Origin: an uncultured Clostridium sp.
GTDB lineage: Bacteria; Bacillota_I; Bacilli_A; RF39; UBA660
Direction: 5' to 3'
Assembly: GCA_946402315.1 (NCBI GenBank)
Contig: CAMIWC010000006.1
Location: 812 to 64,811, forward strand
Length of the DNA stretch: 64,000 nucleotides
Shown: piece after piece, positions 1 to 64,000 of the stretch
How positions within the stretch are numbered: the stretch's first letter is position 1
Layout of the letters: each line of letters starts with the position of its first letter
Program-made: the position numbers and the translations under genes
The notes under the pieces: generated by a model
The model's database searches: none
Seen by the model: the letters and a program-made list of their open reading frames with translations, nothing else
What the model was told of the DNA's origin: nothing

Positions 1-2469
1 GAAAGTATTACAGAAGATACTAATATAACTGCTAAGTTTAGTCCAATTGATTATAGTATTACTTATAATTTAGATGGTGGTACTGTAACTGGTAACCCTA
101 GTACTTATAATGTTGAAACAGATACTTTTGATTTAGTTAATCCAACAAAAGAAGGTTATACATTTGCTGGATGGACTGAAGGTAGTGGAGACACTTTACA
201 AACAAGAGCAACTATTGAAAAAGGTACTACTGGAAATAAAACATTTACTGCTCACTTCTCACCTAATCAAAATACCCATTACAGAGTAAATCATAAATAT
301 ACTACATTAGATGGAAATTATGAAGTAGTAGAAGAAAACTTATATGGTCCAACTGGTACAACTGTTACACCAGCATTTAAACCTAGAACTGGATTTAATA
401 ATCCTGATGCACAACAAGTAACTATTCTTCCTGGTGGAGATGCAGAAATAGATTATGTTTATACAAGAATAGAATATCTTCTAACTATTAATAATATAGA
501 AGATGTAGATACTACTTTTGAAAATAAAAAATATCCTTATGAAACAGTAATTACTTTAACTGCTAAGGATAAAGAACATTATAACTTTAGTAAATGGTCT
601 AATGGAGTAACTACTAAAACATTAAGTTTTGCAATAACTGAAGATACAACAGTAGGTCCAGAATATACTCCTAAAGAATATACTATTACCTTTGATAGTC
701 AAGGAGGAGTTTCAGTTAATCCAATTACTAAAACATATAATACTGAAGTGGGAGAACTTCCTGAAACAATCAGAGAAGAGTATACATTTGAAGGATGGTA
801 TACAGGACTTGATTATAATACTAAGGTAACTCCAACTACTAAAGTGTTAGGAGATGTAACTTACTATGCTAAATGGGAAAAGATAGTAGTATGTAAGAGT
901 GCAACTACACTTCATTATGAAACTTGTACAAGAACAAGTGGAGGATGTTATGCAGCTGGATATCGTGAAGGAGCAGCAAAGAATACTAAGACAATAGTAT
1001 ATGGTACTATTCCAAATAGTGATACTTTAACTCCGGGATTTGCTTATGACTGCGATGTAAATGGTGATAAAGTATTTGATCCTAATACTGAACGTTTCTA
1101 TTACTTAACAACTAATGGAGATAATGCAGTATTAATATCTCATAATGATTATGAGGGAGAAAATGGTCAACAAAACATAAATAACTTTCCTTATGATTCT
1201 ATCTATGATCAATTACCTACTAGTAGCGAGTGGAGTAATCTAACAGTTATGTTTAATGGTAAACCAGCAAGAATACCAACATATGATGAATTAAAAGCAG
1301 CATGTGGTAAAAATACTTTAACAAGTACTGGAGACTTAGATAGATGTCCATACTTATTAGAAAATTCTAGATTTGCTGATAGTACACAAAGTCAAGAAGG
1401 AATATGGCTTGAAAAAATAAATGGTGTTACATATAGATATCATACTAATACAAGAGCAGTATCTTCTCAAACACAACAAAATACTGTTCGTCCTGTAATA
1501 GAAGTTCCTTTATCATTAATGGATGAAACTTTCTATACAGAAGTAAAAAGAACAATTACTTTTGATAGTCAAGGAGGAACAGAAGTAGATAGTATTATAG
1601 TTGATGCTTATACAGCAGTTGGAACACTTCCAAGACCTACTAATAGTTCACTTGCATTTGCTGGATGGTGGACTGATCCTAATGGTGGTACAAGAGTAAA
1701 AGAAAATACCATTATTACTGATGATATAACTTTATATGCTAGATGGGATAGTAATCCTGCAGCAAAAATGAATGGAATGAATTATTCTACTTTAGAAGAT
1801 GCTATTGGAGATATAACTGATAGTAACGAAACAACTATTACAATATTAAGAGATTGTGAAGCTGAAGCAACAGTTGCAAGTCATATGAATATAATACTAG
1901 ATCTACAAAATTATACTTTAAGTAATTCAACTACTCAATCAGTAATTACAAATGATGGTAGAGTAAGAATATCAAGTGGTACAATTAAGTCAAATGGTTC
2001 AACAGCAGCATTCAATAATAATTCTACTGGAACACTTATAATGACTGGTGGTAAGATTCTTGCAACAGGTTCTAAACAAGCTATATATAATGATGGTGGA
2101 ACTGTTGAAATTAGTGGAGATGCATACTTAAAAGCAACTTCTAATCAAAGAGCAACTCTTCATAATTTAAACGGAGGAACAGTTGTTATAAAGGGTGGTA
2201 CTATTATTTCAGATAAACAACAAGCAGTGAATAATGAAGCTACTTTAACAATTGGAGTACAAAATGGAACACATGATGTATCTAGTCCAATTCTTCAAGG
2301 TAAAACTTATGGATTAACTACTGTTACAAGTGTTTCTATGTATGATGGAATACTAAAAGGAGAAACTGATGCTATAGATAATCAAAGTATGATTACAAGT
2401 CATGAGGCAGGATTATCTATAATAACTGGTACTGATAATTCATATCACACTTTATATTATGGAAATTAA
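1..2469 (+). CDS. Surface/secreted repeat protein with its 5' end outside the window (Listeria-Bacteroides-type repeats plus a C-terminal beta-solenoid)
   Basis: Frame 1 is open from nt 1 and is the same frame as the listed 748..2469 ORF. Translation from nt 1 reads ESITEDTNITAKFSPIDYSITYNLDGGTV...EGYTFAGWTE. Further aromatic-x-F-x-GW units follow (YTFEGWYTG, LAFAGWWTD). The C-terminus has NDGG/NGGT/KGGT turn repeats and no sorting signal, and is followed by a hairpin terminator. Confidence 0.7.
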   Translation, partial: ESITEDTNITAKFSPIDYSITYNLDGGTVTGNPSTYNVETDTFDLVNPTKEGYTFAGWTEGSGDTLQTRATIEKGTTGNKTFTAHFSPNQNTHYRVNHKYTTLDGNYEVVEENLYGPTGTTVTPAFKPRTGFNNPDAQQVTILPGGDAEIDYVYTRIEYLLTINNIEDVDTTFENKKYPYETVITLTAKDKEHYNFSKWSNGVTTKTLSFAITEDTTVGPEYTPKEYTITFDSQGGVSVNPITKTYNTEVGELPETIREEYTFEGWYTGLDYNTKVTPTTKVLGDVTYYAKWEKIVVCKSATTLHYETCTRTSGGCYAAGYREGAAKNTKTIVYGTIPNSDTLTPGFAYDCDVNGDKVFDPNTERFYYLTTNGDNAVLISHNDYEGENGQQNINNFPYDSIYDQLPTSSEWSNLTVMFNGKPARIPTYDELKAACGKNTLTSTGDLDRCPYLLENSRFADSTQSQEGIWLEKINGVTYRYHTNTRAVSSQTQQNTVRPVIEVPLSLMDETFYTEVKRTITFDSQGGTEVDSIIVDAYTAVGTLPRPTNSSLAFAGWWTDPNGGTRVKENTIITDDITLYARWDSNPAAKMNGMNYSTLEDAIGDITDSNETTITILRDCEAEATVASHMNIILDLQNYTLSNSTTQSVITNDGRVRISSGTIKSNGSTAAFNNNSTGTLIMTGGKILATGSKQAIYNDGGTVEISGDAYLKATSNQRATLHNLNGGTVVIKGGTIISDKQQAVNNEATLTIGVQNGTHDVSSPILQGKTYGLTTVTSVSMYDGILKGETDAIDNQSMITSHEAGLSIITGTDNSYHTLYYGN

Positions 2470-2497
2470 AAAAAGACACGTAATGTGTCTTTTTTTA
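2468..2497. terminator. Bidirectional intrinsic terminator between convergent genes
   Basis: A-run, stem agacac/gtgtct with loop gtaat, then T-run. Confidence 0.7.
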
Positions 2498-2499
2498 TT

Positions 2500-3279
2500 T
2501 TATGATCCTGTACTATTGTAATGTTTTAAACCAATTTTAAATGACAATAAGCATGGTATTAGAAATACAAATACCAATAATGGTGAAAACATATATAGGA
2601 TGTTGTTTGTTCTATCTAAAAAGAATAACAAAGGATAATAATTAATAAAGGCATAAGGAATAATAAAAGTAAAAATAAATGCAAATCCTTTTCTATATAT
2701 AGAAATAGGATACTGAGCTAAATTTTTTCCTCCATCAGTAAATACATTTTTTACTTCTAAACCTTGTACTGTTATAAAACAATATGATGCAGTTAATACA
2801 AATAATCCAAAAAATATTAAAATAGATGCGAGTATCATTAATATTAATACTATTACTTTTTCTATATTCCAAATTACATCTAATTTGATTAATGCGATAG
2901 CCATTACTATTACAGATTGTAATATTCTAAATACTTTTATTGCGTGTATTTTACTACATAGTACTTGATATAGTATTCCTCTTGGACGTACTAAGAATCT
3001 ATCTAGAGATCCATCTATTATTAAGAGTTCAAATTTATCTATTCCTCTAAAGAATGTTTCATTAAAAGCAAATCCTAAGTGTATTATTGCGAAGCATAAT
3101 AATACTTCATATACTGTATATCCTTTTATATTACTAAATCTATTAAATAAAGCTATTATTACAAAGTAATAAGTAAAGAATACAAAGAATTGACTTATAG
3201 AACTCATTATAAAAGATGCTTTATATTCTAGTTGACTCTTTAAATTCATTTTTACACTTTCTATAAACATTTTATCCAC
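2500..3279 (-). CDS. ABC-2 family transporter permease
   Basis: Polytopic hydrophobic protein of about 6 TM segments. It overlaps the upstream permease gene by 8 nt and belongs to an operon with an ABC ATPase. Confidence 0.65.
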   Translation of the reverse strand: MDKMFIESVKMNLKSQLEYKASFIMSSISQFFVFFTYYFVIIALFNRFSNIKGYTVYEVLLCFAIIHLGFAFNETFFRGIDKFELLIIDGSLDRFLVRPRGILYQVLCSKIHAIKVFRILQSVIVMAIALIKLDVIWNIEKVIVLILMILASILIFFGLFVLTASYCFITVQGLEVKNVFTDGGKNLAQYPISIYRKGFAFIFTFIIPYAFINYYPLLFFLDRTNNILYMFSPLLVFVFLIPCLLSFKIGLKHYNSTGS

Positions 3280-4078
3280 CTTGTATTACTGCTTTCTTTA
3301 GTGCTTGTTTTGATAGAAAGTATCCAATTATTATAGTAAGTATTGTCCAAAGAATACTTCCAATTAGCATCATTCTTCCTTCTGGTATGGTGATGTCTCC
3401 TGAATATACTCTATAGGAGAAATCTCCAATAAATCTAAAAGGAAGAAAGTTTCCTATTTCTATCATAAATTTAGGTAGAAAAGGAATTGGTACTAATAAT
3501 CCCATAAATACTTCGGCTGTCATACTGTAGATTCCAATAATTCCATCGGCATTCAAAGTAAACATCGTAATAATATGCATAATTAATGACATAGATGTTA
3601 CTAATAAACAAGAAAAGATTATTGATACTAAGAACAATATAAAAGCTTCGATTGATTGAGGCATAGTCATACTATATGGTTTAGGTAGTAGAAAAGCTAC
3701 TAAAAGTACTGGTAAACATCTAAGCATTACTGCTGCTAGTCGCTCACATACCATTTTTATATAATACTTTAAATAAAAACTTTGTGGTCTAACCAGTTCA
3801 TATGCTAAGTTACCATTACGTATCATATTTAATAATTCTTCATCTTTAATATATGGATATATTAAAGCAAAGAATGCTTGACCTAACCATAAGTAAGTAA
3901 TAACACTTGGTAAATTCATTGGAACTTCTGTATTTGTATTAGATTCATATAAAGCTATATAAACCATTAAAAATACTAGTCCAAAGAATAATTGTGTACT
4001 TATTCCTGCTAAAGCAGCTGCTCTATATTGTAGATTAGTTATTAATCTTAATTTAAAGTAATTTAAATAAGATTTCAT
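3272..4078 (-). CDS. ABC-2 family transporter permease
   Basis: Polytopic membrane protein. There is a 4-nt overlap with the ATPase gene stop, and the organisation is the typical ATPase plus two ABC-2 permeases. Confidence 0.65.
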   Translation of the reverse strand: MKSYLNYFKLRLITNLQYRAAALAGISTQLFFGLVFLMVYIALYESNTNTEVPMNLPSVITYLWLGQAFFALIYPYIKDEELLNMIRNGNLAYELVRPQSFYLKYYIKMVCERLAAVMLRCLPVLLVAFLLPKPYSMTMPQSIEAFILFLVSIIFSCLLVTSMSLIMHIITMFTLNADGIIGIYSMTAEVFMGLLVPIPFLPKFMIEIGNFLPFRFIGDFSYRVYSGDITIPEGRMMLIGSILWTILTIIIGYFLSKQALKKAVIQGG

Positions 4079-5058
4079 ATTTCATAATCTTGATATAATT
4101 TCAAAATAACATCTTCTATATTTTCATTATATATTTCTAGATCATTTATTTGGTATTTTTTAGAAATATAATTAATAAACTTAGAAATAGTTATTAGATT
4201 AGAATCAATTATAAAATTATATCCGTTATCTACTTTTTTCTTACTTATTAATCCTTTAAGTTTAATATTTTCTATTCTTTCTTTTGTATTAATTGTTATA
4301 CTTTTATAACTTCCATACTTTGATTTTAATTTATTAAGTGAACCGTCGTATAATATTTGTCCCTTACCAATAAGAATAATTCTATTAGCAAGTTTATCAA
4401 TATCAGTCATATCGTGTGTAGTTAGTATAATAGTGACTTTCTTTTCTTTATTAATTTTTAAAATAAAGTCTCTAACTATTTTTTTACTTTTTGCATCTAA
4501 TCCAATTGTCGGTTCATCTAAGAATAAAATCTTAGGTTCATGAAGTAAAGACGCGACTATTTCACATCTCATACGTTGTCCTAAACTAAGAGATCTTACT
4601 GGTTTTTTTATGACCTCTTCAATATCTAGTAGTTTTATTAGTTCCTCTTTATTCTTTTGATATTTATTATTATCAAGTTTATAAATATCTCTTAGTAAAT
4701 CAAAAGTATCCTCCGCAGGAATATCCCAAGCTAATTGACTCTTTTGCCCGAAAACAACTCCTATATTAGAAACATATTTTTTCCTGTCTTCGAAGGGATT
4801 TAATCCTCCTACCTTAATGTTTCCAGCGGTTGGTAATAAAATTCCACATAGCATTTTTATGGTAGTACTTTTTCCAGCACCATTTGGACCTATATAACCA
4901 ACAATTTCACCTTTTTCAATAGAGAATGATACGTCTTTTACGGCGTCTATTGTAACGTACTCTCTTTTGAAAAATGACTTTAAAGCTGACTTAAGACCGC
5001 TGTTTCTCTTAGCCACTTTAAAGGTTTTACTTATGCCATCAACAACGATGTACGACAT
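4075..5058 (-). CDS. ABC transporter ATP-binding protein
   Basis: Walker A GPNGAGKST, signature LSLGQRMR, Walker B ILFLDEPT, H-loop TTHD. I place the start at ATG 5058 (MSYIVV) because aggag lies 5 nt upstream. The GTG at 5064 in the ORF track sits inside the spacer. Confidence 0.9.
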   Translation of the reverse strand: MSYIVVDGISKTFKVAKRNSGLKSALKSFFKREYVTIDAVKDVSFSIEKGEIVGYIGPNGAGKSTTIKMLCGILLPTAGNIKVGGLNPFEDRKKYVSNIGVVFGQKSQLAWDIPAEDTFDLLRDIYKLDNNKYQKNKEELIKLLDIEEVIKKPVRSLSLGQRMRCEIVASLLHEPKILFLDEPTIGLDAKSKKIVRDFILKINKEKKVTIILTTHDMTDIDKLANRIILIGKGQILYDGSLNKLKSKYGSYKSITINTKERIENIKLKGLISKKKVDNGYNFIIDSNLITISKFINYISKKYQINDLEIYNENIEDVILKLYQDYEI

Positions 5059-5401
5059 TTTCACTCCTTTCTAACACAACCAAAAAAACACAAAATTAAA
5101 TATTTTGGGTAAAATATATAATGTTTGTGTCAATTTTTCGGCTTGTTAAAAATAATGTTAGCAAATAATTTATAAATTGTAAATATATTTATCGTTTATT
5201 TTATAGTAAATATGAACCTATGGATAATAGTCTTTTTTTGTATGACAAATAATGTAAAAATAACTAAATATTTACATCAAATGAATATGCTTAAACTCCT
5301 TTAAAATAAGGGTTTCTAATATATATTTAAAAATTTTATTTAAAATGTATTTTATTGTTGTTTTTATTATGAGAAAATTATATTGATGGAGGCTAGATAA
5401 A

Positions 5402-8400
5402 ATGGATATAGTTGAGGTTGCTAGAAGGAAGAGATACATCCAAGAACGAATTACTAAATTCTTGGGAAAATATTCAGATGATAGCTTAGAGTTCAATGGA
5501 GAACGAATCAAGCTATGCTCATCTGATGATTTTAATGACTTATGTCGTGATATTAATGAAAAAATTAAGAAGCAAAAACGTGCTCCTATTATGATTAGTC
5601 AAGTTGGTGGATTTTACGTTATGGCTTCATTGGCAGCATATGCTGCATTACAAAGTAGATCGAAGCCGGTACTACTTTTTTTTGATAGAAAAACTAATAA
5701 TATAGGTAATGCTATCTATAATACATTACTTATGCAAGCATGTGGCACTAGAGAAGAATATATTACTACTTTATTTGGATTAGATAATAAAGATATTATT
5801 AAAGCTTTAAATAAAGTTAAATATGAAGAGTATATAGTAGATATATATACATCTGAAGAAAATGTTGAAGGATTAAAAAAAGCTACTATTAAGAAGAGAG
5901 CATTAAGAAAATATGCAATTGATACTGAAAGATATGATAGACTTATTGCTGAAAAGCATGATTTAGCTCATAGAGCTTTAAGAAGTTTGGAAGCTTATTT
6001 TAATGTTACTAAATTAGAAGAGTATGCATCTAAATTACCATATGATAAAGAGAAGCATTTAAGACTTTTAGAAGCAGTAAAAGGAAGACTTATTCCTGAA
6101 CATAGAAAATTATTTGAATCTCTTATTAGTTCAATGACTGATTACTTAGCTAAAGGTGACAATTATCATGATTTAGTTAAGTATTTATGTAGAGATATGA
6201 AAAAGAATGCAGAACACCATGTTTTATGTGTTCCAGCTTTATATAAGTCTTACCGATCTCTTATTAACAGTAAAGGTCACTCTGCGGTTAAGTTTGTTCC
6301 GGGAGTTGATATATCTACTGATACTGGTGTTAAGAGATTAGAAAGAATACTTGAAACAGAAGGATTAATTGCTAAAGGTGAGAAAACAGATTCTTTCCCA
6401 ATAGATTTTGCCTTCTTACCACATGCAGAAACACTACAAGTTGCTTATCCATTTTTAAAGAAATATGTAGAAAATTATATTAGAGTTAATAGAGGTACTA
6501 GTAATAACTTTACTATGCATCCTACTGCTTCTTTAAATGTACGTACTTATGATAGTATAGGTGCTGGTTTTATTGAAGCTAATAGAAAGAAGAGAAAATC
6601 TTTAACTCATTTAACTCCTATTGAACCACAAAAGAAAGGGTTCCCTTTACTTACATTTATTGCTGGTGCTAATATTGGTAATATTTATAATAGTGAAGAA
6701 GACTTAAAGAATGTTATTGATATGGCAATCGCTGATAGAGTAGATACAGTTTATATTCAAGGATTAATATATGCTACTTATTATCATAATCAAACTGCTA
6801 GAAGAATGTTAATTGATCCTAAATATGAAACATTGGATCAAAGATTAAAGGCAGCTAAAAAAATTATTAAAAGATTAAATGATGCTGGTATTAAAGTAGT
6901 ATATCAAATGGGTGATGAAGAATTTCACTTATATGAAGATATGTTTAAGATCTATACTAAAGAACAAGGAGTTAAAGGTAATAATTTCTTAGCAAGAGAA
7001 GACTTAAAAACAGCACATGACTGGGTTAGACCAATAATAATTCAAAAATTAATACCATATTTGATTAGAAGTGGAGAAGATTTAACTAACTTTTACACAG
7101 ATGAAGAACAAAAAACAAGAGTTACAGAATTATGTCATGCATTAAAGAATTACTTTGATGGATTACCACTTGGTGATTTAGCTAAATATATTAAACCAGA
7201 ATTCTTACAAGATACTGAAATGTTTAAAGTAGTTTATTCTACAGTAGATCAATATGACGAAAATGATCCTGCTGTATCAGTTAATCTTTTAAGTAATCCA
7301 AATTTCTCAACTAATACACAATATGCTAGACCAGCTAGTGGAGTTATTAAAAATTTAAAAATACATCAAACAGGAGCTTTAGGTAATAGTCCACTTACTA
7401 TTCCACAATTATTTGTTGATGGAAGACAAGCATTTATGTCTGTTGCTTATAAAGGGGACCAAGTTACTATGAATGTTCCTCAAATGATAGATGATAGTTT
7501 ATATATAGAACATCCTGAATTATTATCAGGAATAAAAGAACATATTGCTTCAGATCCAACCCATAAGAGAGTAACTATTGGTGGTACAAGGCCAAATTAT
7601 CCAGGAGGTTGGACTATTACTGGAGATGCTCGTGAAAAGATGACAATTGTTCCTTACTGGAGAAGATCTAGAGAAGTAATGGAATTTGTTCAAAGAACTG
7701 GTAATGGATTAGAAGAAGTAGATGTATTGAGTGTCAATGATTTTCAAATTGGTTCATTAACTGAAAGATTAGAATATGCTATAAAAGTAATAGACCATTT
7801 CTTATACGATTATAGTGCTCCTAAGGGTGTATGGGTAAATGGAGATATTCAACAAGGATGGAATTATAAAGGATTTGCTGATGAAAATAGACATTTAGGT
7901 ACTATGAATATAACTCAACAAATGATAAACTTTGTTGAAGTAGTAAAACCATTTATACGCGATTCTTTTGGAGTAGTTAGACCTAGTGCTTTTGAAGGAG
8001 ATTATGATGGTTATAGAATTGATCAAAAAACATCTCGTGATATAATCTCTCATTTATCATCAATTGACGCAATTGACGCTTATATGGGAGCTAATGAGTG
8101 TCATAATTTAATTAAAGATGGAATAGATTATAAGACGTTAGATTTACAACTTCCTCCTAATTTGGCACCATATGAAAAAACTATAAGAGAAAAATTACTT
8201 GATATTAAACTACTTAAATTTGTACATTTAAAGCCTGGAAATCATGAATGGAATTCAGATTGGGATAAAAAGGGAGTTAATTTAATTAGAATGGTTGGTC
8301 AAGAATTAACTAACTATAAAGAAGTGACTGGTTCTAGTGTAGAAATATCTAATAGTGAATTCATAGTTAATGAAAGAGGAGATATTTTACAATCCCCTCA

Positions 8401-8911
8401 TGGATGTAAAACAATAAATGGTTATAATGTAGTGTTTAGTCATTTATATGGATCAGCTAAAGGAGAAACTCCTACTCAAGGTATGGGGGAACACTTTAAT
8501 AAATTGGGTGTTTTATCAAGTCAAGTAGATAGAGCAATAATGGGACATTTACATGTGTTTGAAACATCTGTAATAGATAATAAATGTTTAAGTTTAACTG
8601 GTAGTAGTGCTGGTCAAAGTGGATTTGAACAAACATTTGGATTAGCTAGTAAACCATTGTTTGTAATAGATAGATATCTTCCTGATGGTAGACTTGCTAT
8701 AGATACAATAGGTACTGAATTCTTAGATGACTATAAAATTCAAAATCCATTAATAAAAGAATTAGGATTAGATAATTTTATTGCTTCTTGTTTAAGTGAA
8801 GAAATTGGTTACTACGGATTTGGAGATACTCCAGAAAAAGTACAACCTGTTCATCCAAGACAATTAGTTTTAGGAGATCCAAATAAACCAATTGGACCTA
8901 GAATAGCATAA
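5402..8911 (+). CDS. Large cytoplasmic protein with a C-terminal calcineurin-like metallophosphoesterase domain preceded by a degenerate MPE-like module and a helical N-domain
   Basis: ggagg RBS before the ATG. No signal peptide or TM segment. MPE motifs in order: D780-F-Q (degenerate DxH), G814-D, G946-N-H-E, FSHLYG, G1048-H-L-H. Around aa 415-520 there is a weaker copy (IAGANIG, YIQGL, MGDEEFH). No P-loop is seen. Confidence 0.6.
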   Translation: MDIVEVARRKRYIQERITKFLGKYSDDSLEFNGERIKLCSSDDFNDLCRDINEKIKKQKRAPIMISQVGGFYVMASLAAYAALQSRSKPVLLFFDRKTNNIGNAIYNTLLMQACGTREEYITTLFGLDNKDIIKALNKVKYEEYIVDIYTSEENVEGLKKATIKKRALRKYAIDTERYDRLIAEKHDLAHRALRSLEAYFNVTKLEEYASKLPYDKEKHLRLLEAVKGRLIPEHRKLFESLISSMTDYLAKGDNYHDLVKYLCRDMKKNAEHHVLCVPALYKSYRSLINSKGHSAVKFVPGVDISTDTGVKRLERILETEGLIAKGEKTDSFPIDFAFLPHAETLQVAYPFLKKYVENYIRVNRGTSNNFTMHPTASLNVRTYDSIGAGFIEANRKKRKSLTHLTPIEPQKKGFPLLTFIAGANIGNIYNSEEDLKNVIDMAIADRVDTVYIQGLIYATYYHNQTARRMLIDPKYETLDQRLKAAKKIIKRLNDAGIKVVYQMGDEEFHLYEDMFKIYTKEQGVKGNNFLAREDLKTAHDWVRPIIIQKLIPYLIRSGEDLTNFYTDEEQKTRVTELCHALKNYFDGLPLGDLAKYIKPEFLQDTEMFKVVYSTVDQYDENDPAVSVNLLSNPNFSTNTQYARPASGVIKNLKIHQTGALGNSPLTIPQLFVDGRQAFMSVAYKGDQVTMNVPQMIDDSLYIEHPELLSGIKEHIASDPTHKRVTIGGTRPNYPGGWTITGDAREKMTIVPYWRRSREVMEFVQRTGNGLEEVDVLSVNDFQIGSLTERLEYAIKVIDHFLYDYSAPKGVWVNGDIQQGWNYKGFADENRHLGTMNITQQMINFVEVVKPFIRDSFGVVRPSAFEGDYDGYRIDQKTSRDIISHLSSIDAIDAYMGANECHNLIKDGIDYKTLDLQLPPNLAPYEKTIREKLLDIKLLKFVHLKPGNHEWNSDWDKKGVNLIRMVGQELTNYKEVTGSSVEISNSEFIVNERGDILQSPHGCKTINGYNVVFSHLYGSAKGETPTQGMGEHFNKLGVLSSQVDRAIMGHLHVFETSVIDNKCLSLTGSSAGQSGFEQTFGLASKPLFVIDRYLPDGRLAIDTIGTEFLDDYKIQNPLIKELGLDNFIASCLSEEIGYYGFGDTPEKVQPVHPRQLVLGDPNKPIGPRIA

Positions 8912-9043
8912 TTAAAAGACTATTTTGATAGTCTTTTTTCTATATATAAAAATATGATAAAACTATTATTAATGATCATCGAGCAGATTCTATTATGGAT
9001 ACAGAAGAAGCAAGAAGTAGTTTAGATAATGATGTAGATAAAT

Positions 9044-9069
9044 AAAAAGACACCTAAGTGTCTTTTTTT
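9044..9069. terminator. Intrinsic terminator, bidirectional and overlapping the stop of the minus-strand gene
   Basis: Stem agacac/gtgtct with loop ctaa, flanked by an A-run and a T-run. Confidence 0.65.
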
Positions 9070-10276
9070 ATTTCTTCTTTTGAGCAATCATCCAATCAAA
9101 TATATCGGATACTCCATTTTTATTTTTATCGGTACTAAATACATATTTACCAATCGTACCATGACAAGCTTCAGGAAGATAAGTAAAGGAATCGCAATTA
9201 TTGTCACAACTACTACATTTACCAAGACCTTTAACAACTGTGCACATACTAGAATAAGCAGACCAATTAATATCAGCGTGAATATTTTTACAATTAATTT
9301 TCTTATCTCCTGACCAATCTCCACCATATTCTCCATAACCTTTCATAGGTAATGTTTTTAGGTATTGCCAATCTTTATAATAGTTCTTTATTATATTAAA
9401 ATTTACACCAGAACTAATAGGAGCTATTCCAGAGAATATTCTATAGTCATTAGCAGTTTGGTATATATAATAAGCACTAGAACTAAAAGCAGTAAGAGAT
9501 ATTCTGTTAGCATCTAATTTATATTCTTTTACTAAATCATTTATCTTTTTAACAGCTTGATTACTAGCGGTAGGATTCCAATCTTTTTTAGGATATTCTG
9601 TATGAGCAAGTATTGGAATATAGATAAAGGCTTTTAATTTATCTAGATTCTTAGTTTGAGCAAGAACAAGCATTGTATCTCCAGCTAAACTATTAGGTGG
9701 AAACATAACTATTAATGGCATATTTGTAGTAGCATTTTTAGGTATATATAAATAGTATCCAATAAACATAGAATAAGTATTATCATAATACATTTTAAAT
9801 GAACTCTTAAGATTTAAAGGAGTACCAGTTTCTTCTTCCTCTTCTTCAGTTTCTGTTTCAGTACCAGTTTCTTCTTCTTCCTCTCCCTCATCTTCTGGAT
9901 CTTCTTTTTCTTCTTCTCTTTTTCTTCTTTCTTCTTCTTCTCTTGCTTCTTCTTCAGCTTTATACTTAGCAATAGTTTCTTTATTAGCGTTCTTCCAACA
10001 TTCATTTTCTTGGAATCTAGTACCACTTGCTAACATAAGTACTAAACTAATTATTAAAGGTAAAAAGAATATTGCTACTGCTGCAATAACTTTACCAATT
10101 ATCTTTTTAATATGATTATTAATTGTATCTGTTTTTTCTATAACTATATTAAATAGTTCATATCCTAAAGATACTATTAATAATAAAGGCACAATAAACC
10201 TAATGATTTCTAATATAGATTTAATATAATATATAAAACTTAAAAATGAAGATTGTTCACATATATTTAATATCAT
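9068..10276 (-). CDS. Membrane-anchored alpha/beta-hydrolase-like protein (putative esterase) with a poly-Glu linker
   Basis: Two N-terminal TM segments are followed by an acidic low-complexity linker (EEEAREEEERRKREEEKEDPEDEGEEEEETGTETETEEEEEE). A globular domain then carries a nucleophile-elbow-like LTAFSSSAY and a C-terminal CHG. Confidence 0.5.
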   Translation of the reverse strand: MILNICEQSSFLSFIYYIKSILEIIRFIVPLLLIVSLGYELFNIVIEKTDTINNHIKKIIGKVIAAVAIFFLPLIISLVLMLASGTRFQENECWKNANKETIAKYKAEEEAREEEERRKREEEKEDPEDEGEEEEETGTETETEEEEEETGTPLNLKSSFKMYYDNTYSMFIGYYLYIPKNATTNMPLIVMFPPNSLAGDTMLVLAQTKNLDKLKAFIYIPILAHTEYPKKDWNPTASNQAVKKINDLVKEYKLDANRISLTAFSSSAYYIYQTANDYRIFSGIAPISSGVNFNIIKNYYKDWQYLKTLPMKGYGEYGGDWSGDKKINCKNIHADINWSAYSSMCTVVKGLGKCSSCDNNCDSFTYLPEACHGTIGKYVFSTDKNKNGVSDIFDWMIAQKKK

Positions 10277-10347
10277 CTATTATCACCAATCTTATTATAA
10301 CAAATATTATAATTATTTGTTATACTATATATGATAGGAGTGATTAT

Positions 10348-10938
10348 ATGAATAATATAGTAGGATTAATTACCTTAGGTTTCTTTATACTTGTTGTTGC
10401 GGTTGGAATAATTAAATCATTAAAAGATATTTTAAGAACAAGTTCTTTTATTAAAACTAAAGCTAAAATAATTGATAAAGTTAAACAATATACAGAAGAA
10501 TGGGGTAAATATTATCCTGATATGTGGGATAAATCTCAAAAGGTATATAGTACTCTTGATAAAGTTGAAGAAAAAATGGCTAAAGTAGAAGAACTTAGAA
10601 GTAAGGTACCTTTTAGTATTAGTAAAAATGGTATTTCTGTTCATTTAGGAGATAATAGTTCAAATGAGAAAGAAATTGATGATAATAGTGAAGCTGGAGA
10701 AGCACAGTATGTCTTTATTTGTGAATATGAAGTAGATGGTAAAACATATTACTATGAAAAATTTTGTGAAGCAAGAGATTCATTAAAGCGTAATCTAAAT
10801 AAAGAAATAGATATAAAATATGATTCTAAGAAACCAAGCTATGCTTTGGTGCCTAAACAAAGTCTACGTACTTTATTTATGTGCTTATTCTTTGAAATAT
10901 TTTTCATTGTATTGTTCATTGCAGTTCTATGGAGTTAG
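10348..10938 (+). CDS. DUF3592-like membrane protein
   Basis: Start reassigned to ATG 10348 (MNNIVGLITLGFF) with aggag 8 nt upstream. Architecture is an N-terminal TM segment, a beta-rich domain (YVFICEYEVDGKTYYY...IDIKYDSKKP) and a C-terminal TM segment. Confidence 0.55.
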   Translation: MNNIVGLITLGFFILVVAVGIIKSLKDILRTSSFIKTKAKIIDKVKQYTEEWGKYYPDMWDKSQKVYSTLDKVEEKMAKVEELRSKVPFSISKNGISVHLGDNSSNEKEIDDNSEAGEAQYVFICEYEVDGKTYYYEKFCEARDSLKRNLNKEIDIKYDSKKPSYALVPKQSLRTLFMCLFFEIFFIVLFIAVLWS

Positions 10939-10948
10939 GAGAATAGTT

Positions 10949-11386
10949 ATGAAGTCATCTAAAAGAAAAAAGAAAACTATAAAAGGATTAATCATTTTTC
11001 TATTTATTGATCTTTTACTATTTATTCTAAGTTTTAATGTAGCATATAGTTCTTGTAAAGAAATTCTTAATACTGAAAGAGTAAAGGGTAAAATATCTTT
11101 AATATCTTTTGGATCTTCTCCTACTGGAAGTGGTTGTTCTGCCTATGTTGAATATAATTACTTAGGTCATACTTATGAAGAAATATATGATAATAGTGTT
11201 GATTGTAAAGAAACTCCTGGTAAATCTGTTGCGGTTTATGTTGATAAAGATAATCCTACAACAATTATAGTTAAAAACTCTTGGTTACCATTCACAGCTT
11301 TAGCTATTGGTTCGGGATTATTATTTATTATGATAATTATACTTACAATTATGTCTGTTATTAAGAATAAAAAAGAAGAAAAATGA
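10949..11386 (+). CDS. DUF3592-like membrane protein (paralogue of the preceding gene)
   Basis: Start reassigned to ATG 10949 (MKSSKRKKK) after ggagttaggag. Same TM/beta-domain/TM layout (AYVEYNYLGHTYEE...VAVYVDKDNP). Confidence 0.55.
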   Translation: MKSSKRKKKTIKGLIIFLFIDLLLFILSFNVAYSSCKEILNTERVKGKISLISFGSSPTGSGCSAYVEYNYLGHTYEEIYDNSVDCKETPGKSVAVYVDKDNPTTIIVKNSWLPFTALAIGSGLLFIMIIILTIMSVIKNKKEEK

Positions 11387-11439
11387 GTTTATAAATAAAC
11401 TCATTTTTATTTTTGTGTGTTATAATATTTTCGAAGGTA

Positions 11440-13413
11440 ATGAAGATGAAGAAATTTTTAAATAAACAAAATTTAGGTAGTACAGTAATAAGATTTGGAA
11501 CATTCTTAGTAAGTATATTATTTTTAGAAATAGTATTTATGTTTTTTATGTTTCATAGATTTGATATAGATAATTTTACTAATATATTTTTATATAGTAT
11601 TTTATTATCTTTTATATTGTCTGTTTTATCAGGAATATTTAAAACTAGAGGTAATATTATATTTACTAGTATTGTCTTATTAGCGTTTGGAATATTATAT
11701 AGTACACAGTTAGTATTTTATAATATTTTTAAAGTATTCTTTTCTTTTCAAGTATTAGGACTTGGAGATCAACTAGAAAGTTTTGCTGCTCAAGCATTTA
11801 AGAGTATATTTGCAAATACTTTGTACATATTAGTATTATTATTACCATTTATTATATATGTATTAGTACATTTTATTTTTAGAAAGAAAATAGTATATAA
11901 AAGAGTTAAAGTATTTGGTTACTTATGTTATGTATTATTATTTGTTTTAGTACTATTTGCATTTATTTTTAGAATTAATAAAACTAAAGGTACAGATGAT
12001 GGATTATATTATATTTATAATGATATTAATTCAATAAATCTTAATATAGAAAAGATAGGAGTGCTTAATAGTTATACTCTTGATGTTTATAGAATAATAT
12101 TTGGCTTTGAAGAAAAGATTGTTTATGTAGAAGAACCTGTTGAAGAAGTGGAAGAAGAAGTAGAGATAGTATATGATCCTAATACTATAGATACTATTAA
12201 TTTTGATAAGAGTACTAATAATAGTGATATTCAAAAGATTAATAATTATATGAAAAATAATAATGGTACTTTAAAGAATGAATATACAGGAAAGTTTGAA
12301 GGATACAACTTAATCTATATAACTGCAGAAAGCTTTAGTGAAATAGGTATATCTGAAGAATTAACTCCTACTTTATACAAGTTAACTCATACAGGATTTA
12401 TTTTTGATAATTATTATACTCCAAACGTATTATCTACTATTGGTGGAGAATTCCAAAGTTTAACAGGATTATATCCAGATGGAAGTATTCTAAAGAAATG
12501 GAGAAGTGGTACTAATTACTTCCCATATGGATTAGCAACTATGTTTAGAAGTTTAGGATATAATACCTATGCTTATCATAATAATTATTATGGATTCCAA
12601 GATCGTCATAAATATATTAAGACTCAAGGATTTACTAATTACTTAGGCTGTGGAAATGGTCTTCAAAAGAAAATGAATTGTAAGATTTGGCCTGAGAGTG
12701 ATGATGAAATGATGAAAGTAACTATTCCTGATTATATTAATAGTGATAAACCATTTATGGCTTATTATATGACAGTATCAGGACACTTTGGTTATGAGTT
12801 TAGTGGTAATATGATGGCTTCTAGAAATAAGAAATATGTTAAAAACTTAAATCTTAGTGAATCAGCTAAAGGATATGTAGCAACTCAAATAGAACTTGAT
12901 AAAGCCTTAAAGAGATTGCTAGATGAACTAGAAAAAGCTGGTAAATTAGATAATACAGTTATTGTACTTTTAGCCGATCATTATCCATATGCATTAGACA
13001 TGAAAGACGTTAATAGCTTATCTTCATATACTAGAGATAGTGTGGTTGAAGTTAATCATAATGCTTTAATTATTTGGAATAGTCAAATAGAAGATACTCA
13101 TATAGATAAAGTATGTATGTCATCTGATGTACTTCCTACAGTTTATAATTTATTTGGTGTTAATTATGACTCAAGATTATTTACTGGAAGAGATATTATG
13201 TCTACTAGTGAAGGTTTAGCTATCTTTAATAATCATAGTTGGGTTACTAATAAAGGTACTTATTTTGCTAGTAGTAAAAAGTTTGTAGCTAAAGAAGAAG
13301 TAGAGAATCAAGAAGAATATATTAAGAATACTAATGCTATTGTTAATAATAGATTAAATATTAGTAAGTTAATTGTTAAGAATGATTATTATAGATATCT
13401 ATTTAATAAATAG
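11440..13413 (+). CDS. LTA synthase family protein (polytopic N-domain plus extracellular sulfatase-like domain)
   Basis: About 5 N-terminal TM segments are followed by a sulfatase-fold region (LIYITAESFSE, TVSGHFGY, LLADHYPY). Start taken at ATG 11440 (MKMKKFLNK). Confidence 0.7.
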   Translation: MKMKKFLNKQNLGSTVIRFGTFLVSILFLEIVFMFFMFHRFDIDNFTNIFLYSILLSFILSVLSGIFKTRGNIIFTSIVLLAFGILYSTQLVFYNIFKVFFSFQVLGLGDQLESFAAQAFKSIFANTLYILVLLLPFIIYVLVHFIFRKKIVYKRVKVFGYLCYVLLFVLVLFAFIFRINKTKGTDDGLYYIYNDINSINLNIEKIGVLNSYTLDVYRIIFGFEEKIVYVEEPVEEVEEEVEIVYDPNTIDTINFDKSTNNSDIQKINNYMKNNNGTLKNEYTGKFEGYNLIYITAESFSEIGISEELTPTLYKLTHTGFIFDNYYTPNVLSTIGGEFQSLTGLYPDGSILKKWRSGTNYFPYGLATMFRSLGYNTYAYHNNYYGFQDRHKYIKTQGFTNYLGCGNGLQKKMNCKIWPESDDEMMKVTIPDYINSDKPFMAYYMTVSGHFGYEFSGNMMASRNKKYVKNLNLSESAKGYVATQIELDKALKRLLDELEKAGKLDNTVIVLLADHYPYALDMKDVNSLSSYTRDSVVEVNHNALIIWNSQIEDTHIDKVCMSSDVLPTVYNLFGVNYDSRLFTGRDIMSTSEGLAIFNNHSWVTNKGTYFASSKKFVAKEEVENQEEYIKNTNAIVNNRLNISKLIVKNDYYRYLFNK

Positions 13414-13425
13414 GAATGGTGAGAT

Positions 13426-13692
13426 ATGAGAAAATTTATATTAATTGTACTTATTCTTGCTACTATTGGTTCTATTGGTTATATGGGATACAGTATTAAT
13501 GAATACAATAATAGTAAGGAAGAGAGTAAAGCTAAAGAATTAGATAATAAGAAAGAAGAATTAAAAACTAAAGAAGAAGAAATTAAAACAAAGTCTGAAG
13601 AAATTGAAAAAACTAAAGAAGAAAATGCTTCTAAATTAAAGGAATTAGAATTATGGGAAAAAGAACTAAAAAAAGTAAAAGGTTCTGTATAA
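13426..13692 (+). CDS. Small membrane-anchored coiled-coil protein
   Basis: N-terminal TM segment (FILIVLILATIGSIGYMGY) followed by a K/E-rich heptad region. Confidence 0.45.
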   Translation: MRKFILIVLILATIGSIGYMGYSINEYNNSKEESKAKELDNKKEELKTKEEEIKTKSEEIEKTKEENASKLKELELWEKELKKVKGSV

Positions 13693-14591
13693 TCTATATA
13701 TTTCTTCTTCTAATAATAGGTTCTTGTATTGGTATAGGTTATTCTTATTCAGAAAAGACTGTTGCTAATAATAGAACTAATACTAAGTTATCTAATGAAA
13801 TAATTATTATAAATGATGAAATAAAGAAAAAAGATGCTGAATTATCTCTTCTAGATAAAGATTTATCTTATTATCAAAATATAGATCAAACTATTAATGA
13901 TACTAAGAGTAATTACTTTAAAGAATTAAAACAATTAGAAGATGATATTCTTGCTGGTAAGAGTAAAAGAAAGATTGCTTATCTAACTTTTGATGATGGA
14001 CCATATTACAATACTTACAAAGTGTTAAATATATTGGATAAGTACAATGTAAAAGCAACATTCTTTACTACTAATATTAATGGTGAATACTGTTATGATA
14101 AGAAGAGTGAGAATTGCTGGGCAATCTATAAAGAATATGTTAAAAGAGGACATACTATTGCTAATCATACTTATACACATGCTATCTTTAAAGGATTATA
14201 TAAGAGCTCTAATTCATTTATAGAGGCTGTTACTAAACAAGAAGAACATGTTAAAAAGATGACTGATGGATATGTTACAAATATAGTCCGCTTTCCTGGG
14301 GGTAGTAGTACTGCTGGTAAATTAAAGAGTTCTATTATTTCTGAGCTACGTAAAAGGAATTATGGATGGGTAGATTGGAGTGCTCAAGATGGTGATGGTG
14401 GAGCATTAAGTTCTGCTGATCAAGCTAGAAGTATTTTTAAGAGTAGTATTAATAGTAATATAGAAGTTGTTTTATTCCATGATTATAATGGATATACTAC
14501 CTCATTATTACCAGAATTTATAGAATATTTAGAAAAGAATGGTTATGAGATGTATCCGCTATTTTATGAAAGCAATATGATTAATAAATAA
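13653..14591 (+). CDS. Polysaccharide deacetylase (NodB/CE4 family), membrane anchored
   Basis: Signal anchor, then NodB motifs YLTFDDGP and NHTYTH, plus RFPGG. Confidence 0.8.
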   Translation: MGKRTKKSKRFCIIYIFLLLIIGSCIGIGYSYSEKTVANNRTNTKLSNEIIIINDEIKKKDAELSLLDKDLSYYQNIDQTINDTKSNYFKELKQLEDDILAGKSKRKIAYLTFDDGPYYNTYKVLNILDKYNVKATFFTTNINGEYCYDKKSENCWAIYKEYVKRGHTIANHTYTHAIFKGLYKSSNSFIEAVTKQEEHVKKMTDGYVTNIVRFPGGSSTAGKLKSSIISELRKRNYGWVDWSAQDGDGGALSSADQARSIFKSSINSNIEVVLFHDYNGYTTSLLPEFIEYLEKNGYEMYPLFYESNMINK

Positions 14592-14657
14592 TGATATTTT
14601 AATTGAAAAATATCATTTTTTTTTATATACTTATTACATAGAGTAAAGGAAGGTATT

Positions 14658-17081
14658 ATGAATAAGAATAAAATAATTACAAGTAGTATCTTAGGTATTA
14701 GTGCATTGAGTTTAATGCTATTCCCCGTAGGAAGAGTTAATGCCTTAGAATACATTAAAAAGTCAAATTTGATATGTACAGAAACAACAGAACATAAAAA
14801 CTGGCGATTATTATCTCCAAGTGAACGTAAAAAATATATGGAACCAACTAAATGTGAAGAAACTTTTGAAAGTTACGGAACAAAACAAATAATAAATACT
14901 AAACAAGGTAATACTAAAGGGTTAAATTCTAGTTATGCTAGCCAAGCTACTTTCGATTTAAGAAATGTAAATGGTACTAGTTATTTAACTCCTATTAGAT
15001 ATCAAGAGTTTGTTTTAAATGGTAATGTTATAGATAGTTCTTTATGTTGGGCTTTCGCAACAACTGCTGCTATTGAATCAAATATTTTAATAAATGGTGG
15101 TAGTGCAGTAGACCTATCAGAAAGACATATTGGATTTAGTGCTAATGGTCTATTATCTGATGGAACTACAAATCCATATGGAAGTATTTATCATACAACT
15201 AATGCTTATGGAGAAGATGATGGTGGTAATAACTATTTAAGTAATTTATACTTAGCTAATCAAAGAGGACCAGTTCTAGAAAGCAAACTTCCTCTTACTA
15301 CAATTTCTTCTACTTATAATAATACTGTAGGATTAAAACAAGACTACAGAGTAAAGAATACTATTATGTATGGTGGAGATTCTTGTCAAAGTGGAAATAC
15401 TATTAATAATATTAAACAATTAATTGTTGCCTATGGTGCAGTAAGTACTAGTATGTATGCTGGATCTGATGACTTAACAGAGGATCAATTAGGATCTTTA
15501 TATAAAGTAGAAGATGGTGGTGTTGTTAACTGGTATTATAATGGTGATACATTTGGAAATAGTAAACCATATGGTGGTAACCATGCTATAGCTATTGTAG
15601 GATGGGATGATAATTATTCAAAAGATAATTTCACAACTACTCCTCCAGGAGATGGAGCATGGATTATTAGAAATACTTATGATATGTTTAAAACAGGAAG
15701 TAATGCTTCTGATGTAGGATATCACTACATGAGTTATTATGATTATAAAGTTTGTCACAATGTAAGAGCAGTTAACTCTGTAGATCAAAACGTTCCTGAT
15801 TATTCTTATATATCTGCTAAGAAAGGATTTGCTGAAGGTTATGTCGCTGGTCCTTCAAATACTGTTTATTATGAGAATGTATTTGATAAAGCATCAACAA
15901 ACTCTGAAGAATTACATAGTGTAACTCTATATGGAAATCCTGGAGATAATTTTGAAGTATATTATTCTGAAACTGAAAACTTTGCTAATGCAACAAAGAT
16001 TGCTCAAGGAGTATTTACTGCTTCTGGATATAAAACAGTAGATGTTACAAATCAAATAAAAATTAATACAAATAAATTCTATATTTATACTAAGTATGTT
16101 TCTACATATGATTATGAAGATGGTGGAAGTACTTATTATGCATTCCCAGTATATACTAATACTGATCTTGAAGGTACAGCTTTCTATGAAGAAATGCCAA
16201 GCGTAAATAATGATCCATTAACTCATAAGTATTCGTTCAACGCAAATGGTTCATATATGTCAACTTTATCTGTTGAGGGACTTCCTTTCTATCAAATAGT
16301 AAATGTATTTACTAGTAAAATAAATTATTTAGTTAATGCTGATGAACCTGAACAAACTACTGAAACAATGGATACAAATGGTGGGACAGTATTTGTAAAA
16401 GTTACAGTTAATAATTTATCTTTAGATGATGTTAACGTTTCTATTAAGAATTCAAGTAATGTAGATTCTACTAATAAATTTACTATTACTAAAAAATCTA
16501 ACGGATTCGATATTTCAGTAATTCCTGATGAAACTCCTGCTGGAGTATATACAGTAACATTCACTTATCAAGATGTATCTTCTAGTAGACAATTTGAAGT
16601 AGTACAAGGTGCTAATGGAGAAGTTACTCCAGTATTAGTTACTGGAATAACAGTAACAGGTGCAGATGATGAAGTATCAGTTAATGGTACATTACAATTA
16701 GGAGTTACAGTTACTCCAAGTAATGCTGCTAATAAAGCTGTAACATGGTCTTCATCAGATACTACTAAAGCTACAGTAGATGAAACTGGTAAAGTAACTG
16801 GTCTTAAAGCTGGAGAAGTAGTAATAACTGCTACTGCTAAAGATGGATCTAATGTTAAAGGACAAAAGACAATCACAGTAAGAGACCTTAACCAAGAAGA
16901 AGGTGGAGATCCAACTACACCAAGTAATCCTGATGAACCAACTAATCCAACAACTCCAACTACAGATAACCCTAAAACAGGAGTATCAACTCCATTAATA
17001 GCATCTATAGTTGTAGTTATCTCAGCAATAGTTGCTTATATAGTTAATAAGGAACGTGATTTCTTAAAACACTTTAATTAA
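14658..17081 (+). CDS. Cell-wall-anchored papain-family (C1) cysteine peptidase with a Big_2 domain and an NPKTG sorting signal
   Basis: Signal peptide; catalytic Cys context SSLCWAFATTAAIES; His in GGNHAIAIVGWDD; WIIRNTY. The Ig-like Big_2 segment reads ITVTGADDEVSVNGTLQLGVTVTPSNAANKAVTWSSSDTTKATVDETGKVTGLKAGEVVITA. A Pro/Thr linker is followed by NPKTG (nt 16968-16982), a TM segment and a basic tail. Confidence 0.85.
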   Translation: MNKNKIITSSILGISALSLMLFPVGRVNALEYIKKSNLICTETTEHKNWRLLSPSERKKYMEPTKCEETFESYGTKQIINTKQGNTKGLNSSYASQATFDLRNVNGTSYLTPIRYQEFVLNGNVIDSSLCWAFATTAAIESNILINGGSAVDLSERHIGFSANGLLSDGTTNPYGSIYHTTNAYGEDDGGNNYLSNLYLANQRGPVLESKLPLTTISSTYNNTVGLKQDYRVKNTIMYGGDSCQSGNTINNIKQLIVAYGAVSTSMYAGSDDLTEDQLGSLYKVEDGGVVNWYYNGDTFGNSKPYGGNHAIAIVGWDDNYSKDNFTTTPPGDGAWIIRNTYDMFKTGSNASDVGYHYMSYYDYKVCHNVRAVNSVDQNVPDYSYISAKKGFAEGYVAGPSNTVYYENVFDKASTNSEELHSVTLYGNPGDNFEVYYSETENFANATKIAQGVFTASGYKTVDVTNQIKINTNKFYIYTKYVSTYDYEDGGSTYYAFPVYTNTDLEGTAFYEEMPSVNNDPLTHKYSFNANGSYMSTLSVEGLPFYQIVNVFTSKINYLVNADEPEQTTETMDTNGGTVFVKVTVNNLSLDDVNVSIKNSSNVDSTNKFTITKKSNGFDISVIPDETPAGVYTVTFTYQDVSSSRQFEVVQGANGEVTPVLVTGITVTGADDEVSVNGTLQLGVTVTPSNAANKAVTWSSSDTTKATVDETGKVTGLKAGEVVITATAKDGSNVKGQKTITVRDLNQEEGGDPTTPSNPDEPTNPTTPTTDNPKTGVSTPLIASIVVVISAIVAYIVNKERDFLKHFN

Positions 17082-17139
17082 TTAATAAAACTCTTCTTAG
17101 GAAGAGTTTTTAATATGTTATAATAATATTGGTGATAAT

Positions 17140-17571
17140 ATGAAAAAGATATTAATGATAATAGTAGTTCTATTATTAGTTGGATGTGGTTCTAAGAAAG
17201 AAGGATTAGATGAATCTAATCTAAGAGATGTAGAATATAAAAAGATTACTTATAGAGAAATAGTAGATAATAAACCTACATATGCTTGTATTACTTTTTA
17301 TAAAGATAATACATATTCTATGTATGATTGTGATAGTGAACCTACTGAATATTTCTTTGATAGTGAAAATGAATGCACTATGAAATATGATGGAACTTAT
17401 ATGAAGTTTGATTGTAAGTATAGTTCTGATATGGATACTATAAAGATCTTATCTTGGGATAAATATACATTTAGATTTCAATACGGAGATGAAGAAAAGA
17501 TATTTAAATCAATTGCTTGGATAGAAGAAAATTATAAAGAAGAAGAGGAACCTGTATTAATGGATGAATAA
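17140..17571 (+). CDS. Lipoprotein, function unknown
   Basis: Lipobox LLLVGC-GS after a basic/hydrophobic N-terminus. Confidence 0.65.
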   Translation: MKKILMIIVVLLLVGCGSKKEGLDESNLRDVEYKKITYREIVDNKPTYACITFYKDNTYSMYDCDSEPTEYFFDSENECTMKYDGTYMKFDCKYSSDMDTIKILSWDKYTFRFQYGDEEKIFKSIAWIEENYKEEEEPVLMDE

Positions 17572-17595
17572 AAAAAGCACTTTAAGTGCTTTTTA
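17571..17595. terminator. Bidirectional intrinsic terminator
   Basis: A-run, stem agcact/agtgct, T-run, between convergent genes. Confidence 0.6.
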
Positions 17596-18459
17596 ATTTA
17601 TACTTTTTCTTCCTGCTTGAGGTATAGCAAATTGTCTACCATTGTTTTCTAAGTATCCTGATATATCTCTTCCATTCATAGCATCCATAAGTAAATTACT
17701 TCTACCTACACCTTCATGCCTTGGAAGACTAAATCCTTCGTACATATCATAGAAGATAGATTCAGCAGATTTAGCTGCATGCTCTATAACTTCTTTTTGT
17801 CTTTCTTCATCCATATATGGTTCACCAAAGAACTTTTTAGCCATTTCTGCTTCTTGAGACATTCTAATCATAGTGTCATAATCAGGACTACCATCAGGAT
17901 TAATTCCACCAGTACCTATTCTTAAAGTTGGTTTTCCAGTTTTTGGATTAGGAATTATTTGAGCATATGAAGCAAACCAAACTTTTTCATTATGGAAAGT
18001 TGCTCCAAAAATTGTTACAGCATCTTCTGGATAATATCCAGTCATTTGTTGAGATACATCCATAGTAGCATTTTTTGGCATTTGAACTGATACATATATA
18101 CCTTCAAATCCAGGATCTTTTATATATTCAGTAAATAGTCCTACCATATTTCTTTGAAGCATACTTTTAGCTCCAGGATATCTTAAAGCAACTCCGTTAT
18201 GAGCAGTTTTCTTGTTTAAGTCATGTAACAATACTTGGCTTTCTACTAGATAGAATGGTTTATCTTCTCCTGGTCTAAATACAGCATAACCATATTTGTT
18301 TTCACTAGTTATAGTAACTACTATTTTTTCTCCTCCATCATTAATAAATGGTTCCCCAACCGGTTCCCCATCCAATATTCTTTTTTCCATTGCTTCTGCA
18401 GCTGCTTTTGATGCTTCTAATATTTCTTTGTTTCTATCGTATTCTTCATTAAATGCCAT
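17593..18459 (-). CDS. Cytoplasmic protein of unknown function, translationally coupled to the upstream HExxH protein
   Basis: 288 aa with no signal peptide or TM segment. It overlaps the upstream gene by 11 nt. I recognise no family motif. Confidence 0.5.
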   Translation of the reverse strand: MAFNEEYDRNKEILEASKAAAEAMEKRILDGEPVGEPFINDGGEKIVVTITSENKYGYAVFRPGEDKPFYLVESQVLLHDLNKKTAHNGVALRYPGAKSMLQRNMVGLFTEYIKDPGFEGIYVSVQMPKNATMDVSQQMTGYYPEDAVTIFGATFHNEKVWFASYAQIIPNPKTGKPTLRIGTGGINPDGSPDYDTMIRMSQEAEMAKKFFGEPYMDEERQKEVIEHAAKSAESIFYDMYEGFSLPRHEGVGRSNLLMDAMNGRDISGYLENNGRQFAIPQAGRKSIN

Positions 18460-19315
18460 TTTTCATTCCTCCTTCACTATTATTTTTTCCTCTAAAACCT
18501 ATTTCTTCTATACTACCAATATTTCTTGGTAATTGAGAAATAAATTCTTTAGCTTTTTCATTTGTAATTACTAAACTATCAAAATTATCATCTTGTTTTC
18601 CAGATCTTTTATGTAGTTCGGTTAATTCTTCTTGAATCTTGTCTCCTAAGAAGAAGCCTCCATCTTTGAGTTTACCTTCACATACTAGTTCAAAATAGTA
18701 TATTTCTTGTACTAATTTTTGTGCGATACGTTCTCCATATATAGAATCAATATGTCTCATTAATCCTTGTATATTATTAGTAGAATAATACTCATATAAT
18801 TTATCTTTACCAATGATACATCCTAATTGCTTAGCAAAATTCTTAAGAAATGGATAAGCATCACTTTCTTCTTCTAATACTTCATCAGTAATCATTTGAG
18901 TAATACCCTCATTTAAATATACAAGGAACGAATCCGTTGTTCCTTCTTCTGTAGTTTGACGAATATTTATACCTTGAAGTGTAGTTCTATCATCTACTTT
19001 TTTAGTAGTTGCAGCATGTATTATTTCATGTAGAGTAGAATTAATTAATCTTCTTGGTGAAAAATCTTCATTAAAAATATCTTCTCCATTAGCGTCTTTA
19101 TTAGTAAATATACCAATTCTATTTTCTTTTTCTTGATATATACCAGCAAATCCAGTTCTCATAAATTGTTCAAGACTCATATCTTCTACTTTTAAAGTAG
19201 AGATATTTTCTTCGTTAATATGAAAATTAGGAAGTTTTTTTCTCAATAAATCTACTAATGCAAGATATCCTTTATCAGTACCTAATTCTTGATTAATAAT
19301 ATCATTTATTGACAT
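18449..19315 (-). CDS. Putative cytoplasmic zinc metallopeptidase (gluzincin-like HExxH...NEG)
   Basis: HEIIH motif (STLHEIIHAAT) with a downstream YLNEGITQMITDE as a candidate third ligand. No signal peptide. Confidence 0.5.
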   Translation of the reverse strand: MSINDIINQELGTDKGYLALVDLLRKKLPNFHINEENISTLKVEDMSLEQFMRTGFAGIYQEKENRIGIFTNKDANGEDIFNEDFSPRRLINSTLHEIIHAATTKKVDDRTTLQGINIRQTTEEGTTDSFLVYLNEGITQMITDEVLEEESDAYPFLKNFAKQLGCIIGKDKLYEYYSTNNIQGLMRHIDSIYGERIAQKLVQEIYYFELVCEGKLKDGGFFLGDKIQEELTELHKRSGKQDDNFDSLVITNEKAKEFISQLPRNIGSIEEIGFRGKNNSEGGMKNGI

Positions 19316-19391
19316 ATAATCACCTAATTTTATTATATAGTGAATATTCTTAATAATCTATATTAATTAAGGTATTTGACACTATAAGTAT

Positions 19392-19419
19392 TTGACAAAT
19401 ATATAAAATGAAATATAAT
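19392..19419 (+). promoter_or_regulatory. Sigma-A-type promoter for the 19446 gene
   Basis: TTGACA (19392-19397), 16-nt spacer, TATAAT (19414-19419). The -35 element lies in the second copy of a direct repeat gtatttgaca (19372-19381 and 19388-19397). Confidence 0.55.
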
Positions 19420-19445
19420 AATATCACTGAGAGGAAGATACTTTT

Positions 19446-20024
19446 ATGATAAAAAAATATAGAAATCTAGATATATTTGAACAAAATATTGCGGCTTTAT
19501 ATGATTTGGATCCTGAAAAAGATAGTGATAGAATTAAAGAATTAACAGAACAAGCAGTAGTAGACTATTTTTTAACAGATATTCATTATTTAGTTATTAG
19601 AAGATTGTTTGCTGGAAATAAATCTATGTCTGATTCTGAACTAAGTAGAATTGTCAAAAAAACTTCTATTTCTGTTAGTGAAATAATTAAAGGTTTATTA
19701 ACTGAAGAAGAAATGAAAAGCGTACAAGATGATATTAGTCATTTAGAAAAATATAATGAATTATATTCTACTCCTAAAAAAGGATATATTGCTTCAGCAG
19801 TAGAGAAAGCTTGTAATGGAGATTCAACAGGATTAATGCAAACAGCGAGTGAGGTTTCAGTTAGAAGATATTTAGCATTAAAAGCACTAGGTATTACAGA
19901 ACATATCAGGGTTACTAATCGTACTTTAGATGATGATTTAAGAGCTCTACATGATACGAGATTACATTCTACTGATCGTGCTAAACAAATGATAGACGAA
20001 TATAGAAGAACTCATCAAGGTTAG
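19446..20024 (+). CDS. Small helical protein with HTH-like segments (putative regulator)
   Basis: gagaggaag RBS. The segment SDSELSRIVKKTSISVSEIIKGL looks like a helix-turn-helix. The gene is divergent from the HExxH operon and is followed by the hairpin agattacac/gtgtaatct. Confidence 0.4.
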   Translation: MIKKYRNLDIFEQNIAALYDLDPEKDSDRIKELTEQAVVDYFLTDIHYLVIRRLFAGNKSMSDSELSRIVKKTSISVSEIIKGLLTEEEMKSVQDDISHLEKYNELYSTPKKGYIASAVEKACNGDSTGLMQTASEVSVRRYLALKALGITEHIRVTNRTLDDDLRALHDTRLHSTDRAKQMIDEYRRTHQG

Positions 20025-20098
20025 ATTACACAATGTGTAATCTTTTATTTTGCTTAGAAATAGTTAGTGTTATAATTTAAATAGAGTAGGTGATATAA

Positions 20099-21010
20099 AT
20101 GGATAAAAATAAAGTAGTTATAATTGGATGTGGAAATGTAGGTATGAGTTATGCCTATGCTTTAGTAAATCAAAGAACTTATGTTAATGAACTAGCTCTT
20201 ATAGATTTAAATCAAGATCGTATAGAAGGAGAAGTAATGGATTTAAACCATTGCCTTCCATATGCCCCAGGAAGGATATATATTCACGGTGGTACATATA
20301 AAGATTGTCGTGACGCTGATATCGTTATGATTGCGGCAGGTGCTAATCAAAAACCAGGAGAGACTAGACTTGATTTAATTAATAAGAATGCAGCTATATT
20401 TAAAGATATAATTACTCAAGTAATGGATAATGGGTTTAAAGGAATATTTTTAGTTGCTACTAATCCACTTGATATAATGACATATATTACATATAAGTAT
20501 TCTGGACTTCCTGCTAATCAAGTAATTGGATCTGGTACAAGCCTAGATTCAGCAAGACTTAGATATAATATAGGAGAAAGAATAGAAATAAATCCAAAGA
20601 ATATTCATGCTTATGTAGTAGGTGAACATGGAGATTCAGAATTTATTCCTTGGAGTAATGCTAGTGTAGGACTTCAAAGTATATATGATTATCTAAATGA
20701 AGAAGAAATGAAAACAATAGAAGATGAAGTAAGAAATGCTGCTTATGAAATAATTAATAAAAAAGGAGCTACTTATTATGGTATAGGAGTTACTCTTGTA
20801 AGAATTACTAATGCTATTCTTGGTAATGAAAATTTAGTGTTTGCTCTTTCTAATTATGATTCAGAAAATAATATATATGTAAGTACTCCAGTAATCTTAA
20901 ATAGAATGGGAGTAAAAGAAAGAATCTATATTAAACTTAATGAAAAAGAAACTGAATTAATGAATAATACAATTAAAGTAATAAAAGAAAATATAGATAA
21001 AATAAATTAA
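20099..21010 (+). CDS. ldh: L-lactate dehydrogenase
   Basis: Rossmann motif VVIIGCGNVGMSYAYAL. Also DLNQDRIEGEVMDLNH, GANQKPGETRLDL, substrate/catalytic region VIGSGTSLDSARLRY and GEHGDSEF. Confidence 0.9.
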   Translation: MDKNKVVIIGCGNVGMSYAYALVNQRTYVNELALIDLNQDRIEGEVMDLNHCLPYAPGRIYIHGGTYKDCRDADIVMIAAGANQKPGETRLDLINKNAAIFKDIITQVMDNGFKGIFLVATNPLDIMTYITYKYSGLPANQVIGSGTSLDSARLRYNIGERIEINPKNIHAYVVGEHGDSEFIPWSNASVGLQSIYDYLNEEEMKTIEDEVRNAAYEIINKKGATYYGIGVTLVRITNAILGNENLVFALSNYDSENNIYVSTPVILNRMGVKERIYIKLNEKETELMNNTIKVIKENIDKIN

Positions 21011-21022
21011 AAATAGATAGGA

Positions 21023-21979
21023 TTAATTCCTATCTATTTTATATGTATTTAATTCTAATAACTTATCTATTTTAGGATAAGCATAGAAATAAGTATCTGA
21101 ACTACTTTCAAATAAGATATATAATTTATTATCTTTATAGAATAATCCTTCTGCCATAGGCGGAAGTTTTTTAATTCTTAAAAGATTCTTACTATTAAAA
21201 TGATATAAAGGTATCTCTTGATTATTTAATTCATATGTTTCATCAGTATCATAATCTAATGGATTATCATATGTAACTAGTTCAGAATTAATGAGATTGG
21301 TAAATGATTTAGTAAAAGCAAATCTTTGATTATCAGTAACAGTTACTCCTTGAACCATTATAGGTAGAGTAGCTATATACTTAGGTGAATCATAATCTAC
21401 ATAACTATTTAATTCATAAAAGTACATTAATGGTGTATTATTAGGTACTTTATAGAATGGATATAAGAAGAAATCTCCTATTAGTAAAAAGTTATTAGCT
21501 ACAGAAGCAAAGTCTCCTCTTATAGATAGTTCTTGTTCATAATAACTAGATATGTAATTATTACTAGTATCTATTATTTCTTCAAGACTAAACTCATTTA
21601 CTTTATAATCACTAGTAATCCAAACAGTTTCATTATCGGTAGCGACTCCTCCTACATGGGAAATATTTTCTGATTTGTCTTTATTTAGAATTTTTAATTC
21701 TTTAATTAACTTTTTAGTAGAGAAATCTATTACATATAACTTACTAACTTTATGTTTACTGTTATATGAAGTTTGTAATATTACATTATATTTATCTGAA
21801 TAGGCTAATCCTTGGGGAATATATCCATCTTTATTACCTACAATATCAATATTATATTTGTAATCTTTTTTATCCAATTCATAACCAATAATTATTCTTA
21901 TATAGTTAATGGAAACAAGTATAATTACAAAGATAAATACTAAAAATAAATAAATAAAGAAATGTTTTAGTTTTATCAC
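21023..21979 (-). CDS. Membrane-anchored extracytoplasmic protein, possibly beta-propeller-like
   Basis: N-terminal TM segment, then a beta-rich sequence with PQGLAY and MAEGLFY elements reminiscent of SdiA-regulated/phytase-like propellers. This resemblance is weak. Confidence 0.4.
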   Translation of the reverse strand: MIKLKHFFIYLFLVFIFVIILVSINYIRIIIGYELDKKDYKYNIDIVGNKDGYIPQGLAYSDKYNVILQTSYNSKHKVSKLYVIDFSTKKLIKELKILNKDKSENISHVGGVATDNETVWITSDYKVNEFSLEEIIDTSNNYISSYYEQELSIRGDFASVANNFLLIGDFFLYPFYKVPNNTPLMYFYELNSYVDYDSPKYIATLPIMVQGVTVTDNQRFAFTKSFTNLINSELVTYDNPLDYDTDETYELNNQEIPLYHFNSKNLLRIKKLPPMAEGLFYKDNKLYILFESSSDTYFYAYPKIDKLLELNTYKIDRN

Positions 21980-22043
21980 ACAACCACCTCTATATTAATT
22001 CTATCATATAATTAATTGTGTTAAAATATTAATGGGTGATAGT

Positions 22044-22610
22044 ATGAATATATTTCTTTTAATGATGATATTTGTTGTTGGAGGAATAGCTGGATGGATC
22101 TATGAAATTATATTCTATTATTTTAATTCACATAGAAAAAAGATTTATATGAGAGGAAGTAATTTCTTACCATTTATAAATGTATATTCTTTTGGATGTG
22201 TTTTCTTGGCACTTATTACTTATTTTTTTAAAGATAATCCTTTATATGTATTTCTATTATCAGTATTAATAACAGGTTCTTTAGAATTATTAACAGGACT
22301 TGTTCTTAAAAAAGTATTCAATTTAAGATTATGGGATTACAACAAAGAGATATTAAATTTTGGCAATATAGGTGGATATATCTGTTTAAGAAGTGTACTT
22401 GTATTTGGAATAGGTGGATTACTCTTGGTGTATATGTTGATACCTATACTTAAGACACTAGAAGGTAATATACTTAATGTAGTCAGTGTAGTTTTGTTTA
22501 TTGTCTTTGCCTTAGATCTTATATATAATACCTTTATTTCTAAAATTGTTAAAAGTAAGAGTGCTAGAGATATATATGAGAAAAAAGGATTAAAGTATTT
22601 AGATTTTTAA
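22044..22610 (+). CDS. Polytopic membrane protein (resembles the 'putative ABC-transporter type IV' / DUF1113-like family)
   Basis: Start at ATG 22044 after gggtga. About 5 TM segments. N-terminus reads IFVVGGIAGWIYEIIFYY. Confidence 0.4.
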   Translation: MNIFLLMMIFVVGGIAGWIYEIIFYYFNSHRKKIYMRGSNFLPFINVYSFGCVFLALITYFFKDNPLYVFLLSVLITGSLELLTGLVLKKVFNLRLWDYNKEILNFGNIGGYICLRSVLVFGIGGLLLVYMLIPILKTLEGNILNVVSVVLFIVFALDLIYNTFISKIVKSKSARDIYEKKGLKYLDF

Positions 22611-22708
22611 CAAAAGTGTAAACTTTACTCTATTTTACTATATTTGTCATTTGTATTTACATTTTTAGATGTATAATTGACTTATATAATTAAGAAAGGA
22701 GAAGGGAA

Positions 22709-24076
22709 ATGAAAAAGAAAATATTATTTAGTGTATTCTTAGTAGCTTTGTTTTTTGTACCATTTTTTGCTCGTGCTGATGAGTTAACTGCTGAAACATT
22801 TGCAGAATTAAAAGAACTTAATACGACTAATACTCATGTAACCTATACAGGAGCTACTTTGGATTTAACTGAAGATTTTGAATTAGTTGCTTTCTTAGAT
22901 ATTAAAGCTAATACTACACTTAATCTAAATGGACATACTTTATCTATTTCTGGACATGGTACTCAAGCTTATCCAGTAACTGTATTTGGTAATAGTTCAT
23001 TAACAATTAATGGTGCTGGTAATGTTCAAATAGCTGATATTTATGGATTTGCTACTGCTGGTAGTGGAAGTCCTAAAATAACTGTTAATGGAGGTACATT
23101 TACTCAAACTGGAGATTATTATATGTTTGGAGTATATGATGGAGAACTAATTATTAATGATGGAACATTTACTACTCCATATTGTGTAGCTAATAACTTT
23201 GGTGGTTATTATAGAATTCAAGGTGGTCAATATAGTGATATTCATGGAAAGATAACAATCAATGGTGGAACATTTACTACTACTGATGATTATGATATGA
23301 CATTTGCTACTTCAGATGTTTTAGTAATTAATGGTGGAACTTTTAATTCACAAGGTGAAGAGGGAACTACTGTTTATACTGAAGCTCCAGGAGAAACTAC
23401 TATTAATGATGGAACATTTAATGCTAGTGGAACTAATTCAGAAGTATTATATAATGACCAAGGAACAGTTACAGTTAATGCTGGAAACTTTAATAATCCA
23501 GTAACTGCTTATATTCCTAATTCATCAATAACTTATACTAATACTACTGGTGTTAATATAGTTGTTCCTAAAGATGAATTAGTTATTAAAGCTTTTGATG
23601 AACCAACTGATCCAACTGAAGAAGAAACAACCAAAGTAAATGCTGCATTAGAAGAAGGATTTGTAGTTGGTAAATATTACAATATTACTGCTTGGTTAAC
23701 AAATCCGGATGATAACACTAAAATTGAACAAGTAGAAGATTTAGAAAACGCTATTAATGTTACTTTAACTATTCCTGCTGATCTTCCTGAATTACAAGAA
23801 GGTTATACAAGAATTTTTAAAGTAATTAGAATACATAATGGTGAAGCAACTGTACTTAGTGTAGTAGATAATGGAAATGGTACTATTACATTCCAAACAG
23901 ATGTTTTCTCAACATATGTATTAACTTATGCTGATCAAGCACCAGCTGCTGATCCAGCAGAAGATAATACTAATAACCCTAATACTGCTGATAAGATTAT
24001 TCTTTATTTCAGTGCATTAGTTATTAGTGCAGCAGCCGTTACAATAACTGCTTTATATATTAATAGAGTATATTAA
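22709..24076 (+). CDS. Cell-wall-anchored beta-solenoid surface protein with an NPNTA sorting signal
   Basis: Signal peptide; repeated NGGTFT/NDGTFT turns. C-terminus is NNPNTAD (NPNTA at nt 23975-23989), a TM segment (IILYFSALVISAAAVTITALYI) and NRVY. A class-B sortase gene lies immediately downstream. Confidence 0.75.
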   Translation: MKKKILFSVFLVALFFVPFFARADELTAETFAELKELNTTNTHVTYTGATLDLTEDFELVAFLDIKANTTLNLNGHTLSISGHGTQAYPVTVFGNSSLTINGAGNVQIADIYGFATAGSGSPKITVNGGTFTQTGDYYMFGVYDGELIINDGTFTTPYCVANNFGGYYRIQGGQYSDIHGKITINGGTFTTTDDYDMTFATSDVLVINGGTFNSQGEEGTTVYTEAPGETTINDGTFNASGTNSEVLYNDQGTVTVNAGNFNNPVTAYIPNSSITYTNTTGVNIVVPKDELVIKAFDEPTDPTEEETTKVNAALEEGFVVGKYYNITAWLTNPDDNTKIEQVEDLENAINVTLTIPADLPELQEGYTRIFKVIRIHNGEATVLSVVDNGNGTITFQTDVFSTYVLTYADQAPAADPAEDNTNNPNTADKIILYFSALVISAAAVTITALYINRVY

Positions 24077-24130
24077 TAAAAAAATAATAGGCTAGCTTGT
24101 GCTAGTCTATTTTTGTTAGGAGAAGAGTAT

Positions 24131-24898
24131 ATGAAACGAAAAAAAGTTTTAAGAGTCCGTTTATGGGTTCTAATGTCAGTCATATGTGTAAGTTTATTTG
24201 GAGTAATATACTCTACAGTGAACATACTTCTATGGTGTTATAATGTTGAACAAAATAATAAGATTAGAGCTGAAATAAAAGAAGAATACGTTGAAGAAAT
24301 AATAATAGATCAAAATATTTCTGGTGTAGTTCAAAATGATTATTCAATTGATTTTGATTCGGTAAAAAAACGTAATAAAGATACAGTTGGATATTTAGTA
24401 GTTAATGGACTAGATGTATCTAATTTTATAGTTAAAGCTAAAGATAATGATTACTATTTAAAACATAATTTTGATAAGAAATATAGTTCTGCTGGATGGA
24501 TATTTGCTGATTATCATAATAAGTTTGATGGTAGTGATAAGAATATTATTATATATGGACATAATACTAAAAATGGAAGTATGTTTGGTACGTTGAAAAA
24601 TATATTTAATAAAGAATGGTATAGTAATGAAGATAATCTTGTATTGAAAATTATCACTCCAACTGGAGAATATAAGTACCGAGTATTTTCAACGTATACT
24701 ATTAAACCAGAAGATTATTATATAAATACTGAGTTTAAAAATAATAAAGAATATATTAAATTTGTAGAAACATTAAAGAAAAGATCTACTTATGATTTTA
24801 AAGTAGATACATCGAAGGTAACTCAAATACTTACGTTATCTTCATGTAGGAAAGAAGGAAAAGAAAGAGTAGTATTACATGCGATGAGACTAGATTAG
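24131..24898 (+). CDS. srtB: Class B sortase
   Basis: Start at ATG 24131 after aggaga. N-terminal TM segment. Motifs DTVGYLVVNG..., DNDYYLKHNF, IIIYGHN (His) and the catalytic LTLSSC. Confidence 0.85.
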   Translation: MKRKKVLRVRLWVLMSVICVSLFGVIYSTVNILLWCYNVEQNNKIRAEIKEEYVEEIIIDQNISGVVQNDYSIDFDSVKKRNKDTVGYLVVNGLDVSNFIVKAKDNDYYLKHNFDKKYSSAGWIFADYHNKFDGSDKNIIIYGHNTKNGSMFGTLKNIFNKEWYSNEDNLVLKIITPTGEYKYRVFSTYTIKPEDYYINTEFKNNKEYIKFVETLKKRSTYDFKVDTSKVTQILTLSSCRKEGKERVVLHAMRLD

Positions 24899-25004
24899 TC
24901 TCATCTTTTATTTTGATTGAAATTATTATGTTTTTTATTTATTTATCTTTTAATACATGATAAAATATATTATGAGTTAAAATCTAAAATAGAGGGTGAT
25001 TATT

Positions 25005-25541
25005 ATGAAAATTATTAAGACTATTGTTGTGGATACGTTAATAGGTATATGGTTCTTAGGAGCTTTAATATCTATTATATGTTTATTATCCTACAATGAG
25101 TTTGCGACTACTCAAATCGGTAACTATACATTGCTTATTATTGATAGTGATGATATGCAAGAAAAATATGGATATAAAGAAGGAGACTTACTTATTGTAA
25201 AAAGAACTTCTGATAAGAATATGAAAGTAGGAGATTCTGCTTTCTATTATGATGCCAGTAAGAAGAGTTCGGTACTTGTATATGCTGGTGAAATAGAAAG
25301 TATTACTCCAGTTACTCCAGCTGAATCTACTTTTAGAATTAGTGGAGTAAAAGTATCAGGAGAATATGTAATAGGTACTATGAATAAAGTAGGGGTATAT
25401 CATCATGCTGGTACTGTACTTAGTGTAATGACTTCTAAATGGGGATTTATGTTCTTTATCATATTCCCAACTTTATTCTTCATAATATATGAAGTAATGA
25501 TGATAGTTGAATCATTTAGAGAAGATAAGGATGAAGATTAA
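25005..25541 (+). CDS. SipW-like (S26B) signal peptidase paralogue lacking the catalytic Ser and His (pseudo-peptidase)
   Basis: It has the same length class and TM-core-TM topology as the two active paralogues at 26117 and 32231. However, IIDSDDMQEK replaces SGSMEP, VYAGEI replaces THR[IV] and SGVKVSGE replaces GDANN/GINN. Confidence 0.6.
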   Translation: MKIIKTIVVDTLIGIWFLGALISIICLLSYNEFATTQIGNYTLLIIDSDDMQEKYGYKEGDLLIVKRTSDKNMKVGDSAFYYDASKKSSVLVYAGEIESITPVTPAESTFRISGVKVSGEYVIGTMNKVGVYHHAGTVLSVMTSKWGFMFFIIFPTLFFIIYEVMMIVESFREDKDED

Positions 25542-25543
25542 TA

Positions 25544-26092
25544 ATGAAAAAAGTGCTTTGGATATTTGCACTATTTTGTCTACTTGCAACTATTATAGTT
25601 GTTCAAGATACTTTTGGATTATTTGAAACTAATTCAACCGCAACTAAAGACTTGGAAGTTGGTAGATGGAAGATATATCTAAATGATGAAGATATATCAT
25701 TAACTGAATCTATTACTTTGGATGATTTCGTTTATACTAATCCTAATCATGTAGAAAGTGGTTATTTTGCACCAGGAAGTAGTGCTGAATTTATTATAGA
25801 AATAGATGCTAGTGATACTGATGTAGCAGTAGACTATGATATCACAGTAGATGCTAGTTCGCTACAACCATATCCAAATATATCTTTTAGTATTATTGAT
25901 ATGGATACTAATCAATCATCTATTAATAATCATTTCTCTGGAATAATGAATTTAACTGATACTAATCGTGTTAAAAGATTAAAACTTAGTATTAACTGGG
26001 TTAATGATTCTGATTATGATGAAAACGATACTAGTATCATTGGACAAGATATTAAATTTATTTTAGATGTTCACTTTGAACAACACGTTTAA
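25544..26092 (+). CDS. TasA/camelysin-like secreted protein (small paralogue)
   Basis: There is a 2-nt gap after the previous gene. The signal peptide ends ...VVQDTFGLFETN. Further elements are GRWKIYLND, FAPGSSAEFIIEIDASDTDVAVDYDITV and a C-terminal FILDVHFEQ. Confidence 0.55.
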   Translation: MKKVLWIFALFCLLATIIVVQDTFGLFETNSTATKDLEVGRWKIYLNDEDISLTESITLDDFVYTNPNHVESGYFAPGSSAEFIIEIDASDTDVAVDYDITVDASSLQPYPNISFSIIDMDTNQSSINNHFSGIMNLTDTNRVKRLKLSINWVNDSDYDENDTSIIGQDIKFILDVHFEQHV

Positions 26093-26116
26093 AAAGAATA
26101 GAAAGTGAGGTGTCAT

Positions 26117-27028
26117 ATGAACCCGCTTAAAAAAGGTGTAAAAACAGTTTCTAATCTATTAACTGTAGGTTTGTTAATAGTATTAGTGCTTGTTATATAT
26201 GGTCGTTTAACGGTAACATTTTCAGAAAATAGTTATCCTAACTATTTCGGATATACATTTTTTGAAGTATCAAGCGGATCTATGGAACCTGCTTTATCTG
26301 TTAATGATGTAATCTTAGTTAAGATTGGATATGACAATTATAAAAAGGGAGATATTATTACTTATGTAAATGATAAAGGAGAAATAATAACTCACCGTAT
26401 AGTAATAGTTAATGCTGATACATTAACTGTTAAAGGAGATGCAAATAATACTATCGATACACCAATTCAAAAATCACAAGTAATTGGTAAAGTAGAAAGG
26501 GTTTATCCACAACTTAGTGTTTGGCAAAAAGTTATTACTGAACCCAAAATATTAATGGTATTATTTATTACTCTTCTAGCTTTTGATTTTGCTCTTTCTT
26601 ATGATGGAGAAAAGGATAAAGGTAAGAGTACTACTAAGAAAAAAGTAATTATTAGTAAAGAAAAAGAAGAGAAAAAAGAATTAGAAGAAATAAAAGAAAT
26701 AGAAGAAAAGAAAGAAAAAGTTAAAGAAAATAAAATAACTTCTGTTAAACCTGAAACACCTAGAATAAAAGTAAATGATTCAATAGATGTTGATGCATTA
26801 CTTGATTTTACTAAAAAGATAGATTTAGAAGAAATTAATAAAGCGCTTGATAAAACAGTTAAATTAAATAAAAAGGAAATGACTGAATTAAAAGAAAAGA
26901 TAGATAGTATTGATGAAAAGAAACCAGTACTACCTAAGTTAGAACAAAAAGAAAGGGAATTTATTGAATATACAATTAGATTAGATTTAAAAGCTATTCA
27001 AAAAAATGTTAAAAATAAAGGGAAGTAG
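26117..27028 (+). CDS. sipW: SipW-type signal peptidase I (S26B) with a long K/E-rich C-terminal extension
   Basis: Start at ATG 26117 after gtgaggtg. Elements are an N-terminal TM segment, SSGSMEP, ITHRIV, KGDANN..D and a second TM segment. About 150 aa of a lysine/glutamate-rich predicted helical tail follow. Confidence 0.8.
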   Translation: MNPLKKGVKTVSNLLTVGLLIVLVLVIYGRLTVTFSENSYPNYFGYTFFEVSSGSMEPALSVNDVILVKIGYDNYKKGDIITYVNDKGEIITHRIVIVNADTLTVKGDANNTIDTPIQKSQVIGKVERVYPQLSVWQKVITEPKILMVLFITLLAFDFALSYDGEKDKGKSTTKKKVIISKEKEEKKELEEIKEIEEKKEKVKENKITSVKPETPRIKVNDSIDVDALLDFTKKIDLEEINKALDKTVKLNKKEMTELKEKIDSIDEKKPVLPKLEQKEREFIEYTIRLDLKAIQKNVKNKGK

Positions 27029-27036
27029 GTGCGAAT

Positions 27037-27624
27037 ATGAAAGAATTATTAAATAATTTTGATAGAAAAATGTTATTTCGTTTATTAATTCTTTCATGTA
27101 TGGTAATTATTACAATGCTTTCTGTAAGACATTTTAAGTTTACTGAATCTAAATATGAAACTAGAACTGAAGTAGAAATAGTACCAACTATAGCTTTCTT
27201 TATAGCTGATGTTAAAAGTTATAATGATTCTATTAAGTTAGAGGAAATAGTACCTAGAAGTACTCCTTACTTATATTCTTTTACAGTATCTAATTTCCAA
27301 GGAGATAAAAAAGCTAATGTAGATTTAACTTATAGTATTGAGTTTATTACTACAACTAATTTACCTTTAAATTATAAATTATATAGAGGTAATGACTTAG
27401 AACATGATATTACTTCTAGTACTAGTTATACTACTGATGACGATGGAATGTATTATAAACGTTTATATATAAGTGAAGTATCTACTTTAAGATATAATGC
27501 AGAGAATACCGATACTTATGTTTTAAGTGTAGAGTATCCTTTAACTTATCAAAATAATCCTGATGATTATTCTGGAGTAGTAGAACTAATAGAAATATAT
27601 GTTCATGCTGAACAGGAAGTGTAA
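27037..27624 (+). CDS. TasA-like / membrane-anchored beta-sandwich paralogue
   Basis: N-terminal hydrophobic segment ending SVRHFKFTES. Further elements are YLYSFTVSNFQGDKKANVDLTYSIEF and a C-terminal IEIYVHAEQ. Confidence 0.45.
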   Translation: MKELLNNFDRKMLFRLLILSCMVIITMLSVRHFKFTESKYETRTEVEIVPTIAFFIADVKSYNDSIKLEEIVPRSTPYLYSFTVSNFQGDKKANVDLTYSIEFITTTNLPLNYKLYRGNDLEHDITSSTSYTTDDDGMYYKRLYISEVSTLRYNAENTDTYVLSVEYPLTYQNNPDDYSGVVELIEIYVHAEQEV

Positions 27625-27626
27625 TT

Positions 27627-28592
27627 ATGAAGAAGTTAAAGTTAAAAGACAATGGTGTTAAAAGAATTATTATCTTAGTACTTATAATTATACTTGTAAT
27701 ATCTATACCTACTTTAGGTAAGTTTATCTCTAAAAAATTCCATGAATTCTATTTAAATAGTAAACATTTCTATTTTTATAGTAATAGATTAAAAGAAGAT
27801 AATCCTTTATATCAAGTTAATAACTGGTCAGGAGTAGGTTCTTTTGAAATAGAATTTGATTTATCTTCAGAAAAAAACAGATATACTTATGCAGATTATG
27901 ATATTGAATATGAATTATCAGTAGAATGTTCAGATACAGTTAATTGTGAATTAAGTGAAGAAGACGGAGTACTATATAGTACTAATCCAAATCACCAAAA
28001 TACTATAACAGTTTCAGTTACTCCTGATAATGTTAGCTTTGAAGAGGGAGATAGTGTTACCATTGAAATAACTGCTCAAAGTACAAGTCCTTACAAGAAA
28101 ACTATTAGTGCAACGTTTGAATATATTGTAGGTAAGAGTGGAGTAACATATGAAATAGATGATGAACCAGGAAGAAGTTATATTATACTTACATTAACTA
28201 ATGCTATTTCATATTGTACTGTTGTTGAAGACTTCGGAGATTATGAAGTGGGAGATCGTATAGATAGAGATGTTTTTGTTACTTTGAATTCTAATGATAG
28301 AAAAAAATGTAAAAGTCAAATTATTAATCTTTCTATTCCGACTGGATATGTCATTGTAGATAATACTAGTTCTATTTTTGATATCGCAACTTATTCAGCT
28401 CCATCAGGAGGGCCAATTATTGGTGGAATTCGTTATATTAATAAAATGGAGTTCTGGATTGATCCATCTAGTGCACTAGCTATTAGATTTTATAAAAGAG
28501 ATGTTGATGAAGATTATACTTATCCTTTTGGAAATTATGAAAATAGTATTATAACTGTTACTATTTCAGATCCTGATAGAGATAGAGGATAA
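27627..28592 (+). CDS. TasA-like / membrane-anchored beta-sandwich paralogue (larger)
   Basis: N-terminal TM segment (RIIILVLIIILVISIPTLGKF), then SFEIEFDLSSEKNRYTYADYDIEYELSV and a beta-rich remainder. The gap from the previous stop is 2 nt. Confidence 0.4.
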   Translation: MKKLKLKDNGVKRIIILVLIIILVISIPTLGKFISKKFHEFYLNSKHFYFYSNRLKEDNPLYQVNNWSGVGSFEIEFDLSSEKNRYTYADYDIEYELSVECSDTVNCELSEEDGVLYSTNPNHQNTITVSVTPDNVSFEEGDSVTIEITAQSTSPYKKTISATFEYIVGKSGVTYEIDDEPGRSYIILTLTNAISYCTVVEDFGDYEVGDRIDRDVFVTLNSNDRKKCKSQIINLSIPTGYVIVDNTSSIFDIATYSAPSGGPIIGGIRYINKMEFWIDPSSALAIRFYKRDVDEDYTYPFGNYENSIITVTISDPDRDRG

Positions 28593-28604
28593 TTGGAGGT
28601 ATTT

Positions 28605-29582
28605 ATGGACTATAATATAGTTTTAAAATATATTTCATTTGTAAAAAGAGAATATTTAGACTTTTTTAGTATTTTGTTCCGTAATAAATACCAAAAGAAG
28701 TTATTTGAAGAATTTATGGATTCTTATATTCTTGTTCGTTATTATAATGAAACTGATTTTCATAATGAAAAAGATTTCATGGTACGTATTAATAAGGAAC
28801 TAATTAAAATATATGAAAAAAATAAAAACATATATGATGAAGATTTATTAAGAAATATAGTAGCGTTATTTGCTTATGTAGTATACTTTGATGATGTATA
28901 TGAAGATGAAAATAGTGCTAGTTTAATAGATGATTTAGTACAAGATGAAAATATTCAGATTAAAGATAAAGAAGAATTAAAAGAACAATTACTTGATTGG
29001 TACTTAGATCTTAAAGAAAATAAAGAAAAGTTTCATAATACTATTAATACGAAAGAGTTCTCTATCTTTAAGAAGAGAGTAAGTACTAAGACTTATGAAA
29101 TTACTCTTGATCATAATGTAAAGATTTCTAATCTTTATAGTGATTACGCTATTAATAAGGCGTTTAATAGTCAAATAGTTAATGAAGATAAAGAGTTTGT
29201 TATGGCAATACTTACTAGTCATGAAGTATTAAAAAATGCTATTAACTTAGATTTTACTAAGAGATATATTTTTGAATTAGTACCATCTATTGTTGAAAAA
29301 GAGAAAAAAATGAAAAGATTATTCTCTATCTTAGATAATCCTTTATCTAAAAGATATATATCTGCTAAAATAACATATGAAGATTATTTAAATAATAAGA
29401 GTATATATGATAGTTATATAGTAGATGGATATTCATTCTCTGTAGTAATTGATTCTAAGTTTAAAGGAAATATTAAGAGTTTAGTATTATTTACTTATAT
29501 TTATATATCAGAGAATAATGAATATTATAAAGATATAGTTAATGCTAAAAAGGAGCTTATGCCAAAAATAATTGTATATTAG
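28605..29582 (+). CDS. Cytoplasmic protein of unknown function inside the SipW/TasA-like operon
   Basis: Start at ATG 28605 after ggagg. No TM segment or signal peptide. The protein is helical, Y/K/E/D-rich and carries no recognisable motif. Confidence 0.5.
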   Translation: MDYNIVLKYISFVKREYLDFFSILFRNKYQKKLFEEFMDSYILVRYYNETDFHNEKDFMVRINKELIKIYEKNKNIYDEDLLRNIVALFAYVVYFDDVYEDENSASLIDDLVQDENIQIKDKEELKEQLLDWYLDLKENKEKFHNTINTKEFSIFKKRVSTKTYEITLDHNVKISNLYSDYAINKAFNSQIVNEDKEFVMAILTSHEVLKNAINLDFTKRYIFELVPSIVEKEKKMKRLFSILDNPLSKRYISAKITYEDYLNNKSIYDSYIVDGYSFSVVIDSKFKGNIKSLVLFTYIYISENNEYYKDIVNAKKELMPKIIVY

Positions 29583-29591
29583 GAGGTATTT

Positions 29592-31118
29592 ATGGATACT
29601 TTTTTAAGATTTTTATATGAATTTTTATCTCAGTTTTTTGGAGGATTTATTCTATTCTTTAGAGGATTATTTAAAGGTTTAGGAATGATGTTTAATTTCC
29701 CTGCTTACCTTGAAATAATTCATGAGTATAAGAAGGATTTATCAATGCCAGAATGGATACTTGTATTTATTGCGGTATTAATAATATTATTAGTACTTGG
29801 ATTAATTGTATTCATGGTAGTGTTCTTAATCCGTAAATACATTAGAATACGTAAGTCATTAGTAGATCAAGAGTCCCTTCTAGAAGAAGTTGCTAATTTA
29901 AATAATGAAGTAGCTAAACTTTATAAAGAAAAAGAAGAAATACTTTCTATGAAAGTATCCAAGTTAGGACTTAAACCAACTGAATCTGATACTGAAGAAG
30001 AAAGTACTAGTTCTTCTGATAATACTGTTGATACTAATGATATTAGATTCCCTAAATTATATGAAGTTGATCAAAAATATGCTAATTATAAAGTACAAAA
30101 CTACAACAATGCCTTTGACTTGCCAGAATTAGTAGATATGTTTAGAAACTTTGCTGCTAGTGAATTAAGATTGTATTATCGTGAAAAGATGATTCGTTTA
30201 TTTATTGCGGCATTATCTTCAACTAAACTCGTAATTCTACAAGGTATTTCTGGAACAGGTAAAACTTCACTTGCTTATGCTTGGGGAAAATTTTTAAAAC
30301 ATGACTCTTGTATCGCATCTGTTCAACCATCTTGGAGAGATCGTACTGAGTTGTTTGGATATTTCAACGAATTTACTAAGAAGTTTAATGAAACAGAAGT
30401 ATTAAAAGAGATATATCAAGCTGGATATACTGATGATGTATATACAGTTATCTTAGACGAGATGAACATCTCTCGTGTTGAGTACTATTTTGCTGAAATG
30501 TTATCAATACTAGAGATGCCTAATAAAGATGAATGGATTGTTGAAATTGTTCCTAGTGCATGGAAGAGTGACCCAGTTCATTTAATTGAAGGTAAAATGA
30601 AGATACCACCTAATGTATGGTATATCGGTACAATCAACAACGACGACTCTACATTCATGGTAACAGATAAAGTATATGACCGTGCTATGCCTATTGATAT
30701 TAACGATAAAGGAGAAGTATTTACTCCTAAAGAAATACCAGCTCAAGATATTAATTACTCGTATTTGAATAAGTTATTTGAAGATGCTATAAATAATTTC
30801 CCAATTCATGAAGATGTACTTCAAAAAGTAGATGAAATGGATGACTATGTTATTAAGCATTTCCGTATAGCTTTTGGTAACCGTATTGTTGCTCATATGC
30901 GTAAGTTTGTTCCTGTATATGTAGCTTGTGGTGGAGATGAAATAGACGGAATAGATTACTTTATAGCTCGTAAGATTTTAAGAAAATTTGAACAATTAAA
31001 TATTGCATATATTAGAGATGAAATTGATGGCTTTGTTAAATTCCTAAATGATGAATTTGGTGAAGGAAAGATGGCTGAATGTATAGAATATCTATTAAGA
31101 CTTAAGAAAATGTCATAG
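29592..31118 (+). CDS. Membrane-anchored McrB-like AAA+ (AAA_5) GTPase
   Basis: aggagg RBS. Two N-terminal hydrophobic segments and a short coiled coil. Walker A GISGTGKTS, QPSWRDRTELFGY, Walker B VILDEMN, GTINNDDS at the position of the McrB N-x-x-D element, then DRAMPI. Confidence 0.75.
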   Translation: MDTFLRFLYEFLSQFFGGFILFFRGLFKGLGMMFNFPAYLEIIHEYKKDLSMPEWILVFIAVLIILLVLGLIVFMVVFLIRKYIRIRKSLVDQESLLEEVANLNNEVAKLYKEKEEILSMKVSKLGLKPTESDTEEESTSSSDNTVDTNDIRFPKLYEVDQKYANYKVQNYNNAFDLPELVDMFRNFAASELRLYYREKMIRLFIAALSSTKLVILQGISGTGKTSLAYAWGKFLKHDSCIASVQPSWRDRTELFGYFNEFTKKFNETEVLKEIYQAGYTDDVYTVILDEMNISRVEYYFAEMLSILEMPNKDEWIVEIVPSAWKSDPVHLIEGKMKIPPNVWYIGTINNDDSTFMVTDKVYDRAMPIDINDKGEVFTPKEIPAQDINYSYLNKLFEDAINNFPIHEDVLQKVDEMDDYVIKHFRIAFGNRIVAHMRKFVPVYVACGGDEIDGIDYFIARKILRKFEQLNIAYIRDEIDGFVKFLNDEFGEGKMAECIEYLLRLKKMS

Positions 31119-31127
31119 GTGATAATC

Positions 31128-32234
31128 ATGAAGGATATTAAGGTAGTAGATTTATATAAGAAAGCTAATGAAGATAGAGTAGATAAGTTTATCGAAAACA
31201 CTAGATCTAGTCTTATGGTTGATAAAGACTTAAAGAAAGTAGAAGTAGACTTTGAATGGTTAGATTTAATGGAAAATACTATTCAATATTTAGATAATAT
31301 TTTAAGAAATCCTAATCGTTTTATCATTAATGAAGAAGAAGTAGTTAAAGTAGAACTTGCTAGAAGAATTACTGTAGATAGCATTAAACATCTAGCTAGA
31401 CATACAAACTACATTCAAGAGATAAATGAAGATGATGAAGTAAAACCATCTAAGATTCTTAATATTAATAAAGATGAAAGTTATGATACCTATGAAAATA
31501 GATTTATCTTTACTCTTATTCAAAATATGGAAAGTTTTCTTGAAATTAAAAAGAAGAGTTTATTATTATCTTCTAGTTTAAGAGATGTTAAGAAATGTGA
31601 GTATCATGCTAAGAGTAAAGTAGGTCTAGAACAAATATCAATGGAGATTAATTTTACTTCTAGTTTGATTGATCAAAAAGAACCAGAAGGAGATACTCCT
31701 ATCGCAACTAGAATTCAAAGATTAGATGATAATATTAAAATGCTTACTAGTAGTGAAGTATATAAAACTTTAAAATCTATGCATGTTGCTAAAGTAATAC
31801 CTCCTATTAAAAAGACTAATGTTATTTTGAAAAATACTAACTTCCAATATGCAATGATATTATGGGATTACTTACAAGAACATGTTGCTGATGCTAGTAA
31901 AGTAGTTAAAGAAAACAAAAAATATGAAGATAATGGTATTCTTAAAGAATATATTAATAATACATTTTTGCTTAATTATTTAGCTATGAATACATTAAGT
32001 GAAGAATCTCCAATTAGTGATAGAGAAGAAGTTATAGAAGAACTTACTGATAACTTAATTCAAAAGATAGTAGAGTTAAATGTAGATTTACCTTTATCTG
32101 CACTTAAAGATAAAATTGGAGAAAAGATTGCAATTACTAAGTATAAAAAAGAAGCAAGTCTATATGAGATTCAAAATACATTTTCTGAGCATATTAAGAA
32201 TTACTTAGAAAAGATAGAAAGTATTAGTATATGA
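31128..32234 (+). CDS. McrC/DUF2357-like partner protein without an intact PD-(D/E)xK nuclease
   Basis: Start at ATG 31128 after aggtga. It carries the McrC-family D-T-x-E-N-R-F-[IV] element (DESYDTYENRFIFTLIQ). Near the C-terminus only a relic-like EKIAITKYKK is present, with no acidic catalytic residue. The stop overlaps the next start (ATGA). Confidence 0.6.
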   Translation: MKDIKVVDLYKKANEDRVDKFIENTRSSLMVDKDLKKVEVDFEWLDLMENTIQYLDNILRNPNRFIINEEEVVKVELARRITVDSIKHLARHTNYIQEINEDDEVKPSKILNINKDESYDTYENRFIFTLIQNMESFLEIKKKSLLLSSSLRDVKKCEYHAKSKVGLEQISMEINFTSSLIDQKEPEGDTPIATRIQRLDDNIKMLTSSEVYKTLKSMHVAKVIPPIKKTNVILKNTNFQYAMILWDYLQEHVADASKVVKENKKYEDNGILKEYINNTFLLNYLAMNTLSEESPISDREEVIEELTDNLIQKIVELNVDLPLSALKDKIGEKIAITKYKKEASLYEIQNTFSEHIKNYLEKIESISI

Positions 32235-32758
32235 AAAAAATATTTAGATTAATATTAATAATTATATTATTTATAATATTAGGAATTATTATATTTCAAA
32301 GAGTAACTCATAATAAATTAGCTCTAGGTAATTTTTATATTTTTGAAATTATATCTGGATCTATGGAACCGGTTTATAAAGCTGGGGATGTTATATTAGT
32401 TAGAAAATGTGATTATGAATCAATAAATATAGGGGATGATATTACTTATTTGGGTAGTGAAGGTAATTTAAAAGGTTTAATAGTTACCCATAGAGTAATA
32501 GAAAAGTTTGATTATGAAGGAAAACATAAGATAAAGACTAAGGGTATTAATAATGAAGTAGAAGATCCGGTTATAAATGCTGATCAAGTATATGGAAAAG
32601 TAATTTATAGGACAATTCTATTTAGTTTAATGGGTAAAATTATGACTAATAAGGTTGCTTACTTTATGATTTTTGCTAGTGTATCCCTAGTATTTTCTTA
32701 TGAGTTTATATCATATTTCTTCTTAGATAATGATGATGAGGATGATGAAGAAGAATAG
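32231..32758 (+). CDS. sipW: SipW-type signal peptidase I (S26B)
   Basis: N-terminal TM segment, ISGSMEP, VTHRVI, KGINNEVED, a C-terminal TM segment and an acidic tail DNDDEDDEEE. Confidence 0.8.
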   Translation: MKKIFRLILIIILFIILGIIIFQRVTHNKLALGNFYIFEIISGSMEPVYKAGDVILVRKCDYESINIGDDITYLGSEGNLKGLIVTHRVIEKFDYEGKHKIKTKGINNEVEDPVINADQVYGKVIYRTILFSLMGKIMTNKVAYFMIFASVSLVFSYEFISYFFLDNDDEDDEEE

Positions 32759-32784
32759 ATAGATAGAGTGTGGTGATGTTGTTC

Positions 32785-33414
32785 ATGAAAAAGAACAAGA
32801 AGAAGAAAAAGTTAGTTAGAATTCACCAATTATTGTTACTAATAATGTTACTTTTAGTTAATTCAACAGCGTGGTTTATTTATGTAAATACTGTTGAAAA
32901 TACTATGAATGTCCATGTTAAAGCTTGGGATGTAACATTTGAAGCGGGGGATTCGGAAATAGTTGATATGGTTGAAGTAACAGTAGATGATCTATATCCA
33001 GGAATGGATGATTATACTTATGACTTAACTGCTCATAACCGAAGTGAAGTTTCGGCAACTCTTACTTATGAAATATTACAAGCTAATATTTTAGGAGATC
33101 TTGTAATAACTAAAGAAGGTAGAGCAGAAAGACATGAAACAGCATTAGAAACAGATCCTACTAGTGCAGAACTTGAACTTCAATTAAAAGAAGATTATCC
33201 TTTTGAGATAACCTTCGATTTAACTAATTCTATTATGAACTCTGGTAATGGGAGTTCGGTTTATTCCGTTAATGTAGTTTGGCCTTATGAACAAGGTAAT
33301 GATGAACTAGATACAGAGTGGGGAATAGCTGCAGCTACTTATAAGAGCCAATATCCAGCAGAACCATCTATCGTTTTAATGATAAAAATAAAAATTACTC
33401 AAAATGCTAGTTAG
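32785..33414 (+). CDS. TasA/camelysin-like secreted protein
   Basis: Start probably at ATG 32785 (MKKNKKKKK), though 32776 is also possible. The signal ends LLLVNSTAWFIYVN. Further elements are KAWDVTFEAG, LYPGMDDYTYDLTAHNRSEVSATLTYEI and a C-terminal IKIKITQ. Confidence 0.55.
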   Translation: MKKNKKKKKLVRIHQLLLLIMLLLVNSTAWFIYVNTVENTMNVHVKAWDVTFEAGDSEIVDMVEVTVDDLYPGMDDYTYDLTAHNRSEVSATLTYEILQANILGDLVITKEGRAERHETALETDPTSAELELQLKEDYPFEITFDLTNSIMNSGNGSSVYSVNVVWPYEQGNDELDTEWGIAAATYKSQYPAEPSIVLMIKIKITQNAS

Positions 33415-34000
33415 CTTTTTGAGTAAAGTTAAGAGCGACTTTAACGCTTGCTACGCCGTTTGATGCAGCAGATGTATCAGCGGCATTATTCATTGTTTCT
33501 CCTGTACCATCATACCATTCAATGAAAATACGATAAGTATTATTATTGTTAGTATTAGATAGATTATGTGTTGTAGTGATAGTGTTGCTTGTACCATCGA
33601 ATAGGATAGTATCACCATCATTTATTTTATATCCAACTATTCTTAAATCAGAAATAGTATTATCATCTCCTGGAGTAATAGTAATAGTTTGATTATAAGA
33701 AACTTCTACTCTTGTTGAATCTATTACTAAATCAAAGTATCCAGTACTTGTAGGAGCGATTACACCAGTGCTGATATTATCATTAGCATCATAAGTAGGA
33801 ACTAAAGTATTAGTAAAACTACTTCCAGAGACAACGTCTATGTTATTAACTTTAAATGTCCATTCAGCAATTGTAAATTTACCAGTAGCGTTTGTTGATG
33901 AAACATATTTAGCGTATGATGTTTGCATCATTTCGATAAGAAGGCATAATAAAGCACAAGCAATTACTAATCTTATTTTACGATTATTAATTACATTCAT
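33407..34000 (-). CDS. TasA/camelysin-like secreted protein (convergent and separately transcribed)
   Basis: ggagg RBS on the minus strand. The signal ends EMMQTSYAKYVSS. Further elements are AEWTFKVNN, IAPTSTGYFDLVIDSTRVEVSYNQTITI and a C-terminal VKVALNFTQ. Its tail overlaps the 32785 gene tail-to-tail by 8 nt. Confidence 0.55.
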   Translation of the reverse strand: MNVINNRKIRLVIACALLCLLIEMMQTSYAKYVSSTNATGKFTIAEWTFKVNNIDVVSGSSFTNTLVPTYDANDNISTGVIAPTSTGYFDLVIDSTRVEVSYNQTITITPGDDNTISDLRIVGYKINDGDTILFDGTSNTITTTHNLSNTNNNNTYRIFIEWYDGTGETMNNAADTSAASNGVASVKVALNFTQKAN

Positions 34001-34221
34001 AGATATTCGCCTCCATTCTCATTTTTATTATACAAAACAAATGTCAAGATTTAAATATATATATGTAAATATTTTTGTAAATTTACACTTAATATATACA
34101 TGTTGTATATATTGTTGTAAACATATGCTTTTGAAATTAAAAATATTGATTTTTGCAATATTTGTAGTTTATAATTATTATGTATGATAGATAAGTATAT
34201 CGTGCATGTGTTGGTGATGTT

Positions 34222-34935
34222 ATGGCAAGAGAAGTAGTTGTTAAAGCAGATCAAGTTAAGAAACGTAAGAGAAGATCAAGAATAATAAAGCTATCATTAC
34301 TTTTTTTACTGTTACTACTCACAGTGTTATATATAATTTTAAGAGTTATATATAACGAGGGTAGATTTACAATTACACTTGATTCTAATGATACTTTGAA
34401 AAGTGGACTTGCAATATTTGAGAGTTTAAATAATTCTCAAGGAAAAAGAAAACTTGAAGCAACACCGGTAAAATTTATGGATAACATATCTTATAAGTGG
34501 TTACCAGAAAATATTGATACAGAAGCTGATGGACCTCACAATGGTAAAAACTACATAGCATATAGTTTCTATGTGGAGAACCAAGGAGAAGAGGTACTAA
34601 ACTATTGGTATGAAGTATACATAGATGATGTTATTAAAAACGTTGATGAAGCTGTTCGTATAAGAATATACAGAAATGGTGAATATGTTACTTATGCTAA
34701 AAAGAATTCGTTGGCTAATGAACCTGAAGAAGGTACCGTAGCATTTAGAGAGGATGTTAAAAGTAAAGAAAGAATAGTCATACTGGAACAAGTAAAAGAT
34801 TTTAAACCAGACGATTTAGATCGTTTTACAATAGTAATATGGCTAGAAGGGGATGACCCTGATTGTGTTGATGCTATAATAGGCGGAGAATTAAAAATGC
34901 ACATGAAGTTTACTGAAGAACATATTGAAAATTGA
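34222..34935 (+). CDS. Membrane-anchored/secreted protein sharing a C-terminal W-[LI]-E-G-x-D-x-D-C motif with the next gene
   Basis: Basic N-terminus plus a TM segment (LSLLFLLLLLTVLYIIL). Also YAYSFYVENQGEEVLNYWYEV and IVIWLEGDDPDC. Confidence 0.5.
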   Translation: MAREVVVKADQVKKRKRRSRIIKLSLLFLLLLLTVLYIILRVIYNEGRFTITLDSNDTLKSGLAIFESLNNSQGKRKLEATPVKFMDNISYKWLPENIDTEADGPHNGKNYIAYSFYVENQGEEVLNYWYEVYIDDVIKNVDEAVRIRIYRNGEYVTYAKKNSLANEPEEGTVAFREDVKSKERIVILEQVKDFKPDDLDRFTIVIWLEGDDPDCVDAIIGGELKMHMKFTEEHIEN

Positions 34936-34949
34936 TGGGAGTTGAAAAA

Positions 34950-35957
34950 ATGAGTACAAATAAAAAGAAAAAAAGAAAAGAGAAAAAATTAAGATCATTA
35001 TTTCTACTATTATTTTTAACAATAATTATGTTAGGAACTGCAACTTATGCATGGTTCACAGCCAATCAAGTTGTAACAATTCAAGCTTTAGACTTACAAG
35101 TTGAAGCTAGTAATGGTCTACAAATATCAACAGATGCTGTAACATGGAAATCAGTAATTACTAATGCTGATATTACTACTGGAGCATATAGTGGTGCTGT
35201 TAACCAAGTTCCAACATCAGTTACTGCTGTATCAAGTGATGGTACTGTAACAAGTGGTAAGATGAATATGTACTTAGGTACAATTACAAATGACCAAACT
35301 ACAGGAGATTATCTAATCACTTCTACAAAACAAACTGATGTAGCTGGTTCTAATGGATACTACATTGCATTCGATGTATTCCTAAAAACTGATACAACTC
35401 AAGAAGTATTCTTAGCAGGAACTTCAAATGTAAGCCATAAAGCTGTTCAAATCGCAGGTACTGATGAAGAAACTACTGATAAAGGATTAAAGAATTCTGC
35501 TCGTGTAGGATTTGTAATTCTTGGTCATGGTGCTTCAACTGATTCAGTTAGTACATTAACTGGATTATCTAATGCTAATGCTACTAGTGCAATCATTTGG
35601 GAACCAAACTATACATCACATACATCACAAGCATTAATAGTTGCTGCTGAGTATGGTGTTACTGCATCAACAAGTTCAGCTACTGCTTATCGTGGATTAA
35701 ATAAAGAATTCTCTGAAGGTGATTTAAAGAAAACTGTTAAAGGAGAAGGTACAGAAGCAGGATATGCTACTGCTATGAGTCCAGCTATTCAAACAGCTGA
35801 AGGAAATACTGATAATCATTCATTCGCAACATTACAAGCAGGAGTTACTAAAGTTCGTATTTATATGTGGATTGAAGGACAAGATATCGATTGTGAAAAC
35901 AATGCAACTGGTACTGATATCTCATTCAACGTATCATTTACAACTGCAACATCTTAA
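34950..35957 (+). CDS. TasA-like secreted protein with a SipW-type signal peptide; candidate major subunit
   Basis: Start at ATG 34950 after gggag. N-terminus is MSTNKKKKRKEKKLRSLFLLLFLTIIMLGTATYAWFTAN, the class of signal described for TasA-type SipW substrates. The mature part is T/S/A/G-rich. Also YMWIEGQDIDC. A strong terminator follows directly. Confidence 0.6.
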   Translation: MSTNKKKKRKEKKLRSLFLLLFLTIIMLGTATYAWFTANQVVTIQALDLQVEASNGLQISTDAVTWKSVITNADITTGAYSGAVNQVPTSVTAVSSDGTVTSGKMNMYLGTITNDQTTGDYLITSTKQTDVAGSNGYYIAFDVFLKTDTTQEVFLAGTSNVSHKAVQIAGTDEETTDKGLKNSARVGFVILGHGASTDSVSTLTGLSNANATSAIIWEPNYTSHTSQALIVAAEYGVTASTSSATAYRGLNKEFSEGDLKKTVKGEGTEAGYATAMSPAIQTAEGNTDNHSFATLQAGVTKVRIYMWIEGQDIDCENNATGTDISFNVSFTTATS

Positions 35958-35966
35958 TAAGATTTA

Positions 35967-35993
35967 AAAGAAGGTTAATACCTTCTTTTTTTT
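35967..35993 (+). terminator. Intrinsic terminator closing the TasA-like locus
   Basis: Stem aaagaagg/ccttcttt with loop ttaata, then a T-run. Confidence 0.7.
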
Positions 35994-36023
35994 GTGGTAT
36001 AATAAATATAGAGAGGTGAAAAA

Positions 36024-36680
36024 ATGAAAAAATATTTAAACATAGTACTAGTATTTGTTTTAGTATTATTAGTTAGTGCTTGTGGGAAAAAGGAAAATAA
36101 TACAGCAAAAGAAAAAACAATAACAGTTGATGAAGATATGATAATTACCTACAAGATAGATGCTCCTTACTACGGAGACATTAAAATAGGAAGTGTTTCT
36201 TTTGATATGTTAAGTACAAATGCTATGCTTAAGGAAAAGAATATTGAAAATAATTATTTTAGAGTAGCTGGATACAAAGTAAAAGGTACAGATGATAACT
36301 TCTTCTATGAAACAATAAAGTATGATGACTCTTATGAAGTTGAGTTTGTAGCTCACAGTGATTACTATGAGAAAGTTGGTTGTGAAGATTGTGATGAGCA
36401 ATTAGTATCTAGTCTTGAACTACCTAAAGGAATAACATTTAATTCAACTGCTGATGACGTTATTAAAGCTTATGGTGAAGCAAACGAGAAAAACGACTAT
36501 GATGATAATAGTTACCAATGGAGTGAAAAGACTGATGGTGAAAAATTAGGTGGAATTCAATCTAACGAATTAACATATAACTATAAAACAGATAAAGCAG
36601 AAATGAGACTTGAATTATGGTTTTCTAAAAGTACTGGAAAACTACATAGAGTTAGATACATCATTGAAGTTAAAAAATAA
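36024..36680 (+). CDS. Lipoprotein, function unknown
   Basis: Lipobox LLVSAC-GK after a hydrophobic N-terminus. Confidence 0.65.
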   Translation: MKKYLNIVLVFVLVLLVSACGKKENNTAKEKTITVDEDMIITYKIDAPYYGDIKIGSVSFDMLSTNAMLKEKNIENNYFRVAGYKVKGTDDNFFYETIKYDDSYEVEFVAHSDYYEKVGCEDCDEQLVSSLELPKGITFNSTADDVIKAYGEANEKNDYDDNSYQWSEKTDGEKLGGIQSNELTYNYKTDKAEMRLELWFSKSTGKLHRVRYIIEVKK

Positions 36681-36776
36681 TTGTAAAGGATATTTAATAA
36701 TATCCTTTTTATTTTGTTTTTTCTTTATTTATGGTAATATATATAGTAGATATAGTAGGTAGAAAGAGGAATCGTT

Positions 36777-36896
36777 ATGAATCATTTAAAAGATATTTCA
36801 AATGAAGAATTATTAGCAATTTTTCGTCTTGTACTAGAACATAAAGATATGCTAGAGATAGAGAAACAAAAGTTAGTAGAGAAAGAAGAACAATAA
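36777..36896 (+). CDS. Possible 39-aa small protein upstream of the coiled-coil protein and giant adhesin genes
   Basis: ATG 36777 is preceded by agaaagagga. It translates to MNHLKDISNEELLAIFRLVLEHKDMLEIEKQKLVEKEEQ. Its stop lies 1 nt before ATG 36898. It is not in the supplied ORF track, presumably because of a length cutoff. Confidence 0.3.
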   Translation: MNHLKDISNEELLAIFRLVLEHKDMLEIEKQKLVEKEEQ

Positions 36897-36897
36897 C

Positions 36898-38406
36898 ATG
36901 AAAGATGCTTTAATAGAAAAATATGATGAATTTAAAAACGTTTTAGATGTTATGCCTACTAACAATAAAGAAAATAAACAAAAAAAATATGAATTTATAA
37001 AAGAAGAAGAAAACTTTAATGAAAAGTTTCTTAAATTAGTAAATGAAGAAATAGAATTAAGAAAATCTAGAATAAATAATCTAGTAGTAAATGAAGTTAT
37101 TTCAGAAAAAGAAAATGAACTAAATGGTTTAACATCTTTATTGTGGAATGAATATAATACTTCATATGAGAAATTAGAATTAGATTATTACTTATATAAA
37201 TTAACTAATTATAAAGACAATTTATCTAGAGTAAATGAATGTATTAGAAAGATTATAGATAATTTTAATCATGTAGGAATAGAAATAACTAGTAAGATGT
37301 TTAATTACAATAGATACGTAAGAGAATACATTGATACAGTACTAACTACTACAGATGAAGAATTATTAAAGACTAAGTTCGAAGAATTATATTGGAAATA
37401 TCCAGAATTAATTAAAACATTAGAAATTAGTTTTAAAGGGATTTATCTAAAGAATCAAAAGACTATAGATAAGTTCTACGATGATAAATATGCTGCTTTC
37501 TTAGCTAATAACAATGTTAAAGAAATAAAGAATAATATTATTAATCTTAGTGATGAAATTAAAATTCTTAAGAATAGTGATCCTGCTTTAATATTTGAAA
37601 AGTTTAGAAATAAAGAATATGCATTAACTACTTATAGTGGAGTAGCTATAGACAAGAAAAAGACTAATTATTTTGGAGATAATTTTTCATATGATAATTT
37701 AGTTAAATTATATAAATCTTTAAAAGAGTACTATCTAATTACTAAGTATGATTATATTTTAAAAGATATGAAAACTAGACTTGAAAATAAAGATACATAT
37801 AAAGGTAAAATGGATGCTTGCTTAAAAGATTTATTAAAAGTAGAAACTAAAGTAATAGGTCTTTCTGGATTAGAAGAACAAAAGAGTAAGTTCCCATTTT
37901 TTAAAAAGAAAACAGTACAAGATGATAAGACTTTATTTGAGTATAAGAATGCTTTAAACGAACTAATTGCTAAGTATAATGAATTAGATGATTTAAGATT
38001 TAATGATATTATCTCTAAAAAACTTGAAAAAGATAGTTCTATCTTAAAAGTATTTAATTTAATATCTGGAAATTATTTATATTTCTTAAATAGAGTACTA
38101 GAAAATGTAGATGGTATTAGTGTTGATGAAGTAGATAGATTATTTGAAGAATTAAATACTGAGATTATTAGTAGTAATTTTTACTTATTAGATAATACAG
38201 CTTTACTTGATGAAAAACAAATGAAAGAGTTAATAGTAGATCGTTATCGACTTGATAATATTAATATAACTACTGCTGCTTTAGAGAAAGAAAATATAGA
38301 AGGTACTATGGAAGATATTAAGACTCTTCTTAAGTATGAAAATATGGTACGTTCTGGTATTAAGTTTGAAGATATAGAGTTTATCTTAGAGTGTGATAAA
38401 ATGTGA
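36898..38406 (+). CDS. Cytoplasmic all-helical K/E/N-rich protein of unknown function
   Basis: 502 aa with no signal peptide or TM segment and no catalytic motif. A palindromic terminator (gtgatttt/aaaatcac) follows. Confidence 0.5.
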   Translation: MKDALIEKYDEFKNVLDVMPTNNKENKQKKYEFIKEEENFNEKFLKLVNEEIELRKSRINNLVVNEVISEKENELNGLTSLLWNEYNTSYEKLELDYYLYKLTNYKDNLSRVNECIRKIIDNFNHVGIEITSKMFNYNRYVREYIDTVLTTTDEELLKTKFEELYWKYPELIKTLEISFKGIYLKNQKTIDKFYDDKYAAFLANNNVKEIKNNIINLSDEIKILKNSDPALIFEKFRNKEYALTTYSGVAIDKKKTNYFGDNFSYDNLVKLYKSLKEYYLITKYDYILKDMKTRLENKDTYKGKMDACLKDLLKVETKVIGLSGLEEQKSKFPFFKKKTVQDDKTLFEYKNALNELIAKYNELDDLRFNDIISKKLEKDSSILKVFNLISGNYLYFLNRVLENVDGISVDEVDRLFEELNTEIISSNFYLLDNTALLDEKQMKELIVDRYRLDNINITTAALEKENIEGTMEDIKTLLKYENMVRSGIKFEDIEFILECDKM

Positions 38407-38504
38407 TTTTAAAATCACATTTTTTTATTTGAATTTATATAATTTTGATGCAGTATATGATATAATAAATAATGGAATAATATAGAAAAGTAAGGATATA
38501 GGCT

Positions 38505-41500
38505 ATGCGTAAAAGAATTAGATTAAGAAAAGAAATATATGTAGTCTTTGGTATATTTATTACCATTCTTTTAGCATGGAAACTTTCTTCTACTTTAACT
38601 ACTAAAGTATCATCAGGAGCTTGGGATGGAGTAATTGCTACTTCATTTACTTCTGGTAATGGTACTGAAAATAATCCTTATATTATTAATAGTGCTGGAG
38701 AATATGCTTATTTTAAACAATTAATGGAATCAGAAGACGCTATATTATATGCTGATAAATATTATGAATTAAATATCAGTTTTGATTATAATGACTATGA
38801 TATTTCAATAAATAATACTGTTCCATTTAGTGGTACTATTGATGGTAAAAATAACTATATAACTAATGCTAAAGTAACTAATTCTATGTTTAATACTCTT
38901 GATGGAGCAACTATTAAAAACTTAGAACTAGATGATATAGAAGTAAATGTTACTGGAGAAACTGGTTCTTTATTTGCTTTATCTTCATCTAACAGTAATT
39001 ATTCATTCTTAATAGTAGAAGGTACTATTAGTATTGATGAAGAAAATGAAAATGTTACATCTATTTCTGGATTTATAGTTAGTGATAATGATTCTACTAT
39101 AGATAAAGTAATAGTTAATCCTAATTATAATAATATAAATAATGATTTAATTAGTTCGTTTATTACTAGTTCAAATAATACTACTATAGTAAATGCATTA
39201 GTTAAAGATGATGGATTAGATCTAATTAAAAATAATACTGAAACAGATATTACTAATCTTAATAGTTATGTAGTTGTAGGTAATGATATAGTACTTGATA
39301 TAGATTATTTAGATTCATATAAAACTGATAAATATGCAGTTGTAGTAGATGGTACAGAATTTAGTTTAAATATAATTGTTCCGGATACTTTAGGTAAGAT
39401 AGAAGAAAAAGAAATACCTAAATATACTCATTCTGTGACTAAAGGAGCTAGTTTTATTCCTTTACATGATTCTGGAGTAGATGGTACTACTGTATATGTA
39501 AATGATTTGGAAGCAGATTATAACTACTATATGGGTCTTAATTATACAACTAGTACTAATGGTAATGTACCTACACAAGTAAGCAAGAATCTATATAATA
39601 GTTCTAATTTAACTAAAGTACAAATAATTTATGATGGTGGGGATTTAGGAGTTAATAATACTGCTATTCATACTGGTAGAGTTTCTTATTTGTCTGGAGA
39701 AAATCATAATAAATTTGTTTATTATAAATACTACAAATATGATACAAGTAATAATACTTTAGATATAGAATTAATAGATAATCCGTTTTCTGGAAGACCT
39801 ACTGATATGGCTTTCAATGGATGGTATTCAGATGATTCTAATATAGAAGTATATCTTGATAAAACATTCTATGTATATCATGCAGTTATAAATGTTAATC
39901 CTAATACAGATTTCCAAGTTGTATCTTTAAGAGCTTCTTGGACTGGTGCTGATGTAGCTTATACATCTCAAAATAGTAATAACATTAATACAGCATTAGG
40001 TACTTTACCATCAGCTGGACTTAATGAATTAGATACAAAAGATGTTACTATTATTTATCATATTGATTTAGATAATTATCCAAACGGAGTTTATGTACAA
40101 AGAACTGTTAACTATAATGCTAGTCAAGCTGGATATTATAATTCTAGTGGCACTTTATTAACTGGAGTATGTACTACAAGAAGAGGATGTACTGTTTATG
40201 AAAGATTAACTAATGATACATATAACTCTAATACTACATACTATACTCTTGTAAATGGTACGATGAGATCTACTAATGTTGCTACTTATACAGAACAAAT
40301 AATTAATTATCATGATACTAATTACATAAATTTAAATATGGCTAATTTCTATGTAATGGATCATATAAATAATGGTGTATCTAGAAATGGATACTATGAC
40401 AGTAATGGTAATACATTAACTGGTAATTGTAATACTTATGCTGGATGTGATGTTTATCATAAGATTTTATATGATGAAACACATATTTATGATAGAGCTA
40501 ATACTTATTATTATTTAACTACTAGAGATACTAATATAGTTTATTTAAATAGTAGTAATACATCTACTTCTTGGACTAGTACTAAACCATTTACTTTAAC
40601 TAGTTATTATAATGGTACTGATTCTAGAAGTAATGCTTATTATGAATTAGGTACTTATAGTGGATATATAAAAGCTGTAGCTGATACAAGAATAGAGTTT
40701 ATTAGACTTTATTCAACTATGTCACATTCTAGTAATACTGTATCATCTACTAGTGGTACAACTGGTGGACTAATCTATGGTAATTCGAAGAATCTTAAAA
40801 TTGGTAGAGGATTAACTAGAAATGGTAACTATGTTAATGCTCGTATGGTATTAGGTACTACTAATACAGGAAATGAACAACCTAAATATCGTTTAATAGT
40901 AGAATCTGGTTGGTATAACTTTATGACTACTGGTGGTATTAATGGTAATTATACTTTATCTAGTTATGATATTACTGGTATTTATGGATCTGATTATGAT
41001 CGTGTTAAAAATGATAATAGTAAATTAGATGTATGGCATGCTTTATATGGTGATCGTGCCACAATTGTTAATTATGGAAACAATAATAATGATATTCATT
41101 ATACACAAATTGTTAAGAGTGGATTCTTTGGTTCACAATCAAGTTCTACAGGATACGCTACTGGTATATATGTAACATCTAACTCTAGTGGTGTTACTTA
41201 TAGTCCGATGGCTTTAATCGTTGAAGGTGGAAGAATCTGGGGTATTAATGGTGGACCAGGACCAGCTTCAGGAATGGGTAGTAGAAATGGAGCTTATATC
41301 TTTGTTAAAGGTGGTAATATTAATACTATCTTTGGAGGAGGAGCTTATCTTACTTCTTACTCATCACGTGTTATTCAAGTAACTGGTGGTACAGTAAATA
41401 ACTCTGTATTTGGTGGATCTAACGGATACATGTATGGTACAGGAAACGCTACTGGTACTAATGCAAGAGGAATTTTAAACGGAGATACATATTTATATAT

Positions 41501-44500
41501 TGGTGGTAATGCTACTATTGGAGTAAGTGGTTCTGATGAATTATATCTATCTGAAATAGGTTCAGTATTTGGTATTGGTAATGGTAGAGAAGGATATGAC
41601 TATATTGGTACTGCTGATAATTCATATATCATTATTGATGGAGAAGCTAATATTTTAAATAATGTTTATGCTGGTGGAAACCAAGGTGCTGTTGGATATG
41701 ATGCTAGTGGTACAGTTGTATCTAGTATCAAGATTCTAGGTGGAACTATTAATGGTTCTGTTTATGGAGCAGGAAACAATAATGGTGGAGGTACAACTAG
41801 TGTTACTAATAACTCTACTATAGAAATGAGTGGAGGAACTGTTGAAGGTTCTATCTATGGTGGAGCTAATATTCGAGGAGATTTATTTGGTACAGCTACT
41901 GTAACTATTAATAATGGAACAATAAATGGATCTGTCTACGGTGGTGGATATGGTCAAAATACAGGAGTTAGAAATAGTGTTGTAGTTAATGTTAATAATG
42001 GTACTATTGGTGGTTCCGTTTATGGAGGAAGTGCTTTTGGTACAGTTATAGGTCGTTATAATGGTAATACTGGATCAGGAACTGTTACAGTTAATGTTTC
42101 TAATGGATTAATTACTGGTAATGTATTTGGTGGAGGTATGGGAAGTAGTACACAAGAACCTCATACTTATGGAAATATTACTGTTAATATTAGTGGTGGA
42201 TCTATGTCTAATGTCTACGGAGGACATGACTTAAACGGAACAGTTACTACAACTGATACTATTAATATTACTGGTGGAACTATGGCCAATATTTTTGGTG
42301 GAGGAAATGAATCATCAGTAAATACTACAAATATAAATATGAGTGCTGGAATAGTTAATGGTTCAGTATTCGGTGGAAGTAATAATTTAGGTAATGTTAA
42401 TACATCTAATATAACTATTACTGGTACATCATCTATTGGTAATGTTTATGGTGGTAATAACTTAGGTGGTACTTTTGGAACATCTAATATTACATTTACT
42501 AATGGAACAATTACTAATTCTATTTATGGTGGTGGTAATCAAGTTGATAGTAATAGTACTAATATAACTTTAAATGGAGGTACTACTACTAGTGTCTTTG
42601 GTGGAGGTAAATCAGCCTCAGTTCTTAATAGTACTAATGGTGCTAATATAATTCAAAATGGAACTACTCTTAGTGTTATCTATGGTGGTTCTGATACTAA
42701 TGGTACAGTAGCTAAAGCAACTATTACTCATAATTCTGGTGATACTCCAATTATATATGGTGGTAATAATGCTGGTGGAAGCACTGCAAATACAATAATT
42801 AATTATGTAAGTGGTACAACTACTGATATCTATGGTGGAGGAAATAATGCCGAATCTGGAACTACTCAAGTAAATGTTCAAAATGGAAATATTGAAAGTG
42901 TTTTTGGTGGCGGAAATAATGCAGGAGCAACTTCTTCATCAGTAAATGTTATTAATGGTGATATTAGTTCTATTTATGGAGGAAGTAATAATTCTGGTAC
43001 AGTAAATACTACTTCAATAGGTATTGCTGGTGGAACAATAAGAGAAGTTTTTGGTGGAGGAAATCTTGCCTCAATAGGTAATAGTAATGTTGTTTTAAAT
43101 GGTGGAACAGTTCGTAATCTATATGGTGGAGGAAATATGGCTTCTGCTAATAATACAAATATAGATATGAATGCTGCTACTGTTAACAATAACTTATACG
43201 GTGGAGGAAACTTTGGTACAGTAAGTGGCTCTACTTATGTAAATATTAATAATGGACGTGTTAAAGGTAGTGCTTATGCTGGAGGAAATGGTGCTAGTGC
43301 TGTTGTTTCTGGTAACACTATTATTGAAATAGGTGGTACTAGTGTAATTGGTACAGAGACTGAAACTAACTTAATTCTTTCATCAGTCTTTGGTGGAGGA
43401 AATGCTGCTAATACTGGTACTACCGGAAATACTTCATATGCTATTGTAAATATTTCTGGTGGTACTATTTACGGAAATGTTTATGGTGGAGCTAATACAG
43501 CTGTAATAAATGGTATCGCAGAAGTTCGTATAGGTAAAAATGCTATTACTTCTAAGTCTATATACAATACATTAACTACTACTAAATCAGATATTACTAT
43601 TAATGGTACTATCTTTGGTGGAGGAGAAGCTAATGCTGAAGGTTCTGAAATATTCGACTATGACGCTATTAGTGTTACTGAAGGAATAGATATTACTATT
43701 GATGGTAGTGAACATACAAATCTTAATTTATATGGATCTATATTTGGTTCAGGAGATGCATCTCGAAGTGATGGTTATAGTTATATTACAATTAAGAATT
43801 ATGGAGACTTTGATAATCCACATCGTAACTTATCTATTCAAAGAACACAAATACTTACAATAGATAATTCTAATATTCTTCTTATTGGTCAAAAAGATAG
43901 AACTAATGAATATTCAGATGTACTATTCTCTTTATCTAGAATTAATGATTTAAAACTTGTTAATAATTCGGCTTTATTCTTAGAAGAAGGTACTAACTTA
44001 TTAGAGAAGTTTGAATCTTTAGATTCTAATGGTAATAAAGCTAGTGTAACAATAGATGTGGATAATAAAACTATCAACAGAACTGTGGATAATCGTTTAT
44101 ATGTACTTGAAGGTAAGATAGTAAATGTTGCTTTAGACCAACAAGTAACTGACTATGGTGAAGTAAGTGGTATGACTTTCTTTGGAATGTATAAGCATGG
44201 TGGAGGAAATACACTTAACTTAGGTATATATAAGAAGAATATTGGCTTTAATTCAACTCTTAATTTAGGAGATTTACCTGCTAAAGGAAGTTATGTATTG
44301 GGTCTACATAAAGCTAATCATAATATTGAAGAAGATGGATTCTATAGTAATTTCCAAGATGGAGATGATTCCTCTACTGATTGTAAAATAGATTATATTG
44401 AACCAACTCCAGAAGCATCAACATATTATATGTGGATTATTGGAGAAGCAGTTATTGAATATAATATTGATTTAGTCGCATCTAAGTATTCTACATTAGG

Positions 44501-46352
44501 TAGTTTGGAACTTGCTTTCTTAGAGTTCCCTAATCCAAATACATCTTTCCAAATACTTGGATTTGATTCATCTGGATTAGAAACGGGAATAAATTTACTA
44601 CCAGTAAATCAAGTACCTAAAATTGCTCAAACAGAACAAGAAGCTAATAGTAAGTTCGCTCTTACAATGTCTTCATCTAATACTGGTTGGTTAACTAATG
44701 GTACAACTACATTTGTAAGTTCTGGTTCAACATATAATGGAACTACTTATTATGTAGGAGATAATACTAATGACGTTCCTTCTATGTTATTCCAACTATA
44801 TCACTCAAAGAATTTAACAGTAGATCAAGATATGGGAACTGTAGTTATTCAATTGATGGCAATTGAAAAAATTAATGCTCTTGAAAGCGAAACCAAAAGG
44901 GTAGTTATAAATGTAAATTTATCAACAGATATTTATACTGATATTAACTATGAGGGAGCTATGACTCCTGGAGATAAATATGATATTTTCCCTTCAACCG
45001 CAACTAATATTACTGATAAATCTAAATTTAGTGCTTATTTTTCATTGTTTGTAACAGATGAAGAATTCTATACAAAGAAATGTACTACTGGAGATTGTTA
45101 TAGAGCTTTGATAAGTACTTATGCTCTACCTGAAAATACAAAAATAACTATGATAGATAAATCATCAGATCAAGTTAATTATTATTATTATATTGTCACT
45201 CCAGAAAAATACCAGGACGCTTTAGATGATATAAGTATAGATGGAGAGACTTCATATGAACTATCAAGATTTTATCCTATGGGAACTGCGGTAGCAACAA
45301 CCCATTATAGTGATATTTTTTCTACTCAATCTTATATTCATGATGGGTTAATAGAAGAGGAATTTATCTTTATTTTTGATTTTAAAGATACAGAGATAAC
45401 TGGTAATCAACTAAATAAAGCATTATCATTCGAACTTAAATCAGGAACTAATACTGTTACCTCGGTATTAGGAATTGAACGTGATAATTTAAAGTTTAGT
45501 TTGTATGATGATGTAGATACAAGTCTTGAAATGGATGCAGAATTAGATGCTACACCATTATATGTTTCGAAGACAGGTAATATTACTTTAGATATTGCCC
45601 CTAAAACATTAAAACAAGGTTCTATTAATATTTATAATACTGAATACTTTGATTATAAATCAGGTATTAATATTAGAGTAAAAAATAGTAATAATGAATA
45701 TGTTAGTGGAAGTGCTTTGACTGGAGTATATTTTACTATTGATAATTCTAATTATTATCCTGATGTTAATGGTGTTACAAGAATTAAGTTAAGTGATAAA
45801 GTAGGTAGTGTTGAGAAATTAGTAAATGTTAATTTAGAAAACTCTTTATTGCCAACTGGTACTTATTCTTTTGAAATAACTGCCTTTACATCCATTGACG
45901 GAATATATTATAGTAATACTAATCTTGTTACTAAGGATATAATTACCCCTATTATTAATAGTACGTATGGATTAAAAGTAGATTTAGATGATGAATCAAT
46001 TATTTTAGAAACAGGAAAAGCTAATACTTTAACTGGTACTATTAACTATACTTCTTTATTAACTAATCCTAATATTAGAATAAGAATGTATAGAAGAAAT
46101 TATAATGAAATATATGATACTACTTATACTCAAGTAGATGTAGGTGACTATATATCTAGTCCTCTAGTACATACTACTAATCAAAAAGAATATTATATAA
46201 CTCAAGCACCAGCTAATATAATTAACATAAGTTATGATTTTAAAACTAATCTAACTACTGGTACTTATAGATTAGACTTTGCATTATATGATAATAATGT
46301 AGAGATAGGTACTGTTTCTAAATATATTATTATTCATAAACCAGAAGAATAA
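38505..46352 (+). CDS. Giant (2615 aa) N-terminally anchored beta-solenoid surface protein / putative adhesin
   Basis: N-terminal signal anchor (VVFGIFITILLAWKL). One Listeria-Bacteroides-type unit (MAFNGWYSDD). Dozens of units of about 20 aa of the type [VI][YF]GG[GS]N...G (roughly nt 41200-43650). The C-terminal third is beta-rich and Ig-like. No LPXTG/NPxTG signal. Confidence 0.75.
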   Translation: MRKRIRLRKEIYVVFGIFITILLAWKLSSTLTTKVSSGAWDGVIATSFTSGNGTENNPYIINSAGEYAYFKQLMESEDAILYADKYYELNISFDYNDYDISINNTVPFSGTIDGKNNYITNAKVTNSMFNTLDGATIKNLELDDIEVNVTGETGSLFALSSSNSNYSFLIVEGTISIDEENENVTSISGFIVSDNDSTIDKVIVNPNYNNINNDLISSFITSSNNTTIVNALVKDDGLDLIKNNTETDITNLNSYVVVGNDIVLDIDYLDSYKTDKYAVVVDGTEFSLNIIVPDTLGKIEEKEIPKYTHSVTKGASFIPLHDSGVDGTTVYVNDLEADYNYYMGLNYTTSTNGNVPTQVSKNLYNSSNLTKVQIIYDGGDLGVNNTAIHTGRVSYLSGENHNKFVYYKYYKYDTSNNTLDIELIDNPFSGRPTDMAFNGWYSDDSNIEVYLDKTFYVYHAVINVNPNTDFQVVSLRASWTGADVAYTSQNSNNINTALGTLPSAGLNELDTKDVTIIYHIDLDNYPNGVYVQRTVNYNASQAGYYNSSGTLLTGVCTTRRGCTVYERLTNDTYNSNTTYYTLVNGTMRSTNVATYTEQIINYHDTNYINLNMANFYVMDHINNGVSRNGYYDSNGNTLTGNCNTYAGCDVYHKILYDETHIYDRANTYYYLTTRDTNIVYLNSSNTSTSWTSTKPFTLTSYYNGTDSRSNAYYELGTYSGYIKAVADTRIEFIRLYSTMSHSSNTVSSTSGTTGGLIYGNSKNLKIGRGLTRNGNYVNARMVLGTTNTGNEQPKYRLIVESGWYNFMTTGGINGNYTLSSYDITGIYGSDYDRVKNDNSKLDVWHALYGDRATIVNYGNNNNDIHYTQIVKSGFFGSQSSSTGYATGIYVTSNSSGVTYSPMALIVEGGRIWGINGGPGPASGMGSRNGAYIFVKGGNINTIFGGGAYLTSYSSRVIQVTGGTVNNSVFGGSNGYMYGTGNATGTNARGILNGDTYLYIGGNATIGVSGSDELYLSEIGSVFGIGNGREGYDYIGTADNSYIIIDGEANILNNVYAGGNQGAVGYDASGTVVSSIKILGGTINGSVYGAGNNNGGGTTSVTNNSTIEMSGGTVEGSIYGGANIRGDLFGTATVTINNGTINGSVYGGGYGQNTGVRNSVVVNVNNGTIGGSVYGGSAFGTVIGRYNGNTGSGTVTVNVSNGLITGNVFGGGMGSSTQEPHTYGNITVNISGGSMSNVYGGHDLNGTVTTTDTINITGGTMANIFGGGNESSVNTTNINMSAGIVNGSVFGGSNNLGNVNTSNITITGTSSIGNVYGGNNLGGTFGTSNITFTNGTITNSIYGGGNQVDSNSTNITLNGGTTTSVFGGGKSASVLNSTNGANIIQNGTTLSVIYGGSDTNGTVAKATITHNSGDTPIIYGGNNAGGSTANTIINYVSGTTTDIYGGGNNAESGTTQVNVQNGNIESVFGGGNNAGATSSSVNVINGDISSIYGGSNNSGTVNTTSIGIAGGTIREVFGGGNLASIGNSNVVLNGGTVRNLYGGGNMASANNTNIDMNAATVNNNLYGGGNFGTVSGSTYVNINNGRVKGSAYAGGNGASAVVSGNTIIEIGGTSVIGTETETNLILSSVFGGGNAANTGTTGNTSYAIVNISGGTIYGNVYGGANTAVINGIAEVRIGKNAITSKSIYNTLTTTKSDITINGTIFGGGEANAEGSEIFDYDAISVTEGIDITIDGSEHTNLNLYGSIFGSGDASRSDGYSYITIKNYGDFDNPHRNLSIQRTQILTIDNSNILLIGQKDRTNEYSDVLFSLSRINDLKLVNNSALFLEEGTNLLEKFESLDSNGNKASVTIDVDNKTINRTVDNRLYVLEGKIVNVALDQQVTDYGEVSGMTFFGMYKHGGGNTLNLGIYKKNIGFNSTLNLGDLPAKGSYVLGLHKANHNIEEDGFYSNFQDGDDSSTDCKIDYIEPTPEASTYYMWIIGEAVIEYNIDLVASKYSTLGSLELAFLEFPNPNTSFQILGFDSSGLETGINLLPVNQVPKIAQTEQEANSKFALTMSSSNTGWLTNGTTTFVSSGSTYNGTTYYVGDNTNDVPSMLFQLYHSKNLTVDQDMGTVVIQLMAIEKINALESETKRVVINVNLSTDIYTDINYEGAMTPGDKYDIFPSTATNITDKSKFSAYFSLFVTDEEFYTKKCTTGDCYRALISTYALPENTKITMIDKSSDQVNYYYYIVTPEKYQDALDDISIDGETSYELSRFYPMGTAVATTHYSDIFSTQSYIHDGLIEEEFIFIFDFKDTEITGNQLNKALSFELKSGTNTVTSVLGIERDNLKFSLYDDVDTSLEMDAELDATPLYVSKTGNITLDIAPKTLKQGSINIYNTEYFDYKSGINIRVKNSNNEYVSGSALTGVYFTIDNSNYYPDVNGVTRIKLSDKVGSVEKLVNVNLENSLLPTGTYSFEITAFTSIDGIYYSNTNLVTKDIITPIINSTYGLKVDLDDESIILETGKANTLTGTINYTSLLTNPNIRIRMYRRNYNEIYDTTYTQVDVGDYISSPLVHTTNQKEYYITQAPANIINISYDFKTNLTTGTYRLDFALYDNNVEIGTVSKYIIIHKPEE

Positions 46353-46423
46353 AAACTTCTATAAATTGATTATAGAAGTTTTTATATTGTAATAATTTTG
46401 TTATAATGAAATAGGTGATAAGT

Positions 46424-47008
46424 ATGGCAAAACTATATTTTAGATATGGTGCAATGAATAGTGGTAAGACAACTATTTTATTACAAGTTGCACACAATTA
46501 TGAAGAAAGAGGAATGAAAGTACTTATTCTTAAACCAGCTAAAGATTTAAAAGCAGAAAAACGTATTTCATCAAGATTAGGAGTAGAAAGAGAAGTAAAT
46601 TATTTAATTAAACCAGAAGATGATGTATATAAATTAGTTAATAAACATAAAAAAGATATATCTTGTGTATTAATAGATGAAGCTCAATTCTTAGAACCAA
46701 TTCAAGTAGATCAACTTATGAAAGTAACAGTGCTTTTAAATATACCAGTTATTGCTTATGGACTTAGAACTGACTTTAAAACAAATGGTTTTCCTGGTAG
46801 TACAAGATTGCTAGAACTAGCACATACTATAGAAGAATTAAAGACTATTTGTCGTTGTGGTAGAAAAGCTATATATAATGCTAGATATGTAAATGGTAAA
46901 ATAACTATTAAAGGAGAACAAGTAGCGATAGATGGAATGGATAATGTAACATATGAATCTGTTTGTCCTAAATGTTATTATGAGCAAATAAAAGATATTA
47001 AAGGTTAA
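46424..47008 (+). CDS. tdk: Thymidine kinase
   Basis: Start at ATG 46424 (MAKLYFRYGAMNSGKT, P-loop). Also VLIDEAQF, and the zinc ribbon CRCGRKA...CPKC. Confidence 0.95.
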   Translation: MAKLYFRYGAMNSGKTTILLQVAHNYEERGMKVLILKPAKDLKAEKRISSRLGVEREVNYLIKPEDDVYKLVNKHKKDISCVLIDEAQFLEPIQVDQLMKVTVLLNIPVIAYGLRTDFKTNGFPGSTRLLELAHTIEELKTICRCGRKAIYNARYVNGKITIKGEQVAIDGMDNVTYESVCPKCYYEQIKDIKG

Positions 47009-47062
47009 TAGTATGCTTAAATGCATACTTTTTTTATGTTATAATTAAATGGGGATGGTTGA

Positions 47063-48682
47063 ATGGCTTTAAGGGATAAATTCGAAAATCTATTAATTAA
47101 TTGTCAAGTTGGAGATTATTATTCTCCAATAGATAATTTTATGATGGAACAAAGTAGAGGAATCCTTTTTAGTAAAAAAAAGAGAGAATTTGTAGAATTA
47201 ATTCCTACAGTAATTCACTATAGTAATTCTAATAATATATCTTGGATATCTCTTCCTAGAATAGAAGCTTTTTCAGGATTTTGTGAAGCTGTTAGACAAG
47301 GAATATATTCTACTGATTTATATGATAGACATCTTTTATATTCAATGTTGTTATCCCGTATAAATAATCCTGATATTTATAATGATGAATTATTAGCTCA
47401 TCTAGCGAGTCTAGATTTATTTCCTTCAGATATTACACTGTTAGTTGAAGATATGTGTAGGGTTAATTTAGATGCAGCTGATAAATATATTCAATTGATA
47501 AAAGGTACAATTAAAAATCCTAAGTTAGTAGCGTCTATTTTTTATTCAATTACTTGTAGTTGTAACTATTATGAAGAATATGGAAACTATCAACCGATAT
47601 TTAGAAATATAGATTTCTTTATGGATGGTATGAATAATTTATATGAGCTATACTCTAAGGTTGATAAAGATAAGGATACTCAAGAAAAAGTTCGTCAAAG
47701 AATTCTGGCTGACTTAGATAGTGTACTAACTAGAATTCCAATTAATCAAGCAGTAAAGTTAATTGAACTATGTGATAAAGAAGAAGATCGAAAGAAAGTA
47801 ATTGATTATATAAAAGATCATTTTGATGAACTAACTGAGTTTTATTCAGGTGTGAGTTTATTTGATGTGTTAATAACTGACCTTCAAGGAATACCAGAAC
47901 TAGATAAAAAGAGAAGAGAATTTGTCAATGAGAACTTTGAAGATTTAATTCCTAGAATGTTTTTTCAAGGTGCTCGTTATGATAAGGAAAAAGAAGCAGC
48001 ACGAAAAGAAGTAAAACCAGTCCTTGAAATTCTATTCGATGAATTATGTCAAAATGAAGGGGTTGAATATGCTGATATCTCTATGCTTGGAGAAGGACAT
48101 TTTACGAAAGTATTCCAAGTAGGAGAAAAAGTAATAAAAATAGGTAGAGGAAGATATACACATAAGTTTCCTAATAATCCTTATATAGTCGCAATGTTAC
48201 TTAGAAGGAATATTGAGTTACCTAAAGAAAACATATTTATTGAAATAACCGAAATGGTTGATCAAGTAGACAATAAACAAGTTGGCGATGAAGAGCTATA
48301 TGAATTATATAGTAAGATGCGTGCGATTGGATTAGAGTGGATGGATATTGAAGCAAGAAATGTTGGTAGACTAAGAAGAGATAATATCATTTATTGGAAA
48401 GATGGACTAGAACCGACTGATGAATCTTTAGGACTAGATTCTAGAGTTGGAGAAGATATAGTTTTAAAAGCAGGGGATTTAGTCATAATTGACAGTGATT
48501 TTATTTATAGAACTGGTGAGATCCCACGAAAATTAATTGATGCTTCTGAAGAAGACCGTTGGTCGTTCATGACTAAATGGATAGCGTTCAAAAAAAGATA
48601 TGACAAAGAACATTCAATTGGTGAACGCCCAAAAACCAAAATTTACACAAGGTTTACCAAATCTTTACACGAAAACAATTAA
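47063..48682 (+). CDS. Protein with a helical N-domain and a C-terminal atypical protein-kinase-like domain
   Basis: Gly-rich loop LGEGHFTKVF followed by KVIKIG (VAIK-like Lys). Catalytic-loop-like D428-IEAR-N433. DFG-like IID477-SDF. Confidence 0.5.
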   Translation: MALRDKFENLLINCQVGDYYSPIDNFMMEQSRGILFSKKKREFVELIPTVIHYSNSNNISWISLPRIEAFSGFCEAVRQGIYSTDLYDRHLLYSMLLSRINNPDIYNDELLAHLASLDLFPSDITLLVEDMCRVNLDAADKYIQLIKGTIKNPKLVASIFYSITCSCNYYEEYGNYQPIFRNIDFFMDGMNNLYELYSKVDKDKDTQEKVRQRILADLDSVLTRIPINQAVKLIELCDKEEDRKKVIDYIKDHFDELTEFYSGVSLFDVLITDLQGIPELDKKRREFVNENFEDLIPRMFFQGARYDKEKEAARKEVKPVLEILFDELCQNEGVEYADISMLGEGHFTKVFQVGEKVIKIGRGRYTHKFPNNPYIVAMLLRRNIELPKENIFIEITEMVDQVDNKQVGDEELYELYSKMRAIGLEWMDIEARNVGRLRRDNIIYWKDGLEPTDESLGLDSRVGEDIVLKAGDLVIIDSDFIYRTGEIPRKLIDASEEDRWSFMTKWIAFKKRYDKEHSIGERPKTKIYTRFTKSLHENN

Positions 48683-48807
48683 AAATATACATATTTTTAC
48701 TATTTTTTACAAAATATATTTACAATTATATGATATAATAATGTAAATCAAAAGAGTTTGATTTTATAGACAAAACACTTATAATATAAGGAAAAGGAAG
48801 TGCTTTT

Positions 48808-49545
48808 ATGACTAAGAAAAAAGTAATTTATTCATTGATTTTTATTTTCTCTTTAGCTTTATTATGGGAATTAAAATGTACTGATCTTTGGATTAAACAA
48901 GAAGAAAATAAAGTTGAAAAGAAAAAAGAACAAAAACATGAGGAAGGAACACAACAAAAGAATGAGGACATGATCCCAGAGGTATCTTATTACGTTGATA
49001 AGTACAAAAATAATGATATTAAAGGAGTATTATATATACCTAATACAGATATCCTAGAACCAATTGTTCAAGCTGATGATAATGAATATTATTTAAATAG
49101 AGATTTATATAAAAAGAAAGATACGCGCGGATCTTTATTCTTAGATTATCGTGTTACTATTAATTCCGGTAGAAAGAATCTAATCTATAGTCATAATTCT
49201 AATTATCATGATGTTCCTTTTAAAGAGTTAGAAAACTACTATGAAAAAGATTATTATAAAGAACATAAATATATATATTTAAGAGACAAAGATAAAGTAT
49301 ATAAATACTTAATCTTCTCAGTATATGTTGAAACATCTGATTGGACTTATACTAAACTAAAATTTAACTCTGACAAGGAATGGTTAAAGCATTTAAACTA
49401 TTTAAAAAATAATTCATGGTATGATACGGGAGTTAAAGTAGATGGTAGTGATCAAGTGCTTATACTTCAAACTTGTTCACATCATAAAGATTATAAAAAG
49501 TATGAAAATAAATACTTACTTGTAATTGCTAAAAGAATAGCTTAG
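48808..49545 (+). CDS. srtB: Class B sortase (second copy)
   Basis: N-terminal TM segment. Motifs DIKGVLYIPNTDILEPIVQADDNEYYLNRD, NLIYSHNS (His) and the catalytic LILQTC. Confidence 0.8.
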   Translation: MTKKKVIYSLIFIFSLALLWELKCTDLWIKQEENKVEKKKEQKHEEGTQQKNEDMIPEVSYYVDKYKNNDIKGVLYIPNTDILEPIVQADDNEYYLNRDLYKKKDTRGSLFLDYRVTINSGRKNLIYSHNSNYHDVPFKELENYYEKDYYKEHKYIYLRDKDKVYKYLIFSVYVETSDWTYTKLKFNSDKEWLKHLNYLKNNSWYDTGVKVDGSDQVLILQTCSHHKDYKKYENKYLLVIAKRIA

Positions 49546-49598
49546 AACTTGAATTTAATAATTTAAGTTCTTTTTTTATGCAAATTTATTTTTTTCAT

Positions 49599-49627
49599 TT
49601 GACAAGAAAAATCAAAATCATTATTAT
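49599..49627 (+). promoter_or_regulatory. Sigma-A-type promoter for the adhesin gene, giving a leader of about 285 nt
   Basis: TTGACA (49599-49604), 17-nt spacer, TATTAT (49622-49627). Confidence 0.5.
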
Positions 49628-49918
49628 AGTAAGTCAATCGAAAACATATTGGATGTAATAGGTGCTTATGAAAGAGACCCTTTCTAAATTAAACTAATAA
49701 TGAATGCTAAAACTTTATTAGGAAATTAAATAAGCATATTCAATTGAAACTTGTAAAGAGAGACCCTTCTATAGAATAGTGCAAGTTCTATAGCGAGTCT
49801 ATTATCAGAAAATGTTTTACGAGATTTTAGGGGAAAGTTTTGGTTGAATTACAGAAGAATATATATTAATAGTACTCTTCTTAATTCATAAAGAAACGAA
49901 AGATTAAGGAGAGGAAAA

Positions 49919-51991
49919 ATGAAAAAAATAATAAAGTTATTTTTATTTGCTTTTGTTCTATTTGGTCTAGGTTTTGTAAAAGCTGATGCAGCAGTATACA
50001 AAGTAAATGTAGCTCTTAAGAATATTAATCCTACTGATGATTCAAAAGAATATACATTTTCATTACAAGGATCTGGTGCAACAAAAAATCTAAGTTATAC
50101 TCAACTTGAACCAAAAGGTTTTAAGGAAACAGTTAAGAGTGGAGATTGGATTTATACATTTGATGGATGGTATACAGAAGATGGAACTGCTATTAGTGAT
50201 TCTTATCATTATACTGATTTAGATGTAACTGTAACTCCTAATCCAACTGATAGAAAAATAAAGGTTGCTAGGGGAACAGCAGGAGCAGATGGGGAAGATT
50301 ATCTTAATATTTATGCTCATTGGACTAAGAAAAGCAGTGTATGTAATGTTACTATTACATTCCAAGAACAATCTTCAACTGGTGCCACAGTAAATAGTGG
50401 TAACGGAGTATCAGTTAGTGAAACTCAAAAACTAACTATTGGATCTAGTTGGACAAATGATAAATCTGTAGAACTTGCTAAACTTAAATTTTCTGAGGGT
50501 GGATATGTCTATGAGATTGATGGATGGTATTATAATGGAAGTAAAGTTTCTGAATCTTTATATGTAGATGGAAACCCTTATCGTATTAATCCAACTTTTG
50601 CTTGTACAGAAAACTCTACTGGAGTGCATGAATTTGTTTATACTTTAAAATGGACTGAATACAAAGCGCCTGTTATTATATTTAAATATATAAATGAAAT
50701 AAACAATAACAATGGAACAGGAAGTTGGAGTAATGAAAATGGTGGACCTAATGAATATACACATACATTTACTGAACCAACTGGAACAGATGATTATAAA
50801 TTCCTATATTGGAAAGTAGGAGACAAAGAATTAAAAGGTGGAGACTCATATACTATTTCATCTGATGGAATGGCATATGGTGAAACTAAAGAAGAGACTG
50901 CTTATGCTTGGTGGCAACCAGGAATAAAAGTTAATTATTATAATGAAGATAAAAGTGCATATAAGTTACAAGATGAATGGTCATTTGAAGACGTTCAAAT
51001 GATTAATGATTATCCTACTAAACCAGGATATGATTTTGCTGGTTGGGTAGATGAAAATGGTAATAAAGTAGATGTTGATACATTTACTAAACCAGATATT
51101 ACTACTGAACCAGGAAAAGCAGTAACAATTAAATTATATGCTTCTTATACTAGAATAATGGTTGATCTAAAACTAAACAAAGTTTGGGTTGATTTTAAAC
51201 CAGAATATCGTAAGTCTGTAACATTTGAAGTATATAAAGATAATGGAAATACTTTAGTTGGTACTTATACTTTATCTGCTGAAGAAGTATCTGAAACTGC
51301 TGATAATGTTTGGACTAAGACAGTTTCATTACCTAGATATGAGGAAGATGGAACATATATTGAATATACAGTTAAAGAAATCTCAGTTGAATACTATACT
51401 AGTGAAAGTGAATCAAATGATGATAATGATGAAATAACTGTAACAAATACAATAGAAAATGGTACTGTTGTTGTTAATCACGTAGATGAAGAAGACGGAA
51501 CAGTATTAAAATCTGAAACAATTGAAAAAGGTATCGGAGATAGTTATACAACTTCTGATACTACTATAGAGAACTATGAATATACTGGAGAATATGATGG
51601 AGAAACAAGTGGTTTCGTAACTCCAGAAGAAACCGTTGTTACTTATTACTATAGAGCTCTAATAGGAACAATTACAGTTTACTATGTAGACATAGATACA
51701 ATGGAAACTATGGAAACTGCTACATTCAGTGGTAAATATACAGTCGAATGGCCAAATATTTATAAAGATTTCGAAGACTATGAATTCGTTGAATCTGATA
51801 AAGAAATGACTGGTGTATTTGGTGATGGTGTAACAGAAATCACATTATTCTATACTAAGAATACAGGAGATGAAGGTGGAAAAGATGATGATGACATAAT
51901 AACACCTCCACATACTGATGCCGATATTCTTATTATTGAACAAACATTATACTTAGACGATCGTAAGTATAAGAAAAATAAAGACTTTTAA
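49919..51991 (+). CDS. Surface adhesin with Listeria-Bacteroides repeats, a CnaB-like domain and two MucBP-like domains
   Basis: Signal peptide. FDGWYTEDG, IDGWYYNG and FAGWVDENG units. CnaB-like LNKVWVDF...VTFEVYKDNG...YIEYTVKE. MucBP-like GTVVVNHVDEEDGTVL...VVTYYY and GTITVYYVDIDT...ITLFYTK. The C-terminal tail is atypical (PPHTDA...RKYKKNKDF). Confidence 0.7.
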   Translation: MKKIIKLFLFAFVLFGLGFVKADAAVYKVNVALKNINPTDDSKEYTFSLQGSGATKNLSYTQLEPKGFKETVKSGDWIYTFDGWYTEDGTAISDSYHYTDLDVTVTPNPTDRKIKVARGTAGADGEDYLNIYAHWTKKSSVCNVTITFQEQSSTGATVNSGNGVSVSETQKLTIGSSWTNDKSVELAKLKFSEGGYVYEIDGWYYNGSKVSESLYVDGNPYRINPTFACTENSTGVHEFVYTLKWTEYKAPVIIFKYINEINNNNGTGSWSNENGGPNEYTHTFTEPTGTDDYKFLYWKVGDKELKGGDSYTISSDGMAYGETKEETAYAWWQPGIKVNYYNEDKSAYKLQDEWSFEDVQMINDYPTKPGYDFAGWVDENGNKVDVDTFTKPDITTEPGKAVTIKLYASYTRIMVDLKLNKVWVDFKPEYRKSVTFEVYKDNGNTLVGTYTLSAEEVSETADNVWTKTVSLPRYEEDGTYIEYTVKEISVEYYTSESESNDDNDEITVTNTIENGTVVVNHVDEEDGTVLKSETIEKGIGDSYTTSDTTIENYEYTGEYDGETSGFVTPEETVVTYYYRALIGTITVYYVDIDTMETMETATFSGKYTVEWPNIYKDFEDYEFVESDKEMTGVFGDGVTEITLFYTKNTGDEGGKDDDDIITPPHTDADILIIEQTLYLDDRKYKKNKDF

Positions 51992-52033
51992 TAAGTCTTT
52001 TTTTTATTTATAATATAGTTAGGGTGATGGTAT

Positions 52034-52507
52034 ATGTTTAAAAGAAACGAAACAATTAAAGATGATATATTTAATCAACAAGAATACTTATTAGATTTAG
52101 AGATAAAAAGAGAGAAACTAATTTTTGTTAAAAGCAGATCACATATTAATTTAATTGGACTATTATTATTAATGGTTTTCTATGTTATGTTTGAACTAAT
52201 TAAATTAGATAAAGCACCAGTTTTAGTAACTATATTTAGTCTTATCCTTGTAGTAGTACTTGTACTATCATTATTCTTTACTATTAAATCAGAAAGAATC
52301 CATAAGATTAATTATAAATTAAGTAGTGAAGTTCTAATTAATAATGATTTAGATGCTAGAAGTGATAATCTTAGAGAAATACAAAATAAGTTAGAAAAAC
52401 AAAATAAAAAGAGAAGAAGAGATTTATTAGTATCATCTATATTCCTATATATATTCTTGTGTTTATTCTTAGTATTTGGACTAATAACAGTAATAGTGAT
52501 TTTATAA
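52034..52507 (+). CDS. Membrane protein, function unknown
   Basis: Hydrophobic segments (LIGLLLLMVFYVMF, VLVTIFSLILVVVLVLSLFF, VSSIFLYIFLCLFLVFGLITVIVI). agggtga RBS. Confidence 0.5.
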   Translation: MFKRNETIKDDIFNQQEYLLDLEIKREKLIFVKSRSHINLIGLLLLMVFYVMFELIKLDKAPVLVTIFSLILVVVLVLSLFFTIKSERIHKINYKLSSEVLINNDLDARSDNLREIQNKLEKQNKKRRRDLLVSSIFLYIFLCLFLVFGLITVIVIL

Positions 52508-52508
52508 T

Positions 52509-52673
52509 ATGGGACCTAGACAACCTGATTTAGATGATTTTATAGGATTTATGTTATCTACTGGTCAATTAGATGATAATTTTGGCCTAAAAGATGACGA
52601 TGATAAAGATAAAGATGATACTGAAGAAGAAGAGTCTTATCCAAAGAAAATAGGAACTTGGAAAGATAAATAA
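52509..52673 (+). CDS. Possible small acidic protein (54 aa) or gene remnant
   Basis: ATG lies 1 nt after the previous stop with no clear SD. It translates to MGPRQPDLDDFIGFMLSTGQLDDNFGLKDDDDKDKDDTEEEESYPKKIGTWKDK and is followed by the hairpin terminator agaggttta/taaacctct. Confidence 0.3.
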   Translation: MGPRQPDLDDFIGFMLSTGQLDDNFGLKDDDDKDKDDTEEEESYPKKIGTWKDK

Positions 52674-52727
52674 AAGAGGTTTAATAAACCTCTTTTTTTT
52701 GATACAATTTATATGATAGGTGATTGT

Positions 52728-53465
52728 ATGAAGATAGATAAAAAAAATATCGCAGTCTTAGTATTTTTATTAGCTTTAGGCATTATGTTTATTTTAATAA
52801 TATATGCTGCGAATTCAGATAAAAGTAAAAAGCCTAAGGAAGAGAAAAAAGAAGAGACCAAGAACGGTGATTCTAAACAGGCATTAATAGATGATGCTGA
52901 TGTTGATACATTATTTGATATTTTTTCTAAACTAGATACTGATTCAGATAGTTTGCGTTTAGTTATAGATGTTACTCCTTCTGAAGAAAGAAATGAAAGA
53001 GATTTAACTAATGAAGAAAAACTATTTGTAGTATTTAGTACTATTCCTTATAGAGAACATGGTGATGTAGATTGTGCTAATCTATCAGATTCATTTAGAA
53101 TCCCTGATAATCTATCTTGTACTAAAAGATCATATTCAATTCATAGAGGTATAGTTTTATCTAGATATGATGAATTATTTGGATATGATAAAGAATTAGA
53201 ATTAAATGATTTCTTAACTTATGTCTATGATGAAGAATCATATAAATATATATATCTAGAATCAAACCTAGAAGAAATAGAATATGATATGCCTAGAGCT
53301 AGATTAAGAGAAGCTTACATGGAAGATAATAAATTAATAATTAAATATGACTTAGATTATAGTACTGGAGATTATGGATACTATAAAGAAGAAGTAGTTT
53401 TAAAGTTTAAAAAGATTAATGATAATTATATATTTGAAAGTAAGAAAACTAATATATATAACTAG
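52728..53465 (+). CDS. Membrane-anchored extracytoplasmic protein, function unknown
   Basis: Start at ATG 52728 after aggtga. Signal anchor IAVLVFLLALGIMFILIIYA, then a K/E-rich linker and a globular domain. Confidence 0.5.
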   Translation: MKIDKKNIAVLVFLLALGIMFILIIYAANSDKSKKPKEEKKEETKNGDSKQALIDDADVDTLFDIFSKLDTDSDSLRLVIDVTPSEERNERDLTNEEKLFVVFSTIPYREHGDVDCANLSDSFRIPDNLSCTKRSYSIHRGIVLSRYDELFGYDKELELNDFLTYVYDEESYKYIYLESNLEEIEYDMPRARLREAYMEDNKLIIKYDLDYSTGDYGYYKEEVVLKFKKINDNYIFESKKTNIYN

Positions 53466-53667
53466 TACCTGCTAGTCCAAGATTACATGTTGTTCCAAGA
53501 GAAATTTCTCTTAGTGCACCATTAGGGAATCATGTTAGAAATGTTCAATTAGGTGATATTGGTAAGTATGTAGTTAAAGATGAAGAAACTAGTTTTAAAC
53601 TAGTTGCAAAAGCTGATACTTATGAAGAATTAGAAGCAAAAGTTAAATCATTAGGACCTATGGAGTA
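53462..53667 (+). pseudogene. Open frame of 68 codons with no start codon; possible 3' remnant of a lost gene
   Basis: The frame is open from 53462 to TAA 53665-53667 and reads LVPASPRLHVVPREISLSAPLGNHVRNVQLGDIGKYVVKDEETSFKLVAKADTYEELEAKVKSLGPME. It has no ATG/GTG/TTG near its 5' end and no RBS. The composition looks protein-like. Confidence 0.3.
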
Positions 53668-53697
53668 AAAAAAAGAGACTTTTAAGTCTCTTTTTTT
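53667..53697. terminator. Bidirectional intrinsic terminator
   Basis: A-run, stem agagact/agtctct, T-run. Confidence 0.65.
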
Positions 53698-54337
53698 ATA
53701 TACAATACCAATATATAAATAGGAAATGAAATATACTAGCTGCAAGTACAAATACATGAAATACTGAATGAATGTATTTTTTCTTTTTACCTATTAGATA
53801 TAGAACTGCACCTAATGAATATGCTACTCCTCCTAGGATTAAGAACATAACTCCTTTAAGAGTACATAGTTCAATTAAAGTTTTAATTATAATTAAACTT
53901 CCCCATCCTAGAACGAGATTAGATACAATAGACATCCAAGCGTATTTATTTAAGTTTATAGCAGTAAATACTACTGATACTATAGTAATAACCCATACTA
54001 TTAAGAATACTATCCAATTAAGAGGATTATGTAATAAACATAAACATATTGGTGTATATGTTCCAGCTAACATTAAAAGTACATTACAATGATCTAGTAC
54101 TCTTAATACTTTCTTTCCTGTAATTCTTGGACTTAATGCATGATATATACAAGATATTACATATAATAAAATAGTAAAAAAAGCATATATACAAGATGCT
54201 AAAACTGCTACTGGAGTAGTTGCTTTTATAATTAAAAGTATAAGTGCAACTATTCCTAAAATTGCTCCAATTCCATGAGTAATTGCATTAGTAATTTCTT
54301 CTCCTAAGGTGTATTTTGGTATCTTTACTTTTGCCAT
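53696..54337 (-). CDS. Hemolysin III / PAQR family membrane protein
   Basis: Start at ATG 54337 (MAKVKIPKY). Seven TM segments. Motifs EEITNAITHGIG, CIYHAL, RVLDHC and HSVFHVFVL. Confidence 0.85.
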   Translation of the reverse strand: MAKVKIPKYTLGEEITNAITHGIGAILGIVALILLIIKATTPVAVLASCIYAFFTILLYVISCIYHALSPRITGKKVLRVLDHCNVLLMLAGTYTPICLCLLHNPLNWIVFLIVWVITIVSVVFTAINLNKYAWMSIVSNLVLGWGSLIIIKTLIELCTLKGVMFLILGGVAYSLGAVLYLIGKKKKYIHSVFHVFVLAASIFHFLFIYWYCI

Positions 54338-54392
54338 TTTAATCACCATCTAAATTATAGCATATTTTTATTTAAAAAAATGCAAATTTTTG

Positions 54393-54535
54393 TTGACAAA
54401 ATAGACCTTTTCGATTAGTATAAGTATCACCAATTCGAAATGGCGAATTGGTCGCTAGTATCACACTAGCCAACCCCTTTTTATTCTTTTTTATGGAACT
54501 GTCCTTCAGGGGGGACAGTTCCTTTTTGTTTTATT
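54393..54535 (+). promoter_or_regulatory. Promoter plus structured leader plus intrinsic terminator upstream of the activase-type gene; candidate attenuator, riboswitch or sRNA of unknown class
   Basis: TTGACA (54393-54398), 17-nt spacer, TAGTAT (54416-54421). Hairpin accaattcg/cgaattggt (54429-54452). Hairpin gctagt/actagc (54454-54470). Terminator ggaactgtcc/ggacagttcc (54495-54522) plus a T-run. Confidence 0.5.
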
Positions 54536-54582
54536 GATACTTTTATCATAAAATGTTAAAATGTTATTTGAGGTCGTGTTTT

Positions 54583-57500
54583 ATGAAAGTACTTAATATT
54601 GGATTAGATGTCGGTTCTACAACAGTAAAAGTAGTAGTAATGGACAATAAGAAAAATATATTATATAAAGATTATCAAAGACACTTTTCGGATACTAAAA
54701 AGACTATTAATTCTCTTTTAAGTACAGTTATAGAAAAGTATGGTAAAGATAGTAAGTTTACAATTACATTCACTGGTAGTGGTGCAATTGCACTTGCTAA
54801 GTTTTTGAGTGTAGGTTTTGTACAAGAAGTTATTGCTTGTAAAAATGCCATAAAAGAATATGCGCCTAGTGTAGATGTTGCTATTGAATTAGGTGGAGAA
54901 GATGCTAAGATTATTTACTTTGATCAAACTATTGAACAAAGAATGAATGGTACTTGTGCAGGTGGTACAGGAGCATTCTTAGACCAAATGGCAGTTCTAC
55001 TAAATACAACAACAGAAGGATTAAATGAACTAGCAACAGGAGGAGAAACAATATATCCAATCGCTTCTCGTTGTGGAGTATTTGCTAAAACAGATATTCA
55101 ACCATTATTAAATGAAGGTGCTAAAAAAGAAGATGTAGCATTATCTATTATGCAAGCAGTAGTAAATCAAACTATAAGTGGACTAGCTTGTGGTAAACCT
55201 ATTAAAGGTAATGTAATCTTCTTGGGAGGACCATTAAATTATCTTTCTATGTTAAGAGAAAGATTTATAAAAACATTAAATTTAAAAGATGAAGAAATAA
55301 TTATTCCGGACGACGCTCGAGTATTTGTATGTATTGGTGCAATTCTAGATAAGACAAAAAAAGAAACTATTACAACAGAAGAGTTAAAGAAACTTTTAAA
55401 TAAATTATCTAAGTTTAAAGAAAGTGAATCAGGAAACTTAGATCCATTATTTAAAGATGATAAAGATTATCAAAAGTTCTTAAAAAGGCATAAAAAGAAT
55501 TCAGTTAAAAGAAGAGACTTAGAAACATATACCGGGGATGTATTTATAGGAATAGATGCAGGAAGTACTACAGCTAAAGTAGTAGCAATCGATTACGATG
55601 GAAATCTTTTATATGAGAACTATCGTAGTAATAAAGGTACACCAGTAGATACAGTAAAAGATATGTTACTTGATTTATATTCTAAGTTACCAGAGAAGAC
55701 TGTTATTCGTAGTAGTGGATCTACTGGTTATGGAGAATTATTAATAAAGACTGCATTCAATTTAGATATATCTGAAATTGAAACAATGGCTCACTATGAA
55801 GCTGCTAACTACTTCCTACCAGGAGTGGAGAGTATTATCGATATTGGTGGACAAGATATGAAATATATCAAAATCAAAGATGGCGCAGTAGACTCTATCA
55901 TGCTTAATGAAGCTTGTTCATCAGGATGTGGTTCATTTATTGAAACACTTGCTAAATCATTAAATATAAGTGTATCTGATTTCGTAGATTATGCTGTACA
56001 TGCTAAACATCCAATTGATTTAGGATCTCGTTGTACTGTATTTATGAATTCAAAGATTAAACAAACTCAAAAAGAAGGTAGACCTCTTGGAGATATTTTT
56101 GCTGGACTATCTTACTCTGTAATTAGAAATGCTATTCAAAAAGTAATGAAGATTAGAGATGTAGAGTCATTAGGTAAAAAAATAGTTGTACAAGGTGGAA
56201 CTTTCTTAAATGACGGAGTTTTAAAAGCATTTGAAAATATTACTGGTAAAGAAGTAATAAGACCAGATATCGCAGGATTAATGGGTGCTTATGGAGTAGC
56301 TTTAATCGCTCTTGATAACTATAAACAATATGATGACCAAGATATTAAAAGTACGATTCTTTCTCCACAAGAGATAGAAGAGATGAAAGTAAAAACATTC
56401 TTTAGTCGTTGCCAAATTTGTGAGAACCATTGTGCTCTTACAATAAATATGTTTGGTAAAAAGAAATTTATTTCAGGAAATAGATGTGAGCGTGGTAGTG
56501 GAAATAATGGAAGTAATTCAACACTTCCAAATATGTATTCTTGGAAATATGATCGTTTATTTAACTACGAACCTATAGAAGAAGAAAAAGCACCGCGAGG
56601 AATAATTGGTATACCAAGAGTACTTAATATGTATGAAGATTATCCTTTATGGTTTACTTTATTTACAAAGCTTGGGTTTAGAGTAATTATATCAGATCAT
56701 TCTAATCGTAGAATCTATGAAAAAGGAATAGAATCTATGCCATCAGAATCAGTTTGTTATCCAGCAAAATTAGTTCATGGTCATATAATTAATCTTCTTG
56801 AAAAAGGAGTTAAGACAATATTCTATCCTTGTATCATGTATGAGACTAAAGAGTTTAGTCAAAGTGATAATAATTATAATTGTCCAATTGTTCAGTCTTA
56901 CAGTGAAGCAATTAAACTTAATGTAGATGAACTAGAAGATAAGACTATTAAATTTATGAATCCATTTTTACCAATGGATGAAAAAGGAATGTTACTAAGA
57001 ATACTAGAACTTCCTGAATTTAAAGAATATAAATTTACTAAGAAAGAGTTAAAAGATGCTATTTCGGCAGCCTTTAAGGAACAAGCACAATTTAAACAAG
57101 ATGTAAGAGATAAAGGAGAAGAGTTCTTAAAGTATATAGATGAACATAAAGAAAAGGCAATTGTACTTGCTGGAAGGCCATATCACTTAGACAAAGAAGT
57201 TAACCATGGTATTGATACTATGATAAATTCACTAGGACTTGCCGTACTTACTGAAGACTCAATATGTCATTTAAATAAACTTGATACAAAACTTCGTGTA
57301 GTAGATCAATGGGCATATCATTCGAGAGTATACAGGGCTGCTGATGTTGTAAGTCAAAGACCTAATATCGAACTAGTTAACTTAAACTCTTTTGGATGTG
57401 GATTAGATGCTATTATAACTGACCAAGCAGAAGAAATCTTAAAGAGAAATAATAAGTTATATACAACTATTAAAATAGATGAAATTAATAACTTGGGTGC

Positions 57501-58815
57501 TGCCAAGATTAGAATTCGTTCATTAATCGCATCTATGAATAAACGTAATGAAGAATTAAATTACAAACCTTACAAGTACAACAAGAACTACTTTAAAGAA
57601 AGTGATAAGAAACATACATTACTATTCCCAGACATGGCACCATTCCATATGCCTTATTTTGAAGCTGTACTTCAAAGTGAAGGATATAATGCCGTATACT
57701 TAAGAGAAAGTAATGAAGAGACTGTTGAAACAGGACTTAAATATGTTAATAATGATGCCTGTTATCCAGCTATTATCGTTATTGGTCAATTAATCCACGC
57801 CTTAAAGAGTGGACAATACGACCTAGATAATACTAGTGTAATTATTTCTCAAACTGGTGGAGGATGTCGTGCTACTAACTACATCGGACTAATTCGTAAA
57901 GGACTTCGAGATGCAGGACTTGAGAAAGTATCAATACTTTCATTTAACATGAGTGGGTTAGAAAAAGAACAAGCATTTAAAGTAACTTTATCTTTTGCTA
58001 ATAAAGCTCTTCAAGCAGTAGAATATGGAGATCTATTAATGAGACTTCTACACGCTACTCGTCCATATGAAAAGAATCCAGGAGAGTCACAAAAGGTATA
58101 TGAAAAATGGCAAAAGATTACATTAGATGCTGTTCGTCGTGGAAAGATGTCAGAATATAAGAAAAATGTTCATGATATTTTCGAAGATTTCAAGAAGATT
58201 AAGATAGAGAAGAAGACTCTTCCTAAAGTAGGTATAGTTGGAGAAATCCTAATCAAATACCATCGTTATGGAAATGATGATTTAATTGCTAAATTAGAAG
58301 CAGAAGGTGCTGAAGTAGTTAGTCCTGATTTAATGGGATTTGTTAAATACTGCGCAATCAATTCAATAATTAAAGCAAAACTACTTCATACAGGAAGAAT
58401 GACTCCGTTTATTTATACTCAAGCTTTGAAATTCTTAGAAAGATATGATAAAGTAGTCATCAACGAAACAAAAGGAACTAGATTTAGAATGCCAGCTGAT
58501 ATTCATAAACTTGCTAAAAACGTAGATGGAATCTTATCAACAGGAAATCAAACTGGTGAAGGATGGTTCCTTACTGGTGAAATGGTAGAGTTAATCAATG
58601 AAGGAATAGAAAACGTAGTATGTGTACAACCATTTGCGTGTCTACCTAACCATATCGTTGGTAAAGCTGTTATTAAAAAGATTAGAAAACTATATCCTAA
58701 ATCAAATATAGTTGCAATAGACTATGATCCAGGAGCTAGTCATACTAATCAAATTAATAGAATTAAACTTATGCTTACAGTAGCAAAAGAGAATTTAGGT
58801 GATAAAGATGACTAA
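54583..58815 (+). CDS. Fused acyl-CoA dehydratase activase-related protein (two BcrAD/BadFG ATPase modules plus two dehydratase-subunit-like/DUF2229 modules)
   Basis: Start at ATG 54583 after gaggt. Two actin-fold ATPase starts (NIGLDVGSTTVKVVVM and FIGIDAGSTTAKVVAI) with IELGGEDAK and IDIGGQDMK. A Cys cluster CQICENHC...CERG. A long C-terminal region has conserved Cys/aromatic patches (SVCYPAKL, DACYPAIIVIGQ). Confidence 0.8.
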   Translation: MKVLNIGLDVGSTTVKVVVMDNKKNILYKDYQRHFSDTKKTINSLLSTVIEKYGKDSKFTITFTGSGAIALAKFLSVGFVQEVIACKNAIKEYAPSVDVAIELGGEDAKIIYFDQTIEQRMNGTCAGGTGAFLDQMAVLLNTTTEGLNELATGGETIYPIASRCGVFAKTDIQPLLNEGAKKEDVALSIMQAVVNQTISGLACGKPIKGNVIFLGGPLNYLSMLRERFIKTLNLKDEEIIIPDDARVFVCIGAILDKTKKETITTEELKKLLNKLSKFKESESGNLDPLFKDDKDYQKFLKRHKKNSVKRRDLETYTGDVFIGIDAGSTTAKVVAIDYDGNLLYENYRSNKGTPVDTVKDMLLDLYSKLPEKTVIRSSGSTGYGELLIKTAFNLDISEIETMAHYEAANYFLPGVESIIDIGGQDMKYIKIKDGAVDSIMLNEACSSGCGSFIETLAKSLNISVSDFVDYAVHAKHPIDLGSRCTVFMNSKIKQTQKEGRPLGDIFAGLSYSVIRNAIQKVMKIRDVESLGKKIVVQGGTFLNDGVLKAFENITGKEVIRPDIAGLMGAYGVALIALDNYKQYDDQDIKSTILSPQEIEEMKVKTFFSRCQICENHCALTINMFGKKKFISGNRCERGSGNNGSNSTLPNMYSWKYDRLFNYEPIEEEKAPRGIIGIPRVLNMYEDYPLWFTLFTKLGFRVIISDHSNRRIYEKGIESMPSESVCYPAKLVHGHIINLLEKGVKTIFYPCIMYETKEFSQSDNNYNCPIVQSYSEAIKLNVDELEDKTIKFMNPFLPMDEKGMLLRILELPEFKEYKFTKKELKDAISAAFKEQAQFKQDVRDKGEEFLKYIDEHKEKAIVLAGRPYHLDKEVNHGIDTMINSLGLAVLTEDSICHLNKLDTKLRVVDQWAYHSRVYRAADVVSQRPNIELVNLNSFGCGLDAIITDQAEEILKRNNKLYTTIKIDEINNLGAAKIRIRSLIASMNKRNEELNYKPYKYNKNYFKESDKKHTLLFPDMAPFHMPYFEAVLQSEGYNAVYLRESNEETVETGLKYVNNDACYPAIIVIGQLIHALKSGQYDLDNTSVIISQTGGGCRATNYIGLIRKGLRDAGLEKVSILSFNMSGLEKEQAFKVTLSFANKALQAVEYGDLLMRLLHATRPYEKNPGESQKVYEKWQKITLDAVRRGKMSEYKKNVHDIFEDFKKIKIEKKTLPKVGIVGEILIKYHRYGNDDLIAKLEAEGAEVVSPDLMGFVKYCAINSIIKAKLLHTGRMTPFIYTQALKFLERYDKVVINETKGTRFRMPADIHKLAKNVDGILSTGNQTGEGWFLTGEMVELINEGIENVVCVQPFACLPNHIVGKAVIKKIRKLYPKSNIVAIDYDPGASHTNQINRIKLMLTVAKENLGDKDD

Positions 58816-59134
58816 TATAGTAGTTGAAACTTGTTTTGAAGATAAAGAAGAAGCAAAGAATCTTGGAAAAATACTATTATTTGAACATTTAGTTAGTTGT
58901 ATTCATATAATTGAAATAGAAAGTATTTATGTATGGAAAGATGATTATCCAGATGTTAAAGAATATTTAGTATCTATGAAGACTACATTAGATATGTATC
59001 CTAAAATAGAAAAGAGAATTAAAGAATTACATAGTTATGAATTACCTGAAATTACTTATCATTTCTTTGATGGATCTGAAGAATTTAAAGATTGGATAGA
59101 TGAGAATCTACAAAATAAAGAGGTAATTGTATAA
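58808..59134 (+). CDS. cutA: CutA1-like divalent-cation tolerance protein
   Basis: Start at ATG 58808 after aggtga, overlapping the upstream stop. A protein of about 108 aa with LVSCIHII..ESIYVWKD...E.L...KT...Y..IEKRIKELHSYELPEI. Confidence 0.65.
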   Translation: MTNIVVETCFEDKEEAKNLGKILLFEHLVSCIHIIEIESIYVWKDDYPDVKEYLVSMKTTLDMYPKIEKRIKELHSYELPEITYHFFDGSEEFKDWIDENLQNKEVIV

Positions 59135-59247
59135 ATTATCTCTTTTTTATGTCTAATATATGTTATATAATAAAATCTTCCACAAAAAGATATTTATAAA
59201 AATCAAAATATGATATACTTATTTTAGAATAAGAAGGAGGGATAAGT

Positions 59248-60531
59248 ATGGCAGAAGAAAACTTTAGTATACTTGAACGTTACGGTGAAGATTATACTCA
59301 AAAAACATATTATACTAATCCAGCTATTGGTAGAGAAGAACAACTTAAATCATTAATACTATTGTTACTTACACCAGAAAAATCTGCTATATTGATAGGT
59401 TATCCCGGAACTGGTAAAACTGCTATTGTAGAAGGACTTGCTTATCGTATTCAAAAAGGAGAAGTTCCTGATGCATTAAAAGGTTATACTGTTATTAATA
59501 TTAAGACTGCATCTTTATTAGGTACTATGCCTAATGGAGAAAGTAAAGTACAACTTATGATAGATGAATTAAAAGATAGAGAAAAGACTATTTTATTTAT
59601 CGATGAAATTCATATGTTAATAGGTGCTACTGATGAGTCATCAGTAGACTTTGCCAATATCTTTAAGGAAGGTTTAGGTAGAGGAAGTATCAAAGTAGTT
59701 GGAGCAACTACTACTGCTGAATATGAACGTTATATCTTACGTGATAAAGCTTTTGTAAGACGTTTCCAAAAAGTAGAAGTACCAGAACCTACTAGAGATG
59801 AAACTATAGAAATCTTAGTTGGTACTTTGCCTAAAATAGAGAAGACTACAGGAGTAAGATTAAAGTATTCTAAATATCAACAAAGATTAATTATGGAATC
59901 ACTTGTAGATATTACTTCTGAATATAAACGTGTATTTGAAGCTAATGCTAGATATCCAGATGTATCTTTAACTTTATTAAAGTCTGCTTTTTCATTTGCT
60001 GTATTTGATAATAGAAGTGAAGTTAATATTTATGACTTTGAAAAAGCTATTGAATCAACTCATTTGGTATATCCTGATGTTATTAAAAAAGAAATACCGA
60101 TATTTAAAGATAAATTTAAAGATGTATATAATGAAGAGAATGGTATTGTTAAAGAAGGAATTGTTCTTAATAAGGAAACTTATGCAACAGATCCAGTTAT
60201 TAATAAACCAGCACCTCAATTTGATGCATCTTTACTAGCTGGAATAGATTTAAGTAATATTCAACAACCAATACAAGCTCAACCACAACCTACTCCAGTA
60301 CCTCAATCAACGCCTGTACAACAACCACAATCTAGTGTTACGTATGTTGACCCTAATATGATATCTGATGATCGTAGAATGGGCTATAATGCTCCTAGAA
60401 GAGTAGATAATACTGCGATTGATGGAGTACTTACTAGTAATCAAAGTATGATGAATGCTAGTACTAATTTTGATCTTGATTTAGATGCTAGAGATGACAT
60501 TGATAATCGAGATGATGATTTCTATGAATAG
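59248..60531 (+). CDS. Stand-alone ClpA/B-type D1 AAA+ module with a Q/P-rich disordered C-terminus
   Basis: aaggaggg RBS. IGREEQLKSLILLL, Walker A GYPGTGKTA, Walker B ILFIDEIH, GATTTAEY and FVRRFQKV. There is no N-domain, no D2 module and no ClpP-loop. The tail reads QQPIQAQPQPTPVPQSTPVQQPQ. Confidence 0.7.
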   Translation: MAEENFSILERYGEDYTQKTYYTNPAIGREEQLKSLILLLLTPEKSAILIGYPGTGKTAIVEGLAYRIQKGEVPDALKGYTVINIKTASLLGTMPNGESKVQLMIDELKDREKTILFIDEIHMLIGATDESSVDFANIFKEGLGRGSIKVVGATTTAEYERYILRDKAFVRRFQKVEVPEPTRDETIEILVGTLPKIEKTTGVRLKYSKYQQRLIMESLVDITSEYKRVFEANARYPDVSLTLLKSAFSFAVFDNRSEVNIYDFEKAIESTHLVYPDVIKKEIPIFKDKFKDVYNEENGIVKEGIVLNKETYATDPVINKPAPQFDASLLAGIDLSNIQQPIQAQPQPTPVPQSTPVQQPQSSVTYVDPNMISDDRRMGYNAPRRVDNTAIDGVLTSNQSMMNASTNFDLDLDARDDIDNRDDDFYE

Positions 60532-60629
60532 TTTTACATTAAAAAGTCAAATTTGACTTTTTTTTATTGTAGAGAAATCTTATCTATTATAAACTAGAAT
60601 TAGATATAATTAGAAAGGTTGTAATATTA

Positions 60630-60778
60630 TATTGAGCGCCAGAACATTATTGTTGACGAGGTTAGTAGTTTTCGAAGATTCGGCGGGTGCTACTACGGTT
60701 AAGTGAATCGTTAGATATATAACAAAAAATAAAATCAAGATTATAACAAAAAATATATCTTCACTCATTTTTTCGAGT
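60630..60778 (+). ncRNA. glmS ribozyme (GlcN6P-activated self-cleaving riboswitch)
   Basis: Core elements A|GCGCCAGAAC (cleavage expected between 60635 and 60636), GACGAGG, UUCGGCGGGUGC. Peripheral hairpin gtgaa..agatatat / atatatct.tcac. It lies directly upstream of glmS. Confidence 0.85.
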
Positions 60779-60791
60779 GGAGGTTTTTTAT

Positions 60792-62603
60792 ATGTGCGGA
60801 ATATTTGGATATGTCGGAAAAAAAGTAAATATAGAAAGAGTATTAGTAGATGGATTAAAAACACTAGAATATCGTGGATATGATTCTGCTGGTATTGCCT
60901 TTGTTACTGATAAAGTAGAAACTATAAAAACTAGTGGTAAAATATCTGAATTAGAAAAACTAATAGATGAATCAGTAATGAGTAGTATAGGTATAGGTCA
61001 TACTAGATGGGCTACTCATGGTAATGCAACTACTATTAATGCTCATCCACATCATTCAGGTAAAGTAACTATAGTACATAATGGTATTATAGAGAACTAT
61101 TTAGAGTTAAAAGATATGTTATCTAAAGAAGGTTATTCTTTCTTAAGTGAAACTGATACTGAAATAGTTGCAGCTTTACTTGATTATTTAAAAAATAAAA
61201 ATATTTGGTCAAATTTAGAAGTTATAAAAGAGATGTCTACATATATTAAAGGTAGTTATGCTTTAGGTATAATCTTTGATGATGAATTAGATACTTTATA
61301 TGCTACTCGTAAAGATAGTCCATTAATTGTAGGTATAGGAGATAATGAAAAACTAATTGCTTCTGATGTAGCGGCTATAATTAGTTTTACTAAAGATTAT
61401 CTATTACTTAATAATTATGACTTAGTAAAAATTACTAATAACGAAGTAAGCATTTATAATGAAAAATTAGAACCAATTGCTAAAAAAGAAAACACAGTAT
61501 ATTGGAATGTAGAAGAAGCAGAAAAGAATGGTTTTCCACATTTTATGTTGAAAGAAATTAATGAAGAAGGAAAAGTACTTAAAGATACTATTAATGAATA
61601 TATAGAAAATATTGATTCTTTTGTTAATAAAATGCCTGATTTTAGTAAATATGAACATATTCATATAGTTGCTTGTGGATCAGCTATGCATGCAGGATTA
61701 ATAGGTAAATATTTAATTGAAAACTATTCTGGAGTAAAAGTAGATGTTGAAATAGCTAGTGAATATCGTTATAAAAAGATTTTCTATGATGAGAAAACTT
61801 TAGTTATATTAATATCTCAATCAGGAGAGACTGCGGATACTATAGCGTCCTTAAGAAAAGCTAATGAAGATGGAATAGATACTTTAGGTATTGTTAATGT
61901 AGTAGGTTCTACTATAGCTAGAGAATCTAAATCTGTTTTATATATTAGAGCAGGAGTAGAAATAGCAGTAGCTACTACCAAAGCATATCTACTTCAAGTA
62001 GCAATGTTAGAACTAATTAATTTAAAACTTATGTTAGAAAGGAATCTAATTACTAGCGATAGATTAAAAGAAGTATTAGATGCTTTAAGTAAGGTGCCAG
62101 AATTAATAGAAGAAGTAATTGCTAATGATAATAATTATTTAGATATAGCTAAATTTATTTATGAAGATAAAGATTTATTCTATATAGGTAGAGGAATAGA
62201 CTATGCTATTAGTTTGGAAGGTAGTCTAAAACTAAAAGAAATATCTTATATGCATAGTGAAGCTTATCAAGCAGGAGAATTAAAACATGGTACTATCTCT
62301 TTAATAGAAGAAAATACTCCTGTTATAGCTATTATGACTGATCCTGAGTTATCCTTAAAAACTATAAGTAATATAAAAGAAGTAGTTGCTAGAGGAGCTA
62401 AAGTAATATTAATTACTACTAATGAATTAAATGGAGAATATGACTTTGTAAATAAAAAAGTAGTTCTTCCTAAAATAGATAATTATTTAGTACCATTACT
62501 TAGTGTAATACCGCTTCAATTAATTGCTTATCATGTTGCAGACTTAAGAGGGTGCGATATTGATAAACCAAGAAACTTAGCTAAATCAGTTACTGTAGAA
62601 TAA
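60792..62603 (+). CDS. glmS: Glutamine--fructose-6-phosphate aminotransferase (isomerising)
   Basis: Start at ATG 60792 after ggagg, giving the N-terminal MCGIFGY (Cys nucleophile). Also GHTRWATHG and two SIS domains (ISQSGETADT), with C-terminal PRNLAKSVTVE. Confidence 0.95.
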   Translation: MCGIFGYVGKKVNIERVLVDGLKTLEYRGYDSAGIAFVTDKVETIKTSGKISELEKLIDESVMSSIGIGHTRWATHGNATTINAHPHHSGKVTIVHNGIIENYLELKDMLSKEGYSFLSETDTEIVAALLDYLKNKNIWSNLEVIKEMSTYIKGSYALGIIFDDELDTLYATRKDSPLIVGIGDNEKLIASDVAAIISFTKDYLLLNNYDLVKITNNEVSIYNEKLEPIAKKENTVYWNVEEAEKNGFPHFMLKEINEEGKVLKDTINEYIENIDSFVNKMPDFSKYEHIHIVACGSAMHAGLIGKYLIENYSGVKVDVEIASEYRYKKIFYDEKTLVILISQSGETADTIASLRKANEDGIDTLGIVNVVGSTIARESKSVLYIRAGVEIAVATTKAYLLQVAMLELINLKLMLERNLITSDRLKEVLDALSKVPELIEEVIANDNNYLDIAKFIYEDKDLFYIGRGIDYAISLEGSLKLKEISYMHSEAYQAGELKHGTISLIEENTPVIAIMTDPELSLKTISNIKEVVARGAKVILITTNELNGEYDFVNKKVVLPKIDNYLVPLLSVIPLQLIAYHVADLRGCDIDKPRNLAKSVTVE

Positions 62604-62608
62604 TAATA

Positions 62609-62637
62609 AAAAAGAGAGATTTTAATCTCTCTTTTTA
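62609..62637. terminator. Bidirectional intrinsic terminator
   Basis: Stem agagagat/atctctct with loop ttta, flanked by A and T runs. Confidence 0.65.
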
Positions 62638-64000
62638 AATATTCTAAATGTATTTAATATAGTTAGTAGAGTAACACCTACATCAGCAAAGACTGCACTA
62701 ATCATATTAGCATATCCTAGTGTTGCTAGAGTAAGTACTAGAAGTTTTATTAGTAAAACAAAGATAATATTTTCTAGTACTATTTTCTTTGTAAATGTTG
62801 CGATATCATGAGCAGTATGTATTTTTGCTAGATCATCATTCATAATAACCATGTCACTGGCTTCGATTGATGCGTCGCTTCCAATTCCTCCCATAGATAC
62901 ACCGATATCGCTGACAAGTAGAGCAGGAGCATCATTAATTCCATCTCCTACAAACATTGTTATCTTTTTCTCTTTATGAGCACTCTTTAAGTATTTAACT
63001 TTATCGATAGGAAGTAATTCAGCCATATATCTTGATACACCAACACGCTTACATACATCATTTACTATTTCTTCATTATCACCAGAAAGTATTACTAATT
63101 CAGTTATTCCTTTTCCTTTTAATAAAGAAATAGTCTTCTTACTAGTCTTCTTAATCTTATCATTAATAAGAATATATCCTAAGTATTCTTTATTTTTAGC
63201 TACATATACAATAGTACCTATATCTAAGCATCTTTCAAATTCAATTTTATTTTTATTTAAAAGGTTGTAGTTACCTACTAAGTATTTATCATTACCTATT
63301 GATAAAGAAATACCTCCTTCAACAGTTTTATAGTTCTTATTATTCGAACTATCTACCTCTTTACCAAATCTCTTTTTAATAGATAAAGCGATAGGATGTG
63401 TACTCATACTTTCACATGTTGCGGCAATCTCTAATAGTTCACTAGCTTTTATTCCATATCCTTTTACTTTAACTACTTCAAATACTCCTTCAGTAATTGT
63501 TCCTGTTTTATCAAATACTATTTCATCTAAATCTAACATTATATCTAAGGTATTACTATTTTTCATAAGTATTCCAGATTTACTACAAGCACCCATTCCT
63601 ACAAAGTAGGCTAGTGGAATAGATATTACTAAAGCACAAGGGCAAGATGTAACTAAGAATACGAGTGCACGATGTCCCCAAATAGAGAAGTCACCAGTAA
63701 TTATTCCTGGAATTAGGAAAATAGCTAAAGCAAAGAATACTACAACTGGAGTATAGATACCAGCAAATTTATCTATAGCTTTTTCAGTATCAGATTTCTT
63801 TTTATCAGCTTTTTCTATTAGATCAATAATCTTAGAAGCAGTAGAGTTTTTATATATCTCAGTAACTTCTATTTTTAAAGTACCATCTAAATTGATACAC
63901 CCACTAATAACAGAATCTTTTTCTTTAACTGATCTAGGTTTATGTTCTCCAGTAATACTAGAAGTATCTAGATTTGAACTACCTTCAATAACAATACCAT
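62622..64000 (-). CDS. Heavy-metal translocating P1B-type ATPase (CPC type) with its 5' end outside the window
   Basis: The minus-strand frame stays open upstream of the listed Met. The reverse complement of 63597-63650 reads TSCPCALVISIPLAYFVG (CPC metal site). Also VFDKTGTIT (phosphorylation site), VGDGINDAP and MVIMNDD. Confidence 0.9.
   Translation of the reverse strand, partial: GIVIEGSSNLDTSSITGEHKPRSVKEKDSVISGCINLDGTLKIEVTEIYKNSTASKIIDLIEKADKKKSDTEKAIDKFAGIYTPVVVFFALAIFLIPGIITGDFSIWGHRALVFLVTSCPCALVISIPLAYFVGMGACSKSGILMKNSNTLDIMLDLDEIVFDKTGTITEGVFEVVKVKGYGIKASELLEIAATCESMSTHPIALSIKKRFGKEVDSSNNKNYKTVEGGISLSIGNDKYLVGNYNLLNKNKIEFERCLDIGTIVYVAKNKEYLGYILINDKIKKTSKKTISLLKGKGITELVILSGDNEEIVNDVCKRVGVSRYMAELLPIDKVKYLKSAHKEKKITMFVGDGINDAPALLVSDIGVSMGGIGSDASIEASDMVIMNDDLAKIHTAHDIATFTKKIVLENIIFVLLIKLLVLTLATLGYANMISAVFADVGVTLLTILNTFRIFKKRD

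Follow-up and report, generated by a model that had tools for sequence, protein, structure and literature searches.

The 64,000-nucleotide window analysed here carries a conserved 15-gene locus of roughly 21 kb (24996-46352) in a low-GC, uncultured member of the Bacilli from gut or rumen. The original prediction had ended the locus at 35957, which covers its first two-thirds and leaves two conserved genes outside, both of which accompany the locus in related genomes and extend it to 46352. A terminator-like hairpin (24883-24905, + strand) lies 3' of an upstream sortase B gene and forms the upstream boundary, as had been noted; relatives show no linkage between this sortase gene and the locus, the gene having been found at a single one of their loci. 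The hairpin precedes ten + strand ORFs (24996 or 25005 to 33414), and their tight packing was confirmed, the gaps being -4 to +12 nt if the longest ORFs are taken and -4 to +26 nt if ATG starts are used. No convincing + strand terminator was found within 25005-33414, and the claim that the run lacks one holds apart from a weak 8-bp stem (33236-33258), the sole candidate. The convergent g11 (33407-34000, - strand) overlaps g10 by 8 nt and is followed by an AT-rich divergent intergenic region (34001-34221), which matched no Rfam element and is presumed to carry the promoters of g11 (-) and of the two-gene unit g12-g13 (+, 34222-35957). Directly 3' of g13 stands the expected terminator, a bidirectional terminator-like hairpin at 35966-35989.

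The two downstream genes are x15 (36898-38406, +) and x16 (38505-46352, +). The former, conserved beside the giant gene, encodes a cytoplasmic protein of 502 aa with no TM segment, and family searches with it matched nothing. The latter encodes an exported G/N/T/S-rich repeat protein of 2615 aa with one N-terminal TM segment, a weaker cleavage element ([T/S]-[F/L]-[S/T]) and 23 [VIFL][YF]GG repeats; no Pfam family matched at E<=0.1, and x16 is presumed to be an adhesin or a fibre-associated giant protein.

In a collection of species-representative genomes a relative of g13 was located at 429 sites, and the locus is widespread among uncultured bacteria of gut and rumen; many species carry it, their genomes being small (about 1.25 Mb). 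All thirteen genes g01-g13 were found in 22 of 80 loci, the others being either truncated, at the end of a contig or of the 10-kb flank, or rearranged by a block permutation, which was also seen on the contig pairs L020/L069 and L034/L082. Every fully readable related locus has the same gene content and, apart from block permutations, the same gene order. The genes g05, g06 and x15 are each present in 52 loci and x16 in 56, g01 stands first in each module of the relatives, and g11 has its minus-strand orientation in almost every one of them. Linkage, including that of the embedded cytoplasmic genes, thus holds in many genomes, and the homologues are not scattered as the original prediction had allowed they might be.

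Three genes encode homologues of signal peptidases, two with the catalytic set and one degenerate, an assignment on which TIGR02228 scores (cut-off 51.85 bits) and orthologue alignments agree. The product of g03 (26105-27028, +), a signal peptidase I of SipW/archaeal type with two TM segments and a K/E-rich C-terminal tail of roughly 140 aa, scores 77.8 bits and retains S59, H97, D112 and D118 in 66 of 66 orthologues. A second SipW-type signal peptidase I, g09 (32231-32758, +), scores 85.3 bits; its orthologues keep the Ser and the His in 55/56 each and the distal Asp in 56/56, and the proximal Asp is substituted. Judged by sequence, g03 and g09 are bona fide active peptidases of the archaeal/SipW type. 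They are not SipW orthologues, since they reach 69 and 55 bits, respectively, with the Bacillus SipW equivalog model, the cut-off of which is 190. The third homologue, g01 (24996-25541, +; likely start at the ATG at 25005), has a SipW-like fold with a TM segment at each end and falls under the TIGR02228 cut-off (24 bits, E 2.9e-5). Ser, His and Asp are missing in 70-73 of its 73 orthologues, and g01 is accordingly predicted to be a conserved, catalytically dead peptidase homologue.

Seven genes of the locus encode proteins with a basic N-terminus and a single hydrophobic segment, and the motifs originally quoted for them are all present: g02 (25544-26092), g04 (27037-27624, small and beta-rich), g05 (27627-28592, 321 aa, exported or membrane-anchored), g10 (32770-33414), g12 (34222-34935) and g13 (34932-35957, likely ATG start at 34950, about 2000 homologues) on the + strand, and g11 on the - strand. 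An N-terminal hydrophobic segment is present in 29 ORFs of the window; it ends in the pattern [TSN]-x-[AGS]-x-[FY], defined post hoc, in all seven of these proteins, whereas the remaining 22 ORFs lack the pattern there. It is conserved at 87-98% in orthologues of g13, g11, g10 and g12. Across the seven the motif has the form [T/S]-aromatic-[A/G/S]↓x-[F/Y] (arrow, cleavage point) and resembles that of TasA (T-W-A↓A-F), of which the fibre chain 8aur begins at A28, right behind T-W-A. The individual versions are T-F-G-L-F at the signal anchor of g02, T-x-[SA]-[RK]-[YF]-E-[ST] in g04 orthologues, [TS]-[FL]-[GA]-[RK]-[YF] in g05, N-[TS]-[FY]-A-W-F in g10, [TS]-Y-A-K-Y in g11, G-x-F-T in g12 (kept at 94-98%) and, most TasA-like, T-Y-A-W-F-T-A-N in g13 (kept at 87-98%). 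A TasA-type cleavage motif is hence common to the seven and conserved in their orthologues. The SipW-dependent signal model TIGR04088 came near its threshold with g13 (14.5 bits) and g13 homologues (16.5 bits) but remained below the cut-off of 19; JGI labels g13 homologues as 'SipW-like signal peptide' proteins.

The seven proteins had been regarded as paralogues belonging to the TasA/camelysin family, and neither statement survived. In hhalign comparisons with signal peptides trimmed, g02 and g11 are firmly related (probability 99.6%, E 8e-25) and g10 is a probable member of the g02 family (81%, E 1.2e-5, 135 columns), while g04 is a possible distant one, aligning colinearly with a diverse g02 profile over 138 columns (E 1.1e-3, 20%). 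The proteins g12 and g13 share 33 C-terminal columns (73%, E 3e-5), including W-x-E-G-x-D-x-D-C, and g05, with weak Ig-like hints in Pfam, gave no hhalign link to the other six. Correspondingly, the mature-part features that had been ascribed to all seven are shared by g02, g11, g10 and g04 but not by the whole set. The g02 family itself is large (2679 clusters at 50% identity), and elsewhere its domains sit N-terminal to BspA-LRR and other extracellular domains in fusions. PF12389 (Peptidase_M73) is absent at E<=1 from the window proteins and from 65 g02/g11 members, and at E<=0.1 from 138 diverse relatives, whereas 120 of 120 TasA homologues among the matches listed carry it. The best hhalign probability against a TasA profile of 120 sequences was a non-significant 11%. 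Membership of the TasA/camelysin family was therefore rejected for all seven, although the regions paired in the non-significant alignments correspond in topology, namely the L-x-PG region and the C-terminal strand with its final Q.

AF2 models were made of g02 and g13. The g02 model is mediocre (pLDDT 71.6), and Foldseek matched it to FimG (E 1.5e-4), the TasA fibre (4.6e-3) and AbpA (9e-3), with the further donor-strand subunits PapK/PapH, CupB6, CsuA/B and CanA among the top matches, at low TM-scores of 0.3-0.4; the modelled fold resembles that of donor-strand pilins. The g13 model is confident (pLDDT 87), with the segment after the anchor disordered, and matched nothing among PDB and viral folds, the best hit being the Sulfolobus acidocaldarius thread (E 0.047). 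The structural likeness to TasA that had been anticipated is thus seen in the g02 model but not in that of g13, which shows no resemblance to the TasA jellyroll. In both models pLDDT drops below 50 solely in the segment directly behind the anchor.

The remaining genes encode cytoplasmic or membrane-anchored machinery. The product of g06 (28593-29582, +; 329 aa, no TM segment) matched nothing in family searches; its gene has a fixed order, always 5' of g07. The latter (29592-31118, +) encodes an McrB-like AAA+ GTPase with a TM segment at 56-74 and a coiled coil, matching McrB (PDB 6hz4, E 3e-4, residues 194-370) and the PADLOC model PDC-M26A (E 1.8e-34). Sub-threshold matches to FtsL and DivIC were obtained in 18/44 and 4/44 g07 orthologues, respectively, and neither a DNA-binding nor an RNA-binding domain was detected in g07. 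In ungapped alignment it reads N-N-D-D against N-T-A-D of Escherichia coli, so that NxD, the signature of the CoCoPALM clade, can be read in it only ambiguously. The protein encoded by g08 (31119-32234, +) is a homologue of the McrC N-terminal domain (DUF2357; PF09823, 47.3 bits vs 23.3), with neither a nuclease family match nor an evident conserved PD-(D/E)xK-like motif. Median identity across loci is highest for g07, at 71% versus 27-54% for the other genes.

Taken together, the sequence comparisons and models suggest that the locus probably builds a cell-surface fibre and that its architecture matches that of the CoCoPALM class. The multi-subunit TasA-like system originally proposed is upheld as far as the dedicated SipW-type peptidases, the cleavage motif and the pilin-like g02 model are concerned, but not in its membership of the TasA family, and the roles of major, minor, anchor and tip component can be assigned by inference only. 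An unlikely alternative is that the locus, without any donor-strand polymerisation, secretes, processes and anchors a surface coat or the giant repeat protein; g13 would then form a coat or lattice, and the small exported proteins would be accessory factors associated with the membrane or the wall. This would agree with the lack of a solved fibre subunit matching g13, with a pilin fold not being demonstrated for g04, g05 and g12, with the linkage of x16 to the locus throughout, and with the lattices, not simple pili, built by AbpX and similar TasA-superfamily relatives. It accounts less well for the specific match of the g02 model to donor-strand subunits, for the adhesin-type domains fused to g02-family domains elsewhere, and for the segment behind the predicted cleavage site of g13, which is its best-conserved part, as a donor strand would be expected to be.

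An expanded TasA/camelysin biofilm-matrix operon, with seven true TasA paralogues processed by SipW and a cytoplasmic add-on, appears improbable. The SipW-type peptidases, the TasA-like motif, the topologically matching alignments and the TasA fibre among the g02 matches all point towards it, but the family and profile searches, the fold of g13 and the partial kinship of the seven do not, and g07 and g08, as the most conserved genes, are hence no add-on. We similarly give little credence to an McrBC-derived conflict or defence system akin to CoCoNuTs, in which sensing invaders or responding to them would fall to the GTPase pair, and the peptidases and exported proteins would serve as effectors, as decoys or to mask receptors and not as a housekeeping fibre, because the match of g07 to McrB and to a candidate defence model, DUF2357 in g08 and the placing of CoCoPALM beside predicted defence systems by Bell et al. 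are set against a g08 with no recognisable effector, a g07 with no nucleic acid-binding domain found, a very high conservation and fixed gene content in genomes of ~1.25 Mb that differ from typical patchy defence islands, and a coding capacity taken up mostly by exported beta-rich proteins.

For the favoured cell-surface fibre, one may picture Sec exporting the precursors, whose signal anchors would keep them membrane-bound until g03 and g09 cut them at the shared motif, whereupon the freed conserved N-terminal strand would enter the next subunit by donor-strand exchange. The main subunit would probably be g13, with g02, g11, g10 and possibly g04 as minor subunits and x16 as adhesin, and the pseudo-peptidase g01 may assist the two active peptidases by binding substrates or as a scaffold, without cleaving anything itself. 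More speculatively, g07 could form a hexamer that g08 stimulates and with which g06 and x15 associate; its GTP hydrolysis at the membrane would gate or power the release of subunits and the extrusion of the fibre through the wall, which is probably of Gram-positive type since the organism has sortases. To our knowledge, the TasA-type donor-strand fibres described so far require no NTPase, and such a role of g07 and g08 is therefore without direct precedent.

Among known systems, the chaperone-usher pilins (FimG, PapK, CsuA/B), whose incomplete Ig-like fold is completed by a donor strand, provide the best structural matches of g02, but the organism has neither chaperone nor usher and this is an analogy of fold and not membership. 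McrBC is mirrored in the alignment of g07 with the GTPase domain of E. coli McrB (Walker A, Walker B and N..D signature region) and in g08, which corresponds to the McrC domain that activates McrB; here the DNA-binding domain and the PD-(D/E)xK nuclease were not detected, g07 is membrane-anchored and the pair lies among genes for exported proteins. TasA-superfamily loci (AbpA, AbpX, Tafi, threads and cannulae) encode SPase I, an SPase-accessory protein, minor subunits and tip proteins, and the present locus is likewise multi-gene with SPase I, its g02 model approaching AbpA and CanA and its g13 model best matching a thread subunit; their accessory protein is DUF5305, whereas the locus has a pseudo-peptidase. 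No NTPase is reported for them, 'ATPase' occurring nowhere in the AbpX preprint and the AbpA paper, and the one predicted GTPase of the AbpA operon is non-conserved.

The sipW-bsaA-bsaB-bsaC operon of Clostridium perfringens similarly combines SipW with several remote TasA-like paralogues. Its products are membrane-anchored donor-strand exchange polymers, as those of the locus may be, and export of the BsaA polymer through the wall is apparently helped by NTPase-driven type IV pilus proteins. The locus has no match to the BsaA model TIGR04090 and no von Willebrand A protein, and its energy module is McrBC-like and encoded within. In common with tapA-sipW-tasA of Bacillus subtilis, it encodes substrates next to an archaeal-type signal peptidase dedicated to them, carries the cleavage motif T-aromatic-A↓x-F and has, as read here from genes and models, a donor-strand fibre as the likely product. 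It differs in having 15 genes instead of three, two active peptidases and a dead one, substrates outside PF12389 and a GTPase module; no TapA homologue was detected in it.

The closest likeness is to CoCoPALM, a class named by Bell et al. (eLife 2024) in one paragraph, with its description deferred, and for which no follow-up study was found in the literature searched. There too an McrB-like GTPase is fused to a TM and coiled-coil (FtsB/FtsL-like) N-terminus, is adjacent to an McrC homologue (DUF2357) and is linked to signal-peptidase-family genes, for which those authors supposed a role in pilus assembly. Their published text mentions neither the families of exported substrates and the cleavage motif these share nor the pseudo-peptidase, the 502-aa x15, the giant x16 or the permutation of modules. 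The locus is thus not unprecedented, as McrBC-like GTPases with signal peptidases have already been given a name, and it presents a CoCoPALM-like system in which TasA-style peptidases and pilin-like proteins are coupled to a GTPase borrowed from a restriction system.

Within DNA of low G+C content (23-32%), ten + strand genes follow one another closely: g01 (24996-25541), g02 (25544-26092), g03 (26105-27028), g04 (27037-27624), g05 (27627-28592), g06 (28593-29582), g07 (29592-31118), g08 (31119-32234), g09 (32231-32758, overlapping g08 by 4 nt) and g10 (32770-33414). Taking the longest ORFs, neighbours are separated by −4 to +12 nt; if ATG starts are assumed, the spacing is −4 to +26 nt. The block contains no convincing + strand terminator. 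It is preceded by a terminator-like hairpin 3′ of the upstream sortase gene (24883-24905) and followed by the convergent g11 (33407-34000, minus strand) and by g12 (34222-34935, +) and g13 (34932-35957, +), with a bidirectional terminator-like hairpin 3′ of g13 (35966-35989). The original prediction had described the packed block, its upstream hairpin, the minus-strand gene and the terminated two-gene unit, and the ORF listing agrees with it; the underlying observation is real and goes beyond chance. A minus-strand terminator-like hairpin at 33190-33216, within the 3′ part of g10 and about 190 nt past the g11 stop, may mark the end, inside g10, of the convergent g11 transcript. No riboswitch or other RNA element turned up when 22000-47000 was scanned with Rfam. 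Three of the genes encode peptidase homologues (g01, g03 and g09) and seven encode exported proteins (g02, g04, g05 and g10 to g13).

Conservation of gene order across genomes, proposed there as a check, is borne out. In a relative whose g13 is 56% identical, all 13 genes recur with order and orientation unchanged. A scan of one genome per species located a g13 relative at 429 places, and every one of the 80 places inspected lies in a MAG of an uncultured gut, rumen or intestinal organism. These MAGs bear labels such as Bacilli, Erysipelotrichaceae, Tenericutes and Clostridium sp. CAG, and some are evidently mis-binned. All 13 families were present within the fetched stretch in 22 of the 80 non-duplicate loci, and g07, the gene of a McrB-like GTPase, in 53; loci with fewer families were cut by a contig end or the 10-kb flank, or had their blocks arranged differently. 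Among relatives the gene blocks are permuted, mainly in two forms: that of the window (01-02-03-04, 05-10, 11(-)-12-13, a protein of ~500 aa, a giant protein) and a second one (giant, ~510 aa, 01-02-03-04-13, 01′-05-10). In the contig pairs L020/L069 and L034/L082 the GTPase block of seemingly GTPase-less loci sits beyond the fetched flank.

These forms include two genes, in the window downstream of g13, that the original prediction had missed. The 502-aa protein x15 (36898-38406) was found in 52 related loci and the 2615-aa x16 (38505-46352), an exported protein with repeats rich in G, N, T and S, in 56. Judged by this gene content, x15 and x16 belong to the system and the locus extends past g13, with a thymidine kinase gene (46415-47008) marking its downstream end. 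Behind the N-terminal anchor of the giant protein stands a [TS]-[FL]-[ST] element; neither terminus of the protein carries a pilin-like domain, and its likeness to the other proteins is limited to the signal region. It has no Pfam match at E<=0.1. Its glycine-rich repeats are obvious: [VIFL][YF]GG occurs 23 times, and the residues G, N, T and S make up 9-12% each. The repeats are probably of an uncatalogued beta-helix type. Some relatives have two copies of g13, in tandem or one per module (L031, L068, L020/L069, L034/L082), two loci have two g11-like ORFs (L023 and L024), and two have extra 03-02-02 units downstream (L059 and L064); as far as gene content tells, the putative subunit genes duplicate readily.

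Other neighbours appear to be bystanders. A 218-aa lipoprotein gene between g13 and the x15 gene (36024-36680) has a homologue at that place in 0 of 83 related loci and looks like a lineage-specific insertion. Directly upstream of the locus, at 22709-24898, lies a gene pair: a class B sortase (TIGR03064, 162.7 bits), preceded by a 455-aa secreted protein that ends in N-P-N-T-A-D and a hydrophobic tail and is likely its substrate. This sortase adjoins the locus in only one related locus, and since the linkage is not conserved in relatives, we rejected it and its substrate as parts of the system. At 48808-51991, a second sortase-domain protein (245 aa) precedes a surface protein of 690 aa that has Cna_B and MucBP domains; the two form a separate, conventional wall-anchored adhesin unit. 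The 539-aa protein just 3′ of the thymidine kinase gene (47063-48682) has no Pfam match and, in the comparisons made, no relation to the locus.

The peptidase homologues fall into two kinds, as the original prediction of two full catalytic sets and a degenerate copy had it. Against TIGR02228, the model of archaeal-type signal peptidase I (curated cut-off 51.85 bits), g03 scored 77.8 bits and g09 85.3 bits, and g01 only 24 bits (E 2.9e-5). When 195 homologues from related loci were aligned, the catalytic Ser and His and both Asp were retained in 66 of 66 g03 sequences. The g09 sequences have the Ser and the His in 55 of 56 cases each and the distal Asp in 56 of 56, with I, T, V or L at the position of the proximal Asp. 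In g01 the Ser was found in 3/73, the His in 0/73 and the distal Asp in 1/73. Because g01 is retained in relatives with the same two-TM topology, and is the first gene of each module in related genomes, we read it as a conserved pseudo-peptidase and not as a decaying gene. On the Bacillus SipW equivalog model NF046067 (cut-off 190 bits) the scores were 69 for g03, 54.9 for g09 and 18.3 for g01. Being above the former cut-off and far below the latter, g03 and g09 can be classed by profile as archaeal/SipW-type signal peptidases I (MEROPS S26B) that share the enzyme type of Bacillus SipW and are not its orthologues. A K/E-rich tail of ~140 aa, predicted to be cytoplasmic, follows the second TM segment of g03 (residues about 165-307; 26600-27028); its sequence is poorly conserved, and some relatives have a shorter version (the L001 protein has 261 aa). 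The coiled-coil GTPase module may make contact with this tail.

Each of the seven exported proteins starts with a basic stretch and has just one hydrophobic segment near its N-terminus, and none has a C-terminal hydrophobic segment or anchor. The aromatic element that the original prediction had noted at the end of the N-terminal segment is present and is kept in the orthologues. In g13 it reads T-Y-A-W-F-T-A-N, conserved at 87-98%, and the corresponding family motifs are [TS]-Y-A-K-Y (g11), [TS]-[YF]-[GA]-[LV]-F-E-[TS] (g02), N-[TS]-[FY]-A-W-F (g10), T-x-[SA]-[RK]-[YF]-E-[ST] (g04), [TS]-[FL]-[GA]-[RK]-[YF] (g05) and G-x-F-T (g12). By inspection, all seven families retain a core T-aromatic-[AGS]-x-[FY]. 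The matching position of B. subtilis TasA reads G-T-W-A-A-F-N-D, and the chain in the TasA fibre 8aur starts at A28, immediately after T-W-A. The pattern [TSN]-x-[AGS]-x-[FY] at the end of the hydrophobic segment, which is loose and was defined post hoc, occurs in 7 of 29 anchored ORFs of the window, exactly these seven, and in 0 of the 22 others; the position of the motif and its conservation in orthologues are not due to chance. With the signal model TIGR04088 (cut-off 19 bits) the TasA control scored 38 bits, the g13 N-terminus 14.5 (E 0.031) and the g13 homologues P0028 and P0034 16.5 (E 0.007), and no match was obtained for g02, g10 or g11. Some g13 homologues are labelled 'SipW-like signal peptide' in the JGI annotation.

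This resemblance of the signal region to TasA does not extend to family membership. The original prediction had taken the seven proteins to be TasA/camelysin paralogues, and the Peptidase_M73/camelysin models speak against this: none of the seven matched PF12389 or NF046066 at E<=1, and neither model matched 65 members of the g02/g11 family at E<=1 or 138 diverse relatives at E<=0.1. As positive controls, TasA scored 513.8 bits on NF046066 and each of the 120 TasA homologues listed carried PF12389. When all ORFs were scanned with Pfam and NCBIfam, TasA/camelysin, BsaA (TIGR04090) and TIGR04089 did not appear among the matches. The hhalign comparison of the mature domains with a TasA-family alignment was not significant (best g10, probability 11%, E 0.0026; others <=2.5%), nor was that of the family profiles with TasA alone. 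The weak, non-significant alignments sit at matching places, the L-x-PG region and a last strand ending in Q-[YW]-x-G. PDB sequence searches with g13, g02/g11, g04, g05 and 138-member family profiles gave nothing meaningful, the only profile matches being a de novo designed Ig domain (E 0.001) and chance ones. At the level of sequence families, the seven proteins are not TasA/camelysin.

Nor are all seven paralogues of each other. With signal peptides trimmed, g02 and g11 are homologous (hhalign probability 99.6%, E 8e-25). The alignment of g10 with the g02 family (81%, E 1.2e-5, 135 colinear columns) suggests that it probably belongs there, and g04 (E 1.1e-3, 138 colinear columns) possibly does. 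The common part of g12 and g13 is only a C-terminal W-x-E-G-x-D-x-D-C motif (73%), and g05 was linked by hhalign to none of the other exported proteins. Iterated HMM searches had merged g02, g04 and g11 as one set and g10, g12 and g13 as another; this was rejected as evidence of paralogy, since trimming the signal peptides indicated that the merging came largely from the N-terminal anchors. The g02/g11 family comprises at least 2679 clusters at 50% identity (E<=1e-3) and is absent from Pfam. A g02-type domain is also found at the N-terminus of much longer proteins (P0181, P0186, P0286, P0299), with BspA-type LRRs, DUF4874 and DUF4832, or ephrin-receptor-like Cys repeats as partners, and one such protein has 3424 aa and an FGE-sulfatase domain at its end. 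Fusions of this kind would be expected if the domain served to attach cargo to a fibre, and the family seems to act as an N-terminal module by which adhesins and enzymes are built into fibres.

The model of g02 is mediocre (pLDDT 71.6, below 50 in the post-anchor segment). In Foldseek it matched FimG (E 1.5e-4, probability 1.0), the TasA fibre 8aur_A (E 4.6e-3, probability 0.84, TM 0.30/0.25 with this mediocre model), the AbpA bundling pilus 7ueg (E 9e-3) and PapK, PapH, CupB6, CsuA/B and CanA. Donor-strand-complemented fibre subunits head the list and recur lower down, at TM-scores of only 0.3-0.4. On these models, the matches support a function of the g02 family like that of a donor-strand pilin and do not thereby establish TasA membership. 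The g13 model is better (pLDDT 87, pTM 0.82), its sole disordered part being residues 31-42, just past the anchor. It matched nothing in the PDB at E<=0.001; the best match was the S. acidocaldarius thread subunit (E 0.047), and TasA was absent from the top 50.

A type IV pilin reading of the exported proteins was rejected because the motif follows the hydrophobic segment rather than preceding it and no locus ORF matched a prepilin-peptidase family. A phage-tail or capsid origin of g13 is disfavoured, since a Foldseek search of its model against viral structures gave nothing at E<=0.001.

The g07 protein has one strong TM segment (residues 56-74), then a coiled coil and an AAA+ domain, the latter matching E. 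coli McrB (PDB 6hz4) over residues 194-370 (E 3e-4), across Walker A, Walker B (D-E-M-N) and the N..D signature region; it also matches the PADLOC candidate model PDC-M26A (E 1.8e-34). Residues 69-122 match designed coiled coils, and the TM/coiled-coil part of 44 orthologues gave sub-threshold matches to FtsL PF04999 (18/44), FtsL_2 (13) and DivIC (4). Orthologues of g07 have a median identity of 71%, against 27-54% for every other locus gene, and g07 is a core component of the locus, not a passenger. Adjacent to it at a gap of 0-9 nt, g08 encodes DUF2357 (PF09823, the McrC N-terminal domain; 47.3 bits vs 23.3); the protein has no nuclease family match and no evident conserved nuclease motif, and its C-terminal 220 residues match no family. 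The 329-aa g06 protein and x15 are cytoplasmic and without family assignment. PADLOC had no match for g06, g08, x15 or g05, and hhalign found no mutual relationship among g06, g08 and x15.

In a survey of McrBC systems, Bell et al. (eLife 2024, PMC11090510) named a class CoCoPALM and deferred its description to a forthcoming paper. Its features are a McrB-like GTPase with a McrC (DUF2357) homologue, an FtsB-like TM/coiled coil, an association with the signal-peptidase family, an NxD instead of an NxxD GTPase signature, and a coiled coil on the McrC homologue too. No follow-up paper was found in a literature search, and the supplementary files examined of the CoCoNuT paper hold no CoCoPALM details. 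The GTPase and its adjacent McrC homologue correspond to g07 and g08. The TM and coiled-coil architecture is present on g07, with FtsB homology only sub-threshold, and three S26-type homologues lie in the locus, a linkage kept in 47-53 related loci. The g07 signature reads G-T-I-N-N-D-D-S-T, which fits N-x-D followed by D, the form described for the clade, and, ungapped, also aligns with the N-T-A-D of E. coli. As judged from sequence, the locus fits CoCoPALM on every feature testable, the NxD signature being ambiguous (N-N-D-D). The class of system is already known, named without description; new here are the substrate families and their motif, the pseudo-peptidase, the giant protein, the modular permutations and the extreme conservation of the GTPase.

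The original prediction of an elaborate SipW-dependent fibre system with several subunits stands in spirit; its assignment to TasA/camelysin does not, and the extent was incomplete. We envisage that signal-anchored precursors would be exported by Sec and that g03 and g09 would cut them behind the motif's small residue. The g01 protein would pair with the active peptidases without cleaving anything itself. Cleavage would free the highly conserved N-terminal strand for insertion into the next subunit; indirect support for such strand-insertion polymerisation comes from the structural matches of the g02 model and from the disordered, highly conserved segment behind the predicted cleavage site. 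Its own presumed promoter region, strong terminator, good ribosome-binding site and tandem duplicates in some relatives suggest g13 as the main subunit, g02-family proteins would be minor subunits and x16 the adhesin. One may speculate that a g07 ring, activated by g08, hydrolyses GTP in order to gate, or to power, the release and extrusion of subunits, possibly coupled through coiled coils, with the g03 tail as a candidate contact. That a membrane-anchored GTPase ring of g07 with g08, g06 and x15 is a mechanical or gating motor for a donor-strand-exchange fibre, coupling cytoplasmic GTP hydrolysis to peptidase-mediated release and extrusion, or retraction, of subunits across the wall of a Gram-positive-type cell, is a tentative proposal, which we consider rather unlikely. 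If true, it would be the first NTP-driven donor-strand pilus machine, and a restriction-enzyme motor would have been repurposed for surface-organelle assembly in a large, uncultured clade of genome-reduced gut and rumen Bacilli.

TasA-superfamily fibres are thought to assemble without an energy source. That the best-conserved gene here encodes a membrane-anchored, restriction-derived GTPase challenges this energy-free view and offers a concrete test system. The hosts are abundant uncultured gut and rumen Bacilli, and the retention of a 21-kb locus in genomes of ~1.25 Mb implies an important role in attachment or colonisation. A substrate motif, a conserved pseudo-peptidase partner and a very large non-Pfam protein family are defined here, and CoCoPALM, so far only a name, gains sequence-level content.

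The locus can be set against several known systems. McrBC type IV restriction has a PD-(D/E)xK nuclease in McrC, which was not detected in g08, and a nucleic-acid-binding domain on McrB, in place of which g07 has its TM segment and coiled coil. Sortase-dependent Gram-positive pili have subunits that bear LPXTG-type sorting signals with a C-terminal anchor, and a conserved linkage to a pilus sortase; here the exported proteins lack a C-terminal hydrophobic segment, and the neighbouring sortase B is not conserved with the locus. The AbpA and AbpX papers do not mention an ATPase in those loci; AbpX-type loci of the TasA superfamily are likewise multi-gene, with an SPase I, an accessory protein, minor subunits and tip proteins. 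In the BsaA family, several TasA-like paralogues occur per operon, and an NTPase-driven machine seems to be required for exporting the polymer.

Follow-up and report, generated by a model that had tools for sequence, protein, structure and literature searches.

The locus raises the question of what a gene pair resembling the McrBC restriction system does inside an operon for signal peptidases and secreted proteins. In the window (the whole stretch of DNA that was analysed, 64,000 nucleotides), the McrB-like and McrC-like genes are predicted to be co-transcribed, and are tightly coupled, with three diverged SipW-type paralogues. The locus is a CoCoPALM: the description of that class in section 7 of its defining paper (PMC11090510) fits it point by point. 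Two terminator-like hairpins were detected, at 24883-24905, with SipWa as the first gene thereafter, and at 35966-35989, after the gene for the 341-aa protein. The genes are the following:

24996..25541, forward strand: SipWa, a SipW-like predicted pseudo-peptidase (NCBIfam TIGR02228 E=2.9e-5, below the cut-off)
25544..26092, forward strand: 182-aa secreted subunit-like protein, transmembrane signal followed by an aromatic motif (paralogy by hhalign)
26105..27028, forward strand: SipWb, a SipW-type signal peptidase with intact Ser/His/Asp triad (TIGR02228 E=8e-22, above the cut-off)
27037..27624, forward strand: 195-aa secreted subunit-like paralogue (hhalign 98% to the 182-aa, 97% to the 197-aa and 96% to the 321-aa protein)
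27627..28592, forward strand: 321-aa secreted protein, N-terminal ~90 aa in common with the 195-aa family
28593..29582, forward strand: 329-aa cytoplasmic protein, no family assigned (no family or PDB match)
29592..31118, forward strand: McrB-like NxD-clade AAA+ NTPase, 508 aa (CoCoPALM McrB homologue)
31128..32234, forward strand: McrC-like protein, 368 aa from ATG 31128, DUF2357 and a poorly conserved helical C-terminal half, no nuclease detected
32231..32758, forward strand: SipWc, a SipW-type peptidase (TIGR02228 E=4e-24, above the cut-off)
32770..33414, forward strand: 214-aa secreted subunit-like paralogue (hhalign 96% to the 182-aa, 96% to the 195-aa and 94% to the 197-aa protein)
33407..34000, reverse strand: 197-aa secreted subunit-like paralogue, convergent with the operon (8-nt overlap)
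34222..34935, forward strand: 237-aa membrane-anchored protein, C-terminal motif in common with the 341-aa protein
34932..35957, forward strand: 341-aa protein, predicted beta-sandwich fold, candidate major fibre subunit

Both ORFs of the pair lie at the coordinates given in the first-pass annotation. The stop codon of the McrB-like gene (TAG, 31116-31118) falls within a Shine-Dalgarno sequence, AGGTGA, which is followed by the ATG at 31128, and the stop of the McrC-like gene overlaps the start of SipWc in an ATGA (32231-32234), in agreement with the earlier description of the pair as embedded in the operon. The 329-aa protein is represented by 40 ORFs across 80 loci and is limited to the closer relatives, which places it outside the operon core; its ORF was considered as a degenerate EAL domain and this was discarded when a PDB profile search gave no match. 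No nuclease domain was detected in any ORF of the operon by Pfam, NCBIfam and PADLOC scans. Upstream, the window also encodes a class B sortase, which just 2 of the 80 loci have.

The 508-aa protein is an NxD-clade McrB-type AAA+ NTPase tethered at the cytoplasmic face of the membrane by a transmembrane helix and a coiled coil. The segments that define it are:

29751..29831, forward strand: transmembrane helix, aa 54-80 (Kyte-Doolittle 19-residue mean 3.6 and charge count)
29841..29966, forward strand: short coiled-coil segment, aa 84-125 (heptad registers; phmmer against designed coiled coils, E=3e-4)
30243..30269, forward strand: Walker A GISGTGKTS, aa 218-226 (G218, G221, G223, K224 and T225 invariant)
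30447..30467, forward strand: Walker B VILDEMN, aa 286-292 (D289 invariant, E290 nearly invariant)
30636..30647, forward strand: signature motif N349-N-D351-D352 (N349 and D351 invariant; 352 is D, E or Q)

The McrB-type core proposed initially, with Walker A, Walker B and GTINNDDS (aa 346-353), was recovered by searches of the PDB, in which aa 194-370 matched the AAA+ domain of Escherichia coli McrB (6hz4, phmmer E=3e-4) and the family profile matched McrB with E=2e-5. Pfam AAA_5 did not match the window protein itself and matched 23 of 24 homologues. In an alignment of 24 homologues (31-60% identity) R364 and R431 are also invariant, and Walker A, Walker B, the sensor Asn and the conserved Arg residues are all intact in the 508-aa protein. 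The signature had been read as N-x-x-D; since D352 varies while N349 and D351 do not, the conserved motif is N-x-D instead, a pattern also present in a distant class of relatives with four transmembrane helices (4-TM).

The N-terminal 150 aa of the McrB-like protein comprise an amphipathic segment, the transmembrane helix, the coiled coil and an acidic linker, and no DNA-binding or specificity N-domain was found. Of the two hydrophobic segments noted before, aa 54-80 form a strong transmembrane helix, whereas aa 10-34 have a 19-residue Kyte-Doolittle hydropathy below 1.4 and contain R and K, and are thus amphipathic rather than clearly transmembrane. The sequence RKYIRIRK directly after the aa 54-80 helix indicates that the AAA+ domain is cytoplasmic. 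The heptad stretch described after the hydrophobic region stands, with a moderate signal over aa 84-125 (hydrophobic residues at 8 of 12 a/d positions when the best register is taken) and matches to designed coiled coils. Relatives of the protein have 1-2 or 4 transmembrane helices.

The partner is predicted from its sequence to be a McrC-like protein devoid of nuclease. Two conserved regions were delimited:

31203..31565, forward strand: DUF2357 match, aa 26-146 (Pfam E=2.1e-12; K109, E117 and Y122-E123-N124 invariant)
31800..31847, forward strand: second conserved motif PPIKKTNVILKNTNFQ, aa 225-240 (P226, T230, N231, L234, N236 and F239 invariant)

The assignment to the McrC family made in the first-pass annotation is sustained by the DUF2357 score (47 bits vs a cut-off of 23), by homologues that also exceed the Pfam threshold and by a YENR motif that is invariant in the family alignment. 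Sequence and profile searches of the PDB with this family left McrC unmatched, so that membership of DUF2357 derives solely from Pfam; the PDB searches presumably miss McrC because the E. coli protein is assigned to a Pfam family other than DUF2357. The C-terminal half matched nothing in PF04411, PF10117, McrBC, PADLOC, NCBIfam or PDB sequence searches, and past about aa 250 no conserved residues, acidic or Lys included, were found among 27 homologues, in accordance with the previous failure to find a PD-(D/E)xK core. A suggested relic of the nuclease strand, IAITKYKK, is not conserved among homologues and was rejected, as was an alternative, KENKKYED (aa 261-268), for the same reason. The AlphaFold2 model built from 28 homologues is poor (pLDDT 58.6), and Foldseek of this low-confidence model against the PDB gave nothing meaningful (best match TolC, E=0.012), so that, structurally, the partner may still have a degenerate nuclease-like fold. 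Based on the lack of a nuclease, the membrane tether and the lack of a DNA-binding N-domain, the pair is unlikely to act as a DNA-cutting restriction enzyme, as was anticipated.

The three SipW paralogues have diverged at their catalytic positions. SipWa carries D in the Ser column and G in the His column of the alignment, as do most of its orthologues; SipWb keeps S/H/D in 42 of 42 orthologues; SipWc, the peptidase downstream of the pair that had been termed active, is of the SipW type and retains the catalytic Ser and His, but its Asp position is occupied by Ile. On these residues, one paralogue is predicted to be intact, one lacks the Asp and one is predicted to be catalytically dead (the TIGR02228 cut-off is 51.85 bits).

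The operon encodes a paralogous set of about seven secreted proteins whose N-termini resemble signal anchors. The 182-aa and 197-aa proteins aligned with an hhalign probability of 100% (E=8e-41), the 195-aa and 214-aa proteins being also paralogues, and the 237-aa protein, which co-occurs across loci, aligned with the 341-aa protein over 41 columns (98%, E=7.5e-14). The 341-aa ORF, the largest of the set, is probably translated as 335 aa from ATG 34950; its AlphaFold2 model (pLDDT 80.3, pTM 0.80) is a beta-sandwich with a disordered N-terminal segment after the signal, and its best PDB fold match by Foldseek, a weak one, was the Sulfolobus thread subunit 7pnb_A (E=0.02). The neighbours had been labelled TasA-like. 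None of the seven proteins matched TasA/camelysin (Peptidase_M73) in Pfam or NCBIfam, two family profiles left TasA unmatched in the PDB, and TasA was absent from the 50 best Foldseek matches to the 341-aa model; the only resemblance is the aromatic motif after the signal. TasA homology was consequently rejected and the label is not used here.

The genomic context was surveyed in 80 GTDB species-level loci (McrB-like identity 54-91%). The McrC-like gene adjoins the McrB-like gene in 79 of them, SipW-like genes are present in 78, and a SipW gene directly follows the McrC-like gene in 67 of 71. The same arrangement recurs in some 45 additional metagenome loci, most of them with SipW-like genes, and the linkage persists down to about 35-40% identity, supporting a functional tie of the pair to the SipW and secreted-protein genes, as first proposed. 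The 4-TM class shows the same arrangement, including SipW-like genes, and adjoins an ABC transporter; tblastn of a representative against plasmids gave only matches to the AAA+ core. Soluble relatives of the McrB-like protein occur without SipW. More than 8000 clusters (90% identity) were retrieved, the best 120 being 78-100% identical to the query. The hosts are uncultured small-genome Bacilli and Oscillospirales-type Clostridia.

Altogether, this evidence suggests that a membrane-tethered, McrBC-derived pair probably serves the SipW-dependent handling or assembly of the secreted subunits. In McrBC, the DUF2357 domain inserts into the McrB ring as a plug, and hydrolysis is stimulated by it. 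By the reading proposed here, the pair would form a membrane-tethered hexamer with a plug and would not restrict DNA; its NTP cycle may drive or gate subunit hand-over, SipW processing or polymerisation into a surface fibre. The cytoplasmic ring and plug would, with the three diverged SipW paralogues, process or assemble the approximately seven subunits, as a functional analogue of the cytoplasmic ATPase of type IV pili. No cytoplasmic NTPase is known to be required for SipW/TasA fibres or for archaeal donor-strand fibres, hence the energy requirement is not obvious, and no McrB-type ring is known to act on proteins or membranes. It also counts against this reading that the subunits are tied to the archaeal thread by fold only weakly, and to TasA by sequence not at all. 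A more specific version is offered tentatively: CoCoPALM might be an NTP-powered machine for the assembly of surface fibres in monoderm gut bacteria, in which a ring and plug exapted from nucleic-acid restriction cooperate across the membrane with SipW paralogues, both catalytic and pseudo-catalytic, to polymerise donor-strand-type subunits, the 4-TM class being a second variant.

A regulator or positioning device in place of a motor is an unlikely alternative, according to which an FtsB-like transmembrane and coiled-coil part would position the fibre machinery (e.g., at the division site), or the NTPase would be a nucleotide-dependent switch licensing SipW. The McrB GTPase is slow and stimulated by its partner, which is in line with a switch, and one dead SipW and another without the Asp suggest regulated or non-catalytic roles; the data fit switch and motor alike. 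Concerning the N-terminal region, homology to FtsB was reported by Bell et al. (PMC11090510), but no DivIC or FtsB profile of Pfam matched the McrB-like protein or its homologues. In the McrB-like protein the coiled coil shares the cytoplasmic side with the AAA+ domain, whereas that of FtsB is periplasmic.

Less probable still is a defence module, restriction-like or abortive-infection-like, that acts at the membrane as a sensor of phage or foreign nucleic acid and simply shares the operon, the fibre being for instance a phage receptor. The descent of the pair from McrBC speaks for it, as do the best PADLOC match, the defence candidate PDC-M26A, the naming of a homologue by one source as 'component of viral defense system (DUF524 family)' and the prediction that the sister CoCoNuT systems are defence systems (PMC11090510). 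Conversely, searches of the partner and the operon revealed neither a nuclease nor another effector, and the gene order with SipW is fixed across about 125 loci in two bacterial classes. The sequences are very highly conserved, in contrast to the patchy occurrence that is usual for defence genes. The pair is surrounded by housekeeping and envelope genes and not by a defence island. Viral contigs almost lack the family: a scan of IMG/VR gave 3 weak partial matches, which led to the rejection of a phage origin.

Finally, the view that the pair is a decaying McrBC remnant devoid of present function, which the loss of the nuclease by the partner and of the DNA-binding domain by the McrB-like protein might suggest, is refuted for practical purposes by ORFs that are both intact in 79 of 80 loci (the exception ends at a contig edge), invariant catalytic residues and identities of 54-91% (McrB-like) and 27-90% (McrC-like) kept across hundreds of species.

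If the assembly role favoured above is true, a restriction-enzyme motor would have been recruited for cell-surface fibres, an unusual exaptation of an AAA+ GTPase, and SipW-dependent fibres would for the first time be linked to an energy source in the cytoplasm. Among uncultured Firmicutes that abound in gut and rumen the system is widespread, very common and under strong conservation, so these fibres may matter for adhesion or biofilm formation in such communities. CoCoPALM loci can be mislabelled by defence-system finders, given the match to PDC-M26A and the name 'DUF524 viral defense'. The PDC-M26A match of the McrB-like protein (E=1.8e-34) covers the AAA+ core only, its best stretch being profile positions 283-438 of 724, plus a second stretch, and the McrC-like partner matched no PADLOC model, the second PDC-M26 component included.

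Among known systems, the closest is CoCoPALM itself, named in 2024 and linked to pilus assembly (Bell, Makarova, Wolf, Koonin; eLife 2024, PMC11090510), so the architecture is not new, contrary to what was thought at first. There, two sentences assign it to the McrB GTPases of the NxD clade and defer the analysis, and no literature on CoCoPALM, DUF2357 with SipW or PDC-M26 was found beyond the 2023 preprint and the 2024 paper. As the class was already named, what the present work contributes is anatomy and census rather than discovery; the main text of PMC11090510 does not contain the three classes of SipW paralogue, the set of paralogous subunits or the 4-TM class with its SipW linkage. The window locus shares with the published description an NxD-clade McrB-like GTPase with an N-terminal transmembrane helix and coiled coil (there reported as FtsB-like), an adjacent DUF2357 McrC homologue and associated signal-peptidase family genes. 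The McrC homologue is usually, not obligatorily, fused to a coiled coil (PMC11090510); the window protein differs in being a short form of 368 aa without a long coiled coil. Relatives of about 370 aa end, like it, in a short, variable helical region, and long coiled coils rich in E and K are found in Clostridia-type relatives of 450-875 aa.

With the McrBC of E. coli and Thermococcus, the pair has in common the McrB-type AAA+ core, the partner with a McrC N-terminal (DUF2357-type) domain and YENR, and the two-gene arrangement with the McrB gene first. It differs in the transmembrane helix and coiled coil that replace the DNA-binding N-domain, in the signature (NxD, NxxD in McrBC), in a partner without a PD-(D/E)xK nuclease and in its location inside a secretion operon. 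CoCoNuTs also belong to the NxD clade, with a coiled coil N-terminal to the GTPase and McrC homologues that often lack an active nuclease; they are soluble, always associated with HEPN or other nucleases (PMC11090510), whereas the window operon has no nuclease and its McrB-like protein is membrane-anchored and SipW-linked.

The tapA-sipW-tasA operon of Bacillus subtilis and the archaeal bundling pili or threads have no known cytoplasmic NTPase, and the window locus is set apart from them by three SipW and about seven subunit paralogues without a Peptidase_M73 or PDB TasA match. Features in common are an archaeal/ER-type signal peptidase (TIGR02228), secreted beta-rich proteins and an aromatic motif just past the hydrophobic region of the signal; with the threads, the likeness is the weak fold match of the 341-aa protein to donor-strand-complemented 7pnb (PMC9715654). 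SipA (LepA) of Streptococcus pyogenes, a pilus assembly factor that resembles a signal peptidase, is likewise an inactive signal peptidase homologue encoded in a fibre operon, its counterpart in the window being SipWa (PMC4049620). It differs from the window system in its lineage, the bacterial P-type SPase I, and in its partners, which are pilins polymerised by sortase.

The two open reading frames of the pair are present as the first-pass annotation described them, and they lie in a cluster bracketed by terminator-like hairpins at 24883 and 35966. The DNA is low in GC (about 28% over the window), and it is most closely related to genomes of uncultured 'Bacilli bacterium' that were assembled out of metagenomes of the rumen and gut, with 91% identity to the homologous locus L001. 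The genes of the cluster are the following:

24996-25541: SipWa, first SipW-type signal peptidase paralogue of the operon; Ser (DSDDM in place of SGSM) and His lost, most orthologues being alike
25544-26092: 182-aa secreted protein
26105: SipWb, second SipW paralogue; Ser, His and Asp kept in 42/42 orthologues
27037-27624: 195-aa secreted protein
27627-28592: 321-aa secreted protein; N-terminal ~90 aa in common with the 195-aa family
28593-29582: 329-aa cytoplasmic protein, directly upstream of the McrB-like gene; kept in closer relatives only
29592-31118, + strand: McrB-like protein, 508 aa
31128-32234, + strand: McrC-like protein, 368 aa
32231-32758: SipWc, third SipW paralogue; Ser and His kept, Ile at the Asp position of GDxN (Ile, Val or Leu in 61 of 76 orthologues)
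32770-33414: 214-aa secreted protein
33407-34000, - strand: 197-aa secreted protein, convergent with the operon, with an 8-nt overlap at the end of the 214-aa gene
34222-34935: 237-aa protein; C-terminal W-x-EGQD-x-DCEN motif
34932-35957: 341-aa protein; the same C-terminal motif

The McrB-type core recognized at first sight (Walker A GISGTGKTS, Walker B VILDEMN and GTINNDDS) was supported by homology searches. Residues 194-370 align with the AAA+ domain of Escherichia coli McrB (phmmer vs PDB, 6hz4, E=3e-4), and a profile of 24 homologues improved this match to E=2e-5. Pfam AAA_5 matched 23 of these 24 homologues and gave no match to the window's own protein. The element read initially as the N-x-x-D signature is rather a conserved NxD motif, with N349 and D351 invariant in the family and D, E or Q at position 352. 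Of the two hydrophobic segments reported at the N-terminus, aa 54-80 constitute the sole clear transmembrane helix (Kyte-Doolittle mean 3.6), whereas aa 10-34 are amphipathic; the heptad stretch (aa 84-125) gave a moderate signal and matches designed coiled coils, and Pfam did not reproduce the FtsB-like homology that Bell et al. (eLife 2024) report for the N-terminal region. Given the basic sequence RKYIRIRK directly after the helix, both the coiled coil and the AAA+ domain lie on the cytoplasmic side, the latter as a domain tethered to the membrane.

The McrC-like protein matches Pfam DUF2357 over threshold (aa 26-146, E=2e-12), an annotation common to all 120 homologues listed, in agreement with its original assignment to the McrC family. 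The lack of a PD-(D/E)xK core was likewise borne out: nuclease profiles (PF04411, PF10117, PADLOC McrC models, NCBIfam) matched neither this protein nor eight diverse homologues, nor was a match obtained in the PDB, whether with the single sequence or with a profile. When 27 homologues (27-67% identity) were aligned, all invariant residues fell in the N-terminal two-thirds (W44, L89, K109, L111, E117, Y122-E123-N124, Y159 and the motif P226..T230-N231..L234..N236..F239), and past about aa 250 only hydrophobic periodicity is maintained. The supposed nuclease relic near the C-terminus, IAITKYKK, varies among homologues and was discarded, as was a second candidate, KENKKYED (aa 261-268), for the same reason. 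Since the AF2 model was poor (pLDDT 58.6) and Foldseek retrieved nothing meaningful with it, the absence of a nuclease is based on sequence and conservation and not on structure; the partner carries the ring-binding domain and, by these criteria, no nuclease.

The junctions of these genes are tight. AGGAGG precedes ATG 29592, the TAG stop of the McrB-like gene (31116-31118) forms part of the Shine-Dalgarno sequence AGGTGA with ATG 31128 placed 9 nt on, and the McrC-like stop overlaps the SipWc start in the ATGA at 32231-32234, as had been claimed. Neither a protein family nor a PDB entry matched the 329-aa protein upstream, and its suspected similarity to a degenerate EAL domain found no support.

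The distribution of the system was examined at two scales. Searched with the McrB-like protein, a set of 1.84 billion cluster representatives yielded 8410 relatives, 765 of them with E<1e-30, and the best 150 of the latter displayed three types of N-terminus: one or two TM helices (450-540 aa, the closest relatives), four TM helices (550-700 aa) and a long soluble N-terminus (700-870 aa). At least 593 matches came from a scan in which each GTDB species was represented by one genome, and the best 80 loci (54-91% identity) were examined. Their labels read Bacilli, Tenericutes, Mollicutes or Erysipelotrichaceae, and below about 57% identity Oscillospiraceae, Ruminococcus sp. CAG:488 or Acutalibacteraceae. 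When their ORFs were searched with the window's proteins, the McrC-like gene was found immediately downstream of the McrB-like gene in 79 of the 80 (the exception being a contig end), SipW-like genes were present in 78, and a SipW gene stood directly 3' of the McrC-like gene in 67 of 71, mostly within ±12 nt. The core order is SipW, McrB-like, McrC-like, SipW, with small secreted-protein genes on the flanks, and the neighbours were alike in about 45 further loci of the 1-2 TM type from a metagenome scan. The pair is thus embedded in the SipW/secreted-protein operon, as first proposed, and tightly coupled to diverged SipW paralogues and a secreted-protein family.

The metagenome scan was seeded with the 4-TM class and followed by an HMM census. 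In the metagenome loci a SipW-like gene usually lies just before the gene for the 4-TM protein, and several of them carry a weak McrC-like gene next; the soluble relatives showed no SipW in the census. In the distant 4-TM class (L093, 5559-15826, also L085-L104) a McrB-like protein of about 600-620 aa with four N-terminal TM helices is encoded after a SipW-like gene (312-343 aa); a weak McrC-like gene (~400-460 aa) comes next, succeeded in L093 by genes for the ATPase and permease of an ABC transporter. In Oscillospiraceae- and Ruminococcus-type loci (L067, L068, L071, L073, L075, L079) the McrC-like protein reaches 709-821 aa, its C-terminal ~350-450 aa being a highly charged EK-rich repeat (e.g. 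EKERIAKEKAKEKER), pointing to a cytoplasmic structure of great length, either a single helix or a coiled coil.

Other genes were observed nearby. The region 22709-24898 encodes a 455-aa surface protein whose C-terminal end (NPNTA, a hydrophobic segment and a basic tail, in this order) resembles a sorting signal for sortase B, followed by a class B sortase (TIGR03064, E=8e-48); each gene has a separate terminator-like hairpin, and just 2 of the 80 loci have the sortase together with the cluster. A helical, K/E-rich cytoplasmic protein of 502 aa (36898-38406), with no family match, has homologues with the cluster in many loci. A 2615-aa protein (38505-46352) is a possible fibre-associated giant adhesin; it has a membrane anchor at its N-terminus and numerous repeats of the G-G-x-N type, and in most loci a homologue adjoins the cluster on the upstream or the downstream side.

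The seven secreted proteins form a related set. Those of 182, 195, 197 and 214 aa are full-length paralogues (mutual hhalign 94-100%), and over 50 of the 80 loci share the inverted orientation of the 197-aa gene. Most of the seven begin with an N-terminal hydrophobic helix followed by an aromatic motif, e.g. [ST]-Y-A-[WK]-[FY], and none matched a Pfam or NCBIfam family. The 341-aa protein gave a confident beta-sandwich model (pLDDT 80, pTM 0.80) with disorder right behind the signal helix; its top PDB fold match, weak (E=0.02, probability 0.66), was the donor-strand-complemented Sulfolobus thread subunit 7pnb. In threads and TasA the donor strand is the one remaining once the signal peptidase has cut (PMC9715654). 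As Pfam, NCBIfam and PDB sequence searches provided no link to TasA, the earlier label 'TasA-like' is not established, and 'fibre subunits' is a reasonable inference.

The SipW paralogues differ systematically in the orthologue alignment. SipWa is a pseudo-peptidase, recalling Streptococcus pyogenes SipA, a pilus assembly factor (PMC4049620). SipWc, which had been called active, keeps Ser and His but not the Asp, and may not be fully active.

In the likeliest reading, the McrB-like protein would form a hexamer plugged by the McrC-like protein at the inner membrane face, where NTP hydrolysis would drive or gate subunit processing or polymerisation, a role analogous to that of the ATPase of type IV pili. 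Comparative genomics supports the functional tie to secreted-protein assembly initially postulated; the motor, checkpoint or regulator mechanism itself is inferred. The main weakness of this reading is that, to our knowledge, the SipW-dependent and donor-strand fibres described so far do without energy supplied from the cytoplasm. A regulatory or positioning device, though unlikely, is the strongest of the alternatives. A defence module is more doubtful still. The McrB-like core is strongly matched by PDC-M26A, which PADLOC lists as a defence candidate (E=1.8e-34), and in one source a homologue of the partner bears the name 'component of viral defense system (DUF524 family)'; the cluster is surrounded by housekeeping and envelope genes (LDH, thymidine kinase, GlmS, LtaS-like sulfatase, Mur ligase, UvrD) and is nearly absent from viral contigs. 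Such matches and names suggest that automatic defence annotation may mislabel loci of this type. The catalytic set of the NTPase is intact, and a decaying remnant is highly improbable.

The composition of the system, considered undescribed in the first-pass annotation, corresponds to a class already named CoCoPALM by Bell, Makarova, Wolf and Koonin (eLife 2024), who deferred its analysis to a forthcoming paper (PMC11090510). Our literature search found no later CoCoPALM paper and none linking DUF2357 with SipW, and the main text of the CoCoNuT paper (PMC11090510) yielded no description of a SipW-linked 4-TM variant. Beyond the naming, the present analysis contributes the division of the SipW paralogues into three classes, the set of paralogous subunits, the distinction between a short and a long form of McrC, the 4-TM class linked to SipW, and the counts of the census. 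In the McrB clade described there (PMC11090510, section 7), NxxD is reduced to NxD, which is strictly conserved and 'usually followed by E or a second D', and the pattern in the window is alike. The TM helix and coiled coil are present in both, as is the SipW linkage, and in Clostridia-type relatives the McrC-like proteins (450-875 aa) bear long coiled coils rich in E and K, as in CoCoPALM; unlike those, the window's McrC-like protein is a short form devoid of the long coiled coil. The system of the window is thus a member of this named but unexplored class.
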